NCBI GenBank assembly: GCA_000002445.1
Contig: CP000067.1
Coordinates: 864,001-928,000 of the forward strand
Source of the DNA: Trypanosoma brucei
Lineage: Eukaryota
Reading direction: 5' to 3'
DNA length: 64,000 nucleotides
In this document: in pieces, positions 1 through 64,000 of the stretch
Layout: each line of letters begins with the position of its first letter
Numbering within the stretch: the stretch's first letter is position 1
Translations under genes and position numbers: made by a program
The notes under the pieces: generated by a model
Told to the model about the DNA's origin: nothing
Database searches by the model: none
Seen by the model: only the letters and a program-made list of their open reading frames with translations

Positions 1-1212
1 TACGTTTGGATTCCAACGAGTATATCCTTGTTACTATCACATGAAGCTTCAAAAGCCCTGTAATCTACGAAGTTCCGTACGCCAAGAGCCTCGCCCTTTT
101 GCCCACGGAAGACCGCCCTGTGTCCCGCCAAATCCACTTCCACAGTGGTATAGCCACTGATGTCCCCTTCTGCGCGCGAATGCAAAAAGTAAAAGCGCAC
201 CGCCATCGTGACTCCAAACAAACACGAAAAGATGACCAACATCCGTACACGTCTCGCCTTGCGTGCCTTGGCTGAAATAATGGCTATGAGCATACGCTCG
301 TCAGAAGACATTGCGTAGGCACGATTCACAGATTCCGAAGAAGGGCGTGAAAATGGAAGCCTCCGCAGTAACGACACCGAGTAAAATGCCTCAAAACCTT
401 TGGGGTAGCGTTTCTCAGATGAGAGCCCCGGCGCGCGCCCGACAGCGGCATTGCTATCACTGGTGTTGGTATTGCTGGTATTGTTGTTGCTTCTGGACTT
501 TGAGGAAACACCTCCTGCAACTGTTGCCTTCTCGCCCTCCTTCGGTGCGTCGGCCTTTCCGTCACTATTGCTGCCAGTTGCACAAAAACACTTGGATGTT
601 TGAAGGGCCGCCGCGGCAAATGACAAGTGGGCTGATCGGGGTATCCTAAACATATTGTACACCCGCGCCCAGACACCTACGGGTGCAAAGAAAAGATAAA
701 CTTAACTTATTTGCCCGCATGGCGGGGCATGGCGTGGCGTAAAACCGAAGGAAAGAGAAAAAGGAGACGAGTACACACGGAAGCCACATGGTGCAGGACG
801 GAACCACACTCCACGTGGATCTGTTATAGACACGATCGTCAATTTACACCGAGGCGCAATAACATTTCTTTCTTTTTTAACGTGCATATATTCTGGTATT
901 CACACGCAGAGTTGAAACCGGTAATAACACAATAATGACAGTAAACAAACACCGAAGTTTCTGGCGACCACCTGTGCGTGGAGAGCTTCGTTGGGAAGTG
1001 GAAGATTTAAAAAAAAAACATGCATCACTTATTTGACAAGAAGAAAAGTAAAGGGGCCCCGAAACGAAAATGGACCCAGTGAAGTCAACAGATCACAACA
1101 ACCAATATCATAATGTTCAGGATTATTATTCCATTAGAAGGCAGTCACCGGCCGAAACGAAGGGATGACGCAGACGCACGCACACCAATTAACAATCGTT
1201 CGATTATTTCAT

Positions 1213-3234
1213 TCACAACGCCCTCTGGCATGGAGATGAGCGAGTCACAAAACTCTCTATGCGCCGAGTTTGTTCATCAAGCTCCCTTGACTGTGCATAG
1301 AAGCGGCGCAACAGCTCTACAGCCCGCTCTGCCGACTTCCTCCTCTTTTCCTCCGTGGCTTCAAAAAATGCAAGGCGAATAAAATCATCGGCCATTTCTA
1401 CATGATCCGTCCCATAAAGCGTATTATCCAACTCCACCTTCTTTACGAGGTGCTCCACACATTTCCCATCATCTCTTAACCGGTTGAAAGCCTTTGCGAG
1501 GGCCATGTGGACTTTTGGAACCATAGTTTGAGGTGGCCTCGGCGGTGGGCACAAATGCTCCATTGTGAGGGCATAACTCTGCGAAAGGACATTTACCGCG
1601 GTCTCAAACTGACCCTCACGTATCAAACGACATCCTTTTTGGTACAAATCACTCGCCTGAATGTAATACGCCTTTTTCTCAGACGTGACGCTTTCATCCT
1701 TGTCATCACGGCAGGCGCTACACTCGCACAAGAAGCCACACCGCTCAACCAGCGAGCGGCGGCGAGTGTGGGCACTTACAGCTTTATACTTTGTCATGTT
1801 GTGATAAGCAATGGTGAGTTCCTCCCCTGCCTGAACAGAACGTATGGCACGGATACAGAGTTGCAAAGAACATCCAAGAGGGTTTCCCACAAATGATGCA
1901 AAACAGTTTGGTTGACATGAGTGACGGAAGCGCGCTGCAGTAACGTACACCGCCTTTCCCACTGGTATGGTGCGTGACTCATCGATAAGAGCCTCGCGTG
2001 TCTCCGTGTTAATGTTGATCTGCGTACCGGTATGAAACTTCAGCTCGAACGCAGAGAGCGTAACTTGACGTTGGGCTAATCGTAAGCGATCCGCACCATC
2101 CGCATCCGCGGCACCAAGCACCAGAGCTAATAAACTCACTGCTGTCTCATAACCCCCAATAACTGCTGCGGGATACAACTCACCTGTAAAGTTGCTGCGA
2201 AGGGGAAGCTCCTCACCACGCAATACCTGCTCCGATCGCAGCATTCGGCACGCCACCAACGCATCGACGGGACACAAATGAAAGAAGGCGTTAGTGGTTT
2301 CGTATTGCCCATCACGCTCCCAACTTGTGGCGGCGCAAACTTCACTGCAGAAAAGACCCCGAGCCGACTTGCCACGCGAGCGGTAAGCGGCACCCGAGTA
2401 GAGAAGCCGAGTAGCCTTTAAGCAAAAGCAACACCGCACCCCCCAATGATCATCATACAATGCGTAAGCAACAGGAACCTCCCTGATGATATCCCCGGGA
2501 TCCAAAGGACCCTTCGCCACAACACCACTCACTCCCGTCCCATATGAAATATTTGCAGAACCAGAAACAACGGTAGCGTTTCCGCAAACAACATTGCCAC
2601 TGGAACCATCGCAACATCCGTCACTCCTACCGGCGTGAAGAATTTTCTTCACAACCTCCTCTCCATTCGCACCTGATGCCTCCTCTCTGGAAGCCGCCTC
2701 CATATCCTTCGTGCCTTCCTCAATAAATCCCAAGCGCTGCAAACAGGAGCCGCGCCTCTGGAGAGCTTTCCAGTACGATGGCGTAAGTGTAAAGGCGGCA
2801 TGAGCATCGGCCAGTGCCTCTGTGATGCGACCTTGTGCCATGAACGCTGCACTGCGGTTATTAATAAGTGCTGCCAATGTATCATCTTCACTAGCTGACA
2901 TCATTCCGCGAGTATACATGAGGATGCATTCTTCCAATTTCTTGCAACTATATGCATCATTCCCCCGACTCTTCCACTCCAGCGCATCGGTGTCGTTAAC
3001 ATTACATGCATGACTTACCCCCGCCTCCAAACTCTTCAGTGCGTTCACAACACCGGCCTTATCTTCTGCTTCTCGCAAGTATTTTAATGTTTCCTCAACT
3101 GGTTTCAAACCACTTCCAGGAGGAAACTCTTTGGATAACGTTAATAACATATCCCTCCATGAACCCAACTGAGCTGCGGCCTCTCGTCTAGCGGCAGCCT
3201 GCGCCGCAACCTCAGGGGACACACCACCACTCAT
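1213..3234 (-). CDS. SET-domain protein methyltransferase with N-terminal TPR-like region, Cys-rich MYND-like insertion and post-SET motif (SMYD-like), 673 aa
   Basis: Long ORF. SET signature 'RFRHSCQPNCFASF' (NHSCxPN-like) and 'GEELTIAYHNM'. Post-SET Cys cluster 'CGFLCECSAC'. Cys/His cluster 'CCFCLK...LFCSEVC...FFHLC' fits a MYND-type zinc finger loosely. TPR-like 'WKSRGNDAYSCKKLEECILMY'. Purine-rich run (polyY on coding strand) lies just upstream at 3301-3360. Confidence 0.6.
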   Translation of the reverse strand: MSGGVSPEVAAQAAARREAAAQLGSWRDMLLTLSKEFPPGSGLKPVEETLKYLREAEDKAGVVNALKSLEAGVSHACNVNDTDALEWKSRGNDAYSCKKLEECILMYTRGMMSASEDDTLAALINNRSAAFMAQGRITEALADAHAAFTLTPSYWKALQRRGSCLQRLGFIEEGTKDMEAASREEASGANGEEVVKKILHAGRSDGCCDGSSGNVVCGNATVVSGSANISYGTGVSGVVAKGPLDPGDIIREVPVAYALYDDHWGVRCCFCLKATRLLYSGAAYRSRGKSARGLFCSEVCAATSWERDGQYETTNAFFHLCPVDALVACRMLRSEQVLRGEELPLRSNFTGELYPAAVIGGYETAVSLLALVLGAADADGADRLRLAQRQVTLSAFELKFHTGTQININTETREALIDESRTIPVGKAVYVTAARFRHSCQPNCFASFVGNPLGCSLQLCIRAIRSVQAGEELTIAYHNMTKYKAVSAHTRRRSLVERCGFLCECSACRDDKDESVTSEKKAYYIQASDLYQKGCRLIREGQFETAVNVLSQSYALTMEHLCPPPRPPQTMVPKVHMALAKAFNRLRDDGKCVEHLVKKVELDNTLYGTDHVEMADDFIRLAFFEATEEKRRKSAERAVELLRRFYAQSRELDEQTRRIESFVTRSSPCQRAL

Positions 3235-3262
3235 TTCACTAAGCTTCCCGCTACTGCAATAT

Positions 3263-3324
3263 ATAAATTATACCAATACACACAAACACACACACACATA
3301 TACACAGAAAGAGAGAGAGAGAGA
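3263..3324. repeat. compound microsatellite (CA)n then (GA)n
   Basis: 'atacacacaaacacacacacacata...cagaaagagagagagagagaaaaaaaaaaa'. Confidence 0.8.
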
Positions 3325-3360
3325 AAAAAAAAAACGGAGAAAAAAAAAAAGAGAAAAAGT
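3301..3360 (-). promoter_or_regulatory. polypyrimidine tract (coding-strand sense) upstream of SET gene start; candidate trans-splicing / upstream-gene polyadenylation signal
   Basis: +strand 'agagagagagagagaaaaaaaaaaacggagaaaaaaaaaaagagaaaaag' is a long C/T run on the transcribed minus strand, 70-120 nt upstream of the ATG at 3234. Confidence 0.45.
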
Positions 3361-3732
3361 GTGTGTCTCATTTTCGGAAGTCGCAGATAATTGAGGGACG
3401 TTACAAATGTCATGAGAAGTGGTAAAGTCAAATGAGCATCCCCATGCAATACTTTTAACGGAAAATAATAACAACGCGTACATTACACATACAAAACATA
3501 CACACACACACACACACTTACACATATACGCGCGCACGCACAGATACGTATACGTTTTAAATGTGGCACGACCCCACTCAGAACCTTTTTTTTTCCTTTG
3601 AAAAGGGAAAACGAAACAAAAAAAAAAGAGTAAAAAAATTTATGGGGAATGAAAAACCCGCACACGCAAGCCTTTTCACTTCTCCCCGTACGTGGCCTCA
3701 CACGCACAGAGATGAAATAAAATAAAATAAAG

Positions 3733-3762
3733 ATGGAAATGGAAATAGAAATGGAAATGGAA
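3733..3762. repeat. hexamer repeat (GGAAAT/AGAAAT)5
   Basis: 'ggaaatggaaatagaaatggaaatggaa'. Confidence 0.8.
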
Positions 3763-5009
3763 CTACTGCAGACTACGAAGTGCTGAAAGCCGAAAGAATA
3801 AAGGGAGGAGTGATGATGTCTCCACCATTCATTCTTTTTTTAATGTATATATTTTTTATATCTTTTTTTTCCCCCTTTTAAAAGAGAAAAAAAAAAAGAG
3901 GAGCACAATTCATATCACAATCCATTTCCCGGGGGCCCCACACCATAAGAAGTTCGTAGTTGATCATTCGGTTGCTCAGCGGCGTCGGCGATACAAATTA
4001 AAGGAAATTAAAACAAAGAAAGAAAAAGAAAAAGAAAAATAAGGAAAAAAGAAGAAACATGTCAGAAAAGAAGCAGGTTCTGCTTATGAGTATTATGACC
4101 TTCCACTATGCGTATATATTTATGTAAGTATATATGTAAGTGCGTGTGTGTGCTTGTGTGCATTTTTTTCTTTTCTTTTTCTTTTTTTTTTATTTTTTGT
4201 GTCCTGTTGTTGCTTGTCCGTTGTTGTACAGTTTCCCGTAATGATGTTGAGGGGGAAATAAATTATGAAAAGGAATTTAAAAAAAGAAAAAAAGAAAAAC
4301 GGGGGCAAAAAGAACTGGCGCGCGGTAACAGGAGACATAAACGTAAGGAAGGGGAAAGAAAGAGACGGAGAATGGAAATTAATAATAATAATAATAAACA
4401 GTCGCTCGTTGAACCTTTCGCACAACTAAACGTCATCACCACTTCTTTCTTGTTTCTTTTTATTTTGTTTTATTCACGTAAACAAAACTTTAAAAAAAAC
4501 GAAAAGAGAAGAGAAGAAAAAAGGAAAAAGAGGGAAAAACAAAAAAAAGGGGGGGAAGGAGTGGTAGCGCGTAATTTTTTTTAAAAAAAAAACTTTGGCT
4601 AACGGTCATGTCGGGCCTCACCGTAGTCACGGCCAAATAAAAAGAAAAAAAAACAATAAAAACAAGATAAACTTTTTTCTCTTCAATAAAGAAGAAAAAT
4701 AAAGAGGAGGAATGGAGTGAAGTGAAACTTATATCCATCTCTACGTTTTGGCCACTCGTTGAACACACTTTTTTTTTTGTTTAAAACACAGACACATAAA
4801 TGCCTACCACCTCCCTCTACAAATACACACATATATAAATAAACATATATGAATATATATATATATATGTATGTTAAATCTCACATGTGTGCAACTGCGT
4901 GCTGTAATCACTTCCACTCACACGTCAAAATTCCCACCATTCTCTTTTTTTTCCCCCTTTTTCGTTCCCCTTCCTTCTTTTGTTGTTTCCTTCATTGTCG
5001 TTTTGTTAT

Positions 5010-5050
5010 CTTGTTATCTTGTCTTGTCTTGACTTGACTTGACTTATCAT
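5010..5050. repeat. pentamer/hexamer repeat (CTTGT/CTTGAC)n
   Basis: 'cttgttatcttgttatcttgtcttgtcttgacttgacttgacttatc'. Confidence 0.75.
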
Positions 5051-5335
5051 GTTTCTTTTTGTTGTTGTTTTTTTTTTGGGGGGGGGGGTTTCGTTTTTGT
5101 TTTCATTCTTTCCATTTTTTTTTAATTCTATTTTTTCTTTTTTCGTATTCTTTTTCTTTTTCTTAATTTCCTCTCTTTCCTAACAAAAACTCTTTTTTTC
5201 TATGTACAGAGGCAATATGCCATATCTTTCTTCTTTATATATATATATATATATATTTATTTATTTAATTTATTTTTTATTTATTGACCTCCACTTCAAT
5301 TTTTTTTTTTCACTTCGCTTCCCATTTGCGCTCGC

Positions 5336-6058
5336 TCATTCGCATGTGCCGAAGTATCGGTCGCCAAAATCCCCTAAACCGGGAACAATATATTTTCTTG
5401 AATCCAGTCCAGGATCTAGCGCAGCGGAGACGACATTAACATGTGGGAATGCAGTTAAATATCGACGAAGGCCCTCAGGGCAGGAAATGAGGTTGAGGAA
5501 AATAATATTCTCCTCTGGTACATTATATTCATTAATAAGTATCTCTGTTGCCTTAATAACACTACCACCGGTGGCAATCATCGGATCCAGCAGCAGCACA
5601 TGGCGCCCGCTCACATCACTGGGAATCTTGCTGTAATTAAAACGCTCATCAGGTGCCTTTTCCAAACTCTTCTCATCACGCTGAACGAGGATTTTTCCAA
5701 TACGAACACCTCGGCAAGTTTCCCGCAACACACGTTCCATAGCCTCGCCAGCACGTAAAATACTGATGCCAATTATTCCTTGTCCATCTGTCATACAACC
5801 CTGATATTTAGAACCTGTGGGTGTGATGACATCATATGGAATGGTGGGAATGAGATTAAGTGCCGCCTCCACAATGAGGCGAATGATACGCTCGCTGTAA
5901 AAAACAAAGTCGGTGCGACCCGTTTCTCTCTGTCGTATTATGGTGAAGAGATAATGAAGTTGATTCGTCTGAGGAAGCAGGTGGAAAGTCGGAAATTCCT
6001 TCAAGAGCGCTTCCTCCTGTTCATTGTAATTCCTTCCCGCGTTGTCGTGTAGAGCCAT
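5336..6058 (-). CDS. UPRT: uracil phosphoribosyltransferase (UPRTase), 240 aa
   Basis: Canonical PRTase/UPRT motifs 'LLLDPMIATGGSVIKA' (PRPP-binding) and C-terminal 'YIVPGLGDFGDRYFGT' (uracil-binding loop). Length typical of UPRT. Confidence 0.85.
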   Translation of the reverse strand: MALHDNAGRNYNEQEEALLKEFPTFHLLPQTNQLHYLFTIIRQRETGRTDFVFYSERIIRLIVEAALNLIPTIPYDVITPTGSKYQGCMTDGQGIIGISILRAGEAMERVLRETCRGVRIGKILVQRDEKSLEKAPDERFNYSKIPSDVSGRHVLLLDPMIATGGSVIKATEILINEYNVPEENIIFLNLISCPEGLRRYLTAFPHVNVVSAALDPGLDSRKYIVPGLGDFGDRYFGTCE

Positions 6059-6206
6059 ATTATAAAATATTCTTAAACTTACCTACTTACTTCTCTTTCC
6101 CTCTCTTTTTTTCCTTTTCTTCTTCTATCTTATTGATAAAGTGTCTCTACTTTCTTCACTTCCTCCTCCCTTCAAGTGCTTGTGGGACGCGTACCGTGAA
6201 ATTAAT

Positions 6207-6275
6207 TACAAGCACAAGAAGGGAAAGATAAATTAAGGAAGGAAGGAAAGAAAGAAAAAATAGACAAACAACCAA
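6207..6275 (-). promoter_or_regulatory. polypyrimidine tract upstream of UPRT; candidate trans-splice signal
   Basis: +strand 'agaagggaaagataaattaaggaaggaaggaaagaaagaaaaaatagacaaacaacc' is a pyrimidine run on the minus strand about 150-200 nt upstream of the ATG at 6058. Confidence 0.4.
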
Positions 6276-6947
6276 CTCCTGAAGTCGCTGTTGCAAATCA
6301 ACTGAAAGCGCGCTGTCCCCTTCCATAACTCATGTCTTCACACAAATGTTGCGAAGCTGCGGGTAACGGAAGCTCTCAAATGGAAATTTACATGGCGCAA
6401 ATTAAAATAATCCCGCACTATGCGAGTAAATGTTGAAAAAAAAAAAGCAACAACAACAGAGATAGAAACACACACAAGTACATACATACACACACACATA
6501 CACACACATTAATTCACCGTTCGCGTGAGCCCGACCAATGAAATAAAAGAAAAAAAAGCCTACGAGGTGCGGGTGAAAATACGCCTGCTAACAAATCAGA
6601 ATCCCAGCGGAATCAAGATGTGTCCCCCCCCCTAAAAAAAAAAAAAAAAGAGAAGAAGCGACAATAACTTTCCTTCTCTCTTACGTTCGTCTTAGTTGCG
6701 TGCCGGCATCTCTGTTATCTTTACTCCTGCTTTTCCTCTTTTTTCCTCATTTCCTTTTTCTTTTTCTTTTTGCTTGCCTCTTTCTCTTCTACTTTTCTGT
6801 TCTTCAGACCACAAACACAAACACAGATGCACATGTACATGTACACACGAACGTGTGCCACTGGAAACAAACAAAAGCAAAGAAAGAAAGAAAGAAAGGG
6901 GGGAAAAACAAAACAAAACATGATGCCGAAGGAAAGCTGTAAGAATT

Positions 6948-7532
6948 CTAACGATGATTTGAGAGAAAGTTCATGAAATCTTCCAAACTGATTTTCCCGT
7001 CGTTATCGAAATCTGCTGGGCGGATGAGGAGCGTCAACTCATTTGGTGACAAATCCCCAAATCCAATAGTTTTCATAATATCCGCCAGCACCACAACATC
7101 CACCGAACCGCTGCCCTGCGGATCATAAATTCGAAATGCTTCGCGTATGGGATCAAAACGCAAACTTCCGGCAACTGCTGGCGGCATGGCCGTCCGTGTG
7201 GTGTTGAAGTTGTCAATAATATTCCATAACGTGTCTACTGTAAAAGGGGCGCCACTCGCTTCATCAAGAAGGAATTTATACTCGGATGATGTCATATTGG
7301 GGTAAAATGCTGAAAGACGTTCCTTAAGTGTAGCCGGCTTTAGGCATTTATGGTTATGCAAATCAAAAAAAGCGAAGGCCGCTTCCACATCAGCACGGCT
7401 AAGTGTTACGTTTGGATCCTTCACAGCATTTGTCACAGATGAAGTGGAAGCATTTTTGCTGCTGTCGCCTACAGTTCGCGTAGAGGCTGAAGCAGGCATC
7501 GGTGGTGGGCTTTTAACTAAATGCAAATCCAA
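6948..7532 (-). CDS. EF-hand calcium-binding protein (calmodulin/centrin-like fold), 194 aa
   Basis: Canonical EF-hand loop 'DFDNDGKISLEDF' at the C-terminus. Second loop-like 'YDPQGSGSVDVVVLADIM'. Degenerate third 'FDLHNHKCLKPATL'. N-terminal about 50 aa is Ser/Thr-rich low complexity. Confidence 0.55.
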   Translation of the reverse strand: MDLHLVKSPPPMPASASTRTVGDSSKNASTSSVTNAVKDPNVTLSRADVEAAFAFFDLHNHKCLKPATLKERLSAFYPNMTSSEYKFLLDEASGAPFTVDTLWNIIDNFNTTRTAMPPAVAGSLRFDPIREAFRIYDPQGSGSVDVVVLADIMKTIGFGDLSPNELTLLIRPADFDNDGKISLEDFMNFLSNHR

Positions 7533-8258
7533 ATAATCAAATGCACAACTAAAAAGTGTATGAAGCGTATGTAATCGCTCAAACTAAAGTCAACGCATGC
7601 TCACGTGAGAGGTGAAGACGAAAACACAGAAAAATGGAAAAGAGAGAAGGAAATAAAGCACCTGAAGTGAATCGATGCAGTCAAAAAAGTGTCTGTTCAA
7701 CATGCAGGAAACATATATATATATATATTGTAAACGCAGTTGAGCTGTGAGCACACCAACGGGCGTTTAAATTAAAAATAATTAAGAGAAAAATCAAAAA
7801 CGAATGGCAAAACGATGGAACGCAATAAAACTATAAATAGAAAAAATACTAGAAACGAAAAACAAATAAATAATAAGAACATGAGTAATAAGAATGATAA
7901 CAATAATGACAGAAACATCCGCGCGCACCGACAAAACAAAAAATGAACTGCAATGTGAAGAGAAGTTAACAAAGTTTCACAGATATCGCGCAGAACACAT
8001 TCCAGTGATGAGTGACACACCGTAGCTGCAGAAGACAGAGAAACACAAAATGCAGACACCCTTTGATGCAGAACAGTTGCCTTCGAGAAAAGGCAACAGG
8101 GAAGTCAACCAAAGGAAAAGAAGAAAACTATGTCCGCAAAACAAAACGAAGGGGGAAAACTTTAAAAAAAAAAAGATCCAACACACAGAACAAACGCCCG
8201 CACTGAAATTGGTCACTCGTACACACAAACAAATGTACATATGTGTACTAAACTCATT

Positions 8259-9569
8259 TTAGCGTGCACATCCCTCTTTGAAAGACGGCGGCGCCGGAAG
8301 GTGCCGCTGACGAAACGGCCCACAAACTGTTGTGGGCATTCTGTTGGCCAACATGAGGGCCATAACTTGTGCCCGTGTCTTTCGTTTGTTCATCCACACC
8401 ACTTCATTTTTCATCGCACCATCCACAACGTGGCCACTGAGCTCCGCGCGACGCTGAACCCGCCGTCTCACACTGGACTGGCGCACGCGCAATAAAGTGA
8501 TGATTGGGTCCAATTGGCGGCGATGGCGATTACAGATGAATCCCCAGTGATTGCGGCGTCCATAGCAACGGGGACACTTCAACTCTCCTTCCCACCGCGG
8601 CAAAAGGGCATTGACACTCGCAATTGCATCCTCCACCTCGAGCATTGTATCGGTTGATAGACATCTAAATCGACAGGTGTGAGGGAGCTCCCGTACCCTC
8701 TCAACCTCCACAATGTGTGCTGTGAGAAAATCGTGAACCAACGCTTCAGGAAGCCACAATTTGAATGTTATGCCGTTGTTTCCCGCGGCAGCACGCGGTA
8801 GAAGCGAAACAAAAAACATCGGACATTTCCACCCAATGGGCACGCGCCTCGGCACTTTATCCCCACGTTCCGTCCTCATTGGTGGCTCATCTAAACGACT
8901 TCCTTCAGGCGCAAAAGTGAGTTTCTCCCATAGCGCCTGTGCTTCGCCCGCCAGACTTCGCATGGCCGTGCGTTGAAAGTGCCGGAAGGGTAACCGACTC
9001 CCCCCCGTTCTGATATGCTCATGGAATATTCGAGAATAAACGGAACGGATTTCCTGAGGGCGAGGACAAACCATTCCAGCGAATGGCCCTCTGCTTCCCC
9101 CATGCCTCGCCGTATCGATCGTTTGGTTATAGTCGACGTGTGTGACATGTTGAGTGATGACAACCGGAGCGACTTCGAAACGACAAACACGACGTACCAT
9201 ACGGCATGCGGCACCGCCGCCGGCACTGGGGGGCTGAGAGCGCAACTTAATGGTTCGCCGCTCTTCGGCTGCAGGCGGGTGTCTACGGACGATCCAGGCG
9301 AGAGTGTGCCGCAGGCCGTAAGCTCCGCTGCAAAACTGCATGTGCAACTGACAGCCTTTGCAGTTGGGGCAGCGAATGCATGGTGAAACAAAGGGACGAG
9401 TCACAGGAAAGGAGAAGCATCTGTGAAGTGGACTAACGGCAGCTGCCATTTCACCAAGGGAAAAATAAATGCGCACCGAATCCGATGACGGGTGAGAACG
9501 GCTTTCTGGTCCAGCGTCTTCATTGAATGGAAGCGCCTCTTTGTTGTGAGTAGGGAAAGGCAAGTTCAT
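8259..9569 (-). CDS. hypothetical protein, 436 aa (Cys/His clusters, possible zinc-binding)
   Basis: Long uninterrupted ORF on the same strand as all neighbours. Contains 'CIRCPNCKGCQLHMQFC' and 'CPRCYGRRNHWGFICNRH'. No family recognised by eye. Confidence 0.4.
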   Translation of the reverse strand: MNLPFPTHNKEALPFNEDAGPESRSHPSSDSVRIYFSLGEMAAAVSPLHRCFSFPVTRPFVSPCIRCPNCKGCQLHMQFCSGAYGLRHTLAWIVRRHPPAAEERRTIKLRSQPPSAGGGAACRMVRRVCRFEVAPVVITQHVTHVDYNQTIDTARHGGSRGPFAGMVCPRPQEIRSVYSRIFHEHIRTGGSRLPFRHFQRTAMRSLAGEAQALWEKLTFAPEGSRLDEPPMRTERGDKVPRRVPIGWKCPMFFVSLLPRAAAGNNGITFKLWLPEALVHDFLTAHIVEVERVRELPHTCRFRCLSTDTMLEVEDAIASVNALLPRWEGELKCPRCYGRRNHWGFICNRHRRQLDPIITLLRVRQSSVRRRVQRRAELSGHVVDGAMKNEVVWMNKRKTRAQVMALMLANRMPTTVCGPFRQRHLPAPPSFKEGCAR

Positions 9570-10913
9570 TTACCTTCTCTTGATCCGCTTCCTTCCGTTT
9601 CCTTCTCGCCTGTTTATGGCCAAACAATACGGAGCGGAAACAGTTTTTGCACTACATTCCGAAACCAAGAAGGGACCCACAAAGGTGGGGAGATAAAAAT
9701 GGAAAGAAGGTGTAAGTGGCTAATGATGATCAGACAACATTGCACGAAACCGCAGTTCAATGTCGTACTTTCATACCGTTCTTATTCAAAACCCCTCCAT
9801 TTTCCTCCCTCTCTAACCCTGACATTCTCAGTCGACTAGTTTTCCAGCAAAGCAAAATGAAGGGGAGAAAGCAACGCACCCCCAGGCAACTAGGACGTGA
9901 AAGAGGGCAATAAACATATGCATTCGCGTGGCCACAGAACGGTGGTACCCCCGCACATACACACACACACATACGCGTATGAAGACCACCCCGCCTCAGA
10001 TGTTTGCTTCACTTCGAAAACAAATCCATTGATGCGAGAAAAGAAGGTCATGTGCCACGCAAATGCAAGTCAAGGCAAGAAACACTGCGCACGTAGACTT
10101 TATTCTCTCAGTTTACTGCCCCACGCTCTCAACACCACATCCCCTATCCTTCTTTCCACGACTTCCAGTGATCTCCGCACCCCAGCATTATCCTGTACAT
10201 CACTGACAGCTTTGCGCCCCAGTGATTTTCCACTTCACTTTGCGCACTTTCGCATGTGCTCGCGCGCGAATGTGCAGGTCTGAATAAAAAGGCAGAGTGA
10301 GACAGTGTCGTTGTCTTTACCACAGAGGCATGAGATGTTCGCATGCGATTAGCTTTGGGTTTAACTTAGTTGTCCTTTCTGGACTTATATTTAGTGTGAG
10401 GACGTTCCACGATAACACCATTCAGTCAAGGTGCAAAAAAGGGGGGAAGGGATTGAAACAACTTGCCCTACGCATGTACCCAACCAAAACCCACGAGGCA
10501 TTGCAGGCGCTTGCCGTGCTTTTCATGTCCCGTCCGCGTCGCCCACAACTCAGTTATCTGACAGTGTGGCTGATCATCCAAAGAATATACGCATGCTTTG
10601 TTATAACCATCCCAATAGGCGTACACGTGTGGACCAACATCCACATATGTGTAAGAAAAAGTATAAGCTATATGTGTTTTGAACATTGACCCCCGTCGTC
10701 CTCCTCTTCTTTATACTCGCCCTCCACTTACCCACGCGCGCATTCACACATTCTTCCTTCGCTCCTTCCCGATTCATCAACCCATCAAAATGACTACCTA
10801 CTTCCCTCTTCCTCACACCTTTACTTACCGAACTTGCCGTTCATAAACACGCAAATATCCTCAAATCATCACCACAACCGAGGCGTCAGTCCCTCACGCA
10901 CTGAGTTAGCAAT

Positions 10914-12167
10914 CTACGCAGCTTCCCTCGTATCGACAGGCGGGCGCTGCAATACGAAGAAAGCACAGCGATACAACAGCTGCTTCATACTGCGATAGTT
11001 GTTGGTGTACGTGGTGTCGATCAGGATCGGGTCACGACGAACGACAAAGCCAAAACGCATAGCAACTGTCAGCACCTCGGAAAGGGAAAGTTCAATTGAA
11101 TCGCCTTCGGCGTTGCCAGCGAAGTGGTAAAGCAGTGGCCCGCAGTTCACCCAAATCCCGCCGGGCACAAGCAAGTTGTACAAAATCTTGATGTATTCCA
11201 CGATGTTATGAGCAGTGTCGATGAAGAAGCAAGTGACCACCGCGTTCCATTTCTTCAACTGACTCCCCTTGGCGTAAACCTCCGTAAAGTCCCCTGCAAC
11301 CATGGAGAGTTCACCGAAGGAATACGGCTGTTGGCTACGGCGCCCCACTTCCTCACTGGCGCACAGGTCAGGAATGTTTAGCTCCACAAACTGGTGATCC
11401 CGCTCCACCAAGTTGCACGTATTATCCACATAAGGAAAAATAGTGTGCTGACCGGGCGCCACGACATGATTCTGTATGTAATGAGCCGCAATGAGCATAT
11501 GATAACTGAACTCATTACCCTGTGCTGAAAACCCGCGAAGAGCGAGCTCCACCACGAGACGGCAAAGCCCCGCACCAGGAACGAGGATCTGAACACCTGA
11601 GCGGCGGGACACGTCGGGGAAATGCTCTTCCAACGTCTGAAGCATCGGCTTGTACACGGCATCCCGCTCTGCTGCTCCTTCGGCTGACCAGTCGCGAACA
11701 AACTGCCGAAGTGTGGAAAAGACCTTGTCAATATCAAGCGGCGTTGGCGGTGGAACCTCCTCAGGAGTTACGGTGGTGCCGTTTGGCCAGTACGCGTCAA
11801 ACAGGCCCTTCGAGGCATCGCAGATGCATTCAAAAAATTCGCTGTTGGCCTCTATGCACTTTGCGTACTTGCCGAACGTAGCCTCCAGGTCAATGCACAG
11901 TACCTCCCTGTATTCATTGTTGAATTTGTTGAAGCTCGCTAGCCGCGCCTCCCGTGAGCTCATCGCGTACTTTATATACTCACGGAACGCCTTGACGGTG
12001 CGCATGAAACTGATATGATCATCGCGCATCTCTCTATCCCCAGAAGGTGACTGGTCGGACCAAGGAAGCTGACCGTGTGGGGGGCATGCCGAATCGTAAC
12101 AGAAATCTAAGCCTGGATCGTGCGGATACGGTGGTGGCGGACCAGGGTAGCGGTCGTCACCAAGCAT
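10914..12167 (-). CDS. N2227-domain SAM-dependent methyltransferase (carnosine N-methyltransferase-like), 417 aa
   Basis: 'VQILVPGAGLCRLVVELALRGF' matches the N2227/CARNMT1 motif-I (V-L-V-P-G-A-G-L-G-R-L). Downstream 'VVTCFFIDTAHNIVEYI...LVPGGIWVNCGPLLYHF' matches the family's post-motif region. Confidence 0.6.
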   Translation of the reverse strand: MLGDDRYPGPPPPYPHDPGLDFCYDSACPPHGQLPWSDQSPSGDREMRDDHISFMRTVKAFREYIKYAMSSREARLASFNKFNNEYREVLCIDLEATFGKYAKCIEANSEFFECICDASKGLFDAYWPNGTTVTPEEVPPPTPLDIDKVFSTLRQFVRDWSAEGAAERDAVYKPMLQTLEEHFPDVSRRSGVQILVPGAGLCRLVVELALRGFSAQGNEFSYHMLIAAHYIQNHVVAPGQHTIFPYVDNTCNLVERDHQFVELNIPDLCASEEVGRRSQQPYSFGELSMVAGDFTEVYAKGSQLKKWNAVVTCFFIDTAHNIVEYIKILYNLLVPGGIWVNCGPLLYHFAGNAEGDSIELSLSEVLTVAMRFGFVVRRDPILIDTTYTNNYRSMKQLLYRCAFFVLQRPPVDTREAA

Positions 12168-12268
12168 CGCTGTGAAAGTGTGCCTCCTTATCTAAACACG
12201 TATTTTCGTTCATGTTGGAATCCAACGCATTTCATTAAAGCGTTGTCAGTAAAAGACGTGGAACAGCA

Positions 12269-12299
<31 letters not shown>
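12269..12299. repeat. (CA)15 microsatellite
   Basis: 'acacacacacacacacacacacacacacac' in the spacer upstream of the 10914..12167 gene. Confidence 0.85.
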
Positions 12300-12301
<2 letters not shown>

Positions 12302-12619
12302 AAATAAGAAGTGAAGGTAAAGAGTTGAATTGTAGAGGATGCAAGCATGTGGGAAAAAGCGCGAAACCAAGTAGAAAGGGGGATTCAATGAGCAGAGGGG
12401 TCCGTGATGAATTCAGAGGTCCCTTGAACGTGAGATCACAATTGCATAACCAAACACCAACACATACACAGGCTGATTCAAGCCCAACAAGCTCCCGTCG
12501 CATTGCCCACAACCATACGGATGGGCCACCATCTCGTCACTCCTTTACCCTCTGTGCAGCATATACAAACAAAAAAGGCAATGACGACGGGGAAAGCCCA
12601 ACCTGCATACGCATGGAGC

Positions 12620-13987
12620 TCACATCATAACCCCCCACTGACGGAGGTTGACATAATCCTCAATGTCCCGCTTCAAACGATAGAGCGCCTCATGAACCGC
12701 ATCCATAGCTGTGACAAGCTTCAGGCGAGGGGCCTCCTGCCTTTCGAACCAATTACGTAGTTCTTCGTTCAGCTCCCTCGTAAAGCGGTCCCCTTGAGTC
12801 TGACTCCACCCCCGCACTTCCTCACTTACTTCCTCCAACCGCTTTAGACGGTCGTGAATTTTCGTGTACTCACTCCGGAGAATCCCATAACGCTCTTGGG
12901 CTGTGGAAAGTTGTTCAGGGCTCATAATCGACATTGGGGGCAAGCTTTTGCCTGCTGACGCCCTCGCATTCTTTGCGGCGTCTTGCAGTTGCTTAAGCGC
13001 CTCCGCCGCCGCCGACGGCATCTCCCACGGTTCCTTCGTGAGGTCAGCATCGTTCCATCGAATGTAGCTCTGACTCATTGAAGTAAACATGACAACGTCG
13101 CCCTTTGCGGCAATACTCACAGCATTTTGTGCAGAGGACTTGAAACCCGAAGCACTGGGCTCCGCACCGTTCCCTTTATCTTCGTCGTCGTCACTGCCAC
13201 TGTTGTCATCCACATCATCGCGACCACGTTTACTCCTTGAGCTTCCTAATCCAGCCATAATACCTTTCGAGCACGCCGCAAGCAAAACGTCGCGGTCCGC
13301 GTACAAAGAAAAGCGATCCACAAGTACCTTATTATGAGCAATCTTCTGAAGGGCTCGATCGGCCACCTGCTGCTTAACAGCTTTGGAGTCATAACTCTCC
13401 ACGTCCACTAATTCGTAACCTGCTGCGGTGAGCTCGTACTGTCCGCGGCCGTTCATCGTGGTGAAGGCGTTCAGAACAGCCTTCAAGACTTTACCATCCT
13501 CCGAGGAGAAAAACCGCATAAGCTCACCACTTTCACGTGGGAGCGGGGCGAGATAGTGTACGATCCTCACAACCAAGGGTCGGTACTTGGTCAGTACCTC
13601 CGTAACGTTCATGATTGGAGGATTTAATGAACCATCCGATTGAACTGGAGCGGGGGCGTTCTCCTCAACTGTGGTATCCGCAAGGTCCTTCACCCGATGC
13701 ACTTCACTGCGGGTAATCCTACCGATGCGCGGAACACAAGCGGACCCACCCTCGCCCGTCCTCTGGTGACGAAACGACACCGGTTGAAGCTCTTTTCCAT
13801 CCGGCTTTGCATCCAACTCACACCTCCAGCTGCAGCAGTTGATGTCATCGTGGAAAACAACAACGCTGTCACCTTCCCAGTGGAGTTCGACCGCGCCGCC
13901 CCGAATGGCATCAATGAGGTCTTCGGGAAGGGTTCCAACCGCAGCTACCTTCATGACACCCCACACTGTATCTAACGCCAACCACAC
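12620..13987 (-). CDS. hypothetical protein, 455 aa
   Basis: Long ORF in PTU orientation with an acidic Ser/Asp-rich internal stretch 'DDVDDNSGSDDDEDKG'. No domain recognised. Confidence 0.45.
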   Translation of the reverse strand: MWLALDTVWGVMKVAAVGTLPEDLIDAIRGGAVELHWEGDSVVVFHDDINCCSWRCELDAKPDGKELQPVSFRHQRTGEGGSACVPRIGRITRSEVHRVKDLADTTVEENAPAPVQSDGSLNPPIMNVTEVLTKYRPLVVRIVHYLAPLPRESGELMRFFSSEDGKVLKAVLNAFTTMNGRGQYELTAAGYELVDVESYDSKAVKQQVADRALQKIAHNKVLVDRFSLYADRDVLLAACSKGIMAGLGSSRSKRGRDDVDDNSGSDDDEDKGNGAEPSASGFKSSAQNAVSIAAKGDVVMFTSMSQSYIRWNDADLTKEPWEMPSAAAEALKQLQDAAKNARASAGKSLPPMSIMSPEQLSTAQERYGILRSEYTKIHDRLKRLEEVSEEVRGWSQTQGDRFTRELNEELRNWFERQEAPRLKLVTAMDAVHEALYRLKRDIEDYVNLRQWGVMM

Positions 13988-14427
13988 CTGGCCGTTTGAG
14001 TACTCTCTCCTTCCTCCCCCACACCACTCGGCTCGTGGCTGCGCAAATTTATTAGCAGTGAAGACACAAAAAGGAGCGGAGGAAAAGGGTCAAGCGCGAG
14101 GATAATTTGAAAGAAAAAACGAAATTGAGCAAGAGAAAACATCTCTTCGCATGCTACTAGAGTGTCTCATGTGGAGTGGAGGGAGCAGATGACAGCTACA
14201 GTTAATCGCTTTGCCACCACAGAGTGGGGCTTACACACCTCAGGCACACGCACACAAATCACGAACTGAGTCAATTGTTGAAGATAATAATAATAAATAA
14301 AAGTGGTGATAGTGATAAGAATAATAATAATAATAGTGTCCTTTCTCCTTCCCATCGTGCAGGCAATCCGCGAGCGGCGCTCACCCCACTCCCAACTCTA
14401 GGGAAGCCGCTAGTGCAGAGGCCCTCC

Positions 14428-15384
14428 TCAGCCCTTCAATTCGTCGCCGCTCAGCACCCTCATTAGCTGTCGCCTACAATCATCATCTTCTAAGAGCTGA
14501 CTCTGCCACTGCGAAAGGCACCCCGGTTTCTCCTCCTGCAGTACCGCACGAACAGCTGACAAATTCTTAGCCGCAAGTGACAAAAGGGCCCGGGCAACCA
14601 CAACTTGGACCTCATCGTCGTCACTGTCAATCACCGCAGCTATGCGCTGCGTTAAGTCCGGTACGTCGACGGTCACAACCTCAGCAAGATATGACAGGAA
14701 GAACAACACACGCTTAACTATCTTATCGTTGCTGCGCGAACCGATACTGTCCACATCGAGAAAGCCCTTGATGATGTCGACACCATCTGCACGAGCAAAT
14801 AGCTGTGCATTCGGTGCATAATCACGACACAGACAGCTACATGCGTGGAGCAAAGCAGCAATAACGGCGGGATCTTCTTCCTTCATCAGCATGGGGACCA
14901 GTACACTTTGCCATTGTATTTCCTCAAAGCATTTCTGTGCACGTTCATTGAGCTGCGCAGCGTGAGCAACAACCATCGCAGCAGCCTGCCGTATCTCCGC
15001 GCTCCCAGCGGCCAGCTTTCGCTTATGCATGAAATCCAGGATAATCCGGTGACCGCCACCGAGGACGAACTCGACAGCCCAGTTGGTGTCCTCAACCATG
15101 TCGCTCAACTCTTCCAAATGCTCCAAACAGACATCCTCAGAAAGGCCCTCACCCGCTACGGCATCCAATATGCGCCTTATTTTCCTCTCCGGCTGCTCCA
15201 CGGATGCTAGTGCTTCCCTCAACCATTGCATTTCCTCCGGACTACGCTTCGGGAGGTTACTTTCACCGCTACTCGCTTTCGGCCCATTGTCCAGTCGCGT
15301 ACAAAAGTCGAGTAACGCTGTGTTTATGCACGTGTTGCTTGACATGTGTGCTTCCGAGCCTGTATGAATTGCGTATATGTACAA
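14428..15384 (-). CDS. armadillo-repeat Hsp70 nucleotide-exchange-factor-like protein (HspBP1/Fes1 family, tentative), 318 aa
   Basis: N-terminal 'EEMQWLREALASVE' followed by ARM-like repeats. 'GGGHRIILDFM', 'IRQAAAMVVAHAAQLNERAQKCF' and 'PAVIAALLHACSCLCRDYAPNAQLF' resemble the HspBP1 core repeat pattern from memory. Not verifiable without a search. Confidence 0.45.
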   Translation of the reverse strand: MYIYAIHTGSEAHMSSNTCINTALLDFCTRLDNGPKASSGESNLPKRSPEEMQWLREALASVEQPERKIRRILDAVAGEGLSEDVCLEHLEELSDMVEDTNWAVEFVLGGGHRIILDFMHKRKLAAGSAEIRQAAAMVVAHAAQLNERAQKCFEEIQWQSVLVPMLMKEEDPAVIAALLHACSCLCRDYAPNAQLFARADGVDIIKGFLDVDSIGSRSNDKIVKRVLFFLSYLAEVVTVDVPDLTQRIAAVIDSDDDEVQVVVARALLSLAAKNLSAVRAVLQEEKPGCLSQWQSQLLEDDDCRRQLMRVLSGDELKG

Positions 15385-15883
15385 TCACCTACTCGAACGA
15401 CCTTCCAGGCTTTACAAATTACAATAAAGGCACCAATTACTTTTCGCCTTCGCTGCCCTCAGAGATGGGTAGTTGTCTCACAAGTTATTTACCTCTTGAC
15501 GAACAGAAATGTAATTTCTTAATGTTGTGAAAGCGGAAGATCTATTTCACAACGTCAGGCGGCAAACAACAAAACACGCAAGGAAAAAAGGGAGTGTGAG
15601 ACGCGGGAAATACATGTGGTAATCAAGTGAATGGAAAGGGTAGAAAAAGCCGGGCCCAGCAGCAGTAACAAAAAAAATGACGTTACCAATGGCAGCACGA
15701 GTATCGAAAGGGTAGCAGGAAAGCCAGCCCTGCTCGCACAACTGCATAACTTTATGGCGACTCCGGTGAGCCACCTGAGCATGTACACAAATCATTTAAC
15801 AAACAGAAGTATAGCAAAGCAAAGAAATAGGGTTAAAAGCCCCCTCGCCCCCACATCGCCAGAGTGGTAAAAGCCGCAACGGC

Positions 15884-15908
15884 ACACACACACACACACA
15901 CACACACA
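15884..15908. repeat. (CA)12 microsatellite
   Basis: 'cacacacacacacacacacacacaca' between the myosin 3' end and the HspBP1-like gene. Confidence 0.8.
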
Positions 15909-16013
15909 AGCTGTCATTTATCATTTGGCGCCCCTCATGGGCAGGGCACACCTCAGCCTGGCGCGGCCACGTTCTCACCGAAAGCACGTTCCAACGCTAC
16001 CATCTGTTACTAA

Positions 16014-19000
16014 TTACCGCTTTGACCGTTGCTCCACGACCCGTGCCTCCGCCTCCCGGCGTTCCCTTGCAGCGTTCTCTTGATGCAACCGTTCCGCTTC
16101 AGCGGCCTCCGCAGCAGCCGCACGCGCCCTACGGCGCTCTTCCACAATTCTTTTGTGTTCCTCTTCTCGCTCCCTCTCCCTTTCGGCCTCGCGGGCACGC
16201 TCCTCCTCCTCCTCCTTTCGTCGCTGCTCGGCTACGGCCTGCCGCCGCTGCTCTCGTGCTGCCTCGATGGCGTCTATTGTTTCTTTTGTAATTCCCGCGG
16301 GTGCGCTCACCACCAGAGTGTTAGGGCCTCCAGGAGTTATGGTTGTGTCCGAGCTGGAGGAATAGGGTATTGCTGTCAGTTGCCGCTGTTGTTCCTCTCC
16401 GAAGAGGTTATACCCCAGTGAGTCGTTAATATTCATGTGTAACTTGTTGCCCATTAGCTGATGGTAAGCCTTACGTAAAACTGCCACCATCTCTGTTTTC
16501 ATTGGGCTCAGTAGCACTATGTCCTCGACAGGCTCGTAAGGTTCCCCACTCACGCAGTTCGGACAAACCCTCACATCTTTGCCACCTGCAAGTAGCATGG
16601 GCAACGGCCGAGAAAACGGCAAGCAGTTCTTTAAACAACACAGACGACCGCACCCGGGGCAGTTCTGTTTCTTCGTCGCAGGCGTTAGCTTGCATCCACA
16701 GCATTCACAGGAACGTGTTGATTTGATCGGAGTGCATATAACAGTTCTGTAAGGGACAGATGGTTGATAAGTGTGAATTACAAGGACGGTGTCAGCATGC
16801 TTTGTTACAGAGAGCCCTGAGAGTAAACGAAGATCGATACGCTTCTGCAAGACAAACTGCACAGTCGAGCTAGCCGGAATGGGGGCAGAACCCGTGACCT
16901 TCTTTTTCGGCCCCTTCTCGGCTGGCGGAGGTAACGACTTGATCCGCTCGGTGAACAGGTACAGAGCCATATCTGTTACAATAAGAATATCCGTTTCAAT
17001 CAATGCCTGTTGGTGGTCGTACACACGCTCAACAGTGGCAGTGAAAAGAATCCTCCGCTGTTGCATCTCCCGCGGGCATTCCCATTGGCTCTGCTCGAGA
17101 ATGTAATTGTAATAATACTTCTTTCCACCATCGCTCCAATACTCTTTCCACGCACCCCCCACGGGGTCGTAATCGACAATGGGATGCATAGGCGCCAGCT
17201 GAGTACGATAGTCTAAATATTCACCAAGGTAAGGACGAAAAACACTGTCTGCCCGCCGCACTTTTGACGCCTTGGTATACATTCTCCCCATACCTGCCTT
17301 CAATAAAATGCCGTGCTTGTTCTGCAGGTACCGCCGCCACGCACGTTGGATCTTGTACACTATATCACTGAGTGCGGCGTCGCGAAGTTCCTCGAGGATG
17401 GACAAATGTTGTGGTTGTCGGATGAACAACTTTTGCTGTCCAAGCTGCCAAGACCCATCCGGCAGACGGCCACCAACCTGTTTAAGAATGGCGGCACATG
17501 CGTCGCGATCAGAGCCTTTGAACGGGCGGGGAAACGTCGCTGAACTGAGGTACTTAAAGCGCTTGATAAACTTATCAAAGTGTTTTCGGTAGCTGTAACC
17601 GGCCCGCCTCACGCGTAGATTTTCCAGAAGCCCCAAGTACTTCACCTGATGTTGCACCCTCGCCTCGTCAATGAAATCAGCCCTCTTCTCGTCATTGGAT
17701 TTGATAGTACGCAGATAATGAGGATTACACGCCATGAGCGTCTTGACAAGGTGACCGGCCTGCTGACGTATCTTTGACCCCGCAGTTGTTGACCGTTTCT
17801 TCCTCCCCCCGGCACCCGAAACGGCAGCACTTTCCGCCTCCGCCGCCTCATTGAGTGTCTCTGCAAGAATATCTAGTATAAAACGGTTTGTCACGGAGCG
17901 GAGGAGTCCAATGAGATCGGGACTGAGTGTGTCTTTATTCCGGTTCGTAAAACCGTCAGCGTCATAGTGCACATCACCTGCATAGTGTTTGACAAAGAAA
18001 CCTCGCTCCGTCCTGTTGAAATGACGGTTTCCCGCGTGCACGGCGTCTAGCTTGTCAAGCATCTTAATATCAGCAACAGACTCCTTCTCCTTCGCCATCG
18101 TGGCGCACACATCGTCGAAGATTGGGAAGAGTCCCGGTGGTTGCATCCCTTCAATAAGATCACAGACAACTTTGTTGTTAAAATACTTGATTTCCTCCCA
18201 AGGTATCTTCTCTCGCACGTACTCTTCTTGTTCGACCTTCAGAGTTAGCTCGATGAATATCTGCTGTAACTTTTCATTGACGTAGTTGATACAAAACTGT
18301 TCAAACCCATTCTTGTTGAATACCTCAAATCCATAAATGTCGAGAACACCCAACATCAAATCATACTGCTTCTTCCCTAGCGCAGTGTTCACAGAATCCA
18401 CTACAAAATCGAAGAGATAATGGTAGAGTGTCTTCGCCATTGCGTCCCTCGTGTTGCGGCATTGCTGCGCATCCAATGGAACGTCCACCACCTCATTGGC
18501 GCCCATGGCAAGTCGTCGCTTAGTGAACGCCTTCTCCATTGCTGCCGCGTCTGCTCCGAGTAATCCAGCGCAGAATTCCAACTCGTCACGGTTCGATACA
18601 ACGAGGGTGTTTGAGTCACCTCCCGCGGCAGACGCTGAAGAGGGGGGCCCAAACTGCAGCTCGCCTAAATGCAGGATGAGAGAAAGAGTTTCAAAAATGG
18701 CCTGCTGCTTTTCAGGCGTAAGCATCAAAGTTTCCATCGAGGTGAGCATCTCCTCCCAGCCCCTCACATCATCAATGCCACTGCGGTCATGCACTCCACC
18801 TTGGTTGAGGTACGCAAAGTTACCCGGGTCCCGCAGCCTAAGCTTCTCGCGGAGCTCCGGTTTGGCCCCGCAGCACATTTGATAAAACACATGGAAGTTG
18901 CGCTCTCCCTTCTGTTGACTAACAACACGTGACTTCTCTAGAAGGAAGTTTGACAAGCGGCCGCCAATAGGACCACCCATCTGATCGAAAAAAATTTCAA

Positions 19001-19517
19001 AGAACTTCCCGAAACGAGAGCTGTTGTCGTTTCTCACTGTCTTCGCATTTCCAAACGCCTCTAGTACAGGATTAGAGGCTAAAATGATGTGCTTCACCCT
19101 CTGCATCTCCTCTGTATCCCCCGAAACGGCGGAAATGTACCGCATGATGTGTTTAGAGGCCTCCGTCTTCCCCGCACCCGACTCACCCGAAATGATAACA
19201 CATTGATTCTCTCCATCAGACACCATGGTGCGGTATGTCTCCTCTGCGAGACCGAAGATGTGTGGCCCACCGTAGCTGCCGCTGCCCTCGCCTTTTCCGC
19301 CGTTTCGGAAGTATGCTACACACTCATCGCTGTAAAGATTAGGAATGTTCTTGAATGGGTTCACACTCAGCAAAACAGAACCGATACTCGTGTATATCAA
19401 ATCTTTACTGTGACGTAACTTGAGGTTCTCCATGATGGCTTTGTCTGAGAGCTGCGGGAGGAGCACGAGGTCCTCCACCCCAACCATCGGCTGTTTATTA
19501 AGGTCCAGATGCGCCAT
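16014..19517 (-). CDS. MYO1: class I myosin heavy chain with WW domain, FYVE-like zinc finger and charged E/R-rich C-terminal helix, 1167 aa
   Basis: Motor-domain P-loop 'GESGAGKTE', switch-I 'NSSRFGK', 'LEAFGNAKT', switch-II 'LDIYGFE'. IQ-like 'IQRAWRRYLQNK'. WW-like 'GAWKEYWSDGGKKYYYNYILEQSQWECP'. Cys cluster 'CECCGCKL...CPGCGRLCC...VRVCPNC' (FYVE/zinc-ribbon-like). C-terminal 'RRKEEEEERAREAEREREREEEHKRIVEERRRA' resembles a single alpha-helix domain. Confidence 0.9.
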   Translation of the reverse strand: MAHLDLNKQPMVGVEDLVLLPQLSDKAIMENLKLRHSKDLIYTSIGSVLLSVNPFKNIPNLYSDECVAYFRNGGKGEGSGSYGGPHIFGLAEETYRTMVSDGENQCVIISGESGAGKTEASKHIMRYISAVSGDTEEMQRVKHIILASNPVLEAFGNAKTVRNDNSSRFGKFFEIFFDQMGGPIGGRLSNFLLEKSRVVSQQKGERNFHVFYQMCCGAKPELREKLRLRDPGNFAYLNQGGVHDRSGIDDVRGWEEMLTSMETLMLTPEKQQAIFETLSLILHLGELQFGPPSSASAAGGDSNTLVVSNRDELEFCAGLLGADAAAMEKAFTKRRLAMGANEVVDVPLDAQQCRNTRDAMAKTLYHYLFDFVVDSVNTALGKKQYDLMLGVLDIYGFEVFNKNGFEQFCINYVNEKLQQIFIELTLKVEQEEYVREKIPWEEIKYFNNKVVCDLIEGMQPPGLFPIFDDVCATMAKEKESVADIKMLDKLDAVHAGNRHFNRTERGFFVKHYAGDVHYDADGFTNRNKDTLSPDLIGLLRSVTNRFILDILAETLNEAAEAESAAVSGAGGRKKRSTTAGSKIRQQAGHLVKTLMACNPHYLRTIKSNDEKRADFIDEARVQHQVKYLGLLENLRVRRAGYSYRKHFDKFIKRFKYLSSATFPRPFKGSDRDACAAILKQVGGRLPDGSWQLGQQKLFIRQPQHLSILEELRDAALSDIVYKIQRAWRRYLQNKHGILLKAGMGRMYTKASKVRRADSVFRPYLGEYLDYRTQLAPMHPIVDYDPVGGAWKEYWSDGGKKYYYNYILEQSQWECPREMQQRRILFTATVERVYDHQQALIETDILIVTDMALYLFTERIKSLPPPAEKGPKKKVTGSAPIPASSTVQFVLQKRIDLRLLSGLSVTKHADTVLVIHTYQPSVPYRTVICTPIKSTRSCECCGCKLTPATKKQNCPGCGRLCCLKNCLPFSRPLPMLLAGGKDVRVCPNCVSGEPYEPVEDIVLLSPMKTEMVAVLRKAYHQLMGNKLHMNINDSLGYNLFGEEQQRQLTAIPYSSSSDTTITPGGPNTLVVSAPAGITKETIDAIEAAREQRRQAVAEQRRKEEEEERAREAEREREREEEHKRIVEERRRARAAAAEAAEAERLHQENAARERREAEARVVEQRSKR

Positions 19518-19744
19518 TATAACGATTTTTGTTTTATATCATCAACTGGGATATTTATGTATTATTCCCACCTAACCCCTTCCTTTTTACGCTTTTTATG
19601 TGTTCAGGGGCCTAGCAACCTTACCCTTCGCCATCATCACAGTAAGCGCACACACGAAGTAATATAAATAAATAAATAGTGAAAACAGCAAAGGATATGG
19701 CTGGGTACAATAGGAGGTGAATGGGTAAAGGGGTTTCAGAGTCG

Positions 19745-19780
19745 ATGAAAGGAAAAAAAAGAAAAAAAACAGAGAAAATG
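19745..19780 (-). promoter_or_regulatory. polypyrimidine tract upstream of myosin gene
   Basis: +strand 'atgaaaggaaaaaaaagaaaaaaaacagagaaaatg'. Confidence 0.4.
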
Positions 19781-20010
19781 TTAATCAATTTTTCTTTTTG
19801 GTCACTGTCAATGTTACAGTTGATTCACAGATTTCAGAGAGGGACCTAAAACGGACTCCCCCCTGCACAGCGAAAGGAAAAAAAAACTTCATAACTCTGC
19901 GTAAATTTCAAATGAAGAAGGCTTCGCAGCAACGGTGCGGCAAGCAACCAACACATACACTTACACAAAAACCAAAAGCGGCACTCTTCCAGACTGCGTG
20001 TTGCATTGAC

Positions 20011-22038
20011 CTATTGCCAGCAGCGAGCCGCCGTGTGGAAAACTTTCTGGTGAAACATCCAAACATCAGATACAGGATTGTACATAACAATGTCCCGCAG
20101 TGCCTCACTGCGCAGGCTGGAGTAATCGTACCCCTCCCGCTGTCCGGCCTCGAAAGGAAACTTCGCGAGATTAATGACGGCCTCGCGAAGAGACGGGTCC
20201 TTCGACCACGCAGCCTCCAACTGTCGCATGGCCTTGACAAGCTTCTGATTAGTATATGCGCTTGCCGACATCCTCCCGTGCTGCACCGTAGCAAAAAGTT
20301 CATCAATGTCGTTGCTGTTGGTCCCAGCGACTTCGACGAAGTTGAGAAATTCTAGCGGATCGATCATGTGGTTTGTGTAGCGGAAGGCCTCTCCCACGGA
20401 GAAGTTAGGTATCAAATGGAAGTCCAGACGGGGAAGGGCAGTCATCGCAAGCGTCAGACTTTCGATGGGCACCTCAATCACAACGTGGCAGAGCCTGCGG
20501 TCGCATGCAAGAGCCACAAGCTCATTGTAAACACGCATCAACGAGCTTCCTTCGCACAACTTAACTACAAACAACGGCGACACGCCATTCATTGCCTTTT
20601 TGGCGCGTTCTGAGGCATCAACAATGAAGTCAAGTAAATCACCGCATGCCTCGATATTTTGTACACCCAACGATTTCACTATCGAGCGGACAGGGTCTTC
20701 GTTCGCGCGAATGTCAACGAGGACAGCCGCCATCTTCTCCTTACGAATGGCCGAACGAACCAAAGAACTCTTGCCACAGCCGTGAAACCCGGAGAAGACA
20801 ATGATTCGTGGGTGCGTGACGTCCTGTTGGCGCAGTATCTGCCGCACCCGCTGCTCTTCGGCCTCACGTGGAACGGTCCCTTTGATGGGATGCCGCACAG
20901 TTCGCTGAGAAAGTGTGTTTGCCGCGATTGCCAGCTGGTAGGACCGCTGCTGTTTCGTGTAGTTCTTGAAGTTCCACCCAAAGACAGACATAACACCAAG
21001 TACTGCCACACATGCACTGAACACGCCGCTGTACTTTGTGAGGACATAACGCAACTCCTTCTCTTTCATGCGTTCCTTGATCTCCTCACGCCGGTGACGG
21101 TGCTGGTCGCGCTCCCATTCAGACTTCTCCAAAACACTCATGCGAACCGATTTGTTAAGGTGCGAGAGGCAGTGCACATCTGCACTTTCTAAAAGGTACA
21201 ACTTGTCCGCTCGCCAGCCACGGTGGTAGAGAATGCATGATGTGCTCTCTTGGTCAGACCGTCGGTCCACACCCGCTGACTTTACCCACTCCAAAACTTC
21301 CTGAAACTTCTCGTTGGAGATGAATTTTGACCTCCCTTCGGAGAGCATGATCACTTCGCGGGGCACCGCAAGATCAAACCGGTCATCATCCAACAATACA
21401 CCAAATGTTCCATTACCATTAACCTTAGCCACCAAACCACCAATTATAGTACCACCACCATTTGAATAGGGACAGAAGGGTCCGGCAGTAACCGGAGCGG
21501 TGGTGCCGCCACCTCCTCCTCCTCCTCCCCCTCCTCCTACCGCCGCCCCGGCTGACCCCTCTGCTCCTCCCACTGGTTGCTGCTCAACACCTTCCCCTTT
21601 AGGGGACGAAAGATTAACTGGTGCTGTTATCTCATTGCCACTTGTATTGGATGTGTTTGAGTGATTCAACACATCTGGAGCTGTAGAATCCTTTGGGGTC
21701 GGGGCCTCCTTGCGGCAGGAGACGTACACTCGTGATCCAACCTCAATAACAGGTGAAAGCGCAATCTCCTTGAAGAAGACAGCATAGACGGACTCTGATA
21801 TTTGTGCTGTTATGTGGCCAATAGCAATGGGCTCGTCGGTGCTCGCCGTCTCAGAATTGCGAAAGTACGCAGCAACGCCAAGACCCTGCAAACTCATTTG
21901 CGTCGCCGCGTCACGGCTGCAGTCTGCGGTGGATGTTGAGATCCCCACATCCGATGAGGAAGGTTTTGACGCAGTTGGAGGCGTCCTGCTCGCCGAGGCC
22001 GAAGCGATCCGCATTACACGCCATGTCCGCCGCCACAT
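20011..22038 (-). CDS. P-loop NTPase-domain protein with poly-Gly tract and predicted TM helix, 675 aa
   Basis: Walker-A 'IIVFSGFHGCGKSSLV'. Hydrophobic helix 'VFSACVAVLGVMSVFGW'. Homopolymeric 'GGGGGGGGGGG' is a coding polypurine/polypyrimidine run (in protein-position terms, roughly 21,490-21,545). No specific family identified. Confidence 0.5.
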   Translation of the reverse strand: MWRRTWRVMRIASASASRTPPTASKPSSSDVGISTSTADCSRDAATQMSLQGLGVAAYFRNSETASTDEPIAIGHITAQISESVYAVFFKEIALSPVIEVGSRVYVSCRKEAPTPKDSTAPDVLNHSNTSNTSGNEITAPVNLSSPKGEGVEQQPVGGAEGSAGAAVGGGGGGGGGGGTTAPVTAGPFCPYSNGGGTIIGGLVAKVNGNGTFGVLLDDDRFDLAVPREVIMLSEGRSKFISNEKFQEVLEWVKSAGVDRRSDQESTSCILYHRGWRADKLYLLESADVHCLSHLNKSVRMSVLEKSEWERDQHRHRREEIKERMKEKELRYVLTKYSGVFSACVAVLGVMSVFGWNFKNYTKQQRSYQLAIAANTLSQRTVRHPIKGTVPREAEEQRVRQILRQQDVTHPRIIVFSGFHGCGKSSLVRSAIRKEKMAAVLVDIRANEDPVRSIVKSLGVQNIEACGDLLDFIVDASERAKKAMNGVSPLFVVKLCEGSSLMRVYNELVALACDRRLCHVVIEVPIESLTLAMTALPRLDFHLIPNFSVGEAFRYTNHMIDPLEFLNFVEVAGTNSNDIDELFATVQHGRMSASAYTNQKLVKAMRQLEAAWSKDPSLREAVINLAKFPFEAGQREGYDYSSLRSEALRDIVMYNPVSDVWMFHQKVFHTAARCWQ

Positions 22039-22657
22039 ATTCTGCCCCCGCTCTTAATACACACCCAAGCGTACGTGTGGAAATACACGGTGCACGTGAG
22101 GATAAGCAAGACTGTTGGGGCAGGTAAATAAAAAAAAAACTCCCCTCAATTCCTCGTTGGCCACCGTGTCGTGCTTGCGCTGTAGCGTCGGGTCTTCAGT
22201 CTCGTTTCTCCCCCTTTCTCCCCTGTGCTTTCGTTTGTTTGAAAAGTAAAATAAAACGAGACAAGAAAAGGGGCGACGGTACAACGGACACCAAATGGGA
22301 AAAGAAGAACAGACGAACGACAAGAACACAGCGTGAAGACGAGGCACGGTTACGTTTGCGCAACACTTAAACCCCAGCACAGCAAAAAAAGAAAAGAAAG
22401 AAAGTGCCAATTATTTTCTTTCTTACATTACTCCCTGCTATCCAGAAAAAACGCTGACTGCGTACAGAATAGGAAAATAAGAAAGGGAGACGGTGTGCTG
22501 GGGAGCGTAGGAAGAGCAACGCTCCTCGATTAATTAAACGCAAAAGAGGGGGGTGAAAAGCGAAAAAGCAAGGATGAAAAAAAAAATGCTCGATTAAACA
22601 TTTTCACGCATTTGTAAATAGTAGCGGTCATCCTTACACCCTTGCTCAGCACGCCAG

Positions 22658-24475
22658 CTATCGGCGAGGGCGCTTCGACAACCGATGAGGTGCCCCCTCG
22701 TAATCACTGTAGCGAGAAGAACGCGGCACTCCATGATGCGTATGTGAAGGCGGGTGATGATGAGGATGATGACTGGGCGAATGATGACGCGGGGTCGGAG
22801 AATACGACGAATGATTACTGGAGTAATATTGGTGGTTAGAAGGAGAGGAGTGGGACTGAGAATAGGGATTCCGTGACTCATGCCTGGATGTAGGCGCACT
22901 GCGTCCCACAGTAGTCCCTTCTGTTAAGCGTGGGTTCGAGGTTACGGTGGGGCGCGGCTGCTCAACCACCTCAATCTTCCACGACGGAGCGAGGGTGCGA
23001 GCCGCACTGGCTATGTCACTCGCCACAGCTTTCCAGTGTTCCTCATCGGACTTGTCTTCTGGTTTACTGCGATTTTGGGCTCTACACACGCGGCACATCG
23101 CGGACACTGCCCGTAACACCCGCAATGCACTGAGCATAGTTTGTTGCTGCTCATCACTCATGTTCCAGAAATCATAATCTTTCTCCTTGCCCCCAGGCCC
23201 ACTATGATTGTCCCGTCGAGACTTCTTTTCGCAAAACGGTCCAAAGGATTCTATCTGGTTGTGGGAATCGCTCAGCACAGGTAACATCACGTTGGAAACA
23301 TCCACCAGCTCTTGTAGCAGCTCCCGCATCTCATCTGCACCCGCGCACACACAAGATAAGATGCGGAGGGTAAGGTTGAACACACACTCCACGAGGGGTA
23401 AATGGCAATCAAGTGCAGCGGCTTCATTCCTAATCGCCAGAAGCGGTGCGCAAAGCTTTCGCACCTCGCTAATGCTCACACATCCAGGAACGGCGGTTAC
23501 GATACCACTCAACTTCACGAGAGAGCGAAGGATGGAAACAACCAGTGTAGACTCTTCTTGGGTCATCTTTATGCAAGGCCATGGCCCCTTAGCGTCTTGC
23601 TGTTTATCGTCCTTATTTTCTGCACCGACGATGTCCAGCAGTCCCACGGTCGTGGATACAACAAATGAATTAGGAACATGCGTCCTGACGATCTCACGGT
23701 GTAGCATGCTGAAAGCATGAACAACTTGCAGGGCGCCTTGTAAAGTCCGAAGGCTGCTCATGCTACTCAGCGATCCACTCGAGAGGAGAGTACTACAGGC
23801 CTTCTCACACAACAATGAGCCAAATCCCGAGAAATTCTCCCGTAGCAGTCTCTCGATATCGCGCGCGCAATCGGCGTGCTGTGACGCGTTGCCAGAAAGG
23901 ACAAGCCACTCCTCAAAAGCACGCTTTAACAAATCTGAGGCGGAGGAGTTCGTCAAGATGGCTTTACACAGAGGCAAGGACTGTGGCAACTGCGATGCGC
24001 AGAACTGCACAATTTTACTATAGCATTCTTTGGGAAGTACGAGTAACGCCTTCAGTGCAGCACGCCAGTCCTCCTGATGCTTGCTGTCACCCGCTGACTC
24101 TCCTTGTTTTCTAACTGTTGCCAATAGCCATTGTAGCAACACGTCACAGACCGATTCTCCATGTGCCTTAACATCCGAATCTCCCTCCAACAGTCCCGGG
24201 AGCAACTCCAACAGGAGGGTGCGGTGAGCACACGAGAGGGCGGCATCGGCAAGCGCATCGTGGAGGAGTTGCAATATATCGTTCCACTCGCTTGGCCACA
24301 CCACCGCAGCTCTCACAAGAGCCTTCAGGGCCTCCTGCGTGTTGCTACCTAACTGCGGAATATCAACTAGCGCAGACTTTAGACGCTGAACTGCCTGTAA
24401 AAGTGATTCGTCTGCAGAGGTTTCCCCCGTTGATTGATATCCATTCACAAGATCAATAATCTCCCGAATATCCAT
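22658..24475 (-). CDS. hypothetical helical-repeat protein with His/Pro/Ser-rich C-terminal tail, 605 aa
   Basis: Long ORF. Leu-rich helical repeats (HEAT/ARM-like by composition). C-terminal low-complexity 'HSSPSNHQYYSSNHSSYSPTPRHHSPSHHPHHHPPSHTHH'. Confidence 0.45.
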   Translation of the reverse strand: MDIREIIDLVNGYQSTGETSADESLLQAVQRLKSALVDIPQLGSNTQEALKALVRAAVVWPSEWNDILQLLHDALADAALSCAHRTLLLELLPGLLEGDSDVKAHGESVCDVLLQWLLATVRKQGESAGDSKHQEDWRAALKALLVLPKECYSKIVQFCASQLPQSLPLCKAILTNSSASDLLKRAFEEWLVLSGNASQHADCARDIERLLRENFSGFGSLLCEKACSTLLSSGSLSSMSSLRTLQGALQVVHAFSMLHREIVRTHVPNSFVVSTTVGLLDIVGAENKDDKQQDAKGPWPCIKMTQEESTLVVSILRSLVKLSGIVTAVPGCVSISEVRKLCAPLLAIRNEAAALDCHLPLVECVFNLTLRILSCVCAGADEMRELLQELVDVSNVMLPVLSDSHNQIESFGPFCEKKSRRDNHSGPGGKEKDYDFWNMSDEQQQTMLSALRVLRAVSAMCRVCRAQNRSKPEDKSDEEHWKAVASDIASAARTLAPSWKIEVVEQPRPTVTSNPRLTEGTTVGRSAPTSRHESRNPYSQSHSSPSNHQYYSSNHSSYSPTPRHHSPSHHPHHHPPSHTHHGVPRSSRYSDYEGAPHRLSKRPRR

Positions 24476-24502
24476 CTACGATCACCTCTTTTCATCCAAA
24501 GC

Positions 24503-24527
24503 AAATAATAATAATAATAATAATAAG
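24503..24527. repeat. (AAT)8 microsatellite
   Basis: 'aataataataataataataataa' immediately upstream of the 22658..24475 gene start. Confidence 0.8.
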
Positions 24528-25457
24528 GTATGAACAACAGAATTAAAGGAACCGATAGAGATTCGAGCGAGAAGGAAGGGTTTAAAAAAAAAACATGTAC
24601 TGCCAAAACAGGCGCATGCGCGCGGCAACGAGTAAGTGCGAAAACACAGCTACAGAGTTGGCGGAGTGGGAGGCACGAAGAAATAAAACGGTGATCCACC
24701 TATCGGAAGTAAAACTAAAGGAAAAAATACACAGCCTTACAACATACTAGGTGCCCTTCCATCATGAGCGTTTCACACAACCTACTCATTACTGTTTGCT
24801 TTATTAGTATTAATGCGTCCCAGATGACCGCTGCAATGGTTCCGCCCCCTCAAAAAAAAAAAAAAAATCGTGCGGGCAACACAACACCACCAACACACAT
24901 ACACACTCACAGTCACCTGGTTTTTTTTCGCGGAAACGTGAAGGCGAAAAGTCACGCACTGTTTTCACCGACGACCCGCAAGTAATTTCAGCTGACAAAC
25001 ACCTGTGACGGGTTTTCCTCCGTCAGCGTCATATATTTATATTCGCGGGGCCCTCCACACCGTCGACAGCAAATCGAAAGAGGAAAGGCTCCCGCACCAG
25101 GCGACAAAACTGAGTGGTCGTGCGTGACCGAAATATAAAGGGAAATAGCAGATGTGAAAGCAACAGGTGTCAGTCCATTCTGGCGCTTGCGCTGTTCCAC
25201 ATCCGCAACTGTGCACAGGACAGGAAAGGAAACAAGACAGGAGGGTGATGAAAATAGAGGAAGGGCATGACCTGAACATCAGACTCTAACATACCACCAG
25301 CACGGTGAGCGTGTGTGCGGCTATGAGCGCGAAGTGGCATGTTGATGTACTGCATCATTTCAAGTGCCCAATTCACACCACCACCTCCTCCTCCTCATCC
25401 CTCGAACCCCTCCTTGAAAGCCCCCTCTCCCAAACTCCCGTGCAAAGTTTACCTGGG

Positions 25458-27791
25458 TCAGCTAATGCATATGATAGAACGATCCTTCACAGTCCAAAGA
25501 TCAGGACGTTGTTGCATCACCTGAAGAGCCCCGCCCGCCACATCGTACACCACAATGTCTAGCGAAGCAGCTTCGAAGGCTCTCCTCATGAGCGAGGCTG
25601 CAATGAGCGATCGATAACCTGTGGCGCAATAAACAACGATCTTGCGAATCCCCCGACATCCTGGCCGGCACTTGAGACCGGATGCAAGCGCGGCTTCGTA
25701 CATTCTATCAAGTATAATGCGTCCAAGCTCAGGGGAAGGCCAGCCGCCACAATGCACGTCTGCCTCTGGTGTCAGTTGCTGCGCTACTAAATCCAGGGCA
25801 GTTATGTGGCACAGGTCTCCCAAGGAAAGAAACACGCTACGCGTGTGCGAACCATTCCTGAACTCGTAAGGAGTCCGGCAGTCCAAGACAAGCGTGTCCT
25901 CTGCTGGTTCGATGAACTGCAATTTCTGATAGCAGTCAAGCCGCGACTGCGCAGAAGCGGTTGAATCGAATACCCATGTGAGGTGTCGCGGTAGATGCCG
26001 TGAGTCAACGGTCGCCGGAAGACTTGTTGTTACGTCCACACGGTTAAATACCTCCTTTTCCTGCCCGTCCACCGCGTGGACGCCACAAGGAGGGCACAGC
26101 TCCTGCAAAGTGAAGGTTTCAACGGAGGCACCTGGTGAAATCAGCTCCAGACGTTGACGCGCCAAGTGGCACTGCCTCTCGTTTGCACAGACAACAACTA
26201 CTGGCTGGAGGGGCTTCAACATGCACTGCAACCACAGCTCCGCCTTCTTCACACCGTAAGCTGCAGCAGGAAAGGTCATGGGAACGTTTACAGACCCCTT
26301 TAAATGCATTGTCACGTGATCCGCTGCACTGCGTATGTCCACAACAACAGGACCCGGGCAAGGGGAGGTAAGGGCGCAAGCCGGTGGCGGTAACAGACGG
26401 CGCCTTAGGAGTCCCTCCCCGCTTCCACCAAATGCAGATGGAACAGAAAGTAAATTCCATTCTCGAACATGCGAGACCAACAACGGCTTTGGTAACCGCG
26501 GGCGATCAAGCATGTGCTGGGCATATTTCTCAGGGTCTAAGATTTTGTCCATTACCGTGCGAGAGTGTTTCATCCTCTTCATATCCCCGATATGTACGGC
26601 CCAGTAAAGATCCAACTGGTGCGTAACATTACTGTAACCTCCGTGCGAAGGGAAGACAACAACGTGATCCCATGGCTGCACATGACCCGCGGCAGGATCA
26701 GGAAAGAAATACGCATCCCAAACTCGCTCCCTGAGAAAGCGCCGTGCCACCTCAGGGGCCGGCATTGCGCTTGTGTGTTGGAGATCCCCTTGAGGCTCGA
26801 GGGGAAGTGGAAAATCACCGAAGAATTCGTAACGAGGCACAGCATCTGTCCCCATCACAGTGCCCGTGAAGAGGGCGAGCAACTGTGCATCCAGGTGAAG
26901 TTCAACGACAAGACACTCCGGTGAAAAAGAAGGAACCGATATGCACCGCAAGTGTAGGCGTGAACTTAAATGGAGTGACAACCCGTCAGAGCAACCGTAC
27001 CCCGTCGACACAAAAGGCGTACCGCTCAGTAACTTTGCGGTTGGGTGATGCTCAAGTAGAGCCGCGTGCCCCATAGCAATATCGACGAAGCAGTGAGTGA
27101 GTACAATTCCGACCAACTGAACCTGCAGAAAGGCCAGATCCTCCTCGTAGCATGAAACATCCACCTGGGGGTCAATAATGGCAGCCGCTCGCTTGGAAAG
27201 ATCCGCCACAAGGAAGGATGCTGTACGTGTGGCTTCGTGCACATAGTGACGAAGCACGAATGGTACATCGTCAGGTGAAATATTCGGTTGGCAGTTGTGC
27301 AGTAACGCCAGTGGAAGAAAGTGATAGGACATAAACCTCTCAAGTTTTTCTACAGCGTCAGGGACCTCCTTGTCGTGTAGGCGGTGCACGACAATTATTC
27401 GTTTCTCAGCGACAACCGCACAACGCGGAGCGGTTATGAGCGGCTCACCTCGTCCTCGCTTGACCCCGCCATTTCTGCCGCGCAACGCACCGTCGCCCCC
27501 CACAACTGCTGTTGCTCCTGCCATCTCAGTCACTCCTTCCTTCAACCTTCCGTCATCAGCGACGGCCGCCGACTCCACGCACGAGTCATCATCGCCAAAC
27601 AGCTGGCTTTCCTCCATAACTGGGGCAATAAGCGTGGTAACCAGTCGCAATATTGGGGCGTAGCGATTGCGGTACTGCCGGAGGCGCCGCGTCACATCAG
27701 CGCAACGATTGTCGACAAGTGCTCCCGCCACCTCTAACAGTACCGGCTTAAACCGGGAGCCGTTCGCCCTCCCCGCTTCAGAAACCATCAC
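25458..27791 (-). CDS. metallo-beta-lactamase-like (glyoxalase II/ETHE1-like, possibly degenerate) plus two to three rhodanese-domain protein, 777 aa
   Basis: MBL-like 'VGIVLTHCFVDIAMGH' (non-canonical variant of HxHxDH) and 'VVVFPSHGG'. Rhodanese/CDC25-type active-site loops 'VVVCANERQCHLARQRL' and 'IVVYCATGYRSLIAASLMRR' (Cx5R), plus a third rhodanese-like 'LVLDCRTPYEFRNGSH'. Confidence 0.5.
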   Translation of the reverse strand: MMVSEAGRANGSRFKPVLLEVAGALVDNRCADVTRRLRQYRNRYAPILRLVTTLIAPVMEESQLFGDDDSCVESAAVADDGRLKEGVTEMAGATAVVGGDGALRGRNGGVKRGRGEPLITAPRCAVVAEKRIIVVHRLHDKEVPDAVEKLERFMSYHFLPLALLHNCQPNISPDDVPFVLRHYVHEATRTASFLVADLSKRAAAIIDPQVDVSCYEEDLAFLQVQLVGIVLTHCFVDIAMGHAALLEHHPTAKLLSGTPFVSTGYGCSDGLSLHLSSRLHLRCISVPSFSPECLVVELHLDAQLLALFTGTVMGTDAVPRYEFFGDFPLPLEPQGDLQHTSAMPAPEVARRFLRERVWDAYFFPDPAAGHVQPWDHVVVFPSHGGYSNVTHQLDLYWAVHIGDMKRMKHSRTVMDKILDPEKYAQHMLDRPRLPKPLLVSHVREWNLLSVPSAFGGSGEGLLRRRLLPPPACALTSPCPGPVVVDIRSAADHVTMHLKGSVNVPMTFPAAAYGVKKAELWLQCMLKPLQPVVVVCANERQCHLARQRLELISPGASVETFTLQELCPPCGVHAVDGQEKEVFNRVDVTTSLPATVDSRHLPRHLTWVFDSTASAQSRLDCYQKLQFIEPAEDTLVLDCRTPYEFRNGSHTRSVFLSLGDLCHITALDLVAQQLTPEADVHCGGWPSPELGRIILDRMYEAALASGLKCRPGCRGIRKIVVYCATGYRSLIAASLMRRAFEAASLDIVVYDVAGGALQVMQQRPDLWTVKDRSIICIS

Positions 27792-28240
27792 AACGCTTAT
27801 TACACTTCCTTTCCCGTACCTTCACCAATGGTGTAAATCAGTATAAACAGGTCAACCGAGTTGCGTTTGGAAGAGATAAGGGGGGTATCAGGCCCAAAGT
27901 TCTCTTTTAGTGGGTTTTCCAAAATGCATCAGACACCAACACATTTCAAAATAAAAAAACGTCAGAGGGAGAAATTTTATGTGCTTGGAATAAAATAGGG
28001 ACCTATTAGGTCTAACTCTAACCACATGCAGGGCATCAACTCAGGAGAGAGTTAAAAACAATAAACAGGCAGTAGTGAGCGGCAGCTGGTACCCTCCTAC
28101 AAAATCATATCTTCTGTCAACGGGGAAAAGTTAAAAAAAACGGCCCAAATGCAATATCCAACACACCTTTTACCCCTCAAGAGAGCGCGGGCCACTTGAC
28201 TTGTATGGGAAATTTTCTTCCGTGTGAGTTTATGTTTATG

Positions 28241-28287
28241 CACACACACACACACACACATCTATATATATATATATATATATATAC
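28241..28287. repeat. compound microsatellite (CA)10 plus (TA)12
   Basis: 'cacacacacacacacacacatctatatatatatatatatatatatata'. Confidence 0.85.
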
Positions 28288-28336
28288 TTTCACCTTTCTT
28301 CATTCCCAACTTTTCATTACGTTGCTCTAATCATCC

Positions 28337-30148
28337 CTAAAATTTTGCACTATCTCCCCTATCCCCCTGAGAGTTCTGATCTGTAGCAGGGTCCTTAGGC
28401 GTACACATGCCATCTACTTCGGCAAACACTCGGCGCCCAGCAGCCACACCAGTTGACTGACTGGATGCAATGCTTCCGCGCCGAAGCAACCGACGCGCCT
28501 TGTCTAATATCCGAGCAGCAACCTCTAGGGCGGCGTGAGTGTAACGGACGTCCAGTAGCAAATTAGTCTCATCCTCCCCTACTTGCGAATCCAGTGGTGG
28601 AGTATCCCCTACAACCCACTGCGACATAACTTGGGGGACATGTGGGGGAAGTTGAAAGAAGCAAAGCGCATCACGTGCCGTCGGCCTGGACGTCGGTTCC
28701 GCGTGCATCAGCTCAGCAACGAAGGCGGTAAGACGCTTCGAGTAGCCACGACGCTCAAGGAGATGCAGCGGAGGGTGCTGGCGCAGTTCGAGAAAGCCCG
28801 CGCCATGGTGGGGCAGGGGTTCACCTGACATAAGCTCAAAAAGTGAAATGCCGAAGGAAAACATGTCCCCTTCCTTGAGGTAACGTTTTTGGTTGAGCAT
28901 ATCCATGCACAGGTACCTACAATCACCCTCTTCCACACTAACCACACTAAGTTGGGTTGGGAAGCTCAGCGGCCCCGCGTCGGCCATGCTGTTGTTGTTC
29001 ACACCGGCCGTTGAGGAAGGAGCACTGAACAAGTTCCCGGTTTTCGCACCCGCAGCTGCAAAAGTTTTTCGGGGAAAACCATCATCATCCACAAAGACGC
29101 TGCACCCGAAATCACTAAGTTTATAATCCCCTGCCTCGTCTATCAGTACATTATCCGGCTTAAAATCCACATGCACAATGTTGGCGCTATGCAGAGCATC
29201 CAATGCTAGGGCCATGTGTCCGAAAAACACAAACAACTCACGTTCATCCCACACCTCACCGCGCTGCCGTCGTTGCTCCGCCCGCTCCGCCACGGATCCT
29301 CCCGAGCAATATTCTAACTGCAAGAACACCTGCGGCGCGTGACCCTCCTCCCACGAATCTAACAGTTGCACAACGTGCGGAAACCCTTTCGTGATGCTCA
29401 TCACAGCCCTCTCCCGCGCGAAACGTTGCCGTTGCTCCCGGCTCGCATTTGGTGGCGACGTCTTCACCGCAACAAGTGCACCCGTACCGGTTTCTTCATA
29501 AAGCGTTACCCTGCCGAAGGAACCAAAACCAAGCTCCTTCACCTCCTTGTAGTCAGTCAGAATGCGACGGTTGAAGATATTGGAAAATTCCGACTCCGCC
29601 TGAGAGTACTCCGGTTGATCTGGAGAATAGGGCATAAAAGGAAAACTGCTACCGACACGTGCCATCCAGTCACGCTGCGGGGAGTTCGGAGCTGAGTTCA
29701 TCAACGACATACCGCCGGTAGCTAAAGGCCCAAGGTGGGGGCGCAAGCAAGACCGCGTGGCCTCAGATGTACTACACTCAGGTGGTGGAAAAGGAACGGT
29801 ATCACTGGGATCGTCTAACCGCAGTGCGCTGAACTGTGAAAGCTCGCTGGATGGACGTTTTCTCGACGCCAAGTTACAGCGCCGGTCAGGTGCAGCACCA
29901 CGTTTGTGGGAGGCACCGCCACTAAGATACGTAATCGTCTGACCACCGCGTTCTTCATGTCTCGTACGGCGTTGTTTTGCAGGTGTTTCTGGTGCCCTCG
30001 GAAGCGCCCACGAGTTGAGGCGCTGCTGTGGGGGAACGGGTGTACACTGGCCATCCCGGGCAGTGCTGAAGTTAGTGTTGCTGTTACTTCCTTCTGCGGC
30101 CGTAAAGGGAACGACGGAGCCATCATTCCCCCCTTTAGGCGCCAACAT
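28337..30148 (-). CDS. WEE1: Wee1-like serine/threonine/tyrosine protein kinase with long N-terminal extension, 603 aa
   Basis: Kinase subdomains: 'GFGSFGRV' (Gly loop), 'VAVK', catalytic 'IVHVDFKPDNVLI' (Wee1-type HxDxKPxN), 'LSDFGCS' (DFG), 'GDCRYLCMDMLNQ' (Wee1-like activation segment). First about 190 aa are Ser/Pro-rich low complexity. Confidence 0.7.
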   Translation of the reverse strand: MLAPKGGNDGSVVPFTAAEGSNSNTNFSTARDGQCTPVPPQQRLNSWALPRAPETPAKQRRTRHEERGGQTITYLSGGASHKRGAAPDRRCNLASRKRPSSELSQFSALRLDDPSDTVPFPPPECSTSEATRSCLRPHLGPLATGGMSLMNSAPNSPQRDWMARVGSSFPFMPYSPDQPEYSQAESEFSNIFNRRILTDYKEVKELGFGSFGRVTLYEETGTGALVAVKTSPPNASREQRQRFARERAVMSITKGFPHVVQLLDSWEEGHAPQVFLQLEYCSGGSVAERAEQRRQRGEVWDERELFVFFGHMALALDALHSANIVHVDFKPDNVLIDEAGDYKLSDFGCSVFVDDDGFPRKTFAAAGAKTGNLFSAPSSTAGVNNNSMADAGPLSFPTQLSVVSVEEGDCRYLCMDMLNQKRYLKEGDMFSFGISLFELMSGEPLPHHGAGFLELRQHPPLHLLERRGYSKRLTAFVAELMHAEPTSRPTARDALCFFQLPPHVPQVMSQWVVGDTPPLDSQVGEDETNLLLDVRYTHAALEVAARILDKARRLLRRGSIASSQSTGVAAGRRVFAEVDGMCTPKDPATDQNSQGDRGDSAKF

Positions 30149-30903
30149 TTGAGGTCGGCGGACAGAGTCGGATCCTCACAGCACCTCCTTTCAATAGCCA
30201 AATCTTCTCTCCCCTTGCAGATGTATGTATGTTTATATATTCAATTTATGAATGTATGCTAATATTGGTACTTTTGGCTTCGTAGCCTCTCTATGTGACA
30301 CACACACGCACGAAAGAGGTGGTATTCCGTGTGCACAGGTGTGCTGCCTATACTCCTGCACGCGCCGAAAAGAGTGCAAAAAGAAAATAATTTTTAAAAA
30401 ATATTGGTACAGTGCTAAAGCCAAGATGTACTTATCTGCGCTCACGTACACATACACAGATATGTGAGCATGGACACACCTGTAATTACTACTTTGGTCC
30501 GTTGCAGAGCTGCTTTTCTCTCCCATAAACAACACCCGACATGGACAAACACATTCACTCCTCCTCAACGTTATCGTCTTAATTCGCTCGCTTTCACCCA
30601 GTCTCCGAAACAATCGAGCAGTGCGTCGCCTCGCTCCACACCACACATCCCCTTCCCCGTGCAGCCTGAAAGCAAATCCACTTTCTTGCTATTAAGCATG
30701 AATTACTTGGTTAGCACCTTGACGCCGAAGGGTAATCCCACTTCAACAAGCAAGGTGTAACGACCACACACTTACAGTTACGCCCGGCCTGCACGATCAG
30801 ATGCGTTGGCCTTTCGGTGCTGCGCAGCCTTCAGATACGACCCAAAGAGCCCGTTACAACACCCACCTCCCCAAGCGCTGCAAGTACGTAATCTTCCGAC
30901 TTT

Positions 30904-31233
30904 TTAACGACTAAGTTCCTTTCTCGCCTGCTGGGTCATCATTTCCACGCGTGCTTTCTCAAACATGTCCCTTTGGTATTGTTCATACAGTTGGCTGAAT
31001 TGAGCGAACCCGTTCTTACCATACGCGCTGTACAGTAGAGCAAACTCTTCCACGCATGCCCTCTCCCCGCTGTCCAAACCCAAACCATTTTTATCACCAG
31101 CTCCACCGTTAAGGGGAACGACACATTTCTGGAACGCGCGGCGAATGATGTCCTGGCGTGACACTTGATGGGCGCGGTATTGTTCACCTGAAATGGTGTC
31201 GTTTGCGAAAGCCATGGATTGGTCCTGACCCAT
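30904..31233 (-). CDS. small hypothetical protein, 109 aa (N-terminal MGxxxS myristoylation-type consensus)
   Basis: Compact ORF filling the spacer between two larger genes on the same strand. Begins 'MGQDQSM'. Two Cys in 'FQKCVVP'/'ERACVEEF' contexts. No family assigned. Confidence 0.3.
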   Translation of the reverse strand: MGQDQSMAFANDTISGEQYRAHQVSRQDIIRRAFQKCVVPLNGGAGDKNGLGLDSGERACVEEFALLYSAYGKNGFAQFSQLYEQYQRDMFEKARVEMMTQQARKELSR

Positions 31234-31874
31234 CTTGCGTTTGGTATGGCCGACAAAACGCCTGTATTCCTTTTCAGGCTACTTTTAGGTGGTTGATCGG
31301 TTGTTAAAGACATTGACGAAGTCATCAGTGGAATAACAATGGCGAAGGAAAGAGCAAGAAGCGTAAAATTAATGGTTCGTTTCCTCGTACCCATTCCCTT
31401 TCGTTCTCTCCACAAAACACACATGCACACATGCGCACGCGCACACCTCCACAACGAGTAAAGATTTTTTTTTTACAAAACATACAAGAGTTCACACTCT
31501 AACTGTGTTCGTACAAGTGGCTCACTTTGTATAACAAAGAACACATGATATCAAGAAGACAACAAAAGATCGTAACGAAGAAAAGGAGGGAGGGAAGGGC
31601 TCCCGCAACGTCAACAAATGTATACTACCAACAATCATAGCAGCGTCGCGGAAACCGTTTCCGGCATTACATCTTTGACAACTATCACATGTAACCGCAT
31701 CCCACAACTGAAGAGTGATATTTGCCGCACCACTTTGGCCCTCACCCAAACCACTGAACAGATGAGCAGAACACGCGCCTCTTGTATATATCCATATATA
31801 GATATACACATATGCGCAAGAGGGCTGTGGACTTCCCATCCCACCCCCGTTTCCAGCTACCCTTTGTCTTTTCG

Positions 31875-33383
31875 TCAGTCGCTAACGAACTCCAGTTCCA
31901 GCAGTACTTCATGCACACTGCAAGCACCTGTCGACCCGCGGGTACACACGGCAACGGATGCCCCAGCCGGTAGCAGCAAGTAGTCTGAGAAGGTCCACGT
32001 AGCAAAGGCGATTCCCTCACCGCATAACCGCGAGCGACTGCCACCCCTTACCGGCCGCAGTGTGTAGCATGTTGATCCACTAGAGTAAAAGGTAACCACG
32101 GAACTGCTGTTAACGCGCAACACCGCAGAGGGCGTCCCCGTCGCAGCAGAATGGTGACCACAGCCACGACCCGACGCCGCCGCAGCGTTACTAGCAATCA
32201 TACACACGACTATGCGACAAATCCCACTTCTCGTCAACTCAATAACGCCGGGGTGTCTTTCGGCCCGCCACACAAACGGCAGCTCCGCCCTTCCCCCGCT
32301 TAACTCAGCAAACGCTGCACGGCTGTCTGGAGAAGCTGCCAACCGTACCCACTCCCCAGTTGCAGTCCGCCTTACGCAGAGGGAACCCCATGGAATGGGG
32401 CCGTCAGGGGAAGAACCACACGATGATATATTCGCCCCGCGCCAGCGCCACCGTGCGACGCTGCAGTCTAGGAGGAAACGCTTAGACGCCTGACCCTTTC
32501 CACGCCTATCCGTCGTTGCTTCTGCTGCTGATCCAGATCGCCGACATCGGTGGCAGCCACTGGTTGAACGCACAGGAGGCAACGGTCGTTGCAGCAGCTT
32601 TAGCCACTGATTTCTCAGTAACTTGACCTCACGCACCATCTCTCTCACAGAGTTATCTGTTTCCGCTGGTATAGAGTCCCCCGGTCCCGGTGAGGCAGTA
32701 GGAGATAAAGACTGGGCAGCCCCTAACACACTCCTGGCCAGCGACCTTGCTACCACATTGTCGATTTGTCTCTGTAAGTCATTCATCCCAGGAAAGAGAA
32801 CCTCTTGGTGAAATTTTTGTGTGTCACAACGCTGCATTTCCACAGCTTCCTTGAGTTGTTGCATATTGCGCCTCACTCCCTCCAGTGCAACGCCAGTGCC
32901 TGTGCGCTCTGCGTTGTACCGCTCCTCCTTCAAATGGCTGTCGTTGACAAGCACCTCGACAGCCCGCTGCACCTCATCCATTTTGCTCTCCAGCGCACAC
33001 AGCCGCTCTCCGTGCAACTGAGCTTGTTGTAGCAATAACTGTGAGGCGAGCATAACGCATGGCTGAACGTTCTTCCACTCCTTCCCGACCCCCTGCTGCG
33101 TTTGTCTGAGCCCCAACAAAACTTGGGCACACGCACGGTCGACCATCTCGGCCTGTGTTGGAAAGTGTGGCGCAGAAACTGCTACATTGGTAGTATAGGC
33201 GGGAAAAGCAGCTGCATGAGCGTGCATTCCACACGCGCTCAAGCCTGCGCTGTCTACAACAAAATTATTTGGTTCAGCAAAAAAAACAAGGGCGAAAATG
33301 AAGAGCAGGGCCGGTGTAACGAGGCAGCGACGCCATCGCCACGCTGGTGAGAACAAAAAACGAAAAACGAAGTGGATGAACAA
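31875..33383 (-). CDS. hypothetical protein, 502 aa (central coiled-coil-like region)
   Basis: Long ORF in PTU orientation. Heptad-like region 'LKEERYNAERTGTGVALEGVRRNMQQLKEAVEMQRCDTQKFHQEV'. No catalytic motif seen. Confidence 0.4.
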   Translation of the reverse strand: MFIHFVFRFLFSPAWRWRRCLVTPALLFIFALVFFAEPNNFVVDSAGLSACGMHAHAAAFPAYTTNVAVSAPHFPTQAEMVDRACAQVLLGLRQTQQGVGKEWKNVQPCVMLASQLLLQQAQLHGERLCALESKMDEVQRAVEVLVNDSHLKEERYNAERTGTGVALEGVRRNMQQLKEAVEMQRCDTQKFHQEVLFPGMNDLQRQIDNVVARSLARSVLGAAQSLSPTASPGPGDSIPAETDNSVREMVREVKLLRNQWLKLLQRPLPPVRSTSGCHRCRRSGSAAEATTDRRGKGQASKRFLLDCSVARWRWRGANISSCGSSPDGPIPWGSLCVRRTATGEWVRLAASPDSRAAFAELSGGRAELPFVWRAERHPGVIELTRSGICRIVVCMIASNAAAASGRGCGHHSAATGTPSAVLRVNSSSVVTFYSSGSTCYTLRPVRGGSRSRLCGEGIAFATWTFSDYLLLPAGASVAVCTRGSTGACSVHEVLLELEFVSD

Positions 33384-33937
33384 AAAAAAACAAAAAAAGA
33401 AAGACCAAAACAGACAGCCGACAAACTACGCAACACTGTCTACTGCAGGTAATGCTAATTCCACACCATCTTCTCCCTACCCTAAAACAAGGGCACCAGC
33501 ACCCCTTCCTCCTGCAAGGTTAACGAGAGGCAGAGGTGACTCCGCTATAGTTGCTCTAATACGCAAGAACAGGTTATGAAAATAATAACACTAACAGTGA
33601 TAATAATAATAAGAGTGATAATGGAAATAGGGAACCCCATCCCGTACGCACACCAACGTATGCGAGTGGGAAGGGCAATGTGAACAACACAGACGTGTGA
33701 GAAGAAAAAGGACGACGTCAAGGAAAGTGTAGAAATATGCCAGTTGATTGCAGAAAACTCCCAACGACATCAAGCCCTCTCCTGAGCCCTCACCGCTGAC
33801 CTTCCGCAACTCAACACCATTAAAAACACCCCTACTCACACCATCATCACTCCCGTTAAGTCCTTCATCCATTCGCTGAGCATCGCCCTCCCACACCTTC
33901 CACTGCTTTGGTTCTCCTACTACTCCCTTCGTATGTT

Positions 33938-34282
33938 TTAAATGTTGAGTGAGCGAGTAATGGCATCTGTTACGTGTGCCTGATCAAGCTCCTCGGTCCA
34001 TTCAGTATAGGTTTCATCCAACACACGGCGCAGCTTCTGCTCCGCCCGCTTCTCCTGGAGAAAGTGAATGACTGGAAGCTTGTTATACACGAAAGAGGGC
34101 ACCATAATGTCCGTCCACACCATTGGCATCCAAAAGAAAAAAGCATAATACCACACCATAGCCCAAGAGGCAAGGTACCACGTGCTCATGGGCTCCAGAT
34201 GACGCCGCGGCGACACCGTCACCGCGTATTTGTTCATCGGGCGCGCCATGTTGCTAACATTGGCACCAAGTCGCCGTAGCAT
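33938..34282 (-). CDS. small predicted membrane protein, 114 aa
   Basis: Trp/Phe-rich hydrophobic segment 'WYLASWAMVWYYAFFFWMPMVW' then 'MVPSFVY'. Sits in the PTU between flanking genes. Family unknown. Confidence 0.3.
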   Translation of the reverse strand: MLRRLGANVSNMARPMNKYAVTVSPRRHLEPMSTWYLASWAMVWYYAFFFWMPMVWTDIMVPSFVYNKLPVIHFLQEKRAEQKLRRVLDETYTEWTEELDQAHVTDAITRSLNI

Positions 34283-34873
34283 CGCTGATATTTAGTACTG
34301 GAAAATGCTTCGCACGTGCGATATTGGTGTATATGTATACGCTTGACGTCACTGCTCCCTACCGTGGTTTCCTCTTCCACCGCCGGTACAAATGGAAGAG
34401 GAAATAAATACAAAAAAAACATGAAAGAAAGGAAAGAAAACATTATGAGAAGCATTGCAGAGGTGGGGATAAGTCGCTAATCGTTGCGACCAAAAAGTCA
34501 CCTGAAAGGGGAAAAGGGGGAAGGGGTACATTTGGTCCCTCCACCCATTGTGACCCCGAGGGAGTGTACATGCCGAATGGAGAACGCTAGTACAAGTAGA
34601 GTAGAAGGGGAACAAGACACAAACAATGATCCCCACAAAAGTGGCTAAGCCTATGGGACAGATATGGTGAGGAGGGCGAAGGAATTAATCGCGGGAAGCA
34701 TGTGCTACCGAGAGAGCAGGTTGCCATTGAGTCCTACCTAGGCGAACGGCAGCGCTCGCCTCACATTAAAAGCGGAGTCACGCTGATTTTCGGCACTCTC
34801 TTCAGTTAATGTTATCATCCCCCGATCTGCCTCCAACTCGTCCCCCTTCACTCGCGTCAGCACCGCTTGACCG

Positions 34874-35377
34874 TCACGAGGTATCTTTGTTTTTTTTATT
34901 CAATTTTTTTAAATCTTTCTGGTACTCGCTGTTGAACAATTCCTTGTATACCGGCACACGCTCCACATTATAGCGATGACTTTTTGCAGCCAGAGCCCTT
35001 CGACTCACTGCAGTTTCCGTTATCCCGCCCAACCCACTTTCCTCACTGACCATGAATGAAAGCAAACCAGTGATTATTGTCCGCACCCCCCACATTGGGC
35101 TCCACTCTTCCGGATGAAAATCAGTTATGGTAAGGCAAATGGGACTGTTAATAACAAACCGTCCACTCGGCGTCAGCATAATTATTTTGGGTGGCTCCAT
35201 CGGATATTCAGGTGGGAACCTCAGCTCCCCAAGGTATCGACCACCTTCATAAGGCGTCTGAGGTGGTCCATCGAGGGTGAAATACCACGTGAAAATGCTT
35301 TCCGACGAAGGAGCGGCGTTACAATACGGTGGAGGGTCCACGGTGATGTCGCGTAACTCCTTCTGCAAGCGACGCAT
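34874..35377 (-). CDS. ubiquitin-conjugating enzyme E2 (Ubc6/UBE2J-like), 167 aa
   Basis: UBC fold motifs 'GGRYLGELRFPPEYPMEPPKIIMLTP', 'GRFVINSPICLTITDFHPEEWSPMWGVRTIITGLLSFM' (active-site Cys in ICL context; HPN replaced as in the UBE2J/Ubc6 subfamily). Confidence 0.85.
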   Translation of the reverse strand: MRRLQKELRDITVDPPPYCNAAPSSESIFTWYFTLDGPPQTPYEGGRYLGELRFPPEYPMEPPKIIMLTPSGRFVINSPICLTITDFHPEEWSPMWGVRTIITGLLSFMVSEESGLGGITETAVSRRALAAKSHRYNVERVPVYKELFNSEYQKDLKKLNKKNKDTS

Positions 35378-35832
35378 GGGTTACAATGCGGACTCCCGCG
35401 TAGATCCCGACTTACCGTAATAGGTGTTCTGCCCGTCTCTCAGAAAGCGAAGTGGCAGAAGATAGTTTGTGGAGAGAAAAAAATCATAAAATGGCAACCA
35501 CAATCCGATATTTCTCGCCTAGTAGTCTGTTGGTTCGTAAGGTGTGAGTTTTTTACAGACAGGGAAAGTAGATTCAAAGAAAAAAGTTGTTGGATGTGTA
35601 CATGGGGTTATGTTCCGAAGAGTTTACTCCTGCACCAAAAGAAAAAAAGAAGCATTTGTCCACGTGGGTGACCTGTTAGTTAGAGTACATGCTAGTCACA
35701 ACATTCTCTCACGTCAAACAACCGCCAACTAATGTGATTTGATTTCTACAATATAACAAGATCTTTTTTTAAAAAAAAATTCACGTTGTGCTGCAAATAG
35801 TTCCTCTATGATCATCAATCTCTATAAATCAT

Positions 35833-37689
35833 CTATGCACTCCCATGCATGCTCGATAGCACCAGCTTGTGAAGCAGGCATGTCACGTCGTGAAGCTCAC
35901 CTTGTTGCTCATCCAACCGCTCCATCACACCCCGAAGTCCCGCTTCCAGAAAGGCGCTCTTCGCGATGAGTCCGCGTAACAATTCATCCCCGCTGGCAGC
36001 CACCGGACAACGCACTCGATTCGAAGATCGCCTTTTCTTCCGATGAGACGGTGACTGACTAAAAGCTCGATTTGGCACCCCATGGTTGAACCTCGCCCCA
36101 GTAGTTGCAGTGGAAACGAACGGTGAAGGGAAAGAAGAAGGGAGTGGATTCGCAGAGCTGCCCGTCAACGTGCCCTGCTGCACCTCTGGTGCTGTGGGAA
36201 GGACATCCTCTCGACACGTACGGCAATGGAGCGACCCTCGCCAAGCCGTGTCGCCGCTACATTCAAGAACATGTTGCCTCCTCCGGCGGAGTGGCGTAGT
36301 CTTCGGTGTCCGACGCAGCCCTTTCGCTCGACCGCCAACGGCGGCAGCCACGCCAACCCTGTAACTTGCCTGAGATACACGTGGACAACAGTCAGTTGGA
36401 AAAGAAGCATGGGGTGACGGCGCCCTGTCCGTCGGAACCGTTACAGAATTGGTGACTGTCCCCCTCACCGCGGGATCATCGGAACCGTCCCTCCCCTCGC
36501 TTCGTGATAATGAGCTCGCTCGTGCACGCGCACAACCGGACGTGGTGACTGGGACTGGCCCCTCAGATGTTCCCGCAGCTATTGCCGTCTTCGGGATAAC
36601 TGCGGTGACATTCTCATGACACGCTAAACCGGCGAGGGAAGATGCTCGCGTCGCGTAGGTATCCACCTCCTCTGTGGCGGGATGGTGTTGGTTACTGCGC
36701 CCCCGCGGCCCTTTGGCTTCATCCGTCCCTTGCGTGTTGGTAGCAATGTCGAGACCCTGGTGACAAATGGGAGCCGCTGTCGTTGGAACGCCGCTGTCAC
36801 TCCGGCTCCTCGACGTAAAACGCTCAGTGGAAACCGTGGCTGTCGCGCGTGACTGCACGGGTGCACAATTAGCTCTACCAAAGCAACAGCGGCACCTTAC
36901 CGTGCTTTCGGAGCTCTCTGCTAGTTTTAACTGATGTTGTAGTGTGCCAATAAGTGCATCCCGCTCAACCAACCGCTCCTTAAGCTCGCGCTGAGTGTGC
37001 AGAAACTCCTTGCGCTCGTCCACGTGGCGCGCCGACACGGTTGCGATGCACAAATCTAGTCGTTGAATCTCGGAGAGGAGTCTACGTGCTATCCTCTTAT
37101 AAGCCTCCTCGACCTGGCAGGGGCTTGGCTCAGCACCCGACGGCTCTGTCGACACACCACAACTCTCTGACGACACGGGATCAATGCATGAATTTGTTTC
37201 GTCATCCGCAATACTACTCCTTCCGTGACTGTGATTCCAAGTAACACCCTCGGTAGGCGCCAGTGGCGGACGCTGTGAGACGGCAACCTCCTGACCTGAC
37301 GGAGTGGAGAGCCTTTTGCTTCGCGCGTTGTCATTGGAAGCACAACATCTGTCAGCCGTAGCCTCCCCACGAGGCAGCGCTGTGGTATCACGACTATTAG
37401 GTAAAATTGTAAAGGTGTCCTCCTCCATCTTGCGGCCCCCGGAGCGCGGGACTGGCATGCACATGAGAGACGGTGCGGTATTGTCTCTTGTTTCGTCATC
37501 CTCCGCAGCTACAGAAACAGCGGAAATGGTATCGTCTACGCGGGTTTCGGTGCAATCACTTGCAGTGGCCGTATCACGAGCGCGGGAGAGCCGACTGAGA
37601 GTCGCCGTCAATGCCAAGATATCGTCACGAAGAGACATCCCTTTCCCCCTACACCTTTGCTTTAATATGTCGCAGCAACACACAAGCAC
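35833..37689 (-). CDS. hypothetical Ser/Thr/Ala-rich protein with coiled-coil segment, 618 aa
   Basis: Long ORF. 'LKERLVERDALIGTLQHQLKLAESSE' coiled-coil-like. Otherwise low-complexity Ser/Thr/Ala/Arg-rich. Confidence 0.4.
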   Translation of the reverse strand: MLVCCCDILKQRCRGKGMSLRDDILALTATLSRLSRARDTATASDCTETRVDDTISAVSVAAEDDETRDNTAPSLMCMPVPRSGGRKMEEDTFTILPNSRDTTALPRGEATADRCCASNDNARSKRLSTPSGQEVAVSQRPPLAPTEGVTWNHSHGRSSIADDETNSCIDPVSSESCGVSTEPSGAEPSPCQVEEAYKRIARRLLSEIQRLDLCIATVSARHVDERKEFLHTQRELKERLVERDALIGTLQHQLKLAESSESTVRCRCCFGRANCAPVQSRATATVSTERFTSRSRSDSGVPTTAAPICHQGLDIATNTQGTDEAKGPRGRSNQHHPATEEVDTYATRASSLAGLACHENVTAVIPKTAIAAGTSEGPVPVTTSGCARARASSLSRSEGRDGSDDPAVRGTVTNSVTVPTDRAPSPHASFPTDCCPRVSQASYRVGVAAAVGGRAKGLRRTPKTTPLRRRRQHVLECSGDTAWRGSLHCRTCREDVLPTAPEVQQGTLTGSSANPLPSSFPSPFVSTATTGARFNHGVPNRAFSQSPSHRKKRRSSNRVRCPVAASGDELLRGLIAKSAFLEAGLRGVMERLDEQQGELHDVTCLLHKLVLSSMHGSA

Positions 37690-37862
37690 ACTTCACTTCA
37701 CTACTCCGCGTGAATGAGCAACTAGGGGTTCCGCAACGCGGCGACGCAGGGTAAGAGTGGGTGGAAAGGAGTAGCCGCCACCTGCCACAGCCACACTTAC
37801 GTGTGAAACAACCCTCTGAGTCAATTACATAAAAAGTTAGAAAGAAGGGCAACAGAGTATTT

Positions 37863-37912
37863 AAAAAAAAAAACACGCAACGAGCAACAGAAAAAAAAAA
37901 GAGGAGAGAAAT
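37863..37912 (-). promoter_or_regulatory. polypyrimidine tract upstream of the 35833..37689 gene
   Basis: +strand 'aaaaaaaaaaacacgcaacgagcaacagaaaaaaaaaagaggagagaaa'. Confidence 0.4.
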
Positions 37913-38578
37913 TCGCAATTTTAACCCCACCTAAACAACCAGAATTGGGCCTTGGGGGAGGGGACATAGGAATGTTTGCGGATGAACTGCATTCAATGAC
38001 AAAAGGGGGTTAGAAGGCTGTTTCTTTTCGTACCACATATATATATATATATATGTATTCACCGGCCGCAGGCTCTTTCTCCAAAAAATGGTATTGGCAT
38101 AGAAGACGAGAATGAAAACAATAATAATAAACTACGCGGGGCAACATTTTTCACAACGTAACTCTTCCGCCGTTTAGAATGGCATTTACCTTTTCCCCTC
38201 CTGCTTTTATTCCCTAGTTTTCTCCTGACAGTACTGGACTTGTCACACCATCAGAAGCAACATCATTATCATCGTTTTCACTCCATGTCACAGCACTCAA
38301 CTCGCATGTTCCGAGAGTAGCTGCCTAAATCCATGGAAATCCACGAAAACAAGAAAAAGGGGAAAGGGGGAAAGAAACAACACCACAAGCACAACTCAAA
38401 AAGCACAACTCAAAAAGCACATACAAACGAACTGAGTAAAACATAATAAAAGCATAACAAACGAAGGGTTGTAAAGGGAGAGAGGAGTAAACAGCCGCAG
38501 AAGGCATTTAGCAAAACTCAGGAAAATCCTCCTAGTGAGGGAAAGAAACAACGTGCATGAAACTTAAACAAAGCTTCA

Positions 38579-39130
38579 CTACAGTTCCTCTAAATACATA
38601 CACATCTCGTTCAAAAATGCTGCCCAGCTGAGAAGGGCAAAGAACTGGGCTATGAGACTCCCCAAGTAAACGGCGCAGGAAGTCACTAGCAGGTAAAACC
38701 CACAGCACAACTTGAAAACACCCTTCAGAGGCTTTTTGCCAGACCCTCCGTCGTCACTGCAGAAGCCAACGAAGTACTCCACAGACATAATTGCGGTGCA
38801 GAGTGCCATGAGTAGGAAGGCGATGAAAGAAAAGCATGGTGACAGGCACATGAGGAAAGCCATCCTCCCTCGTAAAATGGTAAGAATAACAACAATGAAA
38901 GCAATGAATCCAATGACAGAGGAAGTGACAACACTCCCGCGGACCAAATTGAAATACACAGTGTTCCTGAAGCATGAATCCTTACCTGTCGATGACGCTT
39001 GTCCCACCTCGAAAAGATAAATCGTTTTATAGCCCGTTGCACGGCCAAAAATAGGAGAGAAACACGCGCAACCAGCTAAAATAAAGGCACAGAGCGTCAG
39101 CAATAAAGAGAGTACGCCGAAAAAGATCAT
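38579..39130 (-). CDS. four-TM Cys-rich small membrane protein, paralogue a (claudin/PMP22/amastin-like topology; family assignment uncertain), 183 aa
   Basis: Four hydrophobic segments ('FGVLSLLLTLCAFILAGCA', 'VIGFIAFIVVILTIL', 'CFSFIAFLLMALCTAIM', 'LLVTSCAVYLGSLIAQFFALL'). Long first loop with Cys. Same architecture and position as paralogues b and c immediately upstream. Confidence 0.5.
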   Translation of the reverse strand: MIFFGVLSLLLTLCAFILAGCACFSPIFGRATGYKTIYLFEVGQASSTGKDSCFRNTVYFNLVRGSVVTSSVIGFIAFIVVILTILRGRMAFLMCLSPCFSFIAFLLMALCTAIMSVEYFVGFCSDDGGSGKKPLKGVFKLCCGFYLLVTSCAVYLGSLIAQFFALLSWAAFLNEMCMYLEEL

Positions 39131-39364
39131 GATATCCTTCTTGGTGAAACGACAACTGATAACGAGACTTGTCTTAAGAACTTACACAACTTCCAAATAG
39201 AGCTCAAGAAGAAGAGAAAAGTATTGTGAGTCACGTACAGCAAAGGATCAAAGCAGAGAGAGAGAGAGCGAAAAAGAAAGATTGGGTAACGGCAACAACA
39301 GAAGAAGTGAAACATGTAGAGAAACATGCATGAAAGCCAACGAGGCAATACCAAAAGTGGCCAG

Positions 39365-39799
39365 TCAGATGTTTGTGTAGCGCTCGTCCACAGGCCTGTC
39401 GAAATCCACATCCAACTCACAGATCCGCCAGTCCTCGTACGTATTGTCTGGAAGCACACGCCGAATAATGAGCGGAATGACACCTTCACGGAGCTCTTTC
39501 TGCGCAATAGTCAACGGGTCCGTCTCACCCTCCAATGCAACTAACACAGGAGCATTCATACTAATCTGCAATGCACGTGTCCCAAGGATGCGGGCCCTCT
39601 CGTATTTCGTCAGCACCGGAGCCGTCACGCGATCTCTGTCATCACGCCGTTTCGCTGAACCACGCACAGGTGCAGGACCAGACACAACAACACCCGCACC
39701 CGCATCACTTCGCTCATCGTCACTTTGCGCCACGCTCTCATGCTCATCACCAATGCTCAAACTCAGTCGATCAACTTCATCCTCATCACGCTCAGACAT
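39365..39799 (-). CDS. RPB6: DNA-directed RNA polymerase common subunit RPB6 (RPABC2/omega-like), copy 1, 144 aa
   Basis: '[66 protein letters not shown]' is the conserved RPB6 core. Acidic N-terminal tail 'SERDEDEVD'. Confidence 0.85.
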
Positions 39800-40573
39800 A
39801 TTTAGATTCCTTTACGGCTACGAACAGGTGCAATATCCGCACCTCTCCTCAACTGGCTAGTGGAAGTAGTAAGAGAAATAAGAAACGAAAACAAACAAGT
39901 GAAAGACAAAGAGGAGGAAAAAAAAGTATCAGCACAGAAAAGAGCAACGGGGATGGATCTGCACTAAAAGCAGAGGGGCGCTACATACGGTTAATTTTGT
40001 CGCACCCGATACACACACCCACTTGACTGGGTGGGTGGGGGGAGGGAGGAAATCCCTCCCCCTCTACGCTACCACCGCACGCACTCCCTAATAGTCGAAA
40101 AAAAAAAAATCAGAAACGGCCGTACGGACATTTATTCTCACAAAACCATCGCAACACGCCAGTCAGGTCAGGCACGAGTGGCCGCAAAAATAGAATGCAC
40201 TTCATAAAGTGAAAAATAACTGAACATAAAGAAATAGACACGAACGAAATTAAATACGGAAAAGTAATAACCAACCTTGGCTGATCAACTTGAAGAAACG
40301 AAAGTTGCTTAAATCAGCCACTAATGACAGGGGGAAAGGTAGTCGCTAAAAGTGTAGTATATAAATACGAAGGAATAGAACATTTAAAGAAAACACCAGA
40401 GTGGTGTGAACTGACCAAAATAAGAAATAACATATTCACGTCCGCTGTTGCACAAGGTGAAACTGGAAAGTAAGCACCACTTCATCGCATCTCCACGCGA
40501 CGCCGTGCAGAAAAAAATAAATAAATAAATGTAGTTCGTTCGAGCTGCCGTAATGCAACCGTATATGTGGCTA

Positions 40574-41104
40574 CTACAGGCAACAACCCGCGACAGAGCT
40601 GACAAGGAACAATACAGCAGTTACAACAATAAGGTAAAAACCGGCATCAACCGAAAAGTCACGCTCCTTAAACGGGGCGAAATCCTCGCGCAATTGATCA
40701 TCCCACTGACAAAACCCCTTTCCGTATCCAACAGTGATGAGTACGGCGCTCACCGAAGAAACAAGGAAGGATATGATGGAAAGTGGCGTGGATATGATTC
40801 GCAAACAACACAGTGGGATCTTGCAATTCGACAGAATAATGAAAACAAGAGCAGCAAAGCCTGTAAGCACTGAAATAAGGACACCAGCTTCAATTACCTG
40901 AAAGTATACACTGTACTCCTTACACGGGCTCTCATGCACCTTCGTTTGCTTCACTACATCATCAACCTTCTCCATGTAGTACCATAGGGTTTGGATCGCT
41001 TCCTTTGTTTCATTCTTCATGCGAAAAACGGGAAAAACCAACGCGCAAACAGCCGAAGCAACAGCGAATAGAGTAACAAGAGTTGTCAACCAACCGCAGC
41101 ACAT
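40574..41104 (-). CDS. four-TM Cys-rich small membrane protein, paralogue b, about 176 aa (start reassigned to internal Met)
   Basis: Starts 'MCCGWLTTLVTLFAVASAVCALVFPVFRMKNETKEAIQTLWYYMEK', aligning with paralogue c's N-terminus. The ORF track's 302-aa version (40574..41482) fuses it in-frame to a translation of the repeated RPB6 3'-flank, which also appears as stand-alone ORFs 39127..39507 and 42981..43256; that fusion is rejected. Confidence 0.5.
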   Translation of the reverse strand: MCCGWLTTLVTLFAVASAVCALVFPVFRMKNETKEAIQTLWYYMEKVDDVVKQTKVHESPCKEYSVYFQVIEAGVLISVLTGFAALVFIILSNCKIPLCCLRIISTPLSIISFLVSSVSAVLITVGYGKGFCQWDDQLREDFAPFKERDFSVDAGFYLIVVTAVLFLVSSVAGCCL

Positions 41105-41339
41105 TCTGAATATTCCTGGTGAAACGACAACTGATAACGAGGCTTGTCTTAAGAACTTACACAACTTCCAAATAGAGCTCAAGAAGAAGAGAAAAGTATT
41201 GTGAGTCACGTACAGCAAAGGATCAAAGCAGAGAGAGAGAGAGCGAAAAAGAAAGATTGGATAACGGCAACAACAGAAGAAGTGAAACATGTAGAGAAAC
41301 ATGCATGAAAGCCAACGAGGCAATACCAAAAGTGGCCAG

Positions 41340-41774
41340 TCAGATGTTTGTGTAGCGCTCGTCCACAGGCCTGTCGAAATCCACATCCAATTCACAGATC
41401 CGCCAGTCCTCGTACGTATTGTCTGGAAGCACACGCCGAATAATGAGCGGAATGACACCTTCACGGAGCTCTTTCTGCGCAATAGTCAACGGGTCCGTCT
41501 CACCCTCCAATGCAACTAACACAGGAGCATTCATACTAATCTGCAATGCACGTGTCCCAAGGATGCGGGCCCTCTCGTATTTCGTCAGCACCGGAGCCGT
41601 CACGCGATCTCTGTCATCACGCCGTTTCGCTGAACCACGCACAGGTGCAGGACCAGACACAACAACACCCGCACCCGCATCACTTCGCTCATCGTCACTT
41701 TGCGCCACGCTCTCATGCTCATCACCAATGCTCAAACTCAGTCGATCAACTTCATCCTCATCACGCTCAGACAT
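41340..41774 (-). CDS. RPB6: RPB6, copy 2, 144 aa (protein identical to copy 1)
   Basis: Identical translation to 39365..39799. Lies one repeat period (about 1975 bp) upstream. Confidence 0.85.
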
Positions 41775-42429
41775 ATTTAGATTCCTTTACGGCTACGAAC
41801 AGGTGCAATATCCGCACCTCTCCTCAACTGGCTAGTGGAAGTAGTAAGAGAAATAAGAAACGAAAACAAACAAGTGAAAGACAAAGAGGAGAAAAAAAAA
41901 GTATCAGCACAGAAAAGAGCAACGGGGATGGATCTGCACTAAAAGCAGAGGGGCGCTACATACGGTTAATTTCGTCGCACCACGCCTTATTATATAAATA
42001 TACCAGGTAAGAATAACCCTAAGTCACCACATAGCGTACAAAGTGGTAATTCTAACAGAAAGGGATGAACCAGAAACTTATCTTGCCCACAGCGTAAAAG
42101 AAATGTGAGGGAACACGAAACGGAGGAGAGTGACAACGAAGTTTAACAGCTGTTTTCGGAAACATCTACGTAAAATAAATAAATGAAATAAGTAAAATCG
42201 ATATCTGTATATTCTCGTGTTGCAGCTTAGGAAAGATGAACAAAAAACCTGGGAATAGGAAATACGTACAGATAGAAAAATAAAAATAAAAAACGTTCGT
42301 TCACGACCGCAATTGTATAGGAAAAAATAAGAAAATAGTCACTACCACGCCGCGTACCTGCAGAACCTTCAGTGTCATGGGAAGGAATGAGGCCGCTCGA
42401 GAATGTCAACGCAGCTGCTTAAATGTCCG

Positions 42430-42966
42430 CTAAAGGCAACAGTGCGTGATTGTGGTTAACAAGTATAGAGCGACAGCGGCGCAAAGAAGATATGAACCGA
42501 CATCAATTTTAAAACCACGTTCCTTGAACGGGGCGTACTTGTCGCGCAGTTTCGGATCGCCTTGGCAGTAACCTCTCAAATAACCGAGAGTAACGAGTCC
42601 AATACAAGTTATTGCACCCAGAAGAGAAAAAAAGACCAGCGATAAAGAGACAGCCTTCAAGTGCTTCATTTTTTTTCCGCAGGCAACCACACCACAGAGA
42701 AATAGAAGAGAAATGAGTCCAACTGCGGCAGCCGCTGCGACAGCGCCCATACTGACCTGAAAGTATACACTGTACTCGTAGCATTCACTCTCCCGGACAC
42801 TTGTCTTGCTTTCTGTACTCGCAGTTTTTTCCATGTAGTACCATAGGGTTTGGATCGCTTCCTTTGTTTCATTCTTCATGCGAAAAACGGGGAAGATAAT
42901 CGTACACACTGAAGTACTGGCACCCAGTAGAGTCATTAGTATTGTCAAACAGCCGCAACACAGCAT
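42430..42966 (-). CDS. four-TM Cys-rich small membrane protein, paralogue c, 178 aa
   Basis: 'MLCCGCLTILMTLLGASTSVCTIIFPVFRMKNETKEAIQTLWYYMEK...' is near-identical to paralogue b over the first about 45 aa, then diverges strongly (poly-Ala 'GAVAAAAAVG'). C-terminal '...THCCL' versus b 'VAGCCL'. Confidence 0.5.
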   Translation of the reverse strand: MLCCGCLTILMTLLGASTSVCTIIFPVFRMKNETKEAIQTLWYYMEKTASTESKTSVRESECYEYSVYFQVSMGAVAAAAAVGLISLLFLCGVVACGKKMKHLKAVSLSLVFFSLLGAITCIGLVTLGYLRGYCQGDPKLRDKYAPFKERGFKIDVGSYLLCAAVALYLLTTITHCCL

Positions 42967-43200
42967 GTTTCCTCCACCGGTTAAACGACAACTGATAACG
43001 AGGCTTGTCTTAAGAACTTACACAACTTCCAAATAGAGCTCAAGAAGAAGAGAAAAGTATTGTGAGTCACGTACAGCAAAGGATCAAAGCAGAGAGAGAG
43101 AGAGCGAAAAGGAAAGATTGGGTAACGGCAACAACAGAAGAAGTGAAACATGTAGAGAAACGTGCATGAAAGCCAACGAGGCAATACCAAAAGTGGCCAG

Positions 43201-43259
43201 TCAGATGTTTGTGTAGCGCTCGTCCACAGGCCTGTCGAAATCCACATCCAATTCACAGA
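43201..43259 (-). pseudogene. RPB6 3'-terminal remnant (last about 17 codons plus stop) at the edge of the tandem array
   Basis: 42978..43259 repeats the RPB6 downstream flank plus the RPB6 C-terminal codons ('...[16 protein letters not shown]'). Homology stops abruptly at 43259/43260. Confidence 0.5.
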
Positions 43260-43281
43260 TTGGCGTTACCGTAAACGATAG

Positions 43282-45546
43282 CTAACTAACCCAGTTGTTG
43301 GTGCGCTGCAGCACTTCGAGGATCTTCTCCATGTAAACGCGAAACTCCTCGGGACGCATATTTCCATCACTTCCGCTGAAATTTTGTCCCTGAATAATCG
43401 AATGCCCGCCGTACGATTGGTCCCCGTTCGCAACTACAATACGGTCACCACTGCGCTCCTCGTTAAGGTCTTTGCCATTTTTTGGCCTTCTTTGATGGAC
43501 GCAGTACGGTTTTTTAACTAAGAAATGAGCCCGTGAGTCCAAGACGGTTGGCTCGGTAGGGGGTGGCTGGAGTGTTGCGAGAAAAGTCTCTCGGGGCTTA
43601 TGTTCGTAGTCGTAGCGTAAAAGCGCGAGTTGGGTGCGGAGGCCACTAAGTTCGCTTTCCATTGCGTTGTCGCCATAGACACGATAGACTTCATCCAGTA
43701 TGTACTTCCGCTCCTCGGGGGTAAGGTCGTAGCGACGCCGATCCGCCCATAAGAGCAGCTCATCAAGCCATGATGCTTTGAATGTGTTGCAAGAGCGTGT
43801 TGCATACCGATACAGTTCCAGTAGCTTGGGGGACTCAGTGCGCAAGTATACCTTCATCAGCCGGGACACGATGCGGGAACTGAATGGAATCCCTTTTTCA
43901 CTGACAGCCCGAGAAACCTCGCCTGCACCACCACCGGGATCTGTAGAATTGTGAGCATGTTGAAGGAGAGCACAGAAATAAACCTCCTCATTAGAATGGG
44001 TCAGGAGTAACTCACGACATGGTCGAAGGTATTCCTCTTCAAAGCGAGGAACCTGACATTTCGACAAGGCAAGAAGAGAAGTTTGCAGCAAATATTCATT
44101 GCCACGGCGGTCCTCCACGCGGGTGGCGTCGGACAGCGCGTCCTTAGCCTGCACAAAAGCGCCGAGAGCCACATCTGCCGCCCTCATCTCTCCTGCTGCA
44201 ATAAGTACAATGCTCCATACGCTAATGCTTAGCTTCTCCCCACAGCGTAGCATTGCTCGTGCGGTGAAAACAATCTTTCTGTTATCCTTTGCCGCATGCA
44301 ATACAGTGAGAAGTTGAAAGAAGAGGTAGTCGGAAACGCCCTCCATTATTTTCTCACATTCACCAACTGCACGGAAATCTTGCCCATCTGCGGCTGTTCC
44401 GGATCGCATCGCACGCGAGCGATGCCCCAAAAGAACATCACAGCCCACACTCTCCACACCAAGGCGGGACCCAACTTCATCAAAGTAATGTAACGCCTCG
44501 TGGACGTGCTGCCCCGCCCTGCAGGTTGCAATAAGGGTAGCGTAGAACCATTGTTCTTCGGATATTACCCCATGATCAACGCGAGTAGCGCCATTTGCAC
44601 TTCCGCCGTAGGAGACCTCACCACTACCAGTGTCACTGGTGGTGATACTCAAATTGGAGCCGCCTTCTTCCGTCAAGTTCGTGGTGCCACATCCTCTACG
44701 AAGGAAGCCGCGTCGAAGGCAGAAGCGAAAGAAAAGCATTTCCCCCTCGTCTCCGCATGATGCATACTGCACAAACCGCCTAACTGTGTATATGGCATCT
44801 TGCACACTGAGCTCCCGGGAGGCCTCGGGGTATAGAACTGCAATGTACTCCTTAAATATGTACGCGGCATCTTGAAGGGCTTGTTTAGCATCAACAGAGC
44901 GCGCTTTTTCAAGATGTGCGACAATGCAAACACAGCGCCAGAAGGTGCGGGCCAACGAAAATGAACTCATCACCTCCCAGCCAAGCGAGGGTTCGTGCTG
45001 GAGGTGCTTCATGCAGTGGGCTCCCAAACGGACCAAATCACTTGTACTTCCGAGGCTGTAGGCACTGTCCACAACGGAATCGGAGACGGCGAAGCTACCC
45101 GCCACGCTATTAGCCTCAGCCATAGAGGAAGAGCACACGAGGTTCGCACGACCATAGTAAATTGCAAGACAGAGTTCGTGCAGACCCGCCACGTGTGCCA
45201 ACTGCCCATACTCACGCACACACTTGTAGCTCACCTCCGCTAACCGTCGGCTAAGAAGCTCAGAAACGTGTGCGTGGACTGCCGCGGTCTGACTTGGGTC
45301 AAAATTGGTTCGACTGAAACGATGTAAACGGCGACTGAACTCCTCTGTTGAGAGGAAGGTTAATTCTTTTGCCATGTGTCTGTACGCCTCCGTGCTTGTG
45401 TCGACATGAACCATTGTTTTTGCGCCCACACGCGCTGCTAACGGGGTGACTCCAACGCCGCTAACACTCCTGATGGTATTTTTCCCGCTTCCATACTTGA
45501 AAACTGGCAGCACACTCGCGACGTGTGTAAAGAACCGACTCCTCAT
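43282..45546 (-). CDS. hypothetical alpha-helical protein, 754 aa
   Basis: Long ORF in PTU orientation. Leu/Ala-rich helical composition throughout. No motif recognised. Confidence 0.45.
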   Translation of the reverse strand: MRSRFFTHVASVLPVFKYGSGKNTIRSVSGVGVTPLAARVGAKTMVHVDTSTEAYRHMAKELTFLSTEEFSRRLHRFSRTNFDPSQTAAVHAHVSELLSRRLAEVSYKCVREYGQLAHVAGLHELCLAIYYGRANLVCSSSMAEANSVAGSFAVSDSVVDSAYSLGSTSDLVRLGAHCMKHLQHEPSLGWEVMSSFSLARTFWRCVCIVAHLEKARSVDAKQALQDAAYIFKEYIAVLYPEASRELSVQDAIYTVRRFVQYASCGDEGEMLFFRFCLRRGFLRRGCGTTNLTEEGGSNLSITTSDTGSGEVSYGGSANGATRVDHGVISEEQWFYATLIATCRAGQHVHEALHYFDEVGSRLGVESVGCDVLLGHRSRAMRSGTAADGQDFRAVGECEKIMEGVSDYLFFQLLTVLHAAKDNRKIVFTARAMLRCGEKLSISVWSIVLIAAGEMRAADVALGAFVQAKDALSDATRVEDRRGNEYLLQTSLLALSKCQVPRFEEEYLRPCRELLLTHSNEEVYFCALLQHAHNSTDPGGGAGEVSRAVSEKGIPFSSRIVSRLMKVYLRTESPKLLELYRYATRSCNTFKASWLDELLLWADRRRYDLTPEERKYILDEVYRVYGDNAMESELSGLRTQLALLRYDYEHKPRETFLATLQPPPTEPTVLDSRAHFLVKKPYCVHQRRPKNGKDLNEERSGDRIVVANGDQSYGGHSIIQGQNFSGSDGNMRPEEFRVYMEKILEVLQRTNNWVS

Positions 45547-46084
45547 GGTGTATACTTGCGGCCTTCAGAATGGGGGTTTGTGCGTGTTTAACTCAACTCA
45601 CAGACGCCAAACAAACACTTTCTCTATAGGCATGCTCTGCTCTCATAGTGTGCGATTTAGAGGCCGCCGCGTGAAGAGGAAGTGGAAGGGTGGTAGGAAC
45701 AAAAACGGAAGGTTGTAAAAGCGTTGGAAAGGGGGGGAAAAGACTTACAGATACTAGTCAACACTCATGGAAAAAGAGATAGAGAGGGACATAAGAAAAG
45801 CACACAATCGATCAAAACAAACGCGTGCCGCCAGAGAGAATCAACGCCCACCCTGAAAGCTCACATGCTGCGGGTGGGCAACTCAGCATCACATAAAAGA
45901 AAAGGGAACCGGAGGATGCAACGGAACTAAACAATATGTCCCTGGCTCAAAGCCTAGTATGCCAGGCATTTGCACCCCCTCCACCACTGTTCCTGCCTTC
46001 GACTTCAGCGCTGTCACGCCTACATCTCGACAGCACCGCGCATACTTCCCTTCCTCTCTTCCCGCACCGCTGCCGCATGAGAGT

Positions 46085-47323
46085 TCACTTCTGGAGCCCC
46101 TTTAGCGCTGCTGATATGTCGGCAAAGTGTAGCTTGATCCTCGGCTTCACGTTGTCCCCTCCCTTTTCCTCCGCAACGGCAACCGGGGTAGCAGGGGCGT
46201 GCCTATTAATCAACTCTAGAATGGGTCCGTTATTCCATAGCTGCCATTCTGCTGAATTTGCACTGTTCTTCTTCTTTCCCACCCATTTCCCCCAAGCACT
46301 TCCTGGGTCCTCAAGATCACCCTCACATCGCTGCAAGGGCATGGGCGCCTCCGCGTCGGGAAGAGCAAACACGCGCTGATGCAACAAGTTGCATGTTGCC
46401 TCGTCGCCATTGCAAAGACCCATTAGAAAGCATATGCAAAGGTCGTACGGTGCGCCGCGGAAAAGACAGGTTTCGCCGTGTAGGCAACTACCCCACACAC
46501 GGTGGCATGGGTGCTTGCTACTTTCCAGTGATTGCTGCTGTTGTGACGCAGCTGTCATCCCCCTAGCTAGCAGTGCTCCACCAACGTTGCCTGCATTCGA
46601 AACGGTGTTCATCGCCGTCGCTGGAAGCTGCTGAATGTGAGTTGGGCGGCTTCCCCCTGGAATAGTCGGCACCGCCACACGGTCGGCCGAAGGCGCCACA
46701 GCTTCAGCAGGCCGACTCGCGATGTCCTCCGACATCTCCATAACCCTCGAAGGTGTGTAATTTAACCAGGAAAGGAGGGAGGGAAACGGAACAACACGAC
46801 TCGGGCGGTACGTGCGTGGCCTAATGATACGCGTGAAACATCGTGTGCAAAGCATCAATTGGTGCACAGCATCGATAGCAAGTGAATCAGATATGATGTT
46901 ATCGCGACGGCACTTGTTGCAGTAGAAGGAAACTTGCTCTGAAAGTTGCCAGAGTTTCGTATTCGGGGCGGCGCTTGTGTTTGCATCGAGTGGGGTCTTC
47001 TTATTGCGTGCGCTAAATGTCCTGAAATTGTTAAATGTTAAACGCCTGGGGCCACCACGGTCACTGCCTGCCACCTGCGACACCACAGCACCAGAACCGC
47101 CTGAGGCAGGAGCAATAGCAACAATGGCACCCGCAGAGGTGTCGGAAGGACGAGGTTGATGGTAATTAGCACGCCCGTGTTTATTGTACGGCTCCCCCCT
47201 GTTGTAGACACCACGTGAGTGCATGACGCACCTTTTTTTTTCCTCACCCGGCTCGTCTGGATCGCTGGGAGGCCACGAACCTTTCTCCAACTTTGCCCCA
47301 CACACCCACACACACACACACAC
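46085..47323 (-). CDS. hypothetical protein with Cys/His-rich (CCCH-like) segment, 412 aa
   Basis: 'CICFLMGLCNGDEATCNLLH' approximates C-x8-C-x6-C-x3-H. Additional 'CNKCRRD...CTRCFTRI'. N-terminal region low complexity. The zinc-finger call is tentative. Confidence 0.4.
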   Translation of the reverse strand: MCVCVWVCGAKLEKGSWPPSDPDEPGEEKKRCVMHSRGVYNRGEPYNKHGRANYHQPRPSDTSAGAIVAIAPASGGSGAVVSQVAGSDRGGPRRLTFNNFRTFSARNKKTPLDANTSAAPNTKLWQLSEQVSFYCNKCRRDNIISDSLAIDAVHQLMLCTRCFTRIIRPRTYRPSRVVPFPSLLSWLNYTPSRVMEMSEDIASRPAEAVAPSADRVAVPTIPGGSRPTHIQQLPATAMNTVSNAGNVGGALLARGMTAASQQQQSLESSKHPCHRVWGSCLHGETCLFRGAPYDLCICFLMGLCNGDEATCNLLHQRVFALPDAEAPMPLQRCEGDLEDPGSAWGKWVGKKKNSANSAEWQLWNNGPILELINRHAPATPVAVAEEKGGDNVKPRIKLHFADISAALKGLQK

Positions 47324-47750
47324 GCACGCAGCTTTGCTTTCTTTGCTAACTATCCCCCTTCTCCAATTTTATTTTCCTTAATGTCTAATGCTCAAAACCA
47401 CCTCCACACAAATGCTGCGCGGCGCAAAATGCGGGGTTAACTTAAGTTCCCCTTAACTCAGGTGGGTAAAGAGGCGAAGACACAACCGGATGGAGTGGGG
47501 AAAACAAAAAAGGAGAACTGTTGATGGCGTCGCGGAAATGGCGAGCGGGGGCAACGCAGAAGGCAGCGAAAGCAACAGAAGAGAAGGGGGAGGGCGGCAC
47601 CATAAAGGCCCACCATATCCATATCCCCGTGCACAAAAAAAGGATGAATATATGCAAAAAGAAATAAAAACAAAAGGTGATCAGTCGAGCCCCTGAGGTA
47701 CTGCAAACCCTCTCACAGAAGAAGCAGCGGCAGCCGCATCTTCACTCCCA

Positions 47751-48419
47751 TCACGCAAGACCAAACTTCTTGAGAACCTCCACATTCTTCTGGGGCATCT
47801 TCTTGAGGGCCTCCTTGCGGGCATTCTTCCAAGCGACGCGAACCTTCTCCATCTTCTTGTGGTGACGCCCGGACTTTTCAATACGGGCTGCCTCAAGTTT
47901 CTCCACAACGTCGCTGTACTTCCATCCAACGTGTTTGCACATGTTACCCAACACCGTGAAGCGGCGCTCGTTACGGTAGCAGTTGTGACGCTGCGCCTTG
48001 GGAATCACTACACGACCACCGGTACGCACGACGTTGACGGGTACGCCCTCGTAAGCAACGAGCTGGCGGAGCGCGCGCTGGCCTCGCTTTGTGTAACGCG
48101 GCAGCATGGAGCGAACTGTCCGGATAAACACATCAGAGGGGCTACGGTGGTGAAAGGGTCCAAGTTTCGGGTTGGACAGCTTCCGCTTGCGAAGGAACTG
48201 CAGGTACTTGATCTTGTTGCGAATCTCCGACCCAGCGATAGTCAGCTTCTCACAGCGAACCACAGTAATCTTCTTTCCGAGAAGCAGCTGTTTGGCGACT
48301 ATCGCGGCCGCACGACCCAACACATGGTCCTTCAGGTCAATAACAATAATGTCTGGACGGTGCTTCTTAAAGCCCTTGCGGCTGCTGCGATTCAGGGACC
48401 TACGGCTGGGAAGAACCAT
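47751..48419 (-). CDS. RPL13A: 60S ribosomal protein L13a (uL13), about 222 aa (start reassigned to internal Met)
   Basis: 'VIDLKDHVLGRAAAIVAKQLLLGKKITVVRCEKLTIAGSEIRNKIKYLQFLRKRKLSNPKLGPFHHRSPSDVFIRTVRSMLP...KRGQRALRQL' is the conserved uL13/L13a core. The 342-aa track ORF extends upstream through hydrophobic low-complexity sequence unlikely to be coding. Met at residue 121 ('MVLPSRRS') chosen. Confidence 0.8.
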   Translation of the reverse strand: MVLPSRRSLNRSSRKGFKKHRPDIIVIDLKDHVLGRAAAIVAKQLLLGKKITVVRCEKLTIAGSEIRNKIKYLQFLRKRKLSNPKLGPFHHRSPSDVFIRTVRSMLPRYTKRGQRALRQLVAYEGVPVNVVRTGGRVVIPKAQRHNCYRNERRFTVLGNMCKHVGWKYSDVVEKLEAARIEKSGRHHKKMEKVRVAWKNARKEALKKMPQKNVEVLKKFGLA

Positions 48420-49573
48420 CGTCCAGGCGTTTGACGGTGCTTTCCCTCCGTTGACTACCAAGAGGTTGCTAGGCAAAACGGAGGGTAAATGCCGAGAAAA
48501 CGTTGGGATTTTTTTAAAAAAAATCAAGCGAAGAGAACGTTGAAAGAATGTCAATATTTGTGAATGAGCCGGGGTACGGCCACTCAGCAGCGCAAAGTGG
48601 TACTGCGGGAGGACCAAAAGCCGGGTAGCTAACCAAACCGCGCCCTTTGAGCCAAGTGTAAGAAGTCCCCGAAAATGAAGGGGGAATCTTACTGAGATGA
48701 GCTTGTGACTGAGTGCAAAAAGGAACAGAATTTGCAAACCCTTCATATTGCCGAGAGGAGCACGCACACATACACGCATTTAAGTATATAAGAGCAGACG
48801 ACGCATAAACCGGCACAGCACAACCGTCTGCAAATCCGTGCAAAATGTGGCTGCGGTGAACACTATACGAGCAAGTTCACTCAACGTTACACACATAGTC
48901 AAGTGAAAGACCACTGAGGATGCTTGTAAGTGCGCACGTGCACGAATACATCTACATTTCTGTCCGTGTATTTGTTCGTTTGTTTTTGGACAAAGATGAA
49001 CAGAGACTAAAAGCAAACAATGCGCCGGTCCAGCAGTACAATCCACACACCGAATTGGGTATCCCATCCGTAAATGAAGAACACACCGTCCTCCCTCAAA
49101 GTGATGGTCCCACGCTCAAAAATTCGCAATCGCCGATTCTGCTCCCTCCCCTCCCACTTTAGAACAAAATCAGAAAACACGCAAGTTTGAATTTTCGCAA
49201 AAACAAAGTGTTCCCTTCATTTCGCTCACTATTTCACCTTTCGTTAATATTTATTCACTTCGTCACGCTTAATTCACCACAGGGCACGCAAGCGTTACAC
49301 TCCTGACCTATCACTGCCCTTCCCGTTGCCCCCCCCCTCTCATCAGACCAGCACCCAAAAACGTACACGTAGGCACTCCCTCAGCCACCTCTGCGACTAC
49401 CGCAAGAGTACCTTCCCCACAGTTATATTCTTCATTCAACACAGCACCAAACAAAACAACAGCTTCCCTCACATTTCCTCGAGCAATTCAGTACCCTTAC
49501 CCCTCCTTTACTTCCATTAAACATAAACAACTAACACATAGTAATCTATTTGCTCCTACCCGTCACATCGCAC

Positions 49574-50554
49574 TTAATCGTATTGTGGTCTAAATATCTC
49601 AAAGCGGCACTTACAGTTTTCGTCCATAATCATCATAGCACCGCTGTTAGTAAACTCACCGCAGTAATTCGAGGCGCTGAAAATGGTTACAAGCTGCCGT
49701 CCCGCAAAAAATTGGTAACCTTTATCAACAACCTGGTGAGCGCGGAGAACAACGTCAATATCAAGCCTTTCACATGTTTCCTTAACGATGTCTTCCCCAA
49801 ACGTGTAGCTGACACCGCGCTCACTCTCCATCCAACCACTTCCCGCCTCCTCGGGATCAGCCCAGAGCAGATCACACGCAAGTCCGGTGTCAGGAACGAT
49901 AAGTGGGCGCTCGATCCTCTCAATCTGTCGTAAGTTGCGTAGGTCCGGGCTCAGACCACCGTGCATGCAGAGTGCAATGTCATCAATGAGCGCAGCAATC
50001 GGCAAACAATTGAACACATCAGTGAACTCCTTGAATAGTTTCACTGAAAAACGCCGCTTCACCTCATCAAAGAAACCGTATATCCTGCAGATGCTGTCGG
50101 ATTCATGATTGCCACGAAGAACACACATGCCGTCAGGGTACAGGATCTTCAATCCCAGAAGCACAACAATCACCTCCGTCCCATGCTTCCCACGATCTAC
50201 GTAATCGCCTAAAAACAGGTAGTTCGTTGCGGGAGGCATCCCACCGGCACGGAATATCTCTACAAGATCACCAATTTGGCCATGAATGTCTCCACAGACG
50301 TTGATCGGAGCCTGCAGTCGAACCAGCATGGGTTGGGCCATGAGGATGGGCCGAACAAGTCGGAGAATGGTGCTTATTATTTGGCCATCCAGCAACTCCT
50401 GGGCTGATTGCCAATCTTTCAGGATTGATTCCACTAGACGCTGAATGGTTTCTCTGTCACGATTAGAAGGGTCTGGCCGAGCTCCGTGGGACCACCGCCC
50501 AGATTGTGCCTCAGACGAATTGGTACGTCCCCGTTTCCGCACAATAGTCGACAT
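49574..50554 (-). CDS. divergent PP1-like PPP-family Ser/Thr phosphatase, 326 aa
   Basis: PPP motifs 'GDIHGQ', 'GDYVDRG', 'LRGNHE', 'HGG', 'RAHQ', variant 'SASNYC' (canonical SAPNYC). About 70-aa Arg/Ser-rich N-terminal extension. Roughly 45% identity by eye to the PP1 array proteins. Confidence 0.85.
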
Positions 50555-51104
50555 CCACAGCTCACACCAAAGTCTCTCCTCGAACAGTTAGAGTCCAAGT
50601 CTAATGTTAAAAAAATTTCACCCAGGGCTGGGAAAAACAGCAAGTCCCACAGTAGACGGCACAAGAAAACCTTGTTGAATGTACCTCACACCTTTGCCGA
50701 ACAGAATGGTCAGTGGGAGAAAAGGCTAGCTGAGTACCTGCTGTTGTGGTCCTTTTTGACGCGGCCTCACCTCACCCTCTGAATGGAGCGCCGTGTCACC
50801 CTAGTATACCTGACTAACATGCACGCAAGTTTAATAAATAATTCGACAGAGGGAAAGGAGCGGAATATTCCAAACAGCATAACAGTACATGGGGCAGCAG
50901 CACGAGGTGGTGTCGAACCTCCACCACCACCCATCTACGACATACACACACATGCACACAGATGCAAACAACTTATCGGATTAGCAGCATTATATAATAT
51001 GGAGAATAAAACCGAAAAAAAAAAATACCATTTCTCCTATTTTCCTCGTATCCCTTAGACCATTTAACTCTTCATCCTATCCCCCTTGCCTCTGGAATGG
51101 GCGA

Positions 51105-51785
51105 CTAGATTTTATTCCAGGCCACAATGTCCATTGACTGTACGGCATCTCCGAAAGACATGATCATCTCCTCCAGGTCATCTCCAGACACCTTATCGTC
51201 CTCAATGACAACCAACTGTTGCAGCTTCTTAACTCCGAACGCAATGGGTACCAGTTTGTGGTCACCCCACAGTAGACCGTCTCTCTTAATTGCATGGAGT
51301 TCCGTGGCAAGCTTTTGCAAATCCACTGTATCATCCCACGGCTTGATGTCAAACAGGATTGATGACTTTGCAATGATAACCTTCTTTGTGCTCTTGGCTG
51401 CGGCATCCTTCTTCTTCTTCGCCTCCAGGGCTGCAAGCTCCTCCTCCGTGGTCTCACCGAAGAGATCGATGTCATCGTCGTCGGCCTCAGCAGCCTTCCT
51501 TGCTGGGGTAGCAGCGGGAGCAGCAGCGGGGGCAGCAGCGGGGGCAGCGACAGGAGCGGCAACAGGGGGCGTGATCTTCACGGGGGCACCCCAGGCAGTG
51601 CGCTCGGCCTCGGTAAAAGAGGCGATATTCTTCACCCAGCGGAATACATTCGTATTGTCTCCACCGAGCAGATCGTTGAATGCCTTTACATCCTCCTCGG
51701 AGGGCTTCACGCCACCCAAAAATAGTTTCCCCTTAAGCTTCTCCTCCAGCTTCCCGCTCTTCACATTGACGTCCTTGATCGACAT
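51105..51785 (-). CDS. EF1B: translation elongation factor 1-beta (EF-1B guanine-nucleotide exchange subunit), copy 1, about 226 aa (start at internal Met 'MSIKDVNVKSG')
   Basis: C-terminal GEF domain 'KSSILFDIKPWDDTVDLQKLATELHAIKRDGLLWGDHKLVPIAFGVKKLQQLVVIEDDKVSGDDLEEMIMSFGDAVQSMDIVAWNKI'. Acidic linker 'DDDDIDLFGETTEEELAALEAKKKK'. A polyY tract falls inside the 35-aa upstream ORF extension, so that extension is treated as 5'UTR. Confidence 0.85.
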   Translation of the reverse strand: MSIKDVNVKSGKLEEKLKGKLFLGGVKPSEEDVKAFNDLLGGDNTNVFRWVKNIASFTEAERTAWGAPVKITPPVAAPVAAPAAAPAAAPAATPARKAAEADDDDIDLFGETTEEELAALEAKKKKDAAAKSTKKVIIAKSSILFDIKPWDDTVDLQKLATELHAIKRDGLLWGDHKLVPIAFGVKKLQQLVVIEDDKVSGDDLEEMIMSFGDAVQSMDIVAWNKI

Positions 51786-51892
51786 GTCCTTCCCGCTTCG
51801 ATTACACACAAATGAGCACTTGTTGTGGCATTTCACAATAGAAAAAAAAGCAAAGGGTATGAAAACGGGAGAATACATATGATCACACATCC

Positions 51893-51932
51893 GAAAGGCA
51901 GAAAGGGGAAAAAAAAGAAGGAAAGGGAAAGG
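51893..51932 (-). promoter_or_regulatory. polypyrimidine tract upstream of EF-1beta copy 1 (duplicated at about 53950..53989)
   Basis: +strand 'gaaaggcagaaaggggaaaaaaaagaaggaaagggaaagg'. A further (A)8 run lies inside the discarded N-terminal ORF extension. Confidence 0.45.
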
Positions 51933-53161
51933 ACCTGAACTCCGGGCAGTACTTGTACGTGCGCACTAGACATTGGCAGGTGCATCGACAGGGAAGGCAT
52001 CCAACGTACGAAGGACAAGCTTTGTTTGCTCCAATAGCGCCGCAACAGCTGCACGCAACGCCCGCTCCTGCGTGGCACATAGCCTAGCAAACACCGTCGA
52101 TCGCGCACTATCATCAGCCCATAGCTGAACCTCTCTCGATGTGCCAGGGACAGGTGGTTCTACGCGCAATACCTGCAACATGATGGATGCCACCTCAGGG
52201 TTCGGAAGGGGGAGCCGCAGCACACACTGCAGCAAATCGTGGTCCCCACCCCCTGCATCGGGATCCATACGCCTCATCAGCTTGCGAGTCACACTGATGA
52301 CAAACAGGTAACCAACTACACCTTACGTCACCTCCAGCCCAAAGACACAACAGAGAAGGGAGAAGGTTGGCTGCAGGGAACCACTCATGGCCACTTTCGA
52401 GGGGAGTGATACGGTGGGTAACAGGAAGAGGCTCACACCAAAAAGTGGGGCAAAAGGCACCAAAAACATGGGGGCAACCGCAGTTCCCCCCTTCGTATAA
52501 ACCGCAACCTGGGGCAACCAAGGAAAAGACCCTGCAGATCCTCAGCAAGAGCCAAAATACTGAAAGCGGGCGCGGCATTGATAAACTGCATTCGGTAGTG
52601 TATGTTTTCTAACCTGTGGCCGCATGGGCCTTTGTGCAGGACTAGAAGTGTGGTCTAGCAATACGAGAAACAAACGTCATTTACCACCTTCATTATTGTT
52701 GGGGTACAATAGACGGCACAAGAAAACCTTGTTGAATGTACCTCACACCTTTGCCGAACAGAATGGTCAGTGGGAGAAAAGGCTAGCTGAGTACCTGCTG
52801 TTGTGGTCCTTTTTGACGCGGCCTCACCTCACCCTCTGAATGGAGCGCCGTGTCACCCTAGTATACCTGACTAACATGCACGCAAGTTTAATAAATAATT
52901 CGACAGAGGGAAAGGAGCGGAATATTCCAAACAGCATAACAGTACATGGGGCAGCAGCACGAGGTGGTGTCGAACCTCCACCACCACCCATCTACGACAT
53001 ACACACACATGCACACAGATGCAAACAACTTATCGGATTAGCAGCATTATATAATATGGAGAATAAAACCGAAAAAAAAAAATACCATTTCTCCTATTTT
53101 CCTCGTATCCCTTAGACCATTTAACTCTTCATCCTATCCCCCTTGCCTCTGGAATGGGCGA

Positions 53162-53842
53162 CTAGATTTTATTCCAGGCCACAATGTCCATTGACTGTAC
53201 GGCATCTCCGAAAGACATGATCATCTCCTCCAGGTCATCTCCAGACACCTTATCGTCCTCAATGACAACCAACTGTTGCAGCTTCTTAACTCCGAACGCA
53301 ATGGGTACCAGTTTGTGGTCACCCCACAGTAGACCGTCTCTCTTAATTGCATGGAGTTCCGTGGCAAGCTTTTGCAAATCCACTGTATCATCCCACGGCT
53401 TGATGTCAAACAGGATTGATGACTTTGCAATGATAACCTTCTTTGTGCTCTTGGCTGCGGCATCCTTCTTCTTCTTCGCCTCCAGGGCTGCAAGCTCCTC
53501 CTCCGTGGTCTCACCGAAGAGATCGATGTCATCGTCGTCGGCCTCAGCAGCCTTCTTTGCTGGGGTAGCAGCGGGAGCAGCAGCGGGGGCAGCAGCGGGG
53601 GCAGCGACAGGAGCGGCAACAGGGGGCGTGATCTTCACGGGGGCACCCCAGGCAGTGCGCTCGGCCTCGGTAAAAGAGGCGATATTCTTCACCCAGCGGA
53701 ATACATTCGTATTGTCTCCACCGAGCAGATCGTTGAATGCCTTTACATCCTCCTCGGAGGGCTTCACGCCACCCAAAAATAGTTTCCCCTTAAGCTTCTC
53801 CTCCAGCTTCCCGCTCTTCACATTGACGTCCTTGATCGACAT
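53162..53842 (-). CDS. EF1B: EF-1beta, copy 2 (one conservative difference R/K in the Ala/Pro-rich linker)
   Basis: Identical to copy 1 except 'ATPARKAAE' versus 'ATPAKKAAE'. Lies 2057 bp (one repeat period) upstream. Confidence 0.85.
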   Translation of the reverse strand: MSIKDVNVKSGKLEEKLKGKLFLGGVKPSEEDVKAFNDLLGGDNTNVFRWVKNIASFTEAERTAWGAPVKITPPVAAPVAAPAAAPAAAPAATPAKKAAEADDDDIDLFGETTEEELAALEAKKKKDAAAKSTKKVIIAKSSILFDIKPWDDTVDLQKLATELHAIKRDGLLWGDHKLVPIAFGVKKLQQLVVIEDDKVSGDDLEEMIMSFGDAVQSMDIVAWNKI

Positions 53843-54632
53843 GTCCTTCCCGCTTCGATTACACACAAATGAGCACTTGTTGTGGCATTTCACAATAGAA
53901 AAAAAAGCAAAGGGTATGAAAACGGGAGAATACATATGATCACACATCCGAAAGGCAGAAAGGGGAAAAAAAAGAAGGAAAGGGAAAGGACCTGAACTCC
54001 GGGCAGTACTTGTACGTGCGCACTAGACATTGGCAGGTGCATCGACAGGGAAGGCATCCAACGTACGAAGGACAAGCTTTGTTTGCTCCAATAGCGCCGC
54101 AACAGCTGCACGCAACGCCCGCTCCTGCGTGGCACATAGCCTAGCAAACACCGTCGATCGCGCACTATCATCAGCCCATAGCTGAACCTCTCTCGATGTG
54201 CCAGGGACAGGTGGTTCTACGCGCAATACCTGCAACATGATGGATGCCACCTCAGGGTTCGGAAGGGGGAGCCGCAGCACACACTGCAGCAAATCGTGGT
54301 CCCCACCCCCTGCATCGGGATCCATACGCCTCATCAGCTTGCGAGTCACACTGATGACAAACAGGTAACCAACTACACCTTACGTCACCTCCAGCCCAAA
54401 GACACAACAGAGAAGGGAGAAGGTTGGCTGCAGGGAACCACTCATGGCCACTTTCGAGGGGAGTGATACGGTGGGTAACAGGAAGAGGCTCACACCAAAA
54501 AGTGGGGCAAAAGGCACCAAAAACATGGGGGCAACCGCAGTTCCCCCCTTCGTATAAACCGCAACCTGGGGCAACCAAGGAAAAGACCCTGCAGATCCTC
54601 AGCAAGAGCCAAAATACTGAAAGCGGGCGCGG

Positions 54633-55262
54633 AGAACAACGTCAATATCAAGCCTTTCACATGTTTCCTTAACGATGTCTTCCCCAAACGTGTAGCTGAC
54701 ACCGCGCTCACTCTCCATCCAACCACTTCCCGCCTCCTCGGGATCAGCCCAGAGCAGATCACACGCAAGTCCGGTGTCAGGAACGATAAGTGGGCGCTCG
54801 ATCCTCTCAATCTGTCGTAAGTTGCGTAGGTCCGGGCTCAGACCACCGTGCATGCAGAGTGCAATGTCATCAATGAGCGCAGCAATCGGCAAACAATTGA
54901 ACACATCAGTGAACTCCTTGAATAGTTTCACTGAAAAACGCCGCTTCACCTCATCAAAGAAACCGTATATCCTGCAGATGCTGTCGGATTCATGATTGCC
55001 ACGAAGAACACACATGCCGTCAGGGTACAGGATCTTCAATCCCAGAAGCACAACAATCACCTCCGTCCCATGCTTCCCACGATCTACGTAATCGCCTAAA
55101 AACAGGTAGTTCGTTGCGGGAGGCATCCCACCGGCACGGAATATCTCTACAAGATCACCAATTTGGCCATGAATGTCTCCACAGACGTTGATCGGAGCCT
55201 GCAGTCGAACCAGCATGGGTTGGGCCATGAGGATGGGCCGAACAAGTCGGAGAACGGTGCTG
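54633..55262 (-). pseudogene. internally derived fragment of the PP1-like phosphatase gene (corresponds to about 49746..50374), lacking N-terminal about 60 aa and C-terminal about 55 aa
   Basis: About 630 bp near-identical to the middle of gene 49574..50554. 3' end fused to the EF-1beta unit at a shared 'GCGCGG' hexamer (54627-54632 versus 49740-49745). 5' homology ends about 55262. The retained ORF ends '...[13 protein letters not shown]', missing the 'SAPNYC' region. Confidence 0.6.
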
Positions 55263-57727
55263 ATCGTGAGGTCTCCTCTCTAGGAGGTATGGAAATGCTG
55301 TCGCAAACGCACGCGCAGAGGGGACCGAAAAAAAAAAAAGTGAACTTTGTAAAACTTCACCAATGAAATAATAATTTCGTGTGCTCGCCGTAGAAACGGG
55401 CAAACTTTATCCTCTCATACGCGTCATTGCATCATCTTATTACCTTGCATGGTATGTGTGACGGAGCAAGGCTTCGTCGTGCTGTTTCGCCACCAGTGAC
55501 TTAAAGGAGAATACCAGAGGACGAAAACAAAGAAAAGCACAGGAAATTTAGAGAAAACACGTGCTATCTGCATCAGTTATGAAAAAAACGCTGCTTTCCA
55601 GCCAGTTAACACACAAATAATTGTCGCAAAACGCGGACAACCACCAACCTAAATGATTAAGTATAAAAACTTGCGTGCGTGTGCATGCGCATGTATGCGT
55701 TAAATATATGACAACAGGGGCATAAACGTATATGATATTTAACATCGACGTGTTACGCGGTGCCATACGAGGGGGAGAACTGTGCGCGTTGAAGACAATA
55801 TTGAGGAACTCATCGCGCAGAGATGCGAGAAGAAAAAAAAAAAGCAAAACACAAACAACGTAAACTGGACCCTTTTTGTTCCGTTTTCCACCATCTCGTT
55901 ATTTCCCTCCATTTCTTCCCGCAAACAAACTGGACACAAATCAAATTGCTGATGGGCAGTCTCGTCAGGTTTGGTGTGCGGTGTGACGCACAAGAAGTAA
56001 AAACACAAATATCACTTAACACCGTCTTCCTTTCCCTTTCATACTCCCTCGTCATATCTTTCTCAGGTCCTTCCTTCACATTTTCCTCTCCGCATTGCTT
56101 CGTTTCACCTCACCTCGATCACCACTCGCCTCGTCAGCCCCTTTTTTTGTCGCTTCATGTCTCTCCTACACGCACACACACGCAGACACACGTTGGGCCT
56201 GCTCTCCACGCCCTTCTTATATATATATATGAACTCTTCACTCATTCATACCACTTATTCTCCGTACTCTCAAACTTTTTCGTTCCTTTTCCATTTCGAT
56301 TACAACTTACCCCCGCCCGTCGCGCACTCGCAACAGAAGTGGGAAGGAAGAAAAGAATCGACCGATGGCAAAAAGCAGAAAAAAAGAGGGCACCCACTGG
56401 ATGGCGCTGTACAATTAGAGTGAGACAAAAACAAAAACAAGACGAATTATAAAACAGGAATAGCGCTAGAATGAGAAGAATTAAACCTAGAAGAAAAGAA
56501 CACAAAGATAATAAGAAGAGGGGCAAAGGAGGAGAAGAGAGATTTAAAAGAAGGAAAACAAAAAAAAAAGGAAAATGAATGGCTGAAGAATTACCGCCAT
56601 CGCTGCCAGCACTGCCGGTGTCCTTTTTGTGCTGATGGTGGTATTTCTTGCTTCCTTTCTATTACTTCCCTTCCTACCCTTGCCGTTGTGTTTCGGCACG
56701 CCATCCATCACACATCCCTCCGCCCCAACTTCTTTTTCCACGGACACCACTCCTTCCCCTCCCCCCGGCAACCCCGCCAAGTCACAAGACTTCACACACT
56801 GTTATCTGAATGCCCCACAACTCAGACATATGAGTATGTTGTCGGCACACAGCAGTGGTAACGGAGGGTGTGAGTGAGGAGGTCATGGAGGTGAAGGAAA
56901 AATAATTGACCAACTCTACAACGCAACCGTACCCATTATCCCTATACCCACACCGAAAAAAAAAAACGAAAAGGAAAAATTGTAGAGAAACAGGAAGAAC
57001 ATCCATCCCACACACCAATAACATTATAATCCGTTTCACCATTATATGCCCTCACTCTCTCACCTATTCTCGCCGTATTTATACTGGCACCATTTGTCCT
57101 CTCCCTATTCAACTTTCATTTTCATGCATATCATCCCCCACTCTTCACCGGTGCAGTAAACATCAGGAAGAGGTTGGGGAAAGAAAAGCATTGCTCAGGC
57201 GTAACGATATCATAACATGAAAGCAAAAATGGAGAAAACAAGGTGCTACTGCCAATAATGAACATAACAACATATAACTTCACGGAGATACGAAAATGGA
57301 AACTTTAAGAAAAAATGATAAAAACAAACGAATGATGATGGTGGAAATCACTGACACCCATATCAGCACTGTTTGAAGCGGAGGAGGGATAAAAAACATG
57401 TGACATACCGTAACATGTGCAGACGAGTAAAAGGTAGTATAAAGAAAAGTTATGCCCCCGAAGGCAAACAAGAGGGCAACGAACGAAGTAGAGGTGGCTA
57501 CCAATGAGCAAAGCTCAGGGCAACAGAAACTTCTGATAACTAAAAAAAATATTTAAATGGCGTCACCTCCTGTACAACAAGGCCGCTGCAGAGCGTTTGG
57601 CCGATTGCTCTCCTTCCCCATACCCTTGCCCAACAACTCTCCCGCAGTGCATTCAACCATTGCAGACAAACAAAACAACATATCCCATTACTAAATATAC
57701 ACTCACTACGCAACGACTACTTGGCAA

Positions 57728-58612
57728 TCAGCGAGCAGGTATAATGAGAAAGGAACATTGTAACTTCTCGTCAACATTCATGACGGCTGCATCATTGTCA
57801 AATTCACCACAGTAGTTCGGCGCAGAGAAGATGGTCACCAACTGGCGGTTTGCGAAGAAGCCGTAACCACGCTCCATCACTTGGTGAGCACGCACAACAA
57901 GGTCCATATCCACCATATCAAGGAAGTCAGTTACAATGTCTTCCCCAAACAGGTAACTCACACCGCGGTCACTCTCCAGGAAACCCTTTACTTCATCCTC
58001 GGGATCTGCCCACAGCAAGTCACAGAGAATACCTTTGTCAGGCACATCCAGCGGGCGTTCTATTTCATTCACAGAGGCCAATGAAGTCATGTCCGGACTC
58101 AGCCCACCATGCATGCAGATGATTTTCTCGCTCACAACACAGCATACAGGCATAGTGTTAAATACATCTGTGAATGCTTTAAACAGTTTGATGTTATAAC
58201 GTCGCTTTACGTCATCGAAGAAACCGTACATTTTGTTTATGCTCGCACATTCATGATTACCGCGAAGGAGAAAGAAATTCTCCGGATACACAATTTTATA
58301 ACAAAAAAGCAAAGTGATTGTCTCTACGCTGTGTCGGCCACGGTCAACATAGTCACCTAGAAACAGGTAATTTGAATACGGTGGAAATCCACACTTCTCA
58401 AATACGCGCAGCAAGTCGTAGTATTGGCCATGGATATCCCCACAAATCCTCACTGGTGGCGTGATCTCTAGAAGCATGGGCTGTGACATGAATACGTCAC
58501 GAACGGTATTGAGAATTGTCCGTATGTCCTCCTCGCGAATGAGAATTTGCTGTTGCGTTGCACTGCCCTTGGCGCTGAGCATCCGCTCCAGCAGTGTCTG
58601 TACTAGGGTCAT
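57728..58612 (-). CDS. PP1: protein phosphatase 1 catalytic subunit, array copy a, 294 aa
   Basis: '[17 protein letters not shown]', '[10 protein letters not shown]', '[25 protein letters not shown]', 'MHGGLSPD', 'DLLWADP', 'RAHQV', '[12 protein letters not shown]': canonical PP1. C-terminus '...CSFLIIPAR' differs from copies b and c. Confidence 0.9.
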
Positions 58613-58780
58613 CCTTACGGGCTGGGTTGTCGGGCTAAACTACGCACGTCGATCGGATGCACACTCACACGAGTGCTACTCCTCCCCCGCCTTGCTTTCG
58701 TGTCCCTTAGTTATCGCTCTTGTCTGACGACTTCGATGCTACCTACACACTTGCTAGTAAGCCAGTAACACCTAATTACT

Positions 58781-58820
58781 AAACGAAAGCAAAGAAAGAT
58801 GGAAGGAAAGGGAAAAAGTA
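58781..58820 (-). promoter_or_regulatory. polypyrimidine tract upstream of PP1 copy a (repeated in each array unit at +1921 bp)
   Basis: +strand 'aaacgaaagcaaagaaagatggaaggaaagggaaaaagta'. Confidence 0.45.
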
Positions 58821-59648
58821 ATTAGAGCGGTGCGGTTTCGCGGTTACAGCAAACATGCCAAGAACCTACGGGGCGTCCCTGCGCAACGGAAGGAACCTCA
58901 AACAGGGGAAGCCCAACAGCAACAGCCAGGGTGACGACTTTTACGTATTCACAACATTGTTCCCGCCTAGACAGCTGTGCCACTGAGTGCAATGACGAGA
59001 GAGCAAAGCTACAGGGGTGAAAATATAAACATGCATAAAAGGGGGGATAGAATATTAGAATATTTATCTGAAACGGTGGCAGGGTGGACAAATCTCAAGC
59101 AGCAAACCCAACCCAAATTTCAAGCCACAGTCCATTTCAGGGTGATGGGTGTACATGAACTCTTTAACATGAGATTACGACAATTCCTCAGACAGCGTAT
59201 TTGTTTCCACTCCTTCATTTTCTCCTCTGAACGCATATGTGGAAATATAAGCCATGACAAAGCACGCTTTTCTTAACGTCAGCCCTCATTACCAGAAAAC
59301 GGAAACACACATGAACATATCTGCAAATGATGGGAGAGTAGATGGGCGGGGGGAACGAATGGTTGAAGGAGCGAATGTATCATCACCGCCGCAAAAAAAC
59401 AAAAAAAAGACAGCGAAAAGTTGCAATTCAACGAGAGCGGGTGTGGAAAAAATGACCCATCCGGGCCTATTGACTGGGAGGTTTAACCTGATAAAGGACC
59501 CTACCCATGCTGCCATTAACTTAAACTCACTTCGTATAACAAACGATTTCTTCGCATTTCATCACGTCACACGCACTATCAAGACCATTCCGTGATTCAC
59601 ACATTGTCGCAGATACAAAAACGTCAGTACCCGACTCCCCGGCCCACA

Positions 59649-60533
59649 TTAGCGAGCTGCAATGATAGCAAAAGAACATTGTAACTTCTCGTCGACATTC
59701 ATGACGGCTGCATCATTGTCAAATTCACCACAATAGTTCGGCGCAGAGAAGATGGTCACCAACTGGCGGTTTGCGAAGAAGCCGTAACCACGCTCCATCA
59801 CTTGGTGAGCACGCACAACAAGGTCCATATCCACCATATCAAGGAAGTCAGTTACAATGTCTTCCCCAAACAGGTAACTCACACCGCGGTCACTCTCCAG
59901 GAAACCTTTTACTTCCTCCTCAGGATCTGCCCACAGCAAGTCACAGAGAATACCTTTGTCAGGCACATCCAGCGGGCGTTCTATTTCGCTTACGCAAGCC
60001 AACGAAGTCATGTCCGGACTCAGCCCACCATGCATGCAGATGATTTTCTCACCTACAACACAGCATACAGGCATAGTGTTAAATACATCTGTGAATGCTT
60101 TAAACAGTTTGGCGTTATAACGTCGCTTTACGTCATCGAAGAAACCGTACATTTTGTTTATGCTCGCACATTCATGATTACCGCGAAGGAGAAAGAAATT
60201 CTCCGGATACACAATTTTATAACAAAAAAGCAAAGTGATTGTCTCTACGCTGTGTCGGCCACGGTCAACATAGTCACCTAGAAACAGGTAATTTGAATAC
60301 GGTGGAAATCCACACTTCTCAAATACGCGCAGCAAGTCGTAGTATTGGCCATGGATATCCCCACAAATCCTCACTGGTGGCGTGATATCTAGCACAACCG
60401 GCTGTGACATGAATACGTCACGAACGGCATTGAGAATTGTCCGTATGTCCTCCTCGCGAATGAGAATTTGCCTTTGAGCCGTGTTTCCCTTGGCGCTGAG
60501 CATCCGCTCCAGCAGTGTCTGTACTAGGGTCAT
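59649..60533 (-). CDS. PP1: protein phosphatase 1 catalytic subunit, array copy b, 294 aa
   Basis: Same PP1 motifs. Differs from copy a at 'KGNTAQRQ', 'NAV', 'PVVLDI', 'RRYNAKLF', 'VVGEK', 'SLACVSE', 'PEEEV', 'CSFAIIAAR'. Confidence 0.9.
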
Positions 60534-61569
60534 CCTTACGGGCTGGGTTGTCGGGCTAAACTACGCACGTCGATCGGATGCACACTCACACGAGTGCTAC
60601 TCCTCCCCCGCCTTGCTTTCGTGTCCCTTAGTTATCGCTCTTGTCTGACGACTTCGATGCTACCTACACACTTGCTAGTAAGCCAGTAACACCTAATTAC
60701 TAAACGAAAGCAAAGAAAGATGGAAGGAAAGGGAAAAAGTAATTAGAGCGGTGCGGTTTCGCGGTTACAGCAAACATGCCAAGAACCTACGGGGCGTCCC
60801 TGCGCAACGGAAGGAACCTCAAACAGGGGAAGCCCAACAGCAACAGCCAGGGTGACGACTTTTACGTATTCACAACATTGTTCCCGCCTAGACAGCTGTG
60901 CCACTGAGTGCAATGACGAGAGAGCAAAGCTACAGGGGTGAAAATATAAACATGCATAAAAGGGGGGATAGAATATTAGAATATTTATCTGAAACGGTGG
61001 CAGGGTGGACAAATCTCAAGCAGCAAACCCAACCCAAATTTCAAGCCACAGTCCATTTCAGGGTGATGGGTGTACATGAACTCTTTAACATGAGATTACG
61101 ACAATTCCTCAGACAGCGTATTTGTTTCCACTCCTTCATTTTCTCCTCTGAACGCATATGTGGAAATATAAGCCATGACAAAGCACGCTTTTTTTAACGT
61201 CAGCCCTCATTACCAGAAAACGGAAACACACATGAACATATCTGCAAATGATGGGAGAGTAGATGGGCGGGGGGAACGAATGGTTGAAGGAGCGAATGTA
61301 TCATCACCGCCGCAAAAAAACAAAAAAAAGACAGCGAAAAGTTGCAATTCAACGAGAGCGGGTGTGGAAAAAATGACCCATCCGGGCCTATTGACTGGGA
61401 GGTTTAACCTGATAAAGGACCCTACCCATGCTGCCATTAACTTAAACTCACTTCGTATAACAAACGATTTCTTCGCATTTCATCACGTCACACGCACTAT
61501 CAAGACCATTCCGTGATTCACACATTGTCGCAGATACAAAAACGTCAGTACCCGACTCCCCGGCCCACA

Positions 61570-62454
61570 TTAGCGAGCTGCAATGATAGCAAAAGAACAT
61601 TGTAACTTCTCGTCGACATTCATGACGGCTGCATCATTGTCAAATTCACCACAATAGTTCGGCGCAGAGAAGATGGTCACCAACTGGCGGTTTGCGAAGA
61701 AGCCGTAACCACGCTCCATCACTTGGTGAGCACGCACAACAAGGTCCATATCCACCATATCAAGGAAGTCAGTTACAATGTCTTCCCCAAACAGGTAACT
61801 CACACCGCGGTCACTCTCCAGGAAACCCTTTACTTCCTCCTCAGGATCTGCCCACAGCAAGTCACAGAGAATACCTTTGTCAGGCACATCCAGCGGGCGT
61901 TCTATTTCATTCACGGCAGCCAACGAAGTCATGTCCGGACTCAGCCCACCATGCATGCAGATGATTTTCTCACCTACAACACAGCATACAGGCATAGTGT
62001 TAAATACATCTGTGAATGCTTTAAACAGTTTGATGTTATAACGTCGCTTTACGTCATCGAAGAAACCGTACATTTTGTTTATGCTCGCACATTCATGATT
62101 ACCGCGAAGGAGAAAGAAATTCTCCGGATACACAATTTTATAACAAAAAAGCAAAGTGATTGTCTCTACGCTGTGTCGGCCACGGTCAACATAGTCACCT
62201 AGAAACAGGTAATTTGAATACGGTGGAAATCCACACTTCTCAAATACGCGCAGCAAGTCGTAGTATTGGCCATGGATATCCCCACAAATCCTCACTGGTG
62301 GCGTGATATCTAGCACAACCGGCTGTGACATGAATACGTCACGAACGGCATTGAGAATTGTCCGTATGTCCTCCTCGCGAATGAGAATTTGCCTTTGAGC
62401 CGTGTTTCCCTTGGCGCTGAGCATCCGCTCCAGCAGTGTCTGTACTAGGGTCAT
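61570..62454 (-). CDS. PP1: protein phosphatase 1 catalytic subunit, array copy c, 294 aa (mosaic of a and b)
   Basis: Matches copy b at most variable sites but has copy a's 'RRYNIKLF' and an intermediate 'SLAAVNE'. Confidence 0.9.
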
Positions 62455-62852
62455 CCTTACGGGCTGGGTTGTCGGGCTAAACTACGCACGTCGATCGGAT
62501 GCACACTCACACGAGTGCTACTCCTCCCCCGCCTTGCTTTCGTGTCCCTTAGTTATCGCTCTTGTCTGACGACTTCGATGCTACCTACACACTTGCTAGT
62601 AAGCCAGTAACACCTAATTACTAAACGAAAGCAAAGAAAGATGGAAGGAAAGGGAAAAAGTAATTAGAGCGGTGCGGTTTCGCGGTTACAGCAAACATGC
62701 CAAGAACCTACGGGGCGTCCCTGCGCAACGGAAGGAACCTTAGAGTGATAACTTCTTTGTTGTAGCTTAACGTAAAACACAGATCAATACGCTTCGTGAA
62801 GTTAGAACCATCACTAAAAAATATAACTGCATTACCCTATTTCGGCACCTAT

Positions 62853-63362
62853 TTATACAACATCAGTTTCTTGTGCCCTCGCGAGCCAAGTTCGGGGAAC
62901 CATGACACGAACGGACCGCTGAAACGGGACACGGTCAAGTATGAACTTTCGCAGTTGCTTCAACCATGCGGAAGTGTCTCCCACACGGGGTGACGCAGTT
63001 GGTGCCTCTTCCATGAGCCCACTCGATTGAATCTCTACGGCACAACTAAAGATAATTTCCGCCCTTCGAGGTGCCACTCCCGCTGATTGCCCGGGTTGCA
63101 ATAGTCCTGAAGCAAATACCTGGCGGCGCATGGCTTCGCGCAACCGTCCGAGTTCGTCGTCCTGGACTGAAAGTTTCTCCTTTCGCCTCAGGCGGAACCG
63201 CATCTCCTCCGTGATCATATGCTGAGTTCCAACATTTAATTCTTCTAACGGGACCGCGACGTTAGCGTCGTCACCTTCACTCTCAGAAGACGAAATGTCA
63301 TCGTCCCTTATATGATTGATTTTACACGTCCCCCGCCCCCACCCCTTGACCAAGACGGACAT
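62853..63362 (-). CDS. hypothetical protein, 169 aa
   Basis: ORF in PTU orientation immediately upstream of the PP1 array. Acidic stretch 'DDDISSSESEGDDANV'. No family recognised. Confidence 0.35.
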   Translation of the reverse strand: MSVLVKGWGRGTCKINHIRDDDISSSESEGDDANVAVPLEELNVGTQHMITEEMRFRLRRKEKLSVQDDELGRLREAMRRQVFASGLLQPGQSAGVAPRRAEIIFSCAVEIQSSGLMEEAPTASPRVGDTSAWLKQLRKFILDRVPFQRSVRVMVPRTWLARAQETDVV

Positions 63363-64000
63363 TCAACTACTCACAGTTTCTAACTTCTCGAGAGAAAGAT
63401 GATAGTTGGAACATTCGAATACCGAAACGAGTGCAAGAAAACACAGGGCGTTGTAAACAGCAGTTCGTTAACTTCAAGGAATCATGGTGATGAAGGTCCC
63501 TCTAAGCAAACCTCGCAAGCTGTCACACAAACGCTGGGTCGTATCTCTGATGTTGTGACAGCGCAACTGAGCCACGTTCACACGTTTCCTCACTACAGCG
63601 GACAAGATAACATCACGATCGTATTTCCTTTCTCAAATGAGCGGAAGAATCACAACAGGTGCTGAGTGTCCGTATAGCATTCTCCAACTTAGAGATTTCT
63701 AGACCATAGCTCCTACAACGCGTGCATGACTATGGTGGCACCGCTAGTGGTAAATCTCAGCTGTGTGGCATTACTGCCAGGACGCTGGTGCCACCGACGG
63801 AAACAAAAGAAAGAGGGAGGAAGTATTCTTTAGTGTTGGGGTGATCGGATGACCAGCAAAAGACCTTACAACAACTCCGCATATTACTCCCCGCAATCCA
63901 CGCCTCCGCCGCCCTACTCAGTTGTGCCCATCCACATAAAATACCGCTCACACTAAAGCGTTTATAAAAAAACGCAATACCAAAGAGGGATTCCGCTGCA

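What the first reader, a model, noticed from the sequence alone, without database searches (positions are those of the whole stretch)
38579..43259. RPB6 / four-TM membrane-protein tandem array: homogenised RPB6 alongside rapidly diverging membrane-protein paralogues, plus a terminal RPB6 remnant
Unit structure. Two full repeat units of about 1.97 kb each carry an RPB6 gene and a small Cys-rich four-TM protein gene. A third four-TM paralogue lies just downstream, and a 280-bp partial unit ends in an RPB6 C-terminal remnant (42978..43259).

What differs. The RPB6 halves are near-identical at the nucleotide level, with identical proteins, which suggests concerted evolution or recent duplication. 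The four-TM genes inside the same units differ after roughly the first 45 codons; for example, paralogue c has a poly-Ala loop 'GAVAAAAAVG' where b has 'IEAGVLISVLTG'.

Why it matters. This within-unit contrast is the signature of diversifying selection on a surface or membrane family, or of a segmental gene-conversion boundary. Paralogues b and c start with N-terminal Cys pairs (MCCGW / MLCCGC) and c ends in Cys-Cys-Leu, which are candidate S-acylation sites. The family could not be assigned by eye; no clean amastin signature C-[IVL]-[TS]-[LF]-[WF]-G was found.
Basis: seen in the sequence. Interest (0 to 1): 0.6.

Follow-up and report, generated by a model that had tools for sequence, protein, structure and literature searches.

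The report
Trypanosome amastin/RPB6 tandem gene array
This is the known Trypanosoma brucei chromosome-4 cluster in which three amastin-type four-helix membrane-protein genes alternate with two copies of the RNA-polymerase subunit gene RPB6; gene conversion keeps the RPB6 copies identical while the amastin copies have drifted apart under purifying selection.

Summary
Two 869-nt blocks (RPB6 plus both flanks) are 99.3% identical. A 282-nt third partial block carries the last 19 RPB6 codons. The three interleaved four-TM genes are only 25-47% identical, and the 3' flanks of b and c do not align.

The window is Trypanozoon (T. brucei group) chromosome 4. Three independent assemblies show the same order, so this is not an assembly artefact.

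The four-TM proteins are amastins. Paralogues b and c pass Pfam PF07344 and are annotated as amastin. Paralogue a, annotated 'uncharacterized / T. brucei spp.-specific', is a divergent member (hhalign 99.1%).

An amastin/RPB6 array also occurs in T. vivax, T. cruzi and T. melophagium. Leishmania major and Bodo saltans have a single RPB6 and no amastin at the syntenic site.

RPB6 copies are 99.5-100% identical within species and about 73% identical between species. Both copies share strain-specific variants. This is concerted evolution.

For b versus c, dN/dS is about 0.24, so diversifying selection is not supported.

In T. vivax, T. cruzi and T. melophagium whole units are homogenised; in T. 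brucei only the RPB6 block is. The separate 3' flanks fit the published stage-specific expression of the two annotated amastins.

The genes are known. The locus analysis and the assignment of a are modestly new.

The parts
43282..45546 (-). Upstream flanking gene (754 aa, no Pfam domain). It is the conserved neighbour of RPB6 in all kinetoplastids examined.
   Evidence: Positional counterparts are 732 aa in T. vivax, 925 aa in L. major and 923 aa in Bodo saltans; homology of these neighbours was not tested.
43201..43260 (-). RPB6 remnant: the last 19 codons plus the stop codon ([19 protein letters not shown]). It starts 22 nt after the stop of the 754-aa gene.
42967..43200 (-). Third copy of the 234-nt RPB6-to-amastin intergenic region. 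It contains polypyrimidine tracts and forms the 5' flank of amastin c.
   Evidence: 98.2% identical to copy 1.
42430..42966 (-). Amastin paralogue c (178 aa; starts MLCCGC, ends HCCL). GenBank AAZ10943 / UniProt Q585J8; inferred to be Tb927.4.3520.
   Evidence: Pfam Amastin 37.2 bits. 100% identical to P0002, named 'Amastin'. Groups with the T. congolense protein P0124 at 92% bootstrap.
41982..42429 (-). Unique 3' flank of c (presumed 3'UTR). It does not align with the 3' flank of b.
41113..41981 (-). Homogenised RPB6 block, copy 2. The RPB6 coding sequence is 41340..41774 (144 aa).
   Evidence: 99.3% identical to copy 1. Pfam RNA_pol_Rpb6. Carries strain-specific variants shared with copy 1.
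40574..41104 (-). Amastin paralogue b (176 aa; starts MCCGW, ends GCCL). GenBank AAZ10941 / UniProt Q585K0; inferred to be Tb927.4.3500.
40007..40573 (-). Unique 3' flank of b (presumed 3'UTR).
39138..40006 (-). Homogenised RPB6 block, copy 1. The RPB6 coding sequence is 39365..39799 (144 aa).
38579..39130 (-). Divergent terminal amastin-like paralogue a (183 aa). It lacks the N-terminal CC, the C-terminal CCL and the QTLWY motif. GenBank AAZ10939 / UniProt Q585K2, annotated 'uncharacterized' and 'T. brucei spp.-specific'.
   Evidence: Pfam Amastin only 17.9 bits, below the cutoff. phmmer against 1.84 billion proteins hits only amastins: T. congolense 3.4e-13, T. vivax 3.2e-9, b 5.2e-7. hhalign 99.1%, E 1.8e-18. 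Four hydrophobic segments.

Best explanation
This is an old tandem array that arose in the genus Trypanosoma. An amastin-type tetraspan membrane-protein gene became linked to the housekeeping gene RPB6, and the pair was amplified.

Non-reciprocal recombination between array members (gene conversion or unequal exchange) keeps the RPB6 copies, their processing signals and the amastin 5' flank identical.

In T. vivax, T. cruzi and T. melophagium the whole unit is homogenised. In the T. brucei/T. congolense lineage the amastin coding regions and 3' flanks escaped homogenisation and diverged under purifying selection into three distinct genes: c, b and the degenerate terminal copy a.

Once the amastin segments had diverged, the only long tract of homology left was the 869-nt RPB6 block. 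Conversion is now confined to it, which produces the sharp identity/divergence boundaries.

Trypanosome genes are transcribed polycistronically and regulated mainly through 3'UTRs. The unique 3' flanks therefore allow paralogue-specific, life-cycle-stage-specific expression, while all three genes share one 5' splice-acceptor region.

What is shown: the anatomy, family membership, cross-species distribution, concerted evolution and dN/dS. What is inferred: conversion as the molecular mechanism, UTR-driven subfunctionalisation, and the gene-ID mapping to the published expression data.
For: 1. Sharp block limits with 99.3% identity inside and about 40% outside.
2. RPB6 nucleotide identity is 99.5-100% within species and about 73% between species, with third codon positions at about 44%. 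The interleaved architecture is shared by T. brucei, T. vivax, T. cruzi and T. melophagium. L. major and Bodo saltans have one RPB6 and no amastin at the syntenic site.
3. Across three T. brucei-group assemblies, both RPB6 blocks carry the same strain-specific SNPs (alignment columns 163, 172, 173) and the same indels.
4. The b/c split is old. dS is 1.86, and c groups with the T. congolense protein at 92% bootstrap. The two RPB6-bearing units therefore predate that speciation, yet their RPB6 copies are identical.
5. dN/dS is 0.24 for b versus c.
6. Whole units are homogenised in T. vivax (2.0 kb, 97.7%), T. melophagium (99.3%) and T. cruzi (2.6 kb, 99%).
7. Published expression differs between the two annotated amastins. 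Tb927.4.3520 peaks in salivary-gland forms (PMC8483307). Tb927.4.3500 is 10-fold higher in procyclic forms and is bound by RBP10 (PMC5568443). An 'amastin-like protein' mRNA, given no gene ID in the passages read, is bound by ZC3H20/21 (bioRxiv 10.1101/646547).
Against: - dS for b versus c is near saturation, so dN/dS is only a rough figure. Short episodes of positive selection cannot be excluded.
- Independent re-duplication of RPB6 in each lineage is less parsimonious but not formally excluded.
- The strain-level evidence for conversion is thin: 3 clustered SNPs (possibly a single event) plus indels in simple-sequence runs.
- The mapping of b and c to Tb927.4.3500 and Tb927.4.3520 is inferred from gene order and consecutive GenBank accessions. 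It was not read from an annotation.
- No expression data were found for a.
- The 5' and 3' ends of the mRNAs were not mapped.
Confidence: 0.8

Rival explanations
1. Diversifying (positive) selection on a surface-protein family drives b, c and a apart, while RPB6 is simply conserved.
For: - Amastins are surface proteins.
- b and c are only 47% identical, whereas the array copies in other species are 75-100% identical.
- The first extracellular loop varies between b and c at c residues 48-60.
Against: - dN/dS is 0.24 overall, and pN is below pS in every 20-codon window.
- The most divergent stretch is TM2, the cytoplasmic loop and TM3, not the exposed loops.
- The non-coding 3' flanks of b and c have diverged beyond alignment (about 40% identity), as expected from age and neutral drift.
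- Protein conservation cannot explain RPB6 identity at synonymous and flanking non-coding sites.
Confidence: 0.1
2. A recent one-off duplication or insertion of an 869-nt RPB6 cassette into an older amastin array, with no ongoing conversion.
For: - The blocks have only 6 mismatches in 869 nt and sharp edges.
- The RPB6 coding remnant upstream of c is not seen in T. vivax.
Against: - The same amastin/RPB6 alternation is present in four Trypanosoma lineages.
- The block sits at the equivalent place in each unit and ends about 8 nt before each amastin ATG.
- Strain-specific variants are shared by both copies.
Confidence: 0.08
3. An assembly artefact: a collapsed or falsely duplicated repeat.
For: Near-identical repeats of about 0.9 kb are a typical source of assembly errors.
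Against: - Three different assemblies (the window, T. b. equiperdum CM010675.1 and T. b. gambiense FN554967.1) show identical order and spacing with independent polymorphisms.
- Each block is anchored by unique flanking sequence.
Confidence: 0.02

Closest known systems
Amastin surface glycoprotein family (Pfam PF07344; alpha, beta, gamma and delta subfamilies of Jackson 2010, PMC2794310)
   Same: - About 180 aa with four hydrophobic segments.
- A conserved Cys in each extracellular loop, and the T-L-W core of the signature.
- Tandem, partly dimorphic arrays.
- b and c pass the Pfam threshold.
   Different: - They lack both signature cysteines and the Gly (C-x-T-L-W-G-x-x-x-x-C becomes x-Q-T-L-W-Y).
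- They have N-terminal CC and C-terminal CC[LAI] motifs, which the four T. cruzi reference amastins lack.
- BLAST against T. cruzi beta and delta amastins is not significant (best E 0.002).
- The locus lies next to RPB6, between Jackson's ama34C and ama34B slots, and is not one of his listed loci.
- The partner gene is RPB6, not tuzin.
[quoted passage not shown]
delta-amastin/tuzin alternating arrays of T. cruzi and Leishmania
   Same: An amastin gene alternates with an unrelated gene in a head-to-tail array within a polycistron, and the units are homogenised (PMC3598723).
   Different: The interleaved gene is an essential RNA-polymerase subunit. In T. brucei only that partner is homogenised, and the amastins are not.
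Claudin / PMP22 / MP20 / TARP-gamma tetraspan superfamily
   Different: - No sequence-level match: there are no Pfam claudin or PMP22 hits at E<=1, and all Foldseek E-values are above 0.09.
- The first extracellular loop of the model is low-confidence.
Concerted evolution of tandem genes in trypanosomatids (established knowledge, not tested here)
   Same: Within-species identity including synonymous and flanking sites, between-species divergence, and diverged copies at the edge of the array.
   Different: The converted tract is a small island (869 nt) inside a unit whose other half has fully diverged. This gives an unusually clean internal control.

Membership tests
Amastin (PF07344) | Pfam HMM score above the gathering cutoff (27.2 bits) | tested here: met
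   b scores 81.2 bits (E 1e-22) and c scores 37.2 bits (E 3.6e-9). Paralogue a fails on its own, at 17.9 bits; see the next row.
Amastin (PF07344) | Paralogue a: significant homology to recognised amastins | tested here: met
   - phmmer against 1.84 billion proteins returns only amastins: T. congolense 3.4e-13, T. vivax 3.2e-9, b 5.2e-7.
- hhalign against the RPB6-linked amastin alignment gives 99.1%, E 1.8e-18 over 163 columns.
- The Pfam score alone is below the cutoff.
Amastin (PF07344) | About 180 residues with four transmembrane segments | tested here: met
   Kyte-Doolittle analysis finds four hydrophobic segments in a, b and c. The AF2 models show four long helices.
Amastin (PF07344) | Amastin signature in extracellular loop 1 (C-[IVLYF]-[TS]-[LF]-[WF]-G-x-[KRQ]-x-[DENT]-C) | tested here: not met
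   b and c read A-I-Q-T-L-W-Y-Y-M-E-K, and a reads Y-K-T-I-Y-L-F. Aligned with T. cruzi beta and delta amastins, only T-L-W is kept; both signature Cys and the Gly are missing.
alpha-amastin subfamily | An N-terminal extension with extra TM helices, at the ama28 locus (Jackson 2010) | tested here: not met
   The proteins are 176-183 aa with four TM segments. The locus is on chromosome 4 beside RPB6, not at the chromosome-11 (ama28) position.
delta / proto-delta-amastin subfamily | Association with tuzin, at the ama34B slot between a Ser/Thr kinase and myosin IB | tested here: not met
   The kinase (28337..30148) and myosin (16014..19517) are in the window. tblastn finds no amastin between them. 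The array lies 8-10 kb upstream of the kinase and alternates with RPB6.
beta-amastin subfamily | The ama30 locus, plus sequence affinity to T. cruzi beta1/beta2 | tested here: inconclusive
   The flanking genes here differ from those of ama30. BLAST against T. cruzi beta1/beta2 gives E>=0.002. The NJ tree puts the RPB6-linked genes in their own clade, but the basal nodes are weak. Only four OCR-derived reference sequences were available.
RPB6 / RPABC2 (PF01192) | Pfam domain and orthology to the kinetoplastid shared polymerase subunit | tested here: met
   43.6 bits against a cutoff of 26. 79-83% amino-acid identity to T. vivax, T. grayi, T. theileri and T. cruzi RPB6. Synteny is conserved back to Bodo saltans.
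Concerted evolution by gene conversion | Paralogues are more alike than orthologues although the duplication predates speciation; derived variants are shared between paralogues; tract boundaries are sharp | tested here: met
   Whether the molecular event is conversion or unequal crossing-over cannot be tested with these tools.
Claudin/PMP22/TARP tetraspan superfamily | Claudin-type four-helix fold | tested here: inconclusive
S-acylated (palmitoylated) membrane protein | Thioester-linked acyl groups on Cys residues next to the membrane | not testable with these tools
   Only the motif could be examined. The N-terminal CC and C-terminal CC[LAI] are conserved in the non-terminal copies of T. brucei, T. 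congolense and T. vivax; in T. cruzi and T. melophagium only the C-terminal CCA is conserved.

The most novel reading that the evidence does not exclude
The RPB6-linked genes may form a fifth, genus-Trypanosoma-specific amastin subfamily. It would have been missed by the alpha-delta classification because it lacks the signature cysteines and is invisible to BLAST with canonical amastins.

On this reading the subfamily has been physically locked to RPB6 since the origin of the genus. It carries conserved terminal Cys-Cys (probable dual S-acylation) motifs. In T. brucei it has split into three stage-specialised genes, one of them (a) mis-annotated as species-specific.
Probability: 0.45. Interest if true: 0.45.

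Novelty: new member of a known kind. Interest (0 to 1): 0.33.

Why it matters
- It corrects the annotation of paralogue a ('T. brucei spp.-specific / uncharacterized'), which is a divergent amastin.
- It shows that African trypanosomes and T. cruzi carry a conserved amastin lineage. Jackson 2010 does not mention these T. brucei chromosome-4 genes, and the T. cruzi copies are clearly different from the beta and delta sequences published by Kangussu-Marcolino et al. 2013.
- It offers a clean natural example of a gene-conversion island, with its own internal control, in a polycistronic genome.
- Practically, the two RPB6 copies and the shared amastin 5' flank will confuse read mapping, RNAi and CRISPR designs. 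The unique 3' flanks are the handles for paralogue-specific work.
- None of this changes a major concept.

Tried and rejected
- Structure of a: the AF2 model had pLDDT 58.8, too poor to use for a fold search.
- The afdb50 fold library was unavailable.
- The PDB sequence search with the family profile gave nothing relevant.
- Rfam and Tandem Repeats Finder on the window both returned nothing.
- The look-up of the T. congolense locus through P0124 found nothing on record, so the T. congolense gene order is unknown.
- The UA(U)6 RBP10 motif was tried as a way to tell b from c. Both 3' flanks have one copy, so it is uninformative.
- The T. brucei palmitoylome paper could not be found in the library.
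- No paper in the library contains both 'amastin' and 'RPB6'.
- The idea that the T. cruzi RPB6-linked genes are the published beta1/beta2 amastins was rejected. The sequences are clearly different.

Full report
OBSERVATION

All genes in the region lie on the minus strand. In the direction of transcription the order is:
- a 754-aa gene (45546..43282);
- a 60-nt RPB6 remnant (43260..43201, reading [19 protein letters not shown]), followed by a 234-nt intergenic region;
- four-TM gene c (42966..42430, 178 aa) and its unique 3' flank (42429..41982);
- RPB6 block 2 (41981..41113; coding sequence 41774..41340);
- four-TM gene b (41104..40574, 176 aa) and its unique 3' flank (40573..40007);
- RPB6 block 1 (40006..39138; coding sequence 39799..39365);
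- four-TM gene a (39130..38579, 183 aa).

Self-BLAST gives 99.3% identity over 869 nt between the two RPB6 blocks. The partial third copy is 98.2% identical over 282 nt. The 5' part of c matches b at only 87.7% over 512 nt.

A column-by-column alignment shows identity of 0.98-1.00 inside the blocks. It falls to about 0.4 in the central amastin coding region and in the b and c 3' flanks. The block ends about 8 nt upstream of each amastin ATG.

Only the 869-nt RPB6 block is a high-identity repeat, not a 1.97-kb unit. Both b and c end in CCL. And b and c keep an identical stretch at c residues 25-47 (b 24-46) and a conserved second loop.

ORGANISM AND REALITY OF THE ARRAY

Paralogues b, c and a and RPB6 are 100% identical to Trypanozoon proteins. 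The TREU927 accessions AAZ10939 to AAZ10943 run consecutively as a, RPB6, b, RPB6, c.

The same gene order and spacing occur in T. b. equiperdum CM010675.1 (L001) and T. b. gambiense FN554967.1 (L002). Each is 99.16% identical to the window, so the window comes from a third genome. An assembly artefact is excluded for practical purposes.

FAMILY

Pfam assigns b (81.2 bits) and c (37.2 bits) to Amastin PF07344, whose cutoff is 27.2. Paralogue a scores 17.9 bits, below the cutoff. No claudin or PMP22 model hits at E<=1.

Paralogue a is annotated 'uncharacterized' and 'T. brucei spp.-specific protein'. However, phmmer against 1.84 billion proteins finds only amastins: T. congolense 3.4e-13, T. 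vivax 3.2e-9 and b 5.2e-7. hhalign against an alignment of the other RPB6-linked amastins gives 99.1% probability and E 1.8e-18 over 163 columns.

All three proteins have four hydrophobic segments. Paralogue a has lost the N-terminal CC, the C-terminal CCL and the QTLWY motif.

When aligned with the published T. cruzi beta1, beta2, delta and delta-Ama40 sequences (PMC3598723 supplement), the family keeps only T-L-W of the amastin signature. It lacks both signature cysteines. Pairwise BLAST to those references is not significant (best E 0.002).

[quoted passage not shown] Later papers do call Tb927.4.3520 'amastin' and Tb927.4.3500 'amastin-like'.

ORTHOLOGOUS LOCI

RPB6 was used as the anchor.
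- T. vivax: 732-aa gene, amastin, RPB6, amastin, RPB6, a divergent third amastin-like gene (an uncalled ORF at L004 12465..13037), then a 527-aa gene.
- T. cruzi: at least five units of [191-aa amastin-like, RPB6, 180-aa amastin-like], ending in RPB6 and a divergent 179-aa amastin.
- T. melophagium: RPB6, 178 aa, RPB6, 178 aa, RPB6, then a divergent 137-aa copy.
- L. major and Bodo saltans: the synteny is kept (ribosomal L13, x, a gene of about 925 aa, RPB6), but there is one RPB6 and tblastn finds no amastin.

Among the taxa sampled here, the RPB6-linked amastin array is therefore found only in Trypanosoma. In every species the 3'-most copy is the divergent one.

In the window, the array sits between the flanks of Jackson's ama34C slot (EF-1beta genes at 51-54 kb) and his ama34B slot (kinase at 28 kb, myosin at 16-19 kb). 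It is not one of his listed loci.

CONCERTED EVOLUTION

RPB6 coding sequences are 99.5-100% identical within each species. Between species they are about 73% identical, or about 44% at third codon positions.

Across the three T. brucei-group assemblies, both RPB6 blocks share strain-specific SNPs (alignment columns 163, 172, 173) and indels (153/154, 813-816). About ten other variants are private to one copy in one assembly.

The flanking amastins b and c are old. dS is 1.86, and c groups with the T. congolense protein at 92% bootstrap, with b outside that pair at 86%. The RPB6-bearing units therefore predate that speciation, yet the RPB6 copies are still identical. This is the classical signature of gene conversion or unequal exchange.

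SELECTION ON THE AMASTINS

For b versus c, dN is 0.44, dS is 1.86 and dN/dS is 0.24. Comparisons of a with b or c are saturated. No 20-codon window has pN above pS.

The most divergent part is TM2, the cytoplasmic loop and TM3. Codons 22-51 have low pS (0.15-0.23), which suggests a small, older conversion patch reaching in from the shared 5' flank.

Diversifying selection is not supported.

In T. vivax the whole 2.0-kb unit is 97.7% identical, in T. melophagium 99.3%, and in T. cruzi the 2.6-kb unit is 99% identical.

In T. vivax and T. cruzi the two array isoforms are identical except for two patches: the N-terminus with TM1, and TM2, the loop and TM3. In the central patch synonymous divergence is near saturation (pS 0.7-0.97). 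The array is thus dimorphic, as Jackson described for other amastin subfamilies.

MECHANISM (BEST EXPLANATION, CONFIDENCE ABOUT 0.8)

An ancestral Trypanosoma RPB6-amastin pair was amplified, and recombination homogenises the array members.

In the T. brucei/T. congolense lineage the amastin coding regions and 3' flanks escaped homogenisation and diverged under purifying selection. That left the RPB6 block as the only long homology tract. Conversion is now confined to it, which self-reinforces the boundaries.

All three amastins keep the same 234-nt upstream region with its polypyrimidine tracts, which is presumed to hold the trans-splice acceptor and 5'UTR. Their 3' flanks are unique.

Trypanosome mRNA levels are set mainly through 3'UTRs (established knowledge). 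This fits the published differences. Tb927.4.3520 peaks in salivary-gland forms. Tb927.4.3500 is 10-fold higher in procyclic forms and bound by RBP10, and is raised in proline-grown procyclics. An 'amastin-like protein' mRNA, with no gene ID in the passages read, is bound by ZC3H20/21.

The mapping b = Tb927.4.3500 and c = Tb927.4.3520 is inferred from gene order and accession order.

PROTEIN FUNCTION

A claudin/PMP22-like tetraspan fold is a reasonable lead, not a demonstrated membership.

The CC termini are conserved in T. brucei b and c, T. congolense and T. vivax, and as CCA in T. cruzi and T. melophagium. Under the standard amastin topology they would be cytosolic and next to the membrane, so S-acylation is plausible but untested.

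NOVELTY

The genes are annotated and are used in transcriptomic papers. The kind of phenomenon, concerted evolution in a trypanosomatid tandem array, is well known.

The modestly new points are these:
- paralogue a is assigned to the amastin family;
- an RPB6-linked amastin lineage, distinct from the published beta and delta sequences, is present in all four Trypanosoma species examined;
- the conversion island is cleanly delimited;
- T. brucei differs from the other species in homogenising only the RPB6 block.

No paper in the searchable library links amastin and RPB6.

Noticed in passing
L004 8810..11180 (T. vivax) and L006 4786..7129 (T. cruzi): Within otherwise homogenised array units, the two amastin isoforms differ only in two patches: the N-terminus with TM1, and TM2, the cytoplasmic loop and TM3. 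In the central patch synonymous divergence is near saturation (pS 0.7-0.97). One isoform has Cys residues in the cytoplasmic loop and the other has few or none. This looks like a dimorphism maintained against conversion.
   Followed up: partly
window 43201..43281: The RPB6 remnant starts 22 nt after the stop codon of the 754-aa gene. That gene's 3' flank is therefore the same sequence as the RPB6 3' flank, and the two mRNAs probably share nearly identical 3'UTRs.
   Followed up: no
L002 7816..8550 (T. b. gambiense) and window 40574..41482: The DAL972 gene model for amastin b is 244 aa (P0126). It is extended at the N-terminus through the RPB6-amastin intergenic region. The same read-through ORF (302 aa from a TTG start) exists in the window. 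This is probably an annotation artefact.
   Followed up: partly
L006 3974..4423 (T. cruzi) and L009 237..632 (T. melophagium): One T. cruzi 180-type amastin copy is frameshifted after about 70 codons (149 aa). The first T. melophagium RPB6 copy, near the contig end, is frameshifted in its C-terminal part (131 aa). These are either pseudogenised array members or sequencing errors.
   Followed up: no
window 51105..53947: A tandem pair of 261-aa EF-1beta-type genes (Pfam EF1_GNE on the copy scanned). This corresponds to the flank of Jackson's ama34C slot.
   Followed up: partly
window 57728..62454: Three tandem 294-aa ORFs about 1.9 kb apart; the copy scanned is a PP1-type Ser/Thr phosphatase (Metallophos plus STPPase_N).
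   Followed up: no
window 19517..28337: The ama34B slot (between the Ser/Thr kinase at 28337..30148 and myosin at 16014..19517) holds three genes: 777 aa with a rhodanese domain, 605 aa and 675 aa. tblastn finds no amastin there, which agrees with Jackson's statement that proto-delta-amastin was lost in T. brucei. I did not determine which gene, if any, is the tuzin he mentions.
   Followed up: partly
window 4001..8000: An AT-rich stretch (GC 0.36-0.40, against about 0.50 elsewhere). It contains a uracil phosphoribosyltransferase gene (5336..6058) and an EF-hand protein gene (6948..7532).
   Followed up: no

Follow-up and report, generated by a model that had tools for sequence, protein, structure and literature searches.

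The window analysed here, a stretch of 64,000 nucleotides, contains the PP1-7/EF-1β locus of Trypanosoma brucei TREU927 chromosome 4. Chromosome coordinates are window coordinates plus 864,000; this offset was checked with the published uORF positions, which map exactly onto the window, and an AG was found at 7/7 splice-acceptor positions checked (5 published sites and 2 equivalents in the other cassette). The locus comprises the following features:

49574-50554, minus strand: PP1-7 (Tb927.4.3560), the parent gene, a full 326-aa PP1-type phosphatase (100% identity to XP_844506)
49740-50377, minus strand: parent segment M, PP1-7 codons 272 down to 60, source of the fragment (49740-50367 perfect, 50368-50377 with 2 fixed differences)
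49740-49745: GCGCGG in the parent (sense CCGCGC, codons Arg271-Ala272, directly before His273)
50555-50648, minus strand: unique spacer that separates the PP1-7 ATG from cassette 1 and forms the 3' portion of the PP1-7 5'UTR
50649-52575, minus strand: cassette U1, 1,927 bp, with the PP1-7 splice acceptor (50813), EF-1β poly(A) site (50975), EF-1β CDS (51105-51785, Tb927.4.3570), EF-1β splice acceptor (51818) and Pcc1 CDS (51966-52277, Tb927.4.3580)
52576-52705, minus strand: linker L, 130 bp of unique sequence
52706-54632, minus strand: cassette U2, with the copied PP1-7 splice acceptor (52870), EF-1β CDS (53162-53842, Tb927.4.3590), Pcc1 CDS (54023-54334, Tb927.4.3600) and Pcc1 splice acceptor (54388)
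54491-55513, minus strand: mapped Tb927.4.3610 transcript (chromosome 919513-918491; Kolev 2010)
54599-55228, minus strand: fragment ORF, 209 aa, Tb927.4.3610 (XP_844511; chromosome 919228-918599 in Kolev Table S3)
54627-54632: GCGCGG at the fragment/cassette junction
54627-55264, minus strand: PP1-7 fragment M', the homology block
55407-55450, minus strand: two uORFs in the fragment 5'UTR (Jensen 2014 Additional file 5)
57728-62454, minus strand: three tandem canonical PP1 genes, PP1-6/5/4 (Tb927.4.3620-3640), period 1,921 bp

PP1-7 aligns over its full length with solved PP1 structures, and a Pfam Metallophos match was obtained both for its 326-aa ORF and for the 209-aa ORF of the fragment. 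Its protein identity to PP1-6/5/4 is about 50%, and the TriTryp phosphatome (Brenchley 2007, PMC2175518) records, in its section on PP1, two tandem EF-1β genes lying between PP1-7 and PP1-4/5/6. This section and the treatment of tandem array 'Tb24' in Jackson 2007 (BMC Evol Biol 7:54, PMC1855330) concern the same object, and the latter already described the fragment as a copy without N- and C-termini. The fragment is an already annotated gene, and our analysis adds base-level anatomy to a known object: the base-level junctions, the microhomology, the presence of Pcc1 in the repeated unit and the Tb24.4/Tb24.5 conversion are not reported in those two accounts of the array.

Repeat alignment bore out the layout proposed in an initial annotation of this DNA, in which a PP1-like gene, two EF-1β units and a fragment of the gene's interior follow each other. 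The units it had delimited, 50653-52575 and 52710-54632, are identical over their 1,923 bp except for one position (51499/53556), which produces the single Arg/Lys difference between the EF-1β proteins that had been read there (PARKAAE vs PAKKAAE). However, the homology reaches 4 nt further, to 50649/52706, adding one mismatch; the cassette is 1,927 bp long, the linker 130 and not 134 bp, and the repeat period 2,057 bp. EF-1β was correctly placed in the unit, but Pcc1, identified by a Pfam match, AAZ10949/AAZ10951 and tblastn, and the acceptor at which the following gene, PP1-7, is trans-spliced are also inside it and had gone unnoticed. By the mapped splice site, EF-1β starts at 51785/53842 and has 226 aa, the 261-aa ORF being over-extended. 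Per cell, 42.5 RNAs derive from the EF-1β pair, 8.7 from PP1-7/fragment and 6.2 from Pcc1 (Kolev Table S6). No second copy of the linker was found in the window or in any orthologous locus compared; this uniqueness and the exact coincidence of the repeat borders suggest that the linker represents the DNA that originally flanked the cassette on its upstream side.

As proposed, the fragment stems from the interior of PP1-7 and is cut short at either end. Positions 49740-50367 and 54627-55254 are 100% identical over 628 bp, and the match runs on to 50377/55264 with 2 mismatches (50368 and 50375), in agreement with the predicted break of the 5' homology near codon 60; the fragment spans PP1-7 codons 60/63-272. 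At the other end, the GCGCGG previously noticed at 49740-45 and 54627-32 is a microhomology of exactly 6 nt at the fragment/cassette join, and one of at least 6 nt would arise by chance at a random junction with p ~0.0013. The same hexamer also closes cassette U1 at 52570-52575, and these three copies (49740-45, 52570-75 and 54627-32) are the only ones on the plus strand between 49 and 56 kb.

The fragment ORF consists of PP1-7 residues 72-272 and the tail RFQYFGSC. The initial annotation had read it as retaining GDIHGQ, GDYVDRG and GNHE and losing RAHQ and all beyond, which is correct (HGG is also kept); the parent motif it gave as SAPNYC reads SASNYC. When aligned to PP1 structures, the ORF ends in RAR followed by FQYFGSC where the parent has RAHQVV, one residue short of the metal-binding His (PP1 His248 equivalent). 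Since the ORF lacks this metal ligand, the first 71 residues of the parent and its C-terminal third, PP1 active-site architecture predicts, as had been concluded before, that the fragment cannot be an active PPP enzyme.

The fragment had also been placed, as probable, inside the transcribed polycistron. It does lie in the minus-strand polycistron, and published mapping (Kolev 2010, Jensen 2014) gives it its own splice acceptor and poly(A) sites and shows that it produces a processed mRNA, trans-spliced and polyadenylated. The predominant splice acceptor, 55499 (chromosome 919499), lies in unique DNA and leaves a 5'UTR of 271 nt (Kolev 2010 Tables S3/S12); its AG and polypyrimidine tract are present in the window. 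The transcript ends at 54491 in the Kolev data and at 54527 in those of Vasquez. Thus, the mRNA is made because a good splice acceptor lies in unique DNA upstream and the Pcc1 processing signals lie downstream. The two uORFs have RNA-seq and ribosome-profiling reads in 18/18 libraries (Jensen 2014 Additional file 5). Note that RNA and ribosome reads in the 628-bp block are assignable neither to the fragment nor to the parent.

In T. cruzi and T. melophagium the gene order is array - X - Pcc1 - EF-1β - PP1-7 - RPL13a, with one cassette each, and neither the fragment nor a second cassette was found in these loci; this order is probably the ancestral state. In T. brucei the fragment is an unprocessed DNA copy of PP1-7 codons 60/63-272, and a non-homologous join via the 6-bp GCGCGG connected its 3' end with the beginning of the distal cassette. 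Its double truncation and its position, upstream of the duplicated cassette, call for two events or more, or else for a single multi-switch event. We infer that a stepwise path is the most parsimonious. The linker and cassette would first have been duplicated in tandem, and a microhomology-mediated event would then have set PP1-7 sequence before the distal cassette, either by a larger tandem duplication ending inside PP1-7, with a deletion trimming the upstream copy to codon 60, or by a template-switch patch. After the split of the sampled Trypanozoon haplogroups, gene conversion repeatedly homogenised fragment with parent and cassette with cassette. The direct orientation, the kilobase scale, the breakpoint inside a neighbouring gene and the 6-bp microhomology at the novel junction are also found in duplicative (unprocessed) pseudogenes and gene fragments formed by microhomology joining where segmental duplications end (MMEJ, FoSTeS/MMBIR); unlike these, the fragment has lost both of its ends and lies upstream of the cassette, not at a simple tandem junction.

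Duplications of EF-1β are found in other species as well. L. donovani has two copies, 99.8% identical, and the orthologous locus of T. vivax likewise has two near-identical EF-1β genes and a partial PP1-7 upstream of Pcc1. However, the T. vivax unit runs from the 3' part of Pcc1 through EF-1β to PP1-7 codons 1-74 (99.8% identity, period 2,473 bp), and its leftovers are an N-terminal 80-aa PP1-7 fragment and a Pcc1 fragment, so this duplication was an independent event, or at least was independently remodelled. The T. vivax locus bears on a possible, though less probable, alternative to the stepwise path: a single FoSTeS/MMBIR-type event with microhomology at each template switch, which would have inserted a chimeric block, PP1-7 interior plus cassette, at the boundary of the upstream DNA (Y) with the linker. 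Every copy is in direct orientation inside 5 kb, the net change is one insertion of ~2.55 kb at one site, and, besides the 6-bp microhomology at the fragment/cassette join, there is an ACA match at the cassette/linker join (50649-51/52706-08) and 8/10 identity at the border between the upstream DNA and the fragment. Nevertheless, three switches would be needed within one event, whereas the stepwise path is sufficient, since in T. vivax a plain tandem duplication broke inside PP1-7 and the upstream copy was truncated.

Another possibility, which we consider unlikely, is that selection, and not conversion alone, maintains the fragment as a functional truncated paralogue, either a dead pseudophosphatase/decoy or a regulatory RNA. 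The 209-aa ORF is intact in TREU927, DAL972 and IVM-t1, is annotated as protein-coding ('is pseudogene: No'), is served by a splice acceptor and poly(A) sites of its own, is preceded by uORFs that carry ribosome footprints, and was given a translational-efficiency value (Vasquez 2014). However, constant copying from a functional parent fully explains the open frame, only 8 codons are fragment-specific, and footprints in the block cannot be attributed to the fragment. The protein would lack the His248 equivalent, the first 71 residues and, of the PP1 structure, both the β12-β13 loop and the C-terminal β-sheet forming the RVxF groove. Moreover, the sole private change seen (S154G in IVM-t1) is non-synonymous, the fragment is absent from T. 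cruzi and T. melophagium, and that of T. vivax is different and non-overlapping.

The near-identity of the copies had been ascribed to recent duplication or to active homogenisation, and SNP co-variation across genomes supports the latter. At 4 sites parent and fragment agree within a genome and differ between genomes; per 628 bp they show 0-1 differences within a genome vs 3-4 between genomes. The TREU927 cassettes differ from each other at 2/1,927 sites; 12-16 sites, together with indels, set them apart from the DAL972/IVM-t1 haplogroup, and B-type genomes with the linker carry the B state at every one of these sites. Mismatches are concentrated at repeat edges (5/72 vs 2/4169, p=2.5e-8). 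As judged from these comparisons, repeated gene conversion homogenises fragment with parent and cassette with cassette, and the identity reflects this ongoing process and not recency, because haplogroup-specific SNPs are common to both copies. Only non-crossover outcomes survive, since a crossover would remove every EF-1β and Pcc1 copy. A very recent duplication without homogenisation might be read from the TREU927 differences (0/628 and 2/1,927) and is very improbable: genomes of the East-African lineage (TREU927, OVI) and of the West/Central-African one (DAL972, IVM-t1) have the junctions and two fixed edge differences in common, and haplogroup-specific SNPs lie inside both copies. Thus, the structure, common to the sampled Trypanozoon haplogroups, is older than their split, and the divergence of the whole region between genomes (0.5-0.8%) contradicts introgression of a single recent haplotype. 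The treatment of the array in Jackson 2007 (PMC1855330) rejected concerted evolution of the array taken in its entirety, since copies 4/5 retain orthology with other species. As in the trypanosome-array concerted evolution discussed there, paralogues are closer within a genome than orthologues between genomes, and interiors are homogenised while edges are eroded; here, in contrast, conversion links a functional gene with a dead fragment at a distance of 4.9 kb, across essential genes.

An assembly artefact, in which the reference would contain a repeat that was joined wrongly or collapsed, is less probable still. Near-identical 2-kb repeats are error-prone, and the chromosome-level assemblies of DAL972 and IVM-t1 have one cassette, which reflects either polymorphic copy number or collapsed assemblies; IVM-t1-like Logan samples carry the linker. 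However, DAL972 and IVM-t1 also carry the fragment with both of its junctions, the fragment/cassette junction being found in three independent assemblies, and the linker with both its junctions is present in a T. equiperdum OVI contig and, with 1 SNP, in the Logan assembly of an independent run (ERR7929164). This recurrence excludes the mis-assembly considered in the initial annotation, and the published splice/poly(A) sites and ORF coordinates agree with the structure. Logan contigs end exactly at k=31 branch points at both cassette borders. Finally, although trypanosomes possess active retroelements, a retroposed processed pseudogene is hardly credible, as the copy is internal to the CDS, lacks a spliced-leader remnant, passes from GCGCGG directly into the cassette with neither poly(A) tract nor target-site duplication, and has the orientation of its parent, 2.8-4.9 kb away.

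Trypanosomes cannot raise the transcription of single genes and use gene dosage in place of transcriptional control. For this reason, the working part of the duplication would be the doubled dose of the highly expressed EF-1β, a rationale drawn from general trypanosome biology. The reading that best accounts for the whole locus, and that we hold to be probable, is that EF-1β is duplicated recurrently for dosage and that Tb927.4.3610 is collateral debris left behind by this process.

The fragment/cassette structure is real, old, expressed as RNA, catalytically dead, and previously annotated and described. Jackson 2007 (PMC1855330) treats the array as 'Tb24', and Brenchley 2007 (PMC2175518) names PP1-7 (Tb927.4.3560) and describes two EF-1β genes separating it from PP1-4/5/6; since both cover the locus, the feature was already known. 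What we add is its base-level anatomy, the inclusion of Pcc1 in the duplicated unit, evidence that fragment and parent, and likewise the two cassettes, undergo conversion, a copy number that is probably mis-assembled in two reference genomes, and a parallel event in T. vivax.

The two published uORFs of Tb927.4.3610 (Jensen 2014; Tb927_04 919450-919424 and 919427-919407) coincide with the window ATG-to-stop ORFs 55450-55424 and 55427-55407, and therefore a window coordinate plus 864,000 gives the chromosome 4 coordinate. The fragment is Tb927.4.3610, as the ORF of Kolev 2010 (Table S3, 919228-918599) equals window 55228-54599. The whole gene set lies on the minus strand in a single polycistron, and the entries AAZ10947-10952 are, in series, PP1-7, EF-1β, Pcc1, EF-1β, Pcc1 and the fragment, whose protein is XP_844511, named 'serine/threonine-protein phosphatase PP1, putative'. 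A T. brucei brucei TREU927 protein matches the 326-aa PP1-like product at 100% identity. For PP1-7 and the fragment of TREU927, exact-protein look-up returned no record, and the other assemblies were found via protein-cluster members. None of nine junction-spanning ORFs was present in the protein collection, and the Nilsson 2010 supplements hold no entry for these genes. The features are as follows:

49574-50554, minus strand, PP1-7, the parent gene
50649-52575, minus strand, cassette 1 (Pcc1 and EF-1β)
52576-52705, linker between the cassettes
52706-54632, minus strand, cassette 2
51966-52277 and 54023-54334, minus strand, Pcc1, 103 aa (Pfam PF09341 on orthologues; AAZ10949 and AAZ10951; tblastn)
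54599-55228, minus strand, fragment ORF, 209 aa, starting at parent Met72

Positions 49740-50367 and 54627-55254 match over 628 bp with 0 mismatches, followed by 10 bases of further homology with 2 mismatches. The EF-1β duplication described in the initial annotation also holds: 50653-52575 and 52710-54632 differ by 1 mismatch, the Arg/Lys difference of EF-1β. Its border, however, was placed slightly short. Another 4 nt (ACAG vs ACAA) belong to the cassette homology, which gives a unit of 1,927 bp, a linker of 130 bp and a period of 2,057 bp; thus 50649-52575 and 52706-54632 form a head-to-tail tandem duplication with 2 mismatches. Pcc1, of the KEOPS subunit family, also lies in the unit. Between 49 and 56 kb of the + strand, GCGCGG occurs only at 49740, 52570 and 54627. 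Parent segment end and cassette start have this hexamer in common, with unrelated sequence on either side, which is the signature of a microhomology junction; a microhomology of at least 6 bases would be expected by chance at a random join with p ~0.0013.

Other repeats were observed in the region. The (A/P)-rich linker of EF-1β is encoded by a 12-nt imperfect tandem repeat (GCAGCAGCGGGG-like, + strand; 51490-51578 and 53547-53635). The canonical PP1 array (57728-62454) has 3 copies in TREU927 (period 1,921 bp), 4 in IVM-t1 (contig L004, 847-7491) and 2 called within the stretch fetched from DAL972. A second local repeat, downstream in the polycistron (39138-40006 and 41113-41981, 99.3%; 40896-41399 and 42755-43260, 87.7%), corresponds to the alternating amastin/RPB6 pairs seen among the gene calls for DAL972 and IVM-t1. 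The sole structured-RNA signals were SCARNA7 matches in the EF-1β 3' region, which scored 26 bits against a threshold of 65 and were taken as chance.

The structure is not an artefact and recurs outside TREU927. T. b. gambiense DAL972 (L002) and 'T. equiperdum' IVM-t1 (L001/L004) carry the same 209-aa ORF, with the same fragment/cassette junction and the same upstream border, including 2 fixed edge differences. In T. equiperdum OVI, a contig of 2,399 bp (L008) opens with 32 nt of cassette end, continues through the linker, a cassette, the spacer and the 5' part of PP1-7, and breaks off after 25 nt of the repeated PP1-7 block. On the chromosomes of DAL972 and IVM-t1 there is one cassette and no linker, which could reflect a collapsed assembly or a real contraction. 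The linker, together with branch points at both cassette borders, is present in the IVM-t1-like Logan samples ERR7929157/59/61/64. Logan contigs from independent runs with IVM-t1-type Pcc1 behave as a k=31 graph is expected to at branch points: L011 consists of 30 nt of cassette end, the linker (with one SNP) and the cassette, the first base of L010 and L012 is cassette base 1, and the last base of L003 lies 30 nt inside the cassette. Since the IVM-t1 assembly was built mostly from MiSeq reads, with only 7,508 PacBio reads, and since IVM-t1-like samples carry the linker, collapse is at least as likely as contraction. EF-1β/Pcc1 copy number at this locus may be mis-assembled in short-read-based Trypanozoon genomes. 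In IVM-t1 EF-1β (L001 ~8983-9082, window equivalent 51532), a single-nucleotide gap within the GC-rich Ala/Pro repeat splits the tblastn match; this gap probably explains the missing EF-1β gene call and is itself likely a sequencing error.

Comparison of these genomes revealed concerted evolution of both repeat pairs: parent and fragment, and likewise the two cassettes, are closer to each other within a genome than to their orthologues, and their junctions are common. Among TREU927, DAL972 and IVM-t1, four sites of the 628-bp block (50186, 49958, 49846 and 49775) are the same in parent and fragment within a genome and different between genomes; one of them is Ala/Thr237. Parent and fragment differ at 0 sites in TREU927, 0 in DAL972 and 1 in IVM-t1, vs 3-4 sites between orthologues, and only two copy-specific sites, at the extreme 5' edge of the block, are fixed in 3/3 genomes. 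The cassettes fall into two haplogroups, one comprising both TREU927 cassettes and OVI (mutually 1-2 sites) and the other DAL972 and IVM-t1 (2 sites), with 12-16 sites plus indels between haplogroups; this split agrees with the East-African vs West/Central-African origins of the lineages. The samples of the DAL972/IVM-t1 type that bear the linker have the state of their own haplogroup at every site. Because the junctions are common to both haplogroups, the duplications predate the split and their identity was kept by gene conversion. Mismatches are concentrated within 12 nt of the repeat ends, as set by alignment extension (5/72 vs 2/4,169; Fisher p=2.5e-8, T. vivax repeat included). A crossover between parent and fragment would remove all EF-1β and Pcc1 copies, and so only non-crossover conversion products would be expected to survive. 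Note that the OVI PP1-7 parent (L008 ~2374) has the fragment-type base at 50368 (Ile63Val) and the parent-type base at 50375, which hints at either fragment-to-parent conversion or a moving tract border.

The fragment product retains the ligand motifs of the N-terminal half of PPP enzymes, GDIHGQ, GDYVDRG and GNHE, as well as HGG, and matches Pfam Metallophos (E=2.8e-34). The N-terminal part of its catalytic domain is incomplete, as the ORF starts at Met72 and the DNA homology at codon 60-63. Parent residues 55-324 align with solved PP1 structures. The junction falls at the codon before parent His273; the fragment accordingly has no RAHQ, no SAPNYC/β12-β13 loop and no C-terminal sheet, where the parent reads RAHQVV...SASNYC. 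His248 of PP1, within RAHQ, is a metal ligand of the active site, and His273 of the parent is its equivalent. Lacking all of these parts, the fragment product cannot be an active enzyme, in agreement with the initial annotation. Tb927.4.3610 should be treated as a pseudogene/fragment in phosphatome lists and phylogenies, and reads, RNAi fragments and CRISPR guides aimed at PP1-7 codons 63-272 will also match it.

The fragment had further been proposed as a possible transcribed pseudogene, and published data go beyond this. Its predominant splice acceptor is 919,499, window 55499, with a 5'UTR of 271 nt and a dispersion of 3.67 (Kolev 2010, Table S12); the site lies in unique DNA, and its AG and polypyrimidine tract were confirmed in the window. 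The transcript spans 919,513-918,491 (Kolev 2010, Table S3), and the model of Vasquez 2014 extends to 918,527, with a 3'UTR of 72 nt; the poly(A) sites lie within the cassette and are therefore not uniquely attributable to copy 2. Both uORFs have normalised reads of 6-136 in 18/18 ribosome-profiling and mRNA libraries (Jensen 2014). Acceptor, transcript and uORF reads together establish the fragment as a trans-spliced, polyadenylated pseudogene mRNA. The fragment-unique reads are those of the uORFs and 5'UTR only, as CDS reads multi-map with PP1-7, and abundance is pooled for 3560 and 3610 (Kolev 2010, Table S6). Transcript abundance is highest, by a wide margin, for EF-1β, with 42.5 RNAs per cell compared to 8.7 for PP1-7/fragment (pooled) and 6.2 for Pcc1 (Kolev 2010). 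The processing sites of the neighbouring genes are the following:

50813, minus strand, PP1-7 splice acceptor; 5'UTR of 259 nt; 165 nt inside the 1,927-bp cassette, with a copy at 52870 in cassette 2
51818/53875, minus strand, EF-1β splice acceptors, and 50975/53032, EF-1β poly(A) sites (published sites and their equivalents)
54388, minus strand, Pcc1 copy 2 splice acceptor, and 53994, its poly(A) site (published)

All 7 of the 7 acceptors checked (5 published and 2 equivalents in the other cassette) lie directly after AG, with a polypyrimidine tract upstream. The copy at 52870 is located upstream of the linker and of Pcc1 copy 1, and Kolev 2010 gives it (916870) as the predominant acceptor of Tb927.4.3580, Pcc1 copy 1; this assignment may reflect a 593-nt 5'UTR across the linker or a multi-mapping artefact. 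Since EF-1β is spliced at 51818/53875, its start is 51785/53842 and the protein has 226 aa; the longest ORF (261 aa) over-extends past the acceptor (51786-51890 and 53843-53947). Similarly, the longest RPL13a ORF (342 aa) over-extends (48420-48779), and gene calls in other assemblies give 222 aa.

In T. cruzi (L005) and T. melophagium (L006) the order is PP1 array, gene X, Pcc1, EF-1β, PP1-7 and RPL13a, with a single cassette, and no PP1-7 fragment was found at either locus. Gene X, also present in T. grayi, encodes a small, fast-evolving COMM-domain protein (L005 7239-7691; L006 7004-7391). No trace of it was found in the 2.5-kb window interval 55265-57727, nor any T. brucei homologue by word-indexed search. 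The fragment and its splice acceptor sit where gene X would be, so acceptor 55499 might be orphaned from a lost gene; that the fragment displaced gene X is suggestive only. In T. melophagium a tRNA-Glu(CTC) lies between gene X and Pcc1 (L006 7462-7533); it was not found in the T. brucei, T. cruzi, T. vivax-flank or Leishmania loci scanned, and a tRNA scan of the window found none.

In each of T. brucei, T. vivax and Leishmania, EF-1β is present as a homogenised pair, and the borders of the unit differ among them. In T. vivax (L013, SOPI01000560.1), 7757-9432 matches 10230-11905 over 1,676 bp (99.8%, period 2,473 bp), the unit comprising Pcc1 codons 77-107, EF-1β and the beginning of PP1-7 up to codon ~74. 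A Pcc1 3' fragment and an ORF of 80 aa for the N-terminal piece of PP1-7 (9212-9454) thus lie upstream of the intact genes. The PP1-7 breakpoint at codon ~74 is within ~14 codons of the 5' border of the T. brucei fragment (codon 60-63). Since its unit borders are unlike those of T. brucei, the T. vivax repeat reflects a similar event that took place, or was remodelled, independently. In L. donovani (L007, LR812654.1) a distance of 6.3 kb separates the EF-1β copies (58-1034 and 6360-7337; 99.8% over 978 bp), a partial EF-1β (aa 3-68) lies between them at 3226-3423, and no PP1-7 fragment was found within 10 kb upstream.

The four junctions, the microhomology, the origin before the haplogroup split and the homogenisation are established; how they arose can be modelled as follows. 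The linker would be the ancestral flank upstream of the cassette, the upstream end of the cassette homology would be the point where PP1-7 was joined, and the downstream end the tandem-duplication junction. With the linker read in this way, no coincidence of breakpoints is required. First, linker plus cassette would have been tandemly duplicated. Then, a join at the GCGCGG microhomology would have set PP1-7 sequence before the distal cassette. This second step could have been a larger tandem duplication whose end lay at PP1-7 codon 272, after which a deletion cut the upstream copy back to codon 60, a style of event displayed by the T. vivax locus; alternatively, it could have been a template-switch patch, or the whole a single multi-switch event. 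A blastn-short search of the window and of every locus gave neither a source nor a second copy of the linker, and the linker and the DNA upstream of the fragment gave only low-complexity noise against T. cruzi and T. melophagium intergenic DNA (tblastx, blastn).

A broader reading would see the locus as a hotspot of recurrent rearrangement, with EF-1β dosage as the selected trait, and the fragment as not inert, acting as a conversion donor into PP1-7 or as a translated pseudophosphatase. The EF-1β pairs in three lineages and the PP1-7 breaks of T. brucei and T. vivax within codons 60-74 speak for a hotspot, and the fragment-type base of the OVI parent, in a gene called essential-looking, for a donor; we nevertheless consider this combination improbable. 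A plain duplication of cassette, spacer, PP1-7 5' part and parent segment 49740-50377, followed by deletion, was rejected because it would leave the linker upstream of the fragment, whereas the actual linker separates the cassettes. A second, ancestral PP1-7 paralogue upstream of Pcc1 was rejected too, as neither T. cruzi nor T. melophagium has one. Finally, a retroposed processed pseudogene was rejected, as the junctions have no poly(A) tract and no target-site duplication, nor any sign of a full-length or 3'-anchored cDNA copy.

The significance of the structure beyond the locus is small, and it is best seen as a clean, well-resolved example of gene debris left by dosage-driven duplications. 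The T. brucei genome has no gene-specific transcription control. The locus exemplifies how debris can gain mRNA processing signals, and how gene conversion can keep a dead fragment identical to its parent over long evolutionary time.
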